From: Orbicella franksi
Taxonomy: Eukaryota
NCBI GenBank assembly: GCA_964199315.1
Contig: OZ116707.1
Location: 22,816,001-22,880,000 of the forward strand
DNA: 64,000 bases
Reading direction: 5' to 3'
Shown: positions 1 to 64,000 of the stretch, in pieces
How the letters are laid out: each line of letters opens with the position of its first letter
How positions within the stretch are numbered: position 1 is the stretch's first letter
Notes under the pieces: model-generated
The model's input: the letters and a program-made list of their open reading frames with translations, nothing else
What the model was told of the DNA's origin: nothing
Databases searched by the model: none
Translations under genes and position numbers: made by a program

Positions 1-26400: not shown

Positions 26401-29400
26401 AACGGTAGTACGACACTGGAGATTTTCATAGCTGCCATCTGGTCTGCAGCGTGGAACATATCGACCCACCACATAGTTCGTTAATGCTGCTTGATACTCT
26501 TGTCTACATTTGGTGTCCGTAGGGGCTGTAAGCAAGAAACGTTACATATAAGTACCTCTCAAGTTTCGCGCTTAACTTTAGCTATGGCTTAAAGATGTAT
26601 CTTCCATCCAACCGCAGTATCCACCATGACAGTATATAATGAAACAACAAGTCTACTCTAAATTAACTTTATTTCGATAGCCAAAGAGGGGCCTAAATCG
26701 CGTCTCACTTATCATGTGGGAATTATCACTAGGTGTCCATTTTGATTTTTGATGATGTTCGAGGTGTTACCCATCCCAATTTAGTTATCATTTCTACCAT
26801 TTGCAGTTAACGTATCCATTAACTTTCTACCCCCTCCGGAAACAACATGGCAAAAATGGCGTCTCCAGAGAAGAATTGTCTAGTTTCAGCAAATGACCTT
26901 CTTACCTATGGGACGCCATCTAGTTAACCAGTTGTCGTACCATCGATTGAGAACCTGTGGCGTGCGTCTTGGAAGCTCATCAAATGGATAGAAGAAGACC
27001 CTTGATCTGTCGGATGTAAGATCCTCCAGTTCTTTTTCAGGAGTATAGGGCCGTACGCCAATTGCATATATAGGAATGTCGCGGTCCCTTAGTCGCTGCG
27101 ATGCTCGCGACAAAGGAGTGTATGGGACTTGGTCTCTGTCTTGTGGACCATCAACCAAGAGGATTACGAGCTATAAGGTAAAAAGATATCGAGTCGCAGG
27201 ACATCTAAAGGTATTTAAAAATGATCTATTTACAGTGGCATAACAGATCGCAATACCGTGAACGTTTCAAATAGAAATGCAACCATTTTGAAATGCGCTA
27301 AGAGCAAAGATGACTCATTGTTGTCGCAATAGGCGAAACTTGTTAACTTTAGCTGGATTATGAAACCAGCTCCTCTTTGGTTACGTTAGACTTCGTCACG
27401 TTTGGCAACCGAGTAATATACTGGCTGACATTTACTTTGAGCCATGTATAGATAAAGAAACTTGCTTATATTCCGGTAACAGATTACAATCTCTCAACAG
27501 TTGGAAGCTGGTATTCATACTTTTAACGGTCACACTGGTGTAAACAGGCAAATCAGGGTCTTCTTGGGGGAAATCTTATCGTTAACTGGCGAAATCTTCA
27601 CTTTGCAAGCTATTTCATAACATCAACTTACCCGTGGCACATCTTTTCGCATGCCAGACTGAGGAGTGAACAAAACGTTGCTAGCCAGTTCCACAGCTTT
27701 GTCAATACGCGTGCTTCCTCTCGTATAACGCATGTCATCAATACGACGTTTGACGTTTTCCGGTGTGTACTGGGGTCCTTGCAAAGTGTTGAATCGGAAT
27801 GTTACTCGAGGTTCCGAGTTAAATGCAATGGCACTGTAACGGACACCATCTGGTGATGCACCGAGTGTGTCAACCACTGTCTTGGCAAAAGTTTGGAATG
27901 CATTCCAAGTCTGCGGTGTTGTTCGAGGCGATGACCCCAGAAGAAACGCTACATCTGCTGCAGGATAGAGGCCTAAAAACATTCAAAAGATTTGTTATTG
28001 AACCGTATTTCTGTAACTCAGACATGCCGAATATTTTCACGAGAGATATAAAACGCAGCCTCAACAATGGAGCTGGTTTTGTTTTAATTTACGCTATCAT
28101 GGCATACAAATTCGATGAATATATCAATTTATATTACAAGACAACGCATAAGCAAGATAATAACCAACTTCCAAAAACAAGTACGGATGTATTTTGTAGA
28201 GAGGAAGTCCTCCTATCTGAAATTTAGTTTTGCCAGCCTCTTCTTCTTCTGGAGAGCTACTGCAATCAACTTACCTCTACCGCGTATGTAATCTCTCCAG
28301 CTGTTCCAAAGTTTTGGTCCAAACTTTGGTAACCGGCTAATAGGTTCTCTGTAAATATTTTTCGGTCGTGAAGCGACGTCATTTAGCTGCTGGTCATCCA
28401 CGTCTGGCCCTACCCCAAGTACATAAATTTGAACTCCACGGTCTTTCAGTCCCCGTGACGCAGTCACTAAAGGTGTGTACCCTTCCGGATAGCTCGACAG
28501 CGAACTTGCTGTTATCACAAAAAGGAGCTACAACAAACAAATTAATACTTATTAAGAATCAGTGCATTTACTAGCCAGGTAACTATATGGCTCATTTGAA
28601 AAGAACTTTAAAATTTTTCCGATTGGATAACTGAGATGATCAACACGTTAATGTGGTTCAAAGCGTACATAGTATAACCAACTGAACTTTAACTTACATT
28701 ACATTTTTTTCAAGCAGTGGTAAAATTCACTCTTCAGTACTAAAAAGAACGTGGTACTCGCGAAAGGTATCTCTCTTTCAAAGGCTTTTTTTGCAATTAA
28801 CAGTTATTACCTATTCTGCGACAATGTTACCTAAAATGCGAGGTGGATTGAAACAAACAAAACAAAACAAAAAGTAGCAGTAATAATCAATCTAAAAGGA
28901 AATTAAATAAGTAGGAAAGTTCTTTTAAACTAACGGTGCTCTTGGCTGCAAGCAGGAAGATAGCCTGACAGCCTTTATCCTTACAGGGTAAAAACAAATG
29001 CCATTATTTATTTAATAAGTGACTGGTAATAAAATGAGGTATGCGCGATAAAGCTCGTTTGTTTAGATACAATATGGTACTTTTACTACAGCACAGAACG
29101 CACCTTGGGCACCCATCTTCTCATTCCATTTTCTTCCGTAAACAAGGACCTGGAAGCCATAAGCAGACCACGATCAAGTCTAGGTCTTCCTCGTACCAAG
29201 GGAGCTTTATCCACAGCGCGCTTTACTTCGTAGTTATTAGGTAATTCGTCATTAAAGTTAAACAACATCCTAGCATTGTTTCCGTAAGTAACCATTCCGA
29301 CATTTGCAGATCTGGGTGCAACGTGATAACGGTCTACTGTCCTCTTAACTATATCTTTGAAGTCTCTCCACATCTCAGGTGAAACATTGCTCGACGCGTC

Positions 29401-32400
29401 CACAACAAAACCGATGTCTACAGCTACCCAGCGATCTGAATAGAAATAAAGGGATGTTCCATAAGTTGCTTTGAATAGACAATACATGAAATATTCAGCA
29501 CAATGCAGGCCACATCTAAACTTTTTTCTATGGAGCCATCTTATTAGTTTATACAGAAATATACGTTGTGTTTACATCGATAACAGGAACGCAAGGGCTG
29601 TTTCCATAATACATGGGTGCATCTTAAAATACCTTTTGTCCTACACCGTTATGTGCAAGTAAAACTAAAAGTAAGCGTGAGGTAAGCATAACTTCACCCA
29701 ACCTCTTAAGTATGTTCTCCAGTTTTCTACTATTGTCAGGCGCCTCTGTGGGAGGTCTTTGACAGAGCTGACAGGTCTAAAAACGTTCTGTGGTCTTGAC
29801 GCAATATCTCGCAAGTTCTGTTCGGGGACCTTGTCTCCGACACCCAGAGCATAGACCTCTACCACTTTGTTTTTGAGAGGTAAAGATGCCCGGTCAAGTG
29901 GAGTGGATGGCTCTTGGTCTGGGTCTTGTCCAGAGTCTGTGATTACAAACAGAAGCTGCAAAAATATAGAAGGAGAATATTATTGTTTAGGTGTTGATAA
30001 GATTCTCTGCAACAAAAACAGGTCCAGTTTTCAGACTAGATAGTTCTATGTCGCATGACATTACATGACATGAGCTAGATGGAATCCTAGTTCCTTAAGC
30101 TTCCCAATAGTTCCAATAACAAATTAAACTAGACTGGAGGGAGGCACAGTCAGAGTAAAATAATGAACACTCTGGGCAGCGCAGAACCATCGTACAGTAA
30201 AAAGTAACGCAAACGTCAAGAAATTTAGATCTTTGTTGCCTACGAATCGTCAGAAAACGCGATGCACTTTCAGTGGGACGTACGAAAGAGCAACGATTTT
30301 TCGCCAACGAAAAGGAAAATTCCCTTGCACGAAAAATTCAGACCAAAGAAAATATAGACTACTGTGGCGTAAAACTGTGGCGTAAATTCGATCTTTTTGT
30401 GAAGTTTTATTAACGTTGTGGTCTATATAACTATATAGCCAATTCGCTTCATGTGCTGTTTTAGTCTATAACGGACATTTGAAAAGAAAGGATCATGGCC
30501 TTTGCGCTCTGATACCTACTAGTCAACTTACAACAATAATAGTATAATAAATCAAGAAAGCATGTTGGTACCTTAAGAGAGTCCTTTCTTGCTCCACCTT
30601 GAGGTGTAAAGAGATATGTGTTGGCAAGCTTCAAAGCCTTATCAATCCTTGTGGGTCCATTGCTGTATGGAACTCTGTCAATCAACCTGCGGACCTCATA
30701 GTTGTTTAGCTGCGGACCAGTAAGAGCATTAAATGCAAATCCGACTCTCGGTGTCGTATCAAACGATATCACTCCTATTCGAGCTCCTCTTTGAAGAACC
30801 GGGAATTGGTCAGCAATTGACTTAACAAAGTCAAGGGTGGCCCTCCACTGATCTTGAGTGGTTGAGGGTGATGATCCAATTAAGAAGGCAATGTCGACTG
30901 GATAGCTCCGTTCTGCGGAATTAAAAGAAATCAATTTAGAAAGCGGAATCTAGACAAATATGCAAAAGTAGACATGGATTGGTGGGATGTATATTATCTG
31001 ATACAAGAATAATGCAAAACATACAGTTCAAAAGAATTTAATAAAGGAAAATTTTAGCGACACATCTTACCATAAATTAGCATAAATTGATTCTTTAGTT
31101 CGATCTTAAAATAATACCTTTTTGCACCAAAAACGTATTGGGCGGACAACAAAATCTGCATTAATTACCAAAGGAATTATGAAGACAAAGACACTGTAAT
31201 ATGCAGGTCGAGAAGTCAAACTATCTTTTGTAGGAAGTAAACGGCAAAAAGAGTACGACTACTAGTGCAGCCAAGAAAACAGTTGTAGGTGGTCAGCGGA
31301 TCCACAACATAGACAGCTGGTGTCCTATGTTTCACTCAGAAGAGAAGGCAAGTTATTAGTAATAGGGAACCATGTCTATTTGCTCCAGAGCATATTCACC
31401 TCTCAAGCGAGTTTTAACCTGGCTCGCGATCTTGGTGGTAATAGCAGGTGCAGGCTCATCGGGTGCGACAGCGTAAACATTGTCATCGCGAGAAGCTATT
31501 TTACGAAGGTCATCCATGTTGGTGTCACTTTTCGGTTTCGTGGAAAATGCGAAGACCTCCACATCTTTGTCTTTTACTTTTTGAGCAGCACTTGCCAGGG
31601 GAGTGGATTGCTGATCCTTTGGTTGGTCTCCGTCTGCCACTACCAGCAAGAACTAAAACATGAATTAAACGTGATTTGGTTTATTGGGTACGAGTATCAA
31701 CAAATTTTGACCAGGAAAACAAATGGTTGAGTCAACAACAATAAACTGTTACTCCAAACTGGTTGTCGCCTAACGGATGAACCATTGCATCACTGAAATA
31801 AGTGGTCATTGAGAAGAATTACTCATAAGACCTTGGCATACTCCTGTTGGAAGCGTCATTATAACCTGCTACGTGACGAAGGACATGAGAAAAACATGAT
31901 AGATAGAAAGCTTTACTTGCATAGTTAGTATTGAAAGAATAGCTCACGTGCTGTAGGCAGTACGGTCACAAAAACGCAACTCTACTCTTAACACTTTTCC
32001 GTACGCAATTGCACATCATGTAAATTATTAAAGCATCCCTGATCTGAACAAAATGAATGACATCACATTCCATTTCATACCTTGGACGCTTCAGTTCTCA
32101 TTCCACTTTGTGTTGCAAACATTTCGTCAGCTGCCTTTTGGAGACCAACATCCAGTCTAGTTGTTTCCACTTCCTCGTAAGGAATTTGAGAAATCCGGCG
32201 TTTGACTTCATATAAATTGTAGTCCGATCCTCTGAGGGTGTTGAATTTCAAAGCCAATTTCGGAACCTCGCCCACCGTTGCAACGGAAAGGTGAGTACCT
32301 CGTTGAGATACCGGAAAGGCATCCACCATAGAGTTGACATCATCAAGGATTGATGACCATTTCGTTGGTGTTGTTTGTGGAGAAGACGCGATTAATATTC

Positions 32401-35400
32401 CGACATCAGCAGGGGCAGTTAGGTCTGTTTCGATGAGAAGGAAACATTACTACACTTACAATTATAGGTGTCCACTAGTCCTTTTGCCCAGAAGGCATGA
32501 GCTTTACCAGCAATATACAATCAATTCAAGCATTGAAAAAACGTAGCGACCTGGTCATAATTTATGGGGTACGTTTCTGCCGATAATACGAAAAACATTA
32601 ATCGACACAAGTTGCCGGGTCGTCGATCTTTGTGTAGGACTTGGCAAAGCTTTTTATCTATCTTTGAGTAAAGAAAAAATGTTCTTGTGCTAGGTCCTAC
32701 TACACAAACTATAAATATTGGTATTTAACGACAGACGGTTATGAACACTATGGTGTTAACTTTGAAGGCAAGAGCAGAACGGTAGAACCGACCTGTTTGA
32801 CGGCTAGGATCCTCCACATATCCTTTAATGGTATCGGCTATTCGTTTTCCAGTGTTGGCTAACTGATCAGATGGAATGATGTACACATTGGAAGGTTTCG
32901 TTGTGGTGTCTTCTAAATCTTTTTGATCGACACCAGGCTTAACTCCCACTGAGTAGATATTGATGCCCTTGCTCTTGAGTCCTTGGGAAGCTTCACTGAG
33001 AGGTATTTGCTGGGGGTCTTTGGTTTTTGTGTCCAATGATACCAAAACGAGGAACTGTTGGATAGACATTTCACCCAACTTATAATGAACACTGATGCAG
33101 TATTTTAAAAGAAATATAAAACGTCTAAATGACGTTTAGGCGTCATCTTGTCTTCGTTGCGGTTCGGTTCGAATATATATTAGTTTAGGTGTGGAAGAGA
33201 CAAGAAAAAATGACCGATGCAATAATTGCTTTACATATCACAAAAATAAAAAACTATTTACGTTTTGGCCGAGGAAAAGGCTACGTTAAAAGCTAAGTTG
33301 GTGGAGCTAAATTGTGGTTACCACCTACTTATCCATCAAGAGGGTAACGTCAACGTTTCTTAGTTAAGGAAAATTGCACCCTGAGGGCACTACCGAAGTG
33401 ATTGGAGATTGAGAGGTGGTCGTTATTGGAGGGCGCTAAATTGAACCATTACGGTACTGATATCGTTACCTTTGGAACTCCTGGTCTTGAGCCAGCCTCT
33501 GTTGTAAATAACTCTCTCTCAGCCGCTTGCAAGGCTCTGTCTATCCTAGGCGTACCTGACATTGACGGTAATGTGTCTATGAAACTCTTCAATTCATCCT
33601 TGCTGTCTTGTTTACCTTGCAGATCATTGAATTGGAGAGCTGTTCTTGTGTTTTCCCCGTATGTAATAAGAGCCACGTGAACACCACTTGGAGAAATATC
33701 AAGTTCATCAATGATAGACGTTGTAAATGCTGATATCTGCGTCATATTGTCAGGAGTTGTGGCATAGTCCAAAACTAAAGCAACGTCTGCTCCAGTAGAT
33801 GGTGCTAGGGAAAAAAAAACAATTAGGGGCTTAAAAAAACATACATGATTCGCCAGCGGGGACAAAAACTATTATAGTAGACGTTGTAAATGCTGATATC
33901 TGCGTTATATTGTCAGGAGTTGTGGCATAGTCCAAAACTAAAGCAACGTCTGCTCCAGTAGATGGTGCTAGAGAAAAAAAAAACAATTAGGGGCTTAAAA
34001 AAACATACATGATTCGCCAGCGGGGACAAAAACTATTATAGTAGACGTCGTTAAAATTATGGCCTTCTAAACCGAGGTTGTATTGCATTTACACGTAAAA
34101 TAAGATGGCAGTCTATCAGTTCGCGGATGCAACGGAGTTTAGTAGTACTTGTCATCAGTGAACCATTCAATATTATCATTACAGTTATTATCACGGTGTA
34201 ATTCCCAAGAAGTATCAAAAAATCTCTGTTTTGAGGCCACTGTTGTAGCAGTAGAAATATAGTTCCGCAAATTGTAAGGCTTCAGTGCGAGAAAGATCTA
34301 TGACTTTTTCACTGCTGATAGCCTTTTTCATTGCAAGTGTATCTTACCGCATTGAGGCCAACCCTTTCTCTTTGTTCCGGTCAATTCTCTGCCAGTAGCA
34401 TCAACACACCAGCAATAGTCCCATCCAGCACCACACTGAACTTCTTCAAAACGTCCGTCCGGTTTGCACTGTGGAACAAATCTGCCAATATTGTAGTTTT
34501 CCATTGCTTGACGGTACTTTTCCAAGCACAAGCTCTTCGTTGGCTCTACAGGAATAAACATTTCGTAAACAGCTCCCTTTAGAGCATAGCCCTTCCATAG
34601 CCTGTAAGTCTTAGGGAGTTGAAGCTATGACGGTGTTGGAAGATTTATAGCACGTCCAAAATATTACTTGAGGTCCATAACATGCAACGATGACGTCATT
34701 TGACGATGCACCATCTTTGACTTTAAGATTACAATGAAGTGTTGTAAAACCGCCAACAATGCTTTAACGTTTTGAAAGCAACAGGCAATCAACGTTAGAA
34801 GGGGGCCTCAAAAGCCTACTATCCCGGTCTGACCATGATTAAAGCACTTAAGGCTCACTTTTGCTTGAGCCAGCCTCTGTTGTAAATAAGGGGATATTTT
34901 GGCGAATTATCTTCTAGTGAACGAAATGTGGATTTTCTTTTCATTGACGCTCAACCCAGTTCCGTTTGAAAACGCGACTGTGCTTCAGCTGTCAATATTG
35001 GCCATTTGCATTCCCATGCTTACTAGTACTATGTGTCTTCAAACGCAGTTCAATGGTTTTCCTCTTTATTAATAGAATGTAAAGGGCAAAAAATCGACTT
35101 TTCCGCAGGCTCTGTTTTAAGTGTTTTACTTACCATCATCTTTTGGTTTAGGAACAAGACAGTTGGGTGTGTCGGGAAGGGTTGTCTTGGTTCCCGAGAT
35201 CTCGTTACCATCCTTGTCTACACAATAACATACGAAGCCTTGGCACTGAATGTCTTCAAAACTACCATCCTGTGTACATCGTGGAATGAAACTTCCAGGA
35301 GCTCTGTTTTGAAGAGCTCGCTCCCGTTGTTCTTGGCATTTTGTCAGTTGTTCTCCTACAGATTGGAAAATGCCAGATTGTATTCAAAATACATTTTATG

Positions 35401-38400
35401 TGATTGCTTTACTGTAATGCTACATAGTGAACTCAGTGAAAGAAGAGAGCCCGTCTTTTTACTTGGCTAATACCACAAGGTAATGTTTAGTGTAAGCTCT
35501 CATCTGAGAATAGTAGAATAGATTACCAAACATTCTCAATTTGTAAACAATGTAGTTTCATGTTAGCCTTTCCATTGTCCTTCCTAATACCTGTACATTT
35601 GATCATAAAACAACCCTAACCATGCAAAGAATTTAGATACCAAAGGCAAAAAAAAAAAAAAAAACAGCAACAAAAAAAAAAGAAATGGCACACGCATTTG
35701 GTCAGCCTGTATAGCTTCAAACGTAGATTTGCATGTGATTGCTGCGATCTGTTTAAAGTTTATTCCATCTTGGTTAACTTGAGAGTTCCCTTGCTACTAT
35801 TAAAGGTCTGGTGTTATCATAAGCATGAACTCCCAAAATGTTTCTAAGTGTCATGGTTATCTTACCTGGTGCGGGACACGGTCGTTTTTCTCTTCCTCTG
35901 GTACCTGGTATTTCTTGTCCCTGGCTATCTACACACCAACACACGCCACTGGAAACTTGGCACTGTAAAGGTTTGTAGTTACCATCTCTGTCACAGTCTG
36001 GCGAAAAACGCCCAGGTAGAGTTGAACCCGTGTAGCCCTCTGAGCTTATACGCTCCTGTAAGCATGGGGTTAGCCCAGCTTGAAATAGAAAAGAATTAAC
36101 GTAAGAGTAGTCTTAATACAGGAAGTATGGTGGCAATGAGTAAGGATCATCTTTGCTGGATTTAATAATGTTCACGAGAGACACATCACATAGAAACATG
36201 CCGTTAGTAAGGCGCATAATTTATTAGCCAAGCACTTGGGCTCATAGAGATGAGACAAGCTAGTTAAATACCTTAATCTATAAGTACAACTGCTCAAGAT
36301 ACCTTTTCGCTGAACACAACACTACTTTGAGAGGAAGAATCAAATGGGCTAAAACGAGATACCTTTAGGAATGTAGGAAAGTTCAGACATAATAGTGCAA
36401 CCCAAAGCGACCATATTCTCCTGTTATCATGGGGTTAGCCCGTTGTGGCTAGAAAAACCCGGTTTCGTGTATGAAAAATGGTGATATGGACTGGGATTGA
36501 CCTCTGGCAGGATTAATCATTTTCACCAAAATTTTTTCCTCGATTCAGCCCACCTATAATGTTAAAAGCACAATTTCCTATATATATAGGACAAACTACT
36601 TTGAAAGCTAACTCTGTGTGGCGAAGTGAACAAGACAAAATATTGAAAGGATCGTAGAATCAAAACGCCTGCTTGGAACTTTGGAGTACTTAGACATACA
36701 TGTAGCAAACACTCATTTATAAAATACCAAGGTCAGTCTTTACCAGTACGAGGACAACTTGGTTTTCCTTGTGTTTCTGTTCCGAGGATTATCACGTTGT
36801 TATAATAAACACACCAACACGATCCCGTGGCCGCTGAACATTGTACGTCATCGAAGCTACCGTCAGGTTTGCACTGTGGTACATCTCTGTTGACTTTGGT
36901 CTCTTTTCTTCGGAAATTCAGGACGTCATCTCTTCTCTTTTGGCACTCGGTGGGTACCCTGCTCAAAACTGAAATATTGCCAAATTATGTCATTGCTGCT
37001 GTATTTGTAATATGCCTACATAAGATGGGCAACAGCATTAGAACACGTCTTTGCACTTAAACAAATTATGTAGGGCGTAAGAGAAAACTAACTTGCTAAC
37101 TGTTAACTGTGTTTGAAGTTTCATAAATGGACAATTTCTTTTTCATTTCATTCTCCACCTACAACAAGTAAAAAATTACCAAGCCACTGAGTATACCTTC
37201 CTCAGAACAGTTTGGAGCACTGTTGTAAGTGCTGGTGTTCCAATACGCTTGTCCATTCTTGTCAGCACACCAGCATTGTAACCCCCAAGCATAGCTACAT
37301 TGTACTTTCTTGTAATTTCCTTGGCTGTCACAATCTGGCATCGGAAGGTCTGTTATTCCAGATGCAATCAATCTTTCCCTATCATAGTAACAATTTTTCG
37401 GCTCTGCTGCAAGAAATTAAGTTAAATAACTCATTCAGTGTTGAGAATCAGTACGTACCCTGGCATACACGGAGAAAATTTACGGTACAAAACTACAGGA
37501 TACTATATGATAAAGCTATTAGTACAACAACAACAAACTGTACGAACGAGGACATAACTACAATTTCCAAGCGGTTTACTGGTATTACGTGTACAGCTTA
37601 TAACCATTTAAGAATCTGTGTGCATACATCGTCAGCTATACCACATTTATTGCGGCCATGGATCTCATGGGATGAGAACAAGAAGAGTGTAGTTTTGAAC
37701 ATTGCCTTAACAATATTTCTCCATTTCTCCTCTTTTCTTTTTTTACGCTGCGACATGAAAACAGCATCAGACGCAAACCTTTATCGGGGCAGCTGACCAT
37801 TCCCTTCTTTCTCGTTCCAGGAATTTCAAGTCCAAGTGAATCCACACACCAGCAGTAGTTTGTTGCAGAGTAGCATTGCATTTTGTTGTATTTCCCATTG
37901 TCGTCACATTCAGGAGCGAATCGTCCAGGGGACGCACTTCCTAATGGTCCCAAGGCAGTTCTTCGTTCTTTCTGGCATTTGGTCAAGTCAGCTATATAAT
38001 CAAAACACAAAATGCAAATGGGTAAGTATACAATTTAAGTCACGTAGTGACTCCCTCGTCAAACACTATACTTAAGAACAGCCAACCGTTGCAGTTGAGT
38101 TTTATTTTACTTGCTCGTTTGGTCTCGCCGTGGCTATTTTCGCTCGACTAAGTCTTGCCAAAATACGAACCATGGCTCGACTAAACTCGCCTGATATGTC
38201 GCCGAAGCGTACCAAAAAGGCAAGTTTAGGTATCTACCGTACCGTAAGCATATATGTCAGGACAGTAGACACGGCTTCTGATTGGCTAATTTCGAATTTG
38301 GGTACGGAAAACAGGGAAAATGTGTATACCCACCCATCATTCCACAGCTTGGTACACCTGACGTCCTTGTGCCTTGCTTTTCGATTCCACTCTTATCAAC

Positions 38401-41400
38401 ACACCAACACACACCAACGGACGGATAGCACTGAACAACATCGTATTCTCCGTCTGGTTTGCAAGAAGGTACAAACTTTCCGCTGGTTTGTATTCCCTTC
38501 CATCCAAGAGCCGCCTGACGCTCCTTTTGACACATGGTCAGACCGGCTGCGGAGGTACATGAATAAACATTTCATAAACGTAAGCGGAAATTACGACAAA
38601 AAATAAACCTCAAAATTGCTCACCCATTGGCCCACATCTGGGCGTTCCCGATATTCTTGTCCTAGGTATCTCTCTTCCGTACTTGTCAACACACCAGCAG
38701 AATGAAGTACGTGCGAGACATTGAACTGGACTGTAACCTCCATTGACATCGCATCTTAATGTGGACCACCATGGACCACTTGCTCTTACATACTGGCTTG
38801 GTATCTTCATTGAAACCACTGGTTGTAGCCTTTTTATGTCACGGTCTTTTTGACAGGTTGTCTTCACACCTGGACAATATAAACATTTACCACTTTTCAG
38901 TTTGTTTTTTTTTCGCCTTACTTGCATATGAATATGATCCATCTGGCAAACACACAGTGCGCGTTTTCCATTTTTTACCATTGGAAAATACATTCTACCT
39001 GATGTTCACATTTACTACTAAACAGCATGTTTTTTTAATAATTTTGCAAGGAGATATAAATACCTGGTTTTGATTTATCCGGGCACCTAGATTGCGGACT
39101 TCCATAAGTCTTAGTGCCATAAAGTTCATTTCCGTACTTATCAACACACCAACAAATGCCGTTCTCACACTGTACAGGTTTGTACTTCCCATCTTCGGTG
39201 CATTCAGGCTGAAATTGGCCAGATCTACCAGCTGCATAGAGTCTATCACGTTGGCACGCAGTCAAATTGCCTGGAAAAAGCGGATCAAAGTAAAGAACAT
39301 GGCGGAACCAGGTAGTAAGTTGCCCTTCATTGCAGGTATATCTAAGATTCCCAAAATTCTTTTATAAACCCAACGTTCATGGGATATTCCTTTTGTATTC
39401 GTTTTTAAATAATACAAATACTGAACTAAACTCAGTGATTATTGGTGTCAACTGAACTTTAGTTTGTTCAAGGTTAATAGCGACAAACCTGTGTCAGCGC
39501 AGCTTATTTTGTCACTGGAGCGTGTCCTGGGAATAGGTTTGCCATTCTGATCTACACACCAACAGTATTCTCCGGATGGTGCACACTGTGCAAGTTTATA
39601 TTCGCCATCATTTGTACACTGAGGTACAAAAACACCAGCTGGGGCCGTTCCACTCCATGCAAGAGCTGCAAGCCTTTCCTTCTGGCATCTCTTGAGTCCA
39701 GCTGCTCATAGAGACATAAAGAGTGAGTGAAAATGACTGTACGTATCTGAAAAAAATCATATCTTTAAATCATGGGCTGGTAGTTCTAAAACGCCTTTAA
39801 ATAGTATAATTAGACCTCATAATTGATCACCTTCTCCTGGGTTTCCAGTGTAGTGCTCAATCATAAAATCGAAATGGAAAAGTGTAGTCTCTCTTTTAAG
39901 ACCTCTGTTTATGCGAACTCTCAAGTTGTGGTAAAATTAATGTTTTATCTCACTATTCTATTTACGTTCCTAGAATAATAAAGACGTGAATCGAAACTAA
40001 ACAAAACTTCTTGTTATCCCAGAAAGAAGCGGTGATAAGAGGAAAAAAAAAAACTAAATAAAATTCTCTCAACAACTTTACAAAAAGACTCTAACCATCT
40101 GAATCACAGTAAGGTATCCCTGTTGTCTTTGTCCTTGGCAACTCGTTGCCATATCGATCCACACACCAACATTCCCCAAGTGATCCACACTGAACTTTGC
40201 GGTAGCCACCATATCTGTCGCACAGTGGGACGAAGCGAGTGAACTGAAAACGAGTCTGCTGTAATTGTGCACCTTCGCTACTTTCCATTTCGCAGACAGT
40301 TTTCTTTTTGTCTGCAGGGGAAAGAAGAAAAACAATATAAGACTGGATACCAAAGAGGGTTGCAATATTAAGATCATTATAAATTAATAAATTAATAACT
40401 AACCCCACATGAAATATACGTCGGTAAACCATAAAGAATATTAAAACAGAAGACCAATTGATAAATTATTAAAGTAGAGACTTGCTTCAAATGTAACAAT
40501 ATCGCGGATTGATCAGGATAATATAGGATATAGCGTTCTCTGGTAAAAAGTATTTAAAAACATAACCTTTCGACAGCTGGTCTACTGTCTTCGATGGACA
40601 AAAGTTTGTGATAAAATGGAACGTTAAAATTTGAATATAGAGAGTAAATCGCATAAATTTAAAATTACTGCACTTATAAAGAATGTTCAAAAGAATGCTA
40701 AAAGTGCTAAAATAAATGTTTGTTTAAGAAATGTTGTATTGTCTCGGGAGTTTGCATGAAATATTATCAGCCTCAACAGTTTTGTTTCAAATGGGTATCC
40801 TGGAATGGGTTCTTGTTCAAAGTCAATATAGTCCATGCGTTTATTGCTATGTGTGAGTTGGTATTCCATTGACGTAGGGCAGTGTTAGAGGGTGATAAGT
40901 GTTTTATTCCATCGGTAAATTGGAAATATAACGGGCGGACGTTTCACGTACCTAAATCAACACAATTTGGTTGTCCTCTTATTCTGGTTCCCCAGATTTC
41001 ACTTCCTTGGCGGTCTACACACCAACAGTACCCAGTAGATTTTTGACACTGTACAGTTTTGAAACTGCCATCTTGATTGCACTCAGGAGAGAAAACAATT
41101 GCGAAGTCCGCTGACCATGCACTAGCTTGAACTTGGTCCTTTATGCAAGCACTGACGTCATCTTAAATGAAAACGTTATTAAGCAGCTAAGTTACGTGTT
41201 TTTCCACTGTTTAAATATTCAACCAAATCTACGTAATGCAGACTACAGGTGTTACAGATTATCTTTTGAATTTATAAAGAAAAATTGTTGCAAAGAATTA
41301 TTTTTGTGCCAAAACAAACTTCAATGATAAAGCTGAAAGCAACACTTGAAAGGCATGCGCAGTTCAAGTGGACATATAAAAGATCGTAGAGCTGAACTGA

Positions 41401-44400
41401 GGAGAAAGACGCAAAGACATCAATGATCATCGCAGTTAGTTAAACAGCTGACAGGCATCCGCAATTCGATTGAATATATGAAAGATCATATATTTGAATC
41501 ATCGTAGTTGTGTACATAACTGCGATGATCATTCATGTCTTTATATGCGCAATTCACCGGGGTAAGAGAGGTTAAAATAATTATTCATCAAATTAAATTT
41601 CCACTGGCTAAAGGTGATGAACATGGCGGCCATACTCAAGCTAATAGGTCGACGGAGGCATGCAGCCAAGGTTTACAGCGTACATTTTGATATTGAATAT
41701 TCATGTTATAGTCAACTGACACCTGTCAAAACAAGGTATCCGCTGACCAGTATAACATGACTTTATCGCGGGCTCAGGTTTAGAGCTCATTGAGGCCACG
41801 TGATTTCTTGAAGTTGACCGTTGACCAAGATAGGATATTTTATTGAAATAGGAGCTCCGCTTTTACCCTTGGCTGATTCTACATATTAGAGGGAATTTGG
41901 AATTATTTAGAAATTAACCCGCACAGTTGATCAAAGGGAGCTCAGATAGTGTGCTAAACTGACATTTCATTCTAGCAAACAGAACGTTGCGAAGTGTTTG
42001 GTTTTATTGGTAAGAGCAGGCTTGTTGAACTCAGCGGAAAAAGAAAAAAAAGATAATAATTCAACAATTCAATGGAAGCTAAACCCTAGATTTACCTGGT
42101 AAGTTGGAGCAGTCTGGCTTTCCTCGAACTTTGGTACCACTATACACATGGCCGTCCTTGTCACTGCACCAACAGAATCCAGATGAGGGGTGACACTGTA
42201 CTAGTTCATATTTACCGTCCGTTGTACATTCAGGGACGAAGAGTCCGGGCACTGCAATATCATGCCAGCCTAAGGCGAACTGACGTTCACGGAGACAGCG
42301 AGGTAACTTGCCTATTAAAGTGAGCATAACTTTAATAAAAGCAGAAGCTGCTGTAATGACAGTTAAATGGTAGACGGGTCAGAAATTAAACGCTTTCTCA
42401 AGAAGACCGTTACAGCTTATCTCTAGAAGGAAAACTCCAAATTTCGAGTCGTGTTCGCGTAAATCGATCGATGTTCTTCCGGTTAATGCCTAACAAAACA
42501 ATAACAACAATATCAACCTACCGTCTTGGAAACAGAGGGGTGGGCTTCCTCTTTTGCGCGTTCCGCGTATTTCTTTCCCGTTTTTATCAACGCACCAGCA
42601 GTACCCAGTTGAACCATGACATTGAAGTCCTTTGTACTCTCCAGTCCGCTTGCATTCTGGTACGAAACGGCCGGGAGGAGGTACGATGTCGAGACCGTAA
42701 GCCTCAAGACGGTCTTTCAAACAAGGGGTCAGACCAGCTGCCAATTTAAAGAGGCGTTAAAACGTTGTTCGAAGGCTCTAGGTAGTAGGCTTTATTGTCT
42801 GTTATACACTCAATGATAAACACAGCATCCGGAGCGGGGAACTCGTTTATTGACACAGGATACAGTGAGCGTTACATCATCATAAAGAAAATATAGCGGT
42901 GAGTAGACAGAAAAAAATAACAGGCAAAATTGACAGAGATGCCTTCGAGTGGCTCTTGTATAAGTTACAAAATCTTAAATTGCCTTCCAGGCCCATAGGG
43001 ACACGAATCATACATAATGAACATACTCCAGTGTAATTAGCAAAACGATAAAAAACTTGACTTAAAAAACTCAAGATAGCACGAGTTTAGTTAATTTAGG
43101 CTTCATGTGTCTGACTTCATATCCAAAGGCAATGCTTTTGTTGTCAAGAAGCCACTTGTTCCATTGTAATCATGCACCAATAACAACAAAAAACAAGAAC
43201 ATCAGTAACAACAACAACAACAACAACTACGAAAATAACGAGAACACCAGAACAGTTTGTATCTTACCGGTATGATCACACAGGGGCCTGCCGCCTTTCC
43301 TTGTTCCCCGCCACTCTTTGCCATTCTGGTCAACACACCAGCAGTATCCAGTTGAAGGGTGACATTGGACATTCTCATATGAATTATCCTTTGAACACGT
43401 CGGGATATAGCTGCCAAATGGGCGCACTCCTTGGGAGAGATCCATTCTCTTTCTCTGACACAGAGTTAACTTGGAATCTGCTGTTCACAAAGAAATATGA
43501 TATGAAATAAAGTACATAAACTGGCTTGGTTTGTTTGATTGTTTGTTTTTGCCATTTATAGATAAATTTACAAAATATCAATCTGTAATTAAGGTATGGA
43601 AGCCCAGGGAAGCCTATAACGCATACGTAAAGGACAACCAAAAAGATACCTGTGGGTTAACAAAAGAATAAAAAAGCTGTCATCGGCACACAAAATGATC
43701 ATAATTTAGCATAAAACAAGCTGCGCAAAAGACAACAACAAAAAAAGGGGAAAAAAGCACACACAAGCACACCAAGAGAAGTAAAATACACTTATACCAA
43801 AAACGGTTACTTAAGTTTAGAGATGAACTCAGCAATACTAGAGGCATTTTGAATTTCGGTCCAGAGAGATATAAATAATTTGGGGCCTTGAAAGCAGCAT
43901 GCGAATTTCTTTACATTTGTCCTACAGTATGGCAATCGAAAGTAGTTCTTAGTTCTGGTATTTATGTGCGTCACAGTTAATTAAAAACATTGGAACTTTC
44001 AGGAACAATGTAAAATGAAACCTGGACTACTAACCAGTATCATTGCAGTCTGGAGTTCCGCCCGTCTGCCTTGTACCGTAAAGCTCATTGCCGTACTTGT
44101 CCACACACCAGCATTGTCCCAGGGCATCATGACACTGAACTGGTTGATAACCTCCATCGTCACTACACTTTGGTATGTATTCGCCATTTGAAGGCAGAAC
44201 ATTTAATGCCAGTGATCGGGCTCTGTCCAGCAGGCAGCGAGTTGGTTTATTTCCTTCGAGAAATTCGTCGTCTGTGGACGGTCATATCAGAAAAGAACAA
44301 AAATGTATTTCATGATTATATTACAAGGAACCCAATCTTCTAGTAATAGCCCACTCTACTAAAAACCAGAGGCACCTATGGTTTACGTACGCTTGCATCG

Positions 44401-47400
44401 GTGGCAGAAGCCCCTTACTACAAGGATTCGAGGGAAAGCTCGCAGTGTGTACATTCGTCATGTGCACGACAATATAATTTTATTATAAACTATGTTGACG
44501 TCTTCTTATGTTGATGTTTTCACGTAATTTTGTGTCTTTTCAAGCAAAGTTAAGTGAAGAGTCCATTTACTCTGTTAAAAACAACACAGTTGCCAAAATT
44601 AGGTCGTTAAATAATTAAATGAACCTTTGGAACGGTCTCACAATTGACTTAGGGCTCAGATATCCCAACAAATACCTAGAATACCCCTTTTTCCTACCTG
44701 GGCATGAAACAGGTTTTCCTTTTTCATTTCGCGTTCCAAGTATTTCTTTTCCGTTTTTATCTACACACCAGCACGGGCCTTCTAACCGTAAGCACTGGAC
44801 AGGACTGTAAGACCCGTCAGGTTTACATTCAGGCACAAAGACGCCCTCCTTTGGTTTGTTGTCCCAACCTAGAGCGCGGCGCCGCTCTTTTTGACACATC
44901 GACGGTGGTGCTGCAAGCGAAAAATCAAGGTCTAACATTATTCGGAAGCTCTGTTTTGTTGAAAGGACATGGAGGTACATGTATAGTGTTATCATGTTTG
45001 TTAACAAGTAAACGATGATTAGCCTGCTTTTGGTCGGTGTTTTGGGAACAAAACAAACATTATATAGTATATAGTCATGTTTTACAGCTATAAAGGCACA
45101 TTCGGTTTTAGCCTTCCCTATATTTGATGTTTACAACATTTAGTTGCATTTACGGGCTATAAATAGAACAACCAAGAGCTGTCCAAATCACTACCTGTTC
45201 TGGAGTGTGCAAGGTGTTCCGACTCCCATCAGCAAGAAATGACCTTAAATAGTCTCGTTAAGCCTTATCTAGACTGGCCAGAGAGTACGCAAGAGCAGCA
45301 ATAGCAAGCAAGCCATTATAAAATCGTTTCTTACCAGTTTTGGGGACACATGATGCTTTTCCTGAGACCCGCGTTCCTACTAATTCTTTCCCATCACTGT
45401 CTACGCACCAACATGTTTCGTTACGAACCCCAAACTCAAGACACTGCATTTCTTCATATGATCCATCGACTTTGCAGCGTGGTTTAAAACGTCCTTTTAT
45501 AACCTGGTTGGTATATCCCAGAGCCCTTCGCAGCTCTTTTAGGCACGGTGATAGATTCGCTGGTGATATAAAAAGAGAATGCCAATGTAATAGGTGCCTA
45601 GTCAGTAATAGTCAGTCAGTCAGTCAGTCAGTCAGTCAGTCAATCAAACAATCAATCAGTAAGACNNNNNNNNNNNNNNNNNNNNNNNNNNNNNNNNNNN
45701 NNNNNNNNNNNNNNNNNNNNNNNNNNNNNNNNNNNNNNNNNNNNNNNNNNNNNNNNNNNNNNNNNNNNNNNNNNNNNNNNNNNNNNNNNNNNNNNNNNNN
45801 NNNNNNNNNNNNNNNNNNNNNNNNNNNNNNNNNNNNNNNNNNNNNNNNNTTTATTTATAGAGGGTAAAAGTGCAGTGAATATTTACGTCCAGTAAACATC
45901 TTAAGTTAAAAAAAACCTCGTTATTATACATTTTCACTTTTAATTTTCTTTTACCTGGCAGTATATAATAAAAAAACTATGGTCCCGTTGTGATCCGTGG
46001 AAAGTTATATGTCATAACATTTTGACAAATATTTATGTTTTAGGATCACAAAGCACTTCTTCCTTTTTTCCAAAGAATTTTAGAAAAACTCGTGAAAGTT
46101 CGGGAGACGTTTAACATTTATTTCACGTTCACGCAACAATGTCCACGTTTTCGAAAATACTCCACCATTAACATAACGATACTTCATCTTTCTCACTCGA
46201 AACAGTGCAAAGTCATGGAAGAGATTCCTACCTGGTGCATCACAGTATTGCTTGTTTCCCCTGACGCGTGTCCCTGGCTCCTCATCGCCCATCTTGTTTA
46301 CACACCAGCATTCTCCAACTGAGCTGTCACACTGCATTCTTTCATATCCACCAGCTGGATTACAACTTGGAATAAAGGTTTTGCTATTTCCATTCTGTTC
46401 CTGAGCTGTGCTCGCTAACTGCCGTTCTTTGATACATTTAGTTGGACCTGAATATGATATGGTAAAGTTGTGGTTTGCATCTTTGTTTTTCTAAAGTAAG
46501 TTAATATGCACAAGCAAGTTCACTTCACTACAAGGGGTGGTGGAGGCGTGGTAGGAGCCCCCTTGGATTCTAGTTCTAATAATACATATCAAAACAACTT
46601 CGGATTTAGTAGTTAGCCCTCAGTTTGTGGTTCTGGGTCTTCATGACGTTATCTCATAACACATGACGTCATTTAACATCTGTCATTTTGGATTTCATGA
46701 TTAGCAGATAAAAAAACGCTTGCAAGCCAACACGACTAAACAAGGCTAAAATAGCAGTAGGTGCAGGGCTTAGGGCGCCCGGACGCAAATCCTGGACGAG
46801 ACATCATAAGTTGGTCAAGTTTGTTGCTGGTTCTCGTCCCTGCTCCCAGGATTTAATTTCTCCGGGTTGTCCGGTTTTCTCCGCAAAACCAACACAATAG
46901 CCACTCCGTGGAGGTGATAATATTGATCAGTTTTACCCATCTTACTTTGAGGGTGTTTTGACGCCAGAGAAGGTAAATTCCCAGAGTCCGTTTTATACAT
47001 GTACCTACCCTTCTTAATACAGTTAGGAGTTCCTCTTGTAGTTGTAGTCCAAATCATAAAGCCATCCTTTGTGACGCACCAACATAGTCCGGTGCTGCCT
47101 GAGCATTGCTCTGTTCTAAAGCTTCCATTCTGCGCACAATCAGGAATGAACACTCCAGGTGGAACAAGGAAACCAGGTAGGTTGAGAACGCGGCTTCTCC
47201 AACGTTGACACGTGCTTAGTTTAGCTTGGTCGACAGGACAAACACGGTAAATACTTCATTTAGTCATCACATATTTCACTACTCTGACCTACCACACACA
47301 CACCACTGCACTGCACTGTAATGCACTACATTACCTCATATTACTTTTTCCCACGCTACATGCATGCTGGGCTTCCGTTACACTACAGTAAGATATATTA

Positions 47401-50400
47401 CACTACACGGCACTGCACTAAAATTGCTCTGCTCTGCTCTGTGATGCACTGCTTTATAATACTATGTGACGTTTTTAATAGTGCCCAGGTCAGTGTAAGA
47501 TGCGTGAAACTCTTGGAATTATGCTCATCAAAACGCTATTGCTTGACAATCGGGTTTTTAAATTAGTATAAGGAACTCATCTACTGTTTTGTAAAACAAA
47601 GCCCGATGCCATTGACTCTACCTGGTGCTTTGGAGCAATCGAGACTTAAGCCTTTCAACTTCATTGTTCCTGGAAGCTCGTATCCGTGACTGTCTACGCA
47701 CCAGCAATGAGTGGTGTTACACTGCAAAGGCTTGTAAAGACCATCGTCACCACAGGCTGGTTCATAGGGTCGGTCAGACGGGCCTCTCCAGCCGAGGTGC
47801 CGTTGACGTTCTTTCTGACACGGCGATTTGGTCACTGTTGATCAAAATTGATGCCGAAACAAAATAATTACGTTTTCTTTTTCTGAATCTTTGTCTATTA
47901 ATTAAATTATGCAGCACGGAGTGACCTAAAGTTGAGTGATTAAAAAAAGTAATAAAAATAAGCTGTCACCTGGAGAGAAAATGCAAACTGAAAACGTATT
48001 TCTCAAGGTTGTTCGAAGTTTAAAGCAATGGATTTGGAGCCACACATTAGGAGCTTTGCGAATTGTTGATATTCATCAAATAGTGTGGTGGCTTATGCGA
48101 ATTGGTGACTGCCCTAATCAGCCATATGCTTGTTAAATCTATTAAACAATAATGGGGTTCAGACAAAGTAAGTAATAAATAATAAAATCTTTATTTATCC
48201 CGATAAAAAACCGATCAGCTGAACCTAAGGGAGCAGCTAGTATAAACTGGTGATCAGCAATATAAAATACGTAAGTAATGATTGAATGACGACGACAGTT
48301 TACCTGAAGGTCTACATATGGCTCGTCCTCTGGTACGAGTTCTTGGGATCTCATATCCTCCTGCATCCACACACCAGCAGAATCCGGATGATTCGTGACA
48401 CTGTGTGCTTCTATATTCTCCATCCGTCTCGCACTCTGGTACAAAGACTCCAGGAGCTGGTCTTCCACTCCATCCCAAGTTCTGTTGTCGTTCCTTTTGG
48501 CACTTTGTTAGTCCAGCTGTAGCACATAACACATATCAATACTGCTTTCTATGTTACTTAACTGGACTGCGAACAGCGTCTCTTTAATTTAGCCAATAAA
48601 ACTATTTTTGGGACGTTAATGCCGGTGATATCTCCACAGTTGTACCATCGATTTTTTCCCTATCGTTTATAGCTAAATTAACACAGACAACCTCATATCA
48701 GTACATATTGTAGCCACTATCCGTAACTTCTCAATAACCCACAAATTACAAAGGCCATGAGGTTATCTCGGTACGCAGAGCTAGTGGTACCAAATGACAA
48801 TGCCGAATCGTTCATCCTGTATTTTGATTCACATAGCACTAACATCAATTATTACTTTATGTCAAGCTTGGTTCAAGGTACCTTATAGATTATTTCTTAC
48901 ATCTACGTGTACTTGTAGATCTCTGGTGGAGTACCTTAGTTTCAATGGGAGTTCAAGGGTTTCAAGTAAGTCAGTAGTACTTTTAAATGTTTTTTTTTAT
49001 TGTTACCTGTTACGTCGCATTGGGGCCTCCCTTTGCTGTAAACGTCTCTAGTCCTCGGAATTTCTCTTCCCAGTCTATCTACACACCAGCAACTGCCAAT
49101 TGCTTGATTGCACTGCTCGGGGATGTAACTACCAGCTTTATCACAGGCTGGGACCCATGCATTAGCAGCATCAGCATCATTTTCACATTTCGTCTTGCCA
49201 ACTAACAAGAAAGGTTACAGATCAGGAATTATGTCTATAATTTGCCATATAGTATAAATATATGTTGTCACGACAAGCAAGCCTTTAAAAACACTGATGA
49301 AAAGACACAAGCAGAAAGAAAGACAAACAGAAAGTGTACTCTTGACAGTTTATCCAAGAAGACGGGCGACAAGTTACAAGTTGCCTATGTTTGCTAAGAA
49401 CAGCTTTCTCGGAAAGAATCATTTCTTGACATCTAGGTCCTGTCTATCTAACGCTTGGCACAAAACTGAGCTATCGTAGTATGTAGCAACTGTGACAAGA
49501 GGAAAAAATGTCACTCTGATCCTACTTTTTATTAGAGTGAACAGTTGAAACTATTAAAAGTAGACTTAATTTCGATTAATGGACATTGAAATGAAAGATG
49601 GCGGGTATTGCTGAGATCAAATTAAAGTTGTCATCTCCCTCCCAATTGATACATATTTCATTAATACAAACCTTGAGTTCTACAAGAACGTCTTCCGTTT
49701 GCTCGAGTCCCCACAAGTTCATTGCCATTCTTGTCAACGCACCAGCACTGGCCAGTGGATTTATCACACTGCTCGGGGGCATAGCTACCATCTGGTCGAC
49801 ATTCTGGCATAAAAATTGCCGCTGTTTTGCCATTGATTTGCCAACCACGAGCACGTAGTAAGTCCCTCTCACAACGTGTCCCATTTCTGGCATCTAAATT
49901 AGAAAAGGAAGGGCATTGAGCAACTGTTAATTTGCTTTATGTTTAAAGTGAGATCGAGTGACAATTAAAGACATGAGATCGTTATTATCCTAGTCTTATC
50001 CCACCTCCCCCCGCCCGACGCGAGAAGAAGAAATTACTATAATGATAAGATTATAACACTTGCCCCAAAGTGGGGAAAATATCGCACGCCAACATATCGG
50101 TTAGAAACGTTTCCAACAATAATTCTTAATAACTTTCAATTTCTAGCTACTAGTATCTGGGATTAGAAAAAAGACGTTTACTGTGAGGGCAGCTTTAGGT
50201 GATAACAAAACAAGAGATTTCTTGTGATTCTCATCGTACTAACTCACATTGCTTGTCCCCATTAAATAGCAAATAAACTGATATGAAAACAGTTAAATAC
50301 CTTTATCACATGTTGGTTTCCCACGGGTGCGGGTGCGTGGCAGTTCCCTTCCGGCCTCGTCAACACACCAGCAGTATCCAGTAGACGGATGGCATTGTCT

Positions 50401-53400
50401 CTGGTTAAAACCAGCATCAGGATTGCACTGTGGAACATATACTCCAACAGTTGCCACGGTAAGCGCGCCTAGAGCTTGTTTGCGAGCCCGTGCACAAGGT
50501 GCACGGCCAACTAGGTGAGGATACACTTTGCTGCCTGGTGCTGCAGGTGGGGAAGGTCTTTGTCCTAGAAATGAGAGGACAATATTGGTATTTAAATGAT
50601 GCCACGGTGAATACTCTTCAAAACGAAGTGCAGGTCATCCATTTTACGTCGAGCAAGGGCGATGTGAATAAAAAGGAAAGGTGAAAATACAATTGGTATT
50701 GATACAATTGGAAGTTGACATACCAAACTTAGCACACTCTGCTGCTTGGCGAACACCCGCTGATCCTGCCAATACATAACCATCATAATCATCAACACAG
50801 AAGCAAACAGAGCTGAAACGGTGACATTGAAGTGACTTGTAATGACCATCATCACTTCGACATTTTGGAACAAAGGCTCCGGATGGGGGTAAACTGGAAT
50901 AACCAGTCAACTGGTGAAGATGTTTTTGACACGTGGTCAACTTTTCTGCAAAAAAGAAAAGGAAACCGATTAAGCGAAATAAAGGGTCCGGCTATTGTGA
51001 GACTACCAAAAATAGTCTATTATACTGCTGTACTACCATGTGATGCGACCTAACCAGCTATGGTAAGCGAGGATCGTCATGCAGGTAAAACATAGTGGTC
51101 TTTACCTATCTGACACCCTTAATGAAGTTGAAAATATTTTATGTAGACATACCTTTTGAACTCAAACGTAGCCTTTAAGAGTGATGTTGCTAGCTCCCGT
51201 CTCTAGTTCTCGTTGTAATGATGTTTATGGATGACTTGGTATGCAAAACCTCGATCGGGTGGTTGCTATTTGGGTACATCTACAGTTATTCTTCAAACGG
51301 ATACGTTTGCTTGCCCACGAGACAGATGGAGTGTAATTTTCTTTACCAGTCATGAGATTGGTTTCGAGTAAAATGAAAAAGAGAATTAAGAAATTAATCA
51401 TTTACCCGGTGCTTTGCAGTCAGCTTGGCCCCTTACTGTTGTGCCTGGTATAGGATTTCCATTTTCATCTGAGCACCAACAGTAGCCATATCTGTAGTCA
51501 CACTGCACGGGTTTGTAGTCTCCATTCTCATTGCACTCAGGAATAAACTGTGTAAAGTAGCCAGCATCTTGAACCTGATTAACAACGCACGCAGGCGCAG
51601 AATCTACAAGAACACAACGCAGTTGTTTAATAGGAGGCTTACCTGCTTTCATTATTGTGTTAAGCCCTTAATAGAGTCTGTTTAACATTCATTGTTGATA
51701 ATATTTTCTTGCATGTTTCTTCTGGCGTTTCGTTTTGTCAAATAAACTTTAAAGTTAATCTAACTTGTGCATTATCATGAGAAAACTTGAGTAAAAAAAA
51801 CATCTCTACCTGGTTTTGGGCATCTGATAGGGCCAGGAGATCTGGTTTGTAGGATCTCTGTTCCATTTGCATCAACACACCAACACTCATCGTTCTGTAC
51901 ACCACATTGTATGTCAAGGTACCGTCCAATAGAACTGCAACGAGGCAGATACTTGCCGAGGCTCGGTGGAGAGGAAAAGAAATCTACCTGCTGCTGTTGA
52001 CAAGGTGTGAGTGGTTGTTCTGCAAAGTCAGGTTGCGAAAATCGGCAATTAAAATGATACTTTTTGCCAAAAGGAAGATGACTTATTAGAGTATTTTCAA
52101 TAAAACAACCTTCTAACAGATGTTTTGTCTCTGTAATTATTCAAGAGTTCGGTACACCTCTAGAATACAGACAACTCTATATAGCGGGCAGTGCAATTCA
52201 CAATTTCTTCCTCTATAATAGAGAGGGTGGTAAAGGCGGGGGAGGGGGGGTTTAAGATCACGTTTCACGAAAAATAAATTGGTCCTTTCACAATTCACGG
52301 GAAATAAATTCGTCATTTCACGTTTTATGAAAAAAAATGACATTTTTTGACACGAACTTACGTAACTTATGATCTTTGAAAAGTTACGCCCAAAGTACAG
52401 CCTTGTTAGATGTTTTTATCATTCGCCCGCTTCTTCTTCTGCGCGCAGCAAAAATGGGATTATTGTCTTGTCGTGATCACGCAATATTGTTATTGTTGAC
52501 CACAAATTTAATACTTTTTCCTCATTTCAAAAAGAATAATTTTGAAAAATCACGGTTCACGGCTTCTAATGAATCACGATTCACGAGGGAAAAAACAAGC
52601 CATTTCACATTTCACGAGAAAAAAATTAGGCTATTCACGAATCACGAAAATACCCTTTACCACCCTCAATAGACACACCTTCATAATACGGACACTCTAT
52701 TTTGCCCCATTGTTTCGAGTATTATAAAGGCAGTGAACAACATTTTCTCTCTTACCACTATCTGGACAATCGGCGCCTATTATGCTACTTGCCACGGAAA
52801 GCCACATGATGCTACCAGGTCTCCTGTTTCCATTTTGATCTACGCAGAAGCAATATGGTCCACGGCACTGTATATTATCAAAGGAACCATCTGGTTTGCA
52901 TCGTGGAACATACCGGCCCATGGCTGGATACCTCCAGTACTCCTGGTACTGCCGCTGGCATAAAGTAAGGTTCTTACCTAAGGGAATGATTTTTATGAAA
53001 TGAAGTACAGCTTTATACGAAGTTAAGTAATCGGGTCGGTTAAGGTTCATCTAAGATTTGTAACCATGTTGTGCCTCTACACCTAGCAGCTGCATTTGAT
53101 CTAGGATAGTAAGGACATTGTCAATTTGGGTAACGGAATTCATCCATAGTATGGAGGGATTTGTATTTCTGTATTTTGTAGGGTTTCTGAAAAGAAACTT
53201 TTCAATACAAAAAGTCTGACAATTCTCTCTGACAACAAAGTTTTCGCCGATTGATTGCAATTTTATTAAGGAAGTAATCGACAAAAAAAAAAATCGTTGT
53301 TTTTTGGTTTGGTGTCGTTTGACTGTAGCGTTGTCTTTGTCTGTCGTTGTTAGAGTAGCACAGAAGCGAATTTTCGGCCGGTGTGGTTTTCAATGCGTGT

Positions 53401-56400
53401 CGAGAGGTAGAAATTTGGTCGAGTTGCAACAGGCACGGGGGCGTTGTTAAATCTAGACACTGACTGGTTAGTGGAAGCCCCTTAATAATCTAGGCACCAT
53501 TCCTACAGCACACGATGCACCTGTTAAATATCAATTACGTTTCAGTTAATTCCCGTTGGTCATACCTGGGGTAGCACAGTTGGGTGATCCTTCTCCAATA
53601 CTCACTCTTGTTCCGGGCAGTTCGTTACCTCTCCTGTCCACACAGTAACAGACTGATCCACGGCATTGAACATCATCATAACTCCCATCGGGTTTGCAAC
53701 GAGGAACAAATGTTCCTGGTGCTGCGTTGTTCGTTTGCTGGCGATGCTGATACTGGCACACCGTGGGCTGTAGGTCTAGAAAAGGAAATGATACTTTTTG
53801 TTTCAGTTTATGTTTATGGCAAATGAAATTTACTTGGTGAAATATTAGTTCCATTAATCACGGAAAGAAAAAGCGAGTTTTGACAGTCAGTTCCAGGTTG
53901 TCTTCAGTAAACATTGAATTGAGCCTGACTGGCCGGTCGGTTAGGAGTGTTCGTGAAACAATTAAGTATACCATCCATAAGATTTGCAACTTTTAAGTAA
54001 TGACATTTACCTGCTGTTGTGCAGTTTGGTTTAACAGGAAGCTCTGTTCGAGATTGTGCGATCTCATCTCCTCTCTCATTGACGCAGAAGCAGGCAGTTC
54101 CTTGGCATTGTATATCTTCGTAGGATCCCTCTGGAGTACAGAGAGGTTTGTAACGTCCTTGCAAATATTCTTGTTGACATCGTGTTAGATCAGTGCCTGT
54201 TTCAAATCGTACGGAGGACAAGCAAAATTTAGTCAAACGTTCATTGTAATCCAGTGGCCCTGTCAAAATCGCTGAGGTAATTTCTTTATGCACTTACCCA
54301 TTCCTGGACAGCTAACGAATTCCTGTGATCTTGTACCGCGTTGTTCCACCCCAAGGCTGTTAACACACCAACATTCTCCGGTATACTCTGAACACTGCAC
54401 ATCTTCATAGCTACCATCGTCTTTGCAGCGCGGCACAAAGCGGTCCTGACGATAAGGGGTTTTAAGAGCCTTTTCTACTTCTAGCTGACATGCCTTTGGA
54501 TCTGGTGCAACTAAAATGTCAACATGTCAATTATTGTACCAGTGCAATCTACCATTAGGGACATTAGCTTTCTAATTTGCAGACATAAATGGAAAGATAT
54601 TTCACCTGGAAATTGATCTTTTGGTGGAGCAAGAGCCGCCTTTTTGACGGCCCTCTTCAGCGGATTAACAGCATCCTGAGGAAAAACAGCCTTTGGGTCA
54701 CTTGCAATAGCCTTGAGTTCATTTGGGTCAAAGTTCTTTCCCATACCAACTGGAATAATCTCCACACCTTTCGCGATAAGACCAGCAACAGCATTAGGTA
54801 AGGGAATTTGTTTGTCGTCCTTTGTTTGGGCACTTCCAACAAATACTACCAGAACCTGTCCAAACAAGCAATACAGGTAGAACGATTAAAAAACCTGCCA
54901 GTTAGTACAGACACAAAGACTAAAAATGTGATCGATATTTTACAAGAAGCCTTGATGTGCTAGTTCCAAACGCTCGCGGTCGCCTTGTCATTTTTATCGA
55001 TGATTAACTGGGGTCGGGAAGGAGTGCATATACCCATACCAATAGGGAATAACTCTGATCATTAAAGTCAGGTAATTTTCATCTTCACTAAGGAACTTAG
55101 GAACACGAGTGTGCAACACTTGTGTTTTCATTAGATTTGATTTAGTTCCTCAATTCCAAATTAACATAGTACAAACAGAAACATAACGTACCCGATAACT
55201 CTTGCTTTTTCGATCAAATGAGTAGTAATTAATGCCTGAATGAAGCTGCTTGCCATTACAACTTAATTAACCAGAGGTAAGGTTTTCTATTCCTTTTCTT
55301 ACCTTGGAGACATCAATACTTCCCCCTTTGGGGCTAAACAAATCAGAATCCACTGTTTGCAATCCCTGGCCAAGTCTTGCGGCACCCTGGTCATGAGGAG
55401 TTCTGTCAAGTAATTGTTTGACTGCCTCAGGTGTACGATTTCGTCCATCAAGAGGATTGTTGAAAGTGAAAAGAACTCTACTGTTTGGGCTGTAGGTTGC
55501 GGCGCCAACACGGGCAAGCCCGTCGCTGATGTTAAAGGTGTCAGCAATTTGTTTTGCAATTTCAATTTGGGCAAGAAAATCTGGGTGACTGATCTGTCCT
55601 GAGCCATCGAAAACGAAGCCAAGTTCTACTGGTACACTGGTGGTATCTCCTGAAAGAGACAAGTAAACCCAAAGTAGGTTAAACGCAATACTTGTGCAGC
55701 TACAAACGGCAAAATAACATGGATGATTTAACTCAGTTGTATAAAGCCGGAAATGCATAAGGTATGCATGCTCTTTATACGGAGAATCGCAAAAACAGAG
55801 CCTGATAAATTCATTCAGGATACTTGGAATTAAAGGAATGATGGTGGTGGGAATGTCATTAACAGACGTGTGTTATACCTGGTTTGTCGCAATTTGGAGC
55901 TCCAGGTTGTCTTGTGTTCGTGATTTCCTTTCCATTTGCATCAACACACCAACACATTGGCCCACCACTTTGGCACTGTGTATTATTGTAACTTCCATCT
56001 GGTTTGCACTGAGGAACATAGGCACCTAGTGGAGCATTGCCTGTTGGGCCGAGAACCTGTTGCCTATGTGCTTGGCATGGCGTGTACCAAACTAGAGGGA
56101 TTGTGGCAAAGCAAAATAATTAAATGTTATTAATTTGTTACTCTTAGTTAATTGATTAGGCCCATATGATAAGAGAACACCCGGAGATCATGAAGATCGC
56201 GTTTAACAGTTCATAGCGTGTAACTGACTTCCAGGAACAGGTTCTTAATAAACGTAAATCCAAGAAGTAATGCGAATAGACTGGCCTACTATTACTGTGT
56301 CGGAGTTAAACTACAGAATCCGACCTTTTCTCTAGGTTAAGCGGGACTTGAAGGAGAAACAACGGAAGATGTTACATCATAAGTTTATTAGCTTACCCGG

Positions 56401-59400
56401 AGTGACGCAATTTGGTATTTTCTTGCTTTGGGTCTCAGTGAACTCAAGTCCATTTATGTTGACGCACCAACAGTTACCAGTGTGAGCATTGCATTGAACA
56501 TCTTGGAAACCTCCATCCGGACTACAGTAAGGAACATAATTCCAAAGTGCCAACTTTCCTCCAGACCCTCTCTTGACGCGATCTTGGCATGGTGACAATG
56601 GAACTGGATACAAAAGACAAACGTAATAAGGTAATTCCATTTACGGTGTACAGAAGAAACGCTTTAAGTACCAAAAAATGTATGTACAAGTTGGTTGTTC
56701 AAGAGTCATTACAAGTCGTCTGGAGTACTGTTGATAAGGAAACCGAGCGAGAAAATATGAAAATATAGAAAATATGCATCTTATGAAAGCTGTACTTAAT
56801 ATAGAGTTGAACTTAGGACTTTACCTGTTGCAGAGCACTTAACGACTCCAAGGCTTCTAGTTCCCAGAACTTCCTCACCATTTTTGTTCACACACCAACA
56901 CTCTTCTGTTGACTTGTCACATTGCACATCACTATAAGAACCATCAGGTTTGCACCTGATCCGAGGTGATAGAGAGGATGATGACTGAGATTCAGCTTGT
57001 TTTTTCTGACAGTCCGATTTCGGTTTGACTGTAAACAAAAGTAGACTAAATGTCAATGAAGATTGTTGTGTCTGGATACCCTCCTCCTGCCTTTAAACGT
57101 CCTTAATTGTCAGCGTGAGATAAGAGAAGCATAACGAGATGGGATATTTTTAGCCAGCGCTAAACTTACGCTTAGCAATAAAACGCTACTTTAAAATGGA
57201 GATAAAAAACGAAAGCAGTGCTAGGACATCCAAATGATGACCTCGTTAATAGAACAATTGGCTGATAGCTGATATGAAGCAAACATATTTTGTAATCTCA
57301 TTACATTCAACCATGAATGAAGAGTTTTTATTACCGTGAGTGTGCGTACCACTGTATAGTATTGATTTTTCTTTATATCATAAACTTACCTGCATCATCA
57401 TCGCAGTTTGGCAGACCATCTCTTAATGAATTGACACTGGTGCCTTTTATTTGATTTCCATTTGCATCCACGCAGTAACAGGTGCTAAGGTAACACTGCA
57501 CCTTACTGTAAGTCCCATCCGGATTACACAACGGAACAGAACGGCCTGCGACCGGGTTTCGCCAGCTGTCCTGGTACTGCTTCCGACAAGATGTTAGTGG
57601 GTCTTCTAAAGTCGTAAAATGGTATATTATTAGATGTCGTATGATAATTTAAAAACAAAAAATAGAAAAGGCTTTTTTAATTCTCTCACTTACTCTGTTG
57701 AGGGCACTTGACTTGAACTTTAGACCTCGTTTGAGGTATTTCTTTTCCCTGCTTGTCAACGCACCAGCATTCGCCACTTGATCCATCACACTGTACATCT
57801 TCATAAGTTCCATCTCGTTTGCATCTTGGAACAAACTTTCCTCCATCTATCAGACGTTTCTGGGCATGCCTTTCGCATTTTTTAAGAGTGTCGTCTTTAT
57901 AGAAGGAATCAATAAACAAAATGACAATTATGTATTGCACTGGTTTTTGTCGTGTAGTCTCGTTTTCGCATGGGAGAATTGTGAAGTCAGTCGGACAGTC
58001 AAACAGTCGTCAGACAGCCAGACAGTCAGACAGTCAGACAGTCAGGCAGTCAGACAGTCAGACAGTCAGACAATCAGTCAGTCAGGTCAGTCAGTTACTC
58101 AGACAGTCCTTCCGCCCTCTGACCGTCCACCCGTCCATCGTTCAGTCAGTTGATCGGTTGGTCGGTCAGTAGGTCGGTCAATCGTAAGGTCGGTCCGTCC
58201 GTCCCTATGTCAGTCAGTCAGTCAATCAGTCAGTCAGTTAGTCAGTCAGTCATTCAGTCAGTCTATCAATACAAAATATATATAAATTAAAAGTAAAAGT
58301 CAGGTTGCACCAACCTGGATCTTCACACTTGGGCCTTCCTTGGCCAATGTTCACTTTGGTGCCAGGAATACTTATTCCATTGATGTTTACACAGTAACAG
58401 ACAGAACCGAGACACTGTGCCGGTTCAAAGTTTCCATTTGCTTTACAGCGTGGTATAAAAGCTCCTGGTGCTGCGTTGGCCGAGTTATCAGCTCGTTGCC
58501 TCTCACACTTTGTAAATGCTGAGTAATGAACAAAACTATTATAAGACAGTTGAAGAACTTATTAGATACAAAGACCTCTATGTTTCTGCTTCATGTTCCG
58601 ATTGGGGAATACACATCAGGTCATTAAAAACTCGTTCAGGAATTTATTTGGTTGGAGTCACTAAAACAGAAGTGTCGCTTAGGTCCAACAATTTAAACCT
58701 CGGACGTACAAGGGTGGAGGTGGATGCCACCCCTCCATAAGGTTTTTTGAAAGTTTTCAAAAGATTTATTCTAAGATGTTGAATTGAAACGTTCAGTAGC
58801 GGTTCATCCTTTGCGGAAATTTTAGAATGTAAATGTGTAATTACGATTTTTGACTTTGCTAAAGCAACCGCAAACTCCCAGTAGGTGTGGCCAAAAATCT
58901 ACTTTTATACAGTGCTCTATTTTTTATACAGTGTCTTCATCAAATTGCAGAAATTTTTGAATGTTTACGTTCCGTGAGCTTTTCACTTGATTTTGTATTA
59001 ATTTCCCTTTTCGGGGAACTTTTAGAAAATAGTAAAATCCAAGATAGTGGATTCAACCCGGCGGATCAAGTGACGTCATTTGACACCATTAGCAACAAAA
59101 ATGGTGTCATCTTGTAGAGCAAGCTCAGGGTTACCTACCTAATGTAAATTTATTCTGCTGTGCCTTAACAGAACGAGAACCTAAGGGAGGTCTTTATGTG
59201 ATCAAGAAAGAGCTATGGAGATTGTATACCATTCAGTACTTAGAAAATATTGGACGGGTAATATAGCATTATGATCAGCTGGCACTGGTTATTGCGGCTC
59301 TAAGCCATGTCAGTCGTACAAGAAAGGTAATGAAACAATCTCATGGATTTCAAAAAGGACTGGCAGAGTTGGTAATGGATGATGAAGTCGGTTTACAAAT

Positions 59401-62400
59401 GCTTCTTTTAGTCTTCTGACATAACTTAAAAGATTTTAGAAGTGTTTTAGGGTAGTCCAAATAACTGGAGAGTCAGGGCAATAGAGTAAATGTATAGACA
59501 TTAGAATCACCTGGATCAGGACCACACATGAGGTCACCATCTGATACATTCTTCCTGGAGCCATATATTTCGACGCCATCCTTATTGACACAGAAACAGT
59601 ATGACTTGTGGCACTGCTTTTTGGAGTAGCTTCCATCTGTTTTGCACCGCGGTAAATATCTTCCTTTCAACAGCCAATTTCTTGACTTTTCTGCGTATTC
59701 CTTTTGACATGGTGTTGGGTCTCCTCCTGTTTACAAGGAAACGTAAATATTATTTTTCACACACAGTGGACTGCATTATCAACACTAGAAATTTCAGAGT
59801 GAATGTAACCACCCTAAAAAACAGCTTACCTATTGCAGGACACTTTATAGACCCAGTTGTTCTGGTGTCAGTTATTTCGTAACCATTTTGATCAGCACAC
59901 CAACACTCCTTGGACTTGTCGTCGCATTGGATTTCCTCGTAGTCTCCATTAGCCTTGCATTTTGATCCTGATCGTTGTGGGATGACTAACTGATCGTCAC
60001 CATTGTTATATCTCTGGCACATTGTCACTTCAGGATCTGTAATCATTATTCGTCAAAAGTCACTATGTAAATATTTCAGTGCCTCAAGCATTCGCTTATC
60101 AGTTGAGTTAGTGATCAGTGATCAACTAAGCGTCTTGCCTGTTCGATTCACTTCCTCTATTGTCTATGTTATGGCATTAATCTCTGCACAGTCCAGTTTT
60201 GTCATGATGGCTTTTTACAATAATCAATAAATTATTCACACTGTTTTACAGGAAATCATCAGCCTTTTCATGGAAGGCACATGGTGAACTGCGACCACTT
60301 ACTAGATGCTATTACTTCGTTACCTGCGTCTCCAAGAGAGCAGCTCGTGAAACTAATAATGACTCTAATAATGACAGTTTGGTAACAAGAACTTGAACGC
60401 GCAACTATGGCTCGCTGCAATTTGTACTGAAAATAACTGTGAAATCTCGTTTTTGCTGTTTGCGCCTAACGGTTCAAAGATTCTAAGGTTCCGCCGTCTT
60501 AGTAAATAGCAAGAGTGCGGATGTTTAGATGTCACAGTTTCAAATATAAATCGTATTGAAGCTTTCACAAAAACCACATTCTTTGGAATGCGTGTTGGTG
60601 TAATCAGTGCTACCTCTCTGTGAAATAGAGGATACTTTATATCTCTTACTAGTACCAACCTTTTGTAATCGCATAGGCAATGTTGGGATCGGTATCAATA
60701 TCACTCTCAGGGTTTGTTCTGAAGACGAATCTTCCGCTACTTGCAGCTCTAACGGCATCAGGCTTATCTGCTGACGGATTTGTAGTTACAACATACACTT
60801 CGACACCTCTATTCTTCAGCTGCGTTACAGGGTAGATCCATTTGTCCTCAGGCGGCCATTCTCCGTTGATAAAGAGAACAACAACCTACAAAAAAGAAAA
60901 CCCATAGAAAACCACATGTTTAAAAGACTGAAAGCTTTCCGCATAACTTGTATCTTGTTGTTGGTTTTTTTAAGTGTAGGATATAAATGACAGTACTGTT
61001 ATCAAGTGATCGTCCGTGAGTAGGCAAAGCCGATAGTTCCACTTTCACAAGGTGGAAATCTCCAATGTCCTTTCACTTAACTTTGAACCTTTCGTACTCT
61101 CACGTTTACGTACGTTAGTCAGACACAACAGCTCTTTACAAGTTTACCATCAACTGCAAGCTAACGTCAAGTAAATTTCTAATCTCACTGGATTCGAAAA
61201 ACATTCCTTACACTTTTATGGTAAAAAAAAAAAAAACGTACTTGTTTAGTCGCCGGGCGTGATCTGTTTCGTGAAGTGAAGAGATCATCACGTGCCACCT
61301 GGAATGCAAGGCCAACCCGTCTGTCAGATCCTCCTAGTTGAGCAATGCTGTTGATCCTCCCCCTGACTACGGCAGCACTGTAGGGTCGATCACCCGCCGT
61401 AGGGAAGGGAACTGCCACTGCAGCTGATGAACTGAATGGGATAAAGCCAACGTGGGTGCCACTTTGGGAGACATCGAAGTTAGCAATAATAGCTGAGATG
61501 GCATTCAATGTCTTTTGCCAGTTAACAGTATCTGATGAATCCGCTAGGAAACCAACGTCTAAGGATGGGATGTAGCCTGAATGAAACAACGACGTTAGCT
61601 CGCCATCATTTAGTTTCCAACCAATAAAAAGTGACAGTAATTTTATTATAATCCAGTACTTGGTGACCACGCACTAAATCAGAGGTTTAATTTTTAATCC
61701 TATAATGTGTCCATTCCCTGTCAGATTCAAGTAGTTGGCTGTATTGTGCTGGGAGTAACTATTTTTATTGACAGTAAAAGAAAAACAAAAAGCACAGCAA
61801 AAGAAACCCGGCCAGTCCAATATGATCAATGAAACGAAATGTGATGGAAACGTACCTTGACGTATCATACCATTCAACTGAGAAGCAAGTATCGGCAAAC
61901 TACTAGTTTGAGTCCTGAAGACATACTCTGGCCTTGATGCTATAGCTTCCAACTCCGATGGTATCACATTTGGCCCAATACCAACTGAATATATGTCCAC
62001 TCCAATATCGTTGAGCTGCGCTGCAAGATCAGCAAATGGCCTCCCTTTCGTAACCTGAGGACCGCTAGTGACCAATATGGCAATCTGTAGGAAATCGTGG
62101 AACCATTTACATATCGGCAGAATTTATGCTTAAGGACTTTTGTACTAATTGTTTGTGTGCATCAAGAATGCGCACCTAATTATCACGCTACCTCATACAT
62201 CAAACGCGCGCTTAACTTACAAAATGAACAACAATGGTGCTAGTGGCCCCTATTACAACGCTTCGTTAAGCTTTATGAGTGCTTCGAAAGCCTCTTTAGG
62301 AGTTACATTTATGGATAGGATAAAATTTCTAACGCAACAGAGCCACATATAGAAAATATGATAGAGAAGGTCGCCTCCGTTGAATCATGCGATATCCAGA

Positions 62401-63717
62401 GGAATCAGATTGGGGAAAACTGTGTAAAGTGGACATGGAAGTAGTTGCTGCTAAAGGGTTCCCATACCTTCTTGGCATCTGGTCTTGATCCTCCCCTTCT
62501 GGTAAAGAGAGCAGTGGCAGCAAGTGGTAGTGCTAAATCAATGCGTCTCTCACCTTGAATCTGAGTTATACGATCGATGAAGGTGTTGACAGTAGAAGGG
62601 GTCAAGTTTTCATCTCTAATTGTGTTAAAGTATAGTGAAATGGACGGCGTAGATGTGTATCTCATTATTCCAACTCTTGCACCATCTGGTTTTGCGGAAA
62701 CATCAAGCCCATTAACAATTCTTTTTAAGAAATCGAGCACAGCTCTCCAGTCGTCTGCTCCAAGTGCAAGGGTTTGGTCAAGAACGATTCCAACATCTAA
62801 GGGTCTTTTGCCATCTACCGAAGAAGAAAAGAGTGAATTAGCGTCAAACTATAAGGAACTCAGTAGCTTGGTTGAGCTTTGGGACTTTTAACTGAGAAGA
62901 AAACAATGAAGATAACTGGCGGCCTATGATTCAGGCTTACCTGGCCGTGGAGCAGTGCAGTTAGGTTTTCCATTGGATAATATCACATTACTCCTGTATA
63001 TCTTTACGCCATTTGCATCCACACAAAAGCACTCTTGGTTTGCGCACTGTAGCTTGTCAAAACTTCCATCAGGCCTGCAACGCGGTGTATAGCTTGAGGG
63101 ATCTCGTCCTTGATATTGTTTTTCACATGGTGTTGCTGGCTTGCCTGAGATCAATACAATGTTTATAAATTCGTTTAACTATGTTTACTCCCAACCATTC
63201 AGTTTTAAGATAGAAACATTTTCCTTCTCATGTCTTGAATGACTATACGAGGAATGTCTGAGAACTTGCAAACTTTGATGAAATCTGATGTTGACGATAC
63301 TGCCTTTTTAAAATCCCTATGGAAACGTGGGAACTAAATGACGAACCAATTCTGTTTTTTTTTTTAACATCTTCGGCCTCGACGCTTATTAGCAATGCCT
63401 CTCCAGTAACCTATCATTAAGAACAAAATTCATTTCCTCTCAGTAATACTTTTTGTGAGTGTGTTTCACTATCTGCGTACGTTTTTACCAAATAGGCTAC
63501 TCTGCACTTTTAAACATACCAGCTTGAGGACATCTAAGATACTTGGTAGTTCTTGACCCTGTCAATTCCGAGCCAGACGCATCTACGCACCAGCATTCTT
63601 TAGTCAATGACTTGCACTGAACTTCTTCATACTTTCCATCTGGTTTACATTCAGGTCCACGCATCATTGATCCTTGAGAACTGACTTGCTGGGCCTGACA
63701 ATCCGTAGGTTTTATTC
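840..63717 (-). CDS. Giant modular secreted/ECM-type protein (49 TY, 16 VWA, 4 follistatin-Kazal, 1 WAP, 7 Pro/Thr linkers); partial, open at both window ends
   Basis: 93 exons with AG/GT ends; phases chain without a frameshift or stop; about 21,141 coding nt. That all exons join one transcript is inferred from phase continuity and the absence of a terminal stop exon or signal-peptide start exon. Confidence 0.85.
1304..1638 (-). CDS. Exon 92: unit A VWA-b N-half
   Basis: 335 nt; DSSGS. Confidence 0.88.
1929..2138 (-). CDS. Exon 91: unit A follistatin/Kazal
   Basis: 210 nt; DPCKTDGCDAPYNTGCRVVDNAAECICPTCPDTVSPVCTSDDVQDRSECLMRRQSCVSGDLVTVAKIGPC. Confidence 0.88.
2229..2276 (-). CDS. Exon 90: unit A Pro/Thr micro-exon
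   Basis: 48 nt. Confidence 0.82.
2534..2774 (-). CDS. Exon 89: unit A VWA-a C-half
   Basis: 241 nt; PVIVITDG...GFCI. Confidence 0.88.
2886..3371. mobile_element. Hairpin-ended non-autonomous element (Crypton-like architecture, family unassigned), unit A
   Basis: Absent from the matching short intron of unit C (12556-12736); hairpins at 2945-2973 and 2979-3020; boundaries approximate. Confidence 0.6.
3443..3789 (-). CDS. Exon 88: unit A VWA-a N-half
   Basis: 347 nt; FIIGSSGAACSG. Confidence 0.88.
3824..3905. repeat. 38-bp direct repeat, period 44, private to unit A
   Basis: ATGTTATTACTTTCATTATTGTAGCACCTTCCCAAATT at 3824 and 3868; single diverged copy in unit B. Confidence 0.9.
4124..4165. 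repeat. (CAA)n microsatellite
   Basis: Direct reading; shorter (CAA/CCA)n tracts at about 2330-2375, 6907-6952 and 8680-8700. Confidence 0.9.
4355..4399 (-). CDS. Exon 87: unit B second Pro/Thr micro-exon
   Basis: 45 nt; PPPVTTPTPAPTTP. Confidence 0.82.
4453..5278. mobile_element. Non-autonomous TTAA-flanked DNA transposon (Kolobok-like MITE), 826 bp
   Basis: TTAA at 4449-4452 and 5279-5282; 13-bp TIR AGTGGTACTATGA / AGTAATACTATGA; absent from units C and D. RR termini plus TTAA match Kolobok rather than piggyBac (CC termini). Confidence 0.8.
5417..5654 (-). CDS. Exon 86: unit B VWA-b C-half
   Basis: 238 nt. Confidence 0.88.
5881..6215 (-). CDS. Exon 85: unit B VWA-b N-half
   Basis: 335 nt; DSSGS. 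Confidence 0.88.
6506..6715 (-). CDS. Exon 84: unit B follistatin/Kazal
   Basis: 210 nt; 10 Cys. Confidence 0.88.
6806..6853 (-). CDS. Exon 83: unit B Pro/Thr micro-exon
   Basis: 48 nt; VPPVRTTPTTQPTTPP. Confidence 0.82.
7111..7351 (-). CDS. Exon 82: unit B VWA-a C-half
   Basis: 241 nt. Confidence 0.88.
7463..7948. mobile_element. Same hairpin-ended element, unit B
   Basis: Copy of 2886-3371 at offset 4577. Confidence 0.6.
8020..8366 (-). CDS. Exon 81: unit B VWA-a N-half
   Basis: 347 nt; FIIGSSGTACSG. Confidence 0.9.
8727..9145. mobile_element. LINE (CR1/L2-like) insertion with inverted endonuclease-linker fragment and (TATG)10 tail
   Basis: Plus-strand frame 8852-9145 reads IVDTQISDHSLVYC...RSLKSY...ILDEHAPVK...PYMTEDW (APE SDH motif plus EN-RT linker); minus-strand AATAAAGTT(TATG)10 at 8727-8775; CATT on both flanks; absent in unit A. 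Confidence 0.7.
9306..9350 (-). CDS. Exon 80: unit C second Pro/Thr micro-exon
   Basis: 45 nt; PPPVTTTTPAPTTP. Confidence 0.82.
9502..9739 (-). CDS. Exon 79: unit C VWA-b C-half
   Basis: 238 nt; VITDG. Confidence 0.9.
9966..10300 (-). CDS. Exon 78: unit C VWA-b N-half
   Basis: 335 nt; DSSGS MIDAS. Confidence 0.9.
10573..10782 (-). CDS. Exon 77: unit C follistatin/Kazal
   Basis: 210 nt; 10 Cys. Confidence 0.88.
10873..10920 (-). CDS. Exon 76: unit C Pro/Thr micro-exon
   Basis: 48 nt; VPPVATTPTTQPTTPP. Confidence 0.82.
11124..12272. mobile_element. Tc2/pogo-like non-autonomous DNA transposon, 1149 bp
   Basis: TA at 11122-11123 and 12273-12274; TIR CCGTA(C/T)TTTCTCAATTAAACGCC; units A/B show the empty single-TA site; many TAAACGCCGG subterminal repeats. 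Confidence 0.85.
11450..11830 (-). pseudogene. Decayed HIRAN-like domain inside the Tc2-like element
   Basis: Reads FWKDIAIGEGLIVSHEENNKYDPCAMAVY...NVGHIPNELS, then (frameshift) FVKHGGNISAKV, then (frameshift) EQGGLEVP. Confidence 0.6.
12315..12555 (-). CDS. Exon 75: unit C VWA-a C-half
   Basis: 241 nt; PVIVITDG...GFCI. Confidence 0.9.
12737..13083 (-). CDS. Exon 74: unit C VWA-a N-half
   Basis: 347 nt; FIIGSSGAACNG. Confidence 0.9.
13481..14822. mobile_element. Element ending in a 73-bp-arm palindrome (Crypton-like architecture, unassigned)
   Basis: Arms 14633-14705 and 14748-14820, 3 mismatches; motif GATCTATTA..ACAGACGCACG recurs at 13532-13555; not in the other unit junctions; outer boundaries approximate. 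Confidence 0.6.
14873..14917 (-). CDS. Exon 73: unit D second Pro/Thr micro-exon
   Basis: 45 nt; PPPVTTPTPAPTTP. Confidence 0.82.
15065..16114. mobile_element. TA-flanked TIR DNA transposon derivative (Tc1/mariner-type TSD), about 1050 bp
   Basis: About 55-bp imperfect TIR GTACGCTGGACAAAACTG...; TA at 15063-15064 and 16115-16116; empty site in units A and B. Confidence 0.8.
16192..16429 (-). CDS. Exon 72: unit D VWA-b C-half
   Basis: 238 nt; VLIVITDG...KRLCD. Confidence 0.9.
16899..17233 (-). CDS. Exon 71: unit D VWA-b N-half
   Basis: 335 nt; DIAFVIDSSGSIG...GFTYTDKAL. Confidence 0.9.
17473..17682 (-). CDS. Exon 70: unit D follistatin (FOLN+Kazal) domain
   Basis: 210 nt; 10 Cys in follistatin spacing. 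Confidence 0.88.
17772..17819 (-). CDS. Exon 69: unit D Pro/Thr micro-exon
   Basis: 48 nt; VPPLRTTPSPQPTTSA. Confidence 0.82.
18195..18435 (-). CDS. Exon 68: unit D VWA-a C-half
   Basis: 241 nt; PVLVITDG...VFALGIG...GFCI. Confidence 0.9.
19730..20076 (-). CDS. Exon 67: unit D VWA-a N-half
   Basis: 347 nt; NCPIPMDTTFIIGSSGSIG...MRDVPR. Confidence 0.9.
20712..20903 (-). CDS. Exon 66: WAP four-disulfide core
   Basis: 192 nt, phase 1-1; KPGRCP...C...C...DC...KCCFDGC...C, 8 Cys. Confidence 0.88.
21030..21233 (-). CDS. Exon 65: four-cysteine TY domain
   Basis: 204 nt; TECQK...FIPSC...QVEGSDAFCVDDGG...PKC. Confidence 0.85.
22221..22408. mobile_element. Fold-back MITE
   Basis: Arms 22221-22303 and 22335-22408 are near-perfect reverse complements. 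Confidence 0.7.
22819..23632. mobile_element. Third, diverged copy of the Kolobok-like MITE, 814 bp
   Basis: TTAA at 22815-22818 and 23633-23636; TIR AGTGGTACTATGA / AGTGGTGCTATGA; interior aligns with 4453-5278. Confidence 0.8.
23839..24048 (-). CDS. Exon 64: TY domain
   Basis: 210 nt; QCYRNKCFCVGGNG. Confidence 0.85.
24166..24372 (-). CDS. Exon 63: TY domain
   Basis: 207 nt; QCVGSVCLCVDSRG. Confidence 0.9.
24491..24694 (-). CDS. Exon 62: TY domain
   Basis: 204 nt; QCTTGWDCWCVDEDG. Confidence 0.9.
24907..25116 (-). CDS. Exon 61: TY domain
   Basis: 210 nt; QCEASVCFCVDQQG. Confidence 0.9.
25836..26042 (-). CDS. Exon 60: TY domain
   Basis: 207 nt; QCAGGYCWCTSRSG. Confidence 0.85.
26319..26525 (-). 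CDS. Exon 59: TY domain
   Basis: 207 nt; QCRTTVCFCVDRNG. Confidence 0.9.
26906..27170 (-). CDS. Exon 58: VWA8 C-half
   Basis: 265 nt; LVILLVDGP...IYAIGV. Confidence 0.88.
27632..27972 (-). CDS. Exon 57: VWA8 N-half
   Basis: 341 nt; DVAFLLGSSPRT...MRKDVPR. Confidence 0.88.
28275..28527 (-). CDS. Exon 56: VWA7 C-half
   Basis: 253 nt; LLFVITASS...IYVLGVG. Confidence 0.88.
29104..29435 (-). CDS. Exon 55: VWA7 N-half
   Basis: 332 nt; DIGFVVDASSNV...MRRWVPK. Confidence 0.88.
29703..29955 (-). CDS. Exon 54: VWA6 C-half
   Basis: 253 nt; LLFVITDSG...VYALGVG; donor GTTGGG is weak. Confidence 0.84.
30572..30912 (-). CDS. Exon 53: VWA6 N-half
   Basis: 341 nt; DIAFLIGSSPST...RKDSLK. Confidence 0.88.
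31400..31652 (-). CDS. Exon 52: VWA5 C-half
   Basis: 253 nt; FLLVVADGD...RKIAS. Confidence 0.88.
32081..32424 (-). CDS. Exon 51: VWA5 N-half
   Basis: 344 nt; DVGILIASSPQT...MRTEASK. Confidence 0.88.
32793..33054 (-). CDS. Exon 50: VWA4 C-half
   Basis: 262 nt, phase 0-1; FLVLVSLD...IYSVGV. Confidence 0.86.
33470..33804 (-). CDS. Exon 49: VWA4 N-half
   Basis: 335 nt, phase 1-0; DVALVLDYATT...RPGVPK. Confidence 0.88.
33716..34048. repeat. 163-bp tandem duplication spanning the exon 49 acceptor
   Basis: AGACGT at 33716, 33879 and 34043; second copy repeats the acceptor and about 89 nt of exon. Confidence 0.9.
34348..34545 (-). CDS. Exon 48: TY domain (last of 32)
   Basis: 198 nt; QCGAGWDYCWCVDATG. 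Confidence 0.9.
35134..35355 (-). CDS. Exon 47: TY domain
   Basis: 222 nt; QCQGFVCYCVDKDG. Confidence 0.88.
35866..36078 (-). CDS. Exon 46: TY domain
   Basis: 213 nt; QCQVSSGVCWCVDSQG. Confidence 0.88.
36744..36968 (-). CDS. Exon 45: TY domain
   Basis: 225 nt; QCSAATGSCWCVYYNN. Confidence 0.88.
37197..37406 (-). CDS. Exon 44: TY domain
   Basis: 210 nt; QCSYAWGLQCWCADKNG. Confidence 0.88.
37779..37991 (-). CDS. Exon 43: TY domain
   Basis: 213 nt; QCYSATNYCWCVDSLG. Confidence 0.9.
38334..38546 (-). CDS. Exon 42: TY domain
   Basis: 213 nt; QCYPSVGVCWCVDKSG. Confidence 0.88.
38624..38869 (-). CDS. Exon 41: TY domain with extended first loop
   Basis: 246 nt; ...RASGPWWSTLRC...QCLARTSFCWCVDKYG. 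Confidence 0.88.
39064..39270 (-). CDS. Exon 40: TY domain
   Basis: 207 nt; QCENGICWCVDKYG. Confidence 0.9.
39489..39701 (-). CDS. Exon 39: TY domain
   Basis: 213 nt (NAGNAG acceptor, alternative start 39704); QCAPSGEYCWCVDQNG. Confidence 0.88.
40096..40311 (-). CDS. Exon 38: TY domain
   Basis: 216 nt; QCGSLGECWCVDRYG. Confidence 0.9.
40952..41161 (-). CDS. Exon 37: TY domain
   Basis: 210 nt; QCQKSTGYCWCVDRQG. Confidence 0.88.
41414..41541. repeat. 25-bp inverted repeat, remnant of an interspersed repeat
   Basis: AAGACAT(C/G)AATGATCATCGCAGTTA at 41414-41438 and reverse complement at 41517-41541. Confidence 0.65.
42096..42311 (-). CDS. Exon 36: TY domain
   Basis: 216 nt; QCHPSSGFCWCSDKDG. 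Confidence 0.9.
42522..42737 (-). CDS. Exon 35: TY domain
   Basis: 216 nt; QCHGSTGYCWCVDKNG. Confidence 0.9.
43268..43480 (-). CDS. Exon 34: TY domain
   Basis: 213 nt; QCHPSTGYCWCVDQNG. Confidence 0.9.
44035..44271 (-). CDS. Exon 33: TY domain
   Basis: 237 nt; QCHDALGQCWCVDKYG. Confidence 0.88.
44698..44910 (-). CDS. Exon 32: TY domain
   Basis: 213 nt; QCLRLEGPCWCVDKNG. Confidence 0.88.
45335..45559 (-). CDS. Exon 31: TY domain
   Basis: 225 nt; QCLEFGVRNETCWCVDSDG. Confidence 0.88.
45600..45662. repeat. (CAGT)n/(CAAT)n microsatellite next to the gap
   Basis: Direct reading. Confidence 0.9.
45666..45849. other. Assembly gap (184 N)
   Basis: Run of N. Confidence 1.
46232..46447 (-). CDS. 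Exon 30: TY domain
   Basis: 216 nt; QCDSSVGECWCVNKMG. Confidence 0.88.
47009..47224 (-). CDS. Exon 29: TY domain
   Basis: 216 nt; QCSGSTGLCWCVTKDG. Confidence 0.88.
47622..47834 (-). CDS. Exon 28: TY domain
   Basis: 213 nt; QCNTTHCWCVDSHG. Confidence 0.9.
48304..48516 (-). CDS. Exon 27: TY domain
   Basis: 213 nt; QCHESSGFCWCVDAGG. Confidence 0.9.
49007..49201 (-). CDS. Exon 26: TY domain
   Basis: 195 nt; QCNQAIGSCWCVDRLG. Confidence 0.9.
49672..49893 (-). CDS. Exon 25: TY domain
   Basis: 222 nt; QCDKSTGQCWCVDKNG. Confidence 0.88.
50301..50564 (-). CDS. Exon 24: TY domain with Pro/Ala-rich leader
   Basis: 264 nt (or 210 nt from an internal AG, start 50510); QCHPSTGYCWCVDEAG. Confidence 0.85.
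50724..50945 (-). CDS. Exon 23: TY domain
   Basis: 222 nt; QCHRFSSVCFCVDDYDG. Confidence 0.88.
51406..51603 (-). CDS. Exon 22: TY domain
   Basis: 198 nt; QCDYRYGYCWCSDENG. Confidence 0.9.
51810..52019 (-). CDS. Exon 21: TY domain
   Basis: 210 nt; QCGVQNDECWCVDANG. Confidence 0.88.
52223..52667. mobile_element. MITE with 14-bp TIR and 6-bp flanking direct repeat
   Basis: GAGGGTGGTAAAGG...CCTTTACCACCCTC; AATAGA at 52217-52222 and 52668-52673; internal TTCACG repeats. Confidence 0.75.
52756..52977 (-). CDS. Exon 20: TY domain
   Basis: 222 nt; QCRGPYCFCVDQNG. Confidence 0.9.
53566..53775 (-). CDS. Exon 19: TY domain
   Basis: 210 nt; QCRGSVCYCVDRRG. Confidence 0.9.
54011..54196 (-). CDS. Exon 18: TY domain
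   Basis: 186 nt; QCQGTACFCVNERG. Confidence 0.88.
54298..54510 (-). CDS. Exon 17: TY domain (first of 32 consecutive)
   Basis: 213 nt; QCSEYTGECWCVNSLG. Confidence 0.88.
54606..54855 (-). CDS. Exon 16: VWA3 C-half
   Basis: 250 nt, phase 0-1; VLVVFVGS...IIPVGMG...KAIAS. Confidence 0.88.
55303..55649 (-). CDS. Exon 15: VWA3 N-half
   Basis: 347 nt, phase 1-0; ELGFVFDGSGQ. Confidence 0.88.
55879..56091 (-). CDS. Exon 14: TY domain
   Basis: 213 nt; QCQSGGPMCWCVDANG. Confidence 0.88.
56397..56603 (-). CDS. Exon 13: TY domain
   Basis: 207 nt; QCNAHTGNCWCVNING. Confidence 0.9.
56825..57028 (-). CDS. Exon 12: TY domain
   Basis: 204 nt; QCDKSTEECWCVNKNG. Confidence 0.9.
57390..57605 (-). CDS. Exon 11: TY domain
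   Basis: 216 nt; QCYLSTCYCVDANG. Confidence 0.88.
57694..57894 (-). CDS. Exon 10: TY domain
   Basis: 201 nt; QCDGSSGECWCVDKQG. Confidence 0.88.
57985..58265. repeat. Degenerate (GACA/CAGT)n microsatellite region
   Basis: Direct reading. Confidence 0.85.
58315..58518 (-). CDS. Exon 9: TY domain
   Basis: 204 nt; QCLGSVCYCVNING. Confidence 0.88.
59511..59726 (-). CDS. Exon 8: TY domain
   Basis: 216 nt; QCHKSYCFCVNKDG. Confidence 0.9.
59830..60036 (-). CDS. Exon 7: TY domain
   Basis: 207 nt; QCDDKSKECWCADQNG. Confidence 0.9.
60660..60885 (-). CDS. Exon 6: VWA2 C-half (not in ORF track)
   Basis: 226 nt, phase 0-1; VVVLFINGEW...LKNRGVEVYVV...YAITK. Confidence 0.82.
61242..61576 (-). CDS. Exon 5: VWA2 N-half
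   Basis: 335 nt, phase 1-0; DVGFLADSSDT...RPATKQ. Confidence 0.88.
61856..62084 (-). CDS. Exon 4: VWA1 C-half
   Basis: 229 nt, phase 0-1; IAILVTSG...IYSVGIG...EAIAS. Confidence 0.88.
62468..62814 (-). CDS. Exon 3: VWA1 N-half
   Basis: 347 nt, phase 1-0; DVGIVLDQTLAL...RPDAKK. Confidence 0.88.
62941..63144 (-). CDS. Exon 2: TY domain
   Basis: 204 nt, phase 1-1; QCANQECFCVDANG. Confidence 0.9.
63520..63717 (-). CDS. Exon 1 in window: TY domain
   Basis: 198 nt, phase 1-1; QCKSLTKECWCVDASG. Confidence 0.9.
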
Positions 63718-64000
63718 CTACAAAAGAAGAAACCAATGGGCAGTTATTCAGCGGTTGTGTTTGCGAAGAGGTCTAAGAATCTAAGGCAATAAGAAACGAA
63801 AATAGATCTTTGGACTAGAAGTATTCTATTGCAGCTTCATGGAATATTTGTTACAAATAGTCGAAATATATATAAGGAGCTATCCAGACATAATTGTTGT
63901 AACTTATAGAACTGAACCTTTCAACAAGTAACTGACAATCATTAGATGACCCGCCTGTTCGTAATAAACTCAAACACTAAAGTTAAAGTTTTCTCCAAGC

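Follow-up and report, generated by a model that had tools for sequence, protein, structure and literature searches.

The window analysed here, a 64,000-nucleotide stretch of the Orbicella franksi genome (contig OZ116707.1, positions 22,816,001 to 22,880,000), carries on its minus strand 32 successive phase 1-1 exons, each of which encodes one six-cysteine thyroglobulin type-1 (TY) domain (Table 1). These are the exons 17–48 that the original prediction, made from the letters alone, had described as an unbroken run of single-domain exons. All 32 were located on that strand as claimed, and nothing interrupts them; VWA exons flank the run with joints of the same phase (one domain upstream, five downstream). 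Spliced together, the exons amount to 6,846 nt (2,281 amino acids) in a frame that is open throughout, free of stops and frameshifts as had been predicted, with 192 cysteines, exactly six per domain. The lengths of the exons range from 186 to 246 nt and are all multiples of three. Every AG acceptor lies in phase 1, 3–6 codons ahead of the first cysteine, and every GT donor lies in phase 1, 1–9 (usually 3–4) codons past the sixth, which bears out the claim that each exon is frame-neutral. The start of the first exon, D11, is ambiguous (54510, which has the better pyrimidine tract, or 54501), and the frame is kept either way.

Table 1. Features of the window (positions of the window; –, minus strand).
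Feature	Position	Strand	Support or remark
Ten more TY exons (D01–D10) and two VWA domains, upstream of the run, same gene	55879..63717	–	
VWA domain, two exons, upstream bound of the run	54606..55872	–	Pfam; donor ~54606, phase 1
TY exon D11, first of the run	54298..54510	–	alternative in-frame acceptor 54501; orthologs in Nematostella (66% identity) and Actinostola
TY exon D12, short, CFCV type	54011..54196	–	collinear anemone alignment
TY exon D13, CYCV type	53566..53775	–	64% to Nematostella
TY exon D14	52756..52977	–	collinear anemone alignment
TY exon D15	51810..52019	–	collinear anemone alignment
TY exon D16	51406..51603	–	'DAGYF' loop common to Nematostella, Actinostola and coral L015
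TY exon D17	50724..50945	–	coral collinearity
TY exon D18	50301..50510	–	coral collinearity
TY exon D19	49672..49893	–	coral collinearity
TY exon D20	49007..49201	–	3' junction RNA-confirmed
TY exon D21	48304..48516	–	both junctions RNA-confirmed
TY exon D22	47622..47834	–	both junctions RNA-confirmed
TY exon D23	47009..47224	–	RNA-confirmed; loop type matches Actinia proteome peptide
TY exon D24, upstream of gap intron	46232..46447	–	RNA-confirmed
Assembly gap (N) in D24/D25 intron, beside (GACT)n microsatellite	45666..45849	.	RNA joins 46232 to 45559
TY exon D25, downstream of gap intron	45335..45559	–	RNA-confirmed
TY exon D26	44698..44910	–	RNA-confirmed
TY exon D27	44035..44271	–	RNA-confirmed
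TY exon D28	43268..43480	–	RNA-confirmed; coral collinearity
TY exon D29	42522..42737	–	PF00086 match; coral collinearity
TY exon D30	42096..42311	–	coral collinearity
TY exon D31	40952..41161	–	coral collinearity
TY exon D32	40096..40311	–	coral collinearity
TY exon D33	39489..39704	–	coral collinearity
TY exon D34	39064..39270	–	coral collinearity
TY exon D35, longest, 33-aa first loop with insertion	38624..38869	–	insertion kept in three coral orthologs
TY exon D36	38334..38546	–	PF00086 match; coral collinearity
TY exon D37	37779..37991	–	coral collinearity
TY exon D38, most divergent, CWCA	37197..37406	–	PF00086 match; coral collinearity
TY exon D39	36744..36968	–	coral collinearity
TY exon D40	35866..36078	–	coral collinearity
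TY exon D41, CYCV type	35134..35355	–	coral collinearity
TY exon D42, last of the run	34348..34545	–	coral collinearity
Five two-exon VWA domains, downstream bound	26889..33868	–	first acceptor phase 1
Seven more TY exons (D43–D49), same gene	22455..26525	–	
WAP exon (20620–20997), then repeated VWA / follistatin-Kazal units	739..20997	–	

Profile, cysteine pattern with core motif, and fold all place these domains in the thyroglobulin type-1 family (Pfam PF00086, type 1A). Five sampled exons match PF00086 with E-values of 1e-12 to 1e-20 and 47–73.5 bits, the curated cut-off being 20.6 bits; a six-frame scan of the whole genome returned 116 TY matches above that cut-off, most of which fall in this gene or the neighbouring one. 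Six cysteines, one proline and the glutamine of 'QC' are invariant, and the predicted aromatic core is kept in every domain, as CWC (26), CFC (3) or CYC (3). Otherwise the domains are diverged, with a mean pairwise identity of 38% (20–56%). The first loops vary as widely as had been noticed, the quoted examples being found in D36 (ALGWKGIQTSG), D29 (AYGLDIVPPPG), D22 (HLGWRGPSD) and D16 (DAGYFTQ). D35 has seven database relatives, 67–95% identical over the whole query.

The run is transcribed. A 442-nt RNA contig (run X1, depth 317) joins D24 directly to D25, in frame, across the intron that contains the assembly gap; the gap therefore conceals no exon of this transcript, and the reading frame runs through without a break. 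RNA also confirms eight other predicted junctions in the interval 43268–49201 (CT..AC on the plus strand, that is GT..AG on the minus strand), which makes nine in the run, and the RNA depth is about ten times higher in exons than in introns. Since any of the 32 exons could be skipped without loss of frame, the gene might be a generator of isoforms, in which regulated skipping yields shorter proteins with varied subsets of domains and the full-length array is rarely the functional product; fish multi-TY genes are indeed annotated with many isoforms of differing length. We find this very unlikely: over nine consecutive exons in four RNA runs only consecutive joints were seen (at a low raw-read depth, and in contigs that drop rare forms), and purifying selection acts on every domain individually (among D16–D42, where it is estimable).

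One giant gene, with many VWA domains and a total of no fewer than 56 TY domains, has these 32 exons as its central block. From 5' to 3', it consists of a head (WAP, follistatin/Kazal, Ig, Kunitz, WAP, WAP), alternating blocks of VWA and TY domains, and a WAP exon followed by a VWA/Kazal tail. Directly upstream, on the same strand, are the exons for WAP, Kazal, Ig, Kunitz, WAP and VWA; a WAP exon and Kazal units follow downstream. Strand, phase and an automatic gene model of the sea anemone Actinostola, in which Kunitz, VWA and TY domains are joined in one gene, suggest that a single transcript contains the TY run together with the VWA blocks and the inhibitor-type head. The VWA domain that bounds the run upstream is present in Actinostola and absent at the same place in Nematostella; downstream of the D42 ortholog, corals L013–L015 likewise have a VWA domain.

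The domain order is conserved well beyond Orbicella. The Nematostella gene aligns with the coral gene gaplessly and collinearly over 34 of 34 domains (U1–D27), and that of Actinostola over 23 of 23 (U1–D16); the anemone comparison thus covers the first 17 domains of the run, D28–D42 lying outside it. In three other coral assemblies, 1:1 collinear orthologs extend from D16, D19 or D22 to D42 (27, 24 and 22 domains). The coral gene shares its domain order with Nematostella loci L001 and L002, and by its 1:1 domain collinearity it belongs with the orthogroup of the Nematostella locus DS469592.1:319644-347815, a putative giant hexacorallian VWA/TY matrix protein. In a tree of 164 domains, 38 of the 49 positions are monophyletic by position, and synonymous sites are saturated in all paralog pairs, with pS values of about 0.8 and pN values of 0.32–0.46. 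Over the spans compared there is no domain gain, loss, shuffling or homogenisation. The array had been predicted to be old, and these comparisons agree; that it is ancient and positionally fixed, as the sequences indicate, is new here.

Purifying selection, which had also been predicted, is strong. Against the three coral orthologs the overall dN/dS is 0.15, 0.11 and 0.09, with values close to 0 for cysteines and 0.15–0.23 for the loops; taken one by one, the domains D16–D42 each have a dN/dS of 0.04–0.34 where both values can be estimated (dN is zero in two comparisons of the closest pair, and dS is saturated in four of the most distant). The idea of diversified loops stands only in part: positions differ strongly from one another, but the loops do not drift freely, and their pooled dN/dS in the three coral orthologs gives no sign of diversifying selection. 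Identity is higher between orthologs than between non-orthologs in loop 1 (0.43 vs 0.26) and in loop 3 (0.39 vs 0.20; p<=2e-4 in both cases), and the loop of each position is conserved among corals and into anemones. To the question whether loop divergence is no greater than expected under neutrality, the answer is that the loop of each position is under constraint. They differ by position yet each is conserved, and therefore they are not a fast-evolving repertoire.

In fold, the closest matches are to known protease inhibitors. A profile of the 32 domains matches the p41 fragment (1ICF) with an E-value of 4e-19. The AlphaFold model of D11, the one domain that was modelled (pLDDT 89.8), has a helix (3–13) and strands, and superimposes on 1ICF chain I, p41 bound to cathepsin L, with TM scores of 0.84/0.86 and an rmsd of 1.7 Å, and on the TY domains of saxiphilin with TM scores of 0.84–0.87 (over both proteins, 1.2–1.7 Å and 33–34% identity). 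The matches to IGFBP are weaker (TM 0.67–0.76, 20–25% identity), and those to EpCAM/Trop2 are also less good. The CWCV/QC signature is common to the coral, p41 and saxiphilin domains. The latter two occur as single or double domains in unrelated proteins and their inhibition was measured, whereas that of the coral domains is only predicted. We know of no sequence rule that tells inhibitory from non-inhibitory TY domains. The original prediction took the loops of thyropins to form a wedge that contacts the protease, and the literature confirms contact with the active site, where the p41 fragment presents three loops (PMC7863939). Inhibition by TY domains is confirmed for equistatin, saxiphilin and an inhibitor from salmon eggs; for most TY proteins, among them nidogen, the IGFBPs, Trop2 and thyroglobulin itself, no inhibitory role has been demonstrated (PMC7863939).

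We give about an even chance to the reading in which the gene encodes a giant secreted matrix protein of a stony coral whose TY array is a fixed panel of protease inhibitors that buffers proteolysis; inhibition is suggested here by the fold and by the company that the domains keep. Tandem exon duplication would have built the TY block before corals and sea anemones split, and the block would have been frozen since, the loops of each position being held by strong purifying selection. Each domain could be a p41/equistatin-like module whose three loops grip a single favoured partner; the most plausible one is the active-site cleft of a papain-like cysteine protease, and some domains might target aspartic or metallo-proteases instead. 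The chain would be anchored by its VWA domains, in the mesoglea or in some other matrix, and serine proteases may be covered by the Kunitz, Kazal and WAP domains. Such a product would amount to a hard-wired set of tight-binding but reversible inhibitors, held in the matrix, that buffers proteolysis both by the coral's own enzymes and by foreign ones. It is possible, but to our mind doubtful, that each of the 32 TY domains (at least 56 in the gene) is a dedicated binder of a different protease or ligand, anchored in the matrix and fixed since before corals and anemones diverged; if true, no polyvalent inhibitor larger than this protein would be known, and it would serve as a natural catalogue of the specificities of TY loops.

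The linkers between TY domains are short and uniform (7–14 residues, mostly 8–9), and the exact number and order of domains are kept in all species compared. These features fit equally well a length-constrained rod, in which the array would be a disulfide-stiffened spacer of fixed length that parts blocks of VWA adhesion domains, as in the nidogen rod or the EGF arrays of fibrillin, and the position-specific conservation of the loops would reflect the packing of neighbouring domains or matrix partners rather than protease binding. The TY-repeat proteins of Nematostella, which are probably related, are classified among the core matrisome glycoproteins of the mesoglea, and inhibition is unproven for most TY proteins. 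We nevertheless consider a rod unlikely: a spacer needs a fold and a length, not 32 distinct loops each under constraint, the closest structural matches are inhibitory domains, and the chain also contains Kunitz, Kazal and WAP modules.

Mesogleal 'thyroglobulin repeat proteins' have already been catalogued in Nematostella, where they are adult-enriched and listed with protease inhibitors (PMC12549020). They include TY-repeat and VWA matrisome proteins and are likely relatives of the coral gene; the paper lists them but does not go into the size of the array, its exon structure, collinearity or selection. The best Swiss-Prot match of NvThyr-2 and NvThyr-3 is equistatin. This protein of Actinia equina is, like the coral product, a cnidarian chain of tandem six-cysteine TY domains; it has three TY domains, is small and soluble, and lacks VWA, Kunitz, Kazal and WAP domains. 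Its cysteine-protease and cathepsin D activities reside in different domains. Equistatin inhibits both cathepsin D and papain-like cysteine proteases (PMC11857728, PMC7863939). The proteome of Actinia fragacea yielded a peptide whose loop is of the D23 type (PMC11857728).

Long secreted TY arrays also exist in vertebrates, with about 10–11 TY domains in thyroglobulin, 12–15 in nidogen-2 of fish and rays, and as many as 26 matched stretches over 1,858 residues in a teleost 'thyroglobulin-like' protein (Osmerus eperlanus, XP_062311043); that fish genes are annotated with many isoforms is consistent with modular exons. Among the best 150 matches of a profile search over 1.84 billion representative proteins, none exceeded those 26 stretches, compared with 32 in the coral run. 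Two ENA proteins with 17–24 TY domains have near-identical, recently amplified repeats, unlike the old and diverged domains of the coral.

The order of domains in the head (WAP, follistatin/Kazal, Ig, Kunitz) is that of WFIKKN1/2, and WFIKKN2 is the best Swiss-Prot match of NvThyr-1, which is consistent with this head. WFIKKN binds GDF8/11, and IGFBPs, whose C-terminal domains are TY folds that both the profile and the model match, bind IGF through them. By these precedents, the TY domains and the head might form a scaffold that stores growth factors or peptide hormones in the matrix, with one ligand per position. This seems rather improbable, since the IGFBP matches are weaker than those to p41 and saxiphilin, and since the second Kunitz and the NTR domain were not found upstream where WFIKKN has them (WAP, WAP and VWA occur there instead). 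The resemblance is limited to the head, and the gene does not belong to the WFIKKN family (WAP, follistatin/Kazal, Ig, Kunitz, Kunitz, NTR). In collagen VI alpha-3, a Kunitz domain occurs together with long arrays of VWA domains; TY domains are absent from both families, and no collagen helix was found in the coral gene.

Last, we note that the coral genome contains tandem clusters of cathepsin-L-like genes, whose products are possible targets, and that its cathepsin genes are all multi-exon.

The gene lies on the minus strand; we number its thyroglobulin type-1 (TY, PF00086) exons in the window D01 to D49, from 5' to 3' of the gene, and call U1 to U7 the seven that lie beyond the window's upper edge. 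A motif scan detects 49 TY cores over the whole window, and 32 of these fall within 54510-34348 (D11-D42, the run). Each core is preceded by a phase-1 AG acceptor 3–6 codons upstream of Cys1 and followed by a phase-1 GT donor 1–9 (usually 3–4) codons past Cys6. The 32 exons of the run measure 186–246 nt, every one divisible by three, and are separated by introns of 77–934 nt (median 426); once spliced they make 6,846 nt, or 2,281 amino acids with no stop, and contain 192 cysteines, six in every domain. The linker from Cys6 to the next Cys1 is 7–14 residues long, mostly 8–9, and five exons sampled from the run match the Pfam family Thyroglobulin_1 with E values of 1e-12 to 1e-20. The mean pairwise identity among the 32 domains is 38% (range 20–56%), and the only invariant columns of their alignment are the six cysteines, one proline and the glutamine of the 'QC' motif. 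All the loop sequences that the original prediction had quoted are found in the run.

The N run at 45666-45849, which adjoins a (GACT)n microsatellite, is inside the intron that separates exon 46447-46232 from exon 45559-45335. In run X1, a coral metatranscriptome, 45559 is linked straight to 46232 by a contig that is 442 nt long and has a depth of 317; therefore, the gap hides no exon in that transcript, and the frame is unbroken. Eight further predicted TY junctions, from 43268 to 49201, are backed by RNA, whose depth is 200–340 in exons versus 10–60 in introns. The RNA joints observed connect consecutive exons only, at a raw-read depth too shallow to rule out rare skipping. The variants seen in run X1 are 33 intronic versus 7 exonic, the latter being synonymous in four cases and not in three. 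Three other runs yielded 2 (X22), 2 (X23) and 46 reads (X24). Four X24 reads connect the CWC cores of D28 and D27 (43343 and 44126) with 12 foreign letters between them and GT..GC ends; they are probably paralog or chimera reads rather than a splice. Other X24 reads are confined to a 60-bp intronic piece, 48178-48238; they have loose ends at either side and show two fixed differences, and the piece is probably a repeat transcribed elsewhere.

The array is old. Synonymous sites are saturated in all pairs of paralogous TY domains (mean pS 0.79), pN is 0.32–0.46 for the closest pairs, and these pairs show no trace of recent duplication or homogenisation. Nematostella has similar arrays at two loci, and Actinostola at one. 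When the domain lists are matched across species by dynamic-programming alignment, coral U1-U7 and D01-D27 pair with all 34 domains of one Nematostella locus (L001), and coral U1-D16 with all 23 domains of the Actinostola locus, in both cases without gaps and with many reciprocal best pairs. Because the Nematostella locus reaches no further than the D27 ortholog, and that of Actinostola no further than D16, the deep conservation of D28-D42 is seen among corals only. Using D35 as a query returns seven relatives of 67–95% identity; the three coral relatives that were fetched run from D16, D19 or D22 through D42 in unchanged order, and then continue with a VWA domain. Of the 49 array positions, 38 are monophyletic by position, not by species, in a tree that covers 164 domains of five loci. 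Taken together, these comparisons demonstrate that domain number, order and loop identity are conserved: those of D16-D42 among corals, and those of U1-D27 as far as the sea anemones. The sole copy-number difference observed is in the closest coral relative, where an additional partial D33 copy of 39 amino acids (L014:8500-8616) stands immediately upstream of the full D33 exon. The two Nematostella paralogs are 94% identical in the domain orthologous to D13 (L001:21067-21273 and L002:18388-18594), while the adjoining domains are far more diverged, which suggests local gene conversion.

Since dS is saturated between paralogs, selection was measured on orthologs instead. Comparison with the three coral orthologs gives dS values of 0.17, 0.93 and about 1.7, and dN/dS ratios of 0.15, 0.11 and 0.09, respectively. 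The corresponding dN/dS values are 0.23, 0.15 and 0.15 in the first loop and 0.23, 0.18 and 0.19 in the Cys3-Cys4 loop; elsewhere in the domain they are 0.09–0.17, and about 0 at the cysteines. Taken domain by domain over D16-D42, the ratio is 0.04–0.34 in every case where both values could be estimated, the exceptions being two comparisons with the closest coral, where dN is 0, and four with the most distant one, where dS is saturated. These pooled values argue against a fast-evolving loop repertoire. Between coral and Nematostella, orthologs are 43% identical in the first loop and 39% in the second, versus 26% and 20% for non-orthologous pairs; the observed ortholog identity was reached in none of 5,000 permutations. 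Among the features kept in the retrieved orthologs are D16's 'DAGYF' loop, D23's 'LPGF.VPPGVF' loop and D35's long insertion. The conservation of ortholog loops and the dN/dS values therefore show that loops differ across positions and are fixed within each position. It had been proposed that the loops are diversified under purifying selection, a view that merely neutral divergence would have contradicted; the fixed-within-position loops reject neutral drift.

The best matches of the D11 model (pLDDT 90) are the cathepsin-L-bound p41 fragment and the TY domains of saxiphilin; IGFBP and EpCAM/Trop2 fit less well. The p41 fragment contacts the active site through three loops, and inhibition is proven for just a few TY proteins (PMC7863939). 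In view of the interface known from 1ICF, the structure of p41 with cathepsin L, any TY domain would probably pass a docking test. Two observations favour reading the chain as a putative polyvalent inhibitor: the same strand carries Kunitz, Kazal and WAP exons, and Nematostella TY-repeat proteins are listed among the adult-enriched protease inhibitors of the mesoglea (PMC12549020). A D23-type loop peptide is detected in an Actinia proteome. Cathepsin-L-like genes, all multi-exon, form tandem clusters in the coral genome (table) and could be targets of the TY domains; some exon matches in these clusters contain stops. A serious rival is that the TY run is a structural rod whose length is constrained, in which case it would still offer a well-dated instance of a matrix protein constrained in length, though a more ordinary one. 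If the domains are inhibitors, a matrix-anchored chain with four inhibitor-type kinds of domain could control tissue remodelling or the spill-over of digestion, or the proteases of microbes and symbionts at the coral tissue surface. TY domains are small and stable binding modules whose specificity rules are poorly known; here 32 natural variants of one scaffold are each held nearly unchanged in the compared species, and thus form a ready test collection for relating loop sequences to their targets.

Coordinates of related gene features in the Orbicella franksi assembly (G000)
Feature	Location	Strand	Loci
Cathepsin-L-like (Peptidase_C1) cluster	C13:18978449-19057005		
Cathepsin-L-like (Peptidase_C1) cluster	C12:12179282-12515416		
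Second TY gene, 26 TY domains	C10:22930298-22965968	+	L007-L011

Multi-TY proteins and thyropins are already known, and probable relatives in Nematostella have been catalogued without analysis. New here are the run's size, its one-exon-per-domain build and the demonstrated conservation of number, order and loop identity. A 32-domain profile searched against 1.84 billion representative proteins found no close full-length coral protein or ortholog among the best 150 hits (the best being 68% identical over 44 amino acids), and these hits have at most 26 matched stretches per protein. P0004 and P0008, the highest-ranking ENA hits without a name, are unrelated to the coral gene; they are membrane proteins whose repeats are recent and near-identical. 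P0043 (452 amino acids), considered as the next Actinostola gene, was rejected as an unrelated metagenome contig. The coral skeletal-matrix literature mentions TY domains just for octocoral agrin-like proteins, not for this protein. Recently amplified TY arrays of other organisms behave in the opposite way to the old and fixed coral array, which is a clear example of a long tandem-domain array that has undergone neither concerted evolution nor copy-number change over deep time.

On its upstream side the run borders on a single two-exon VWA domain, and on its downstream side on five VWA domains, all with phase-1 joints. Within the window, the part of the same gene upstream of the run adds ten TY exons and two VWA domains, and the part downstream adds seven TY exons, a WAP exon and repeating VWA/follistatin-Kazal units. 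Past the upper edge come the seven TY exons U1-U7, additional VWA domains and a head made of WAP, Kazal, Ig, Kunitz, WAP, WAP and VWA exons, so the whole gene has at least 56 TY domains. The start and acceptor region of the first downstream VWA exon is duplicated in tandem (about 130 bp, 33760-34060), the upstream copy being in the D42/VWA intron. At 739-10400, VWA / VWA / follistatin-Kazal units repeat every ~4.58 kb, and some of their exons are identical (for example, 1262-1777 = 5839-6354 and 1918-2157 = 6495-6734); unlike the old TY run, these units either were duplicated very recently or are an artefact of the assembly. Between D10 and D11 the coral has a VWA domain (54606-55872) that Actinostola shares (L003:59822-61154), but that is absent between the orthologs of D10 and D11 in Nematostella (L001:18205-18450), where the intron is just 245 bp. 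The second TY gene of the coral (table) is on the opposite strand in divergent orientation, ~35–50 kb from the gene described here, and its first 17 domains are roughly collinear with U1-D10. Nematostella also has two arrays, L001 and L002, on a single scaffold.
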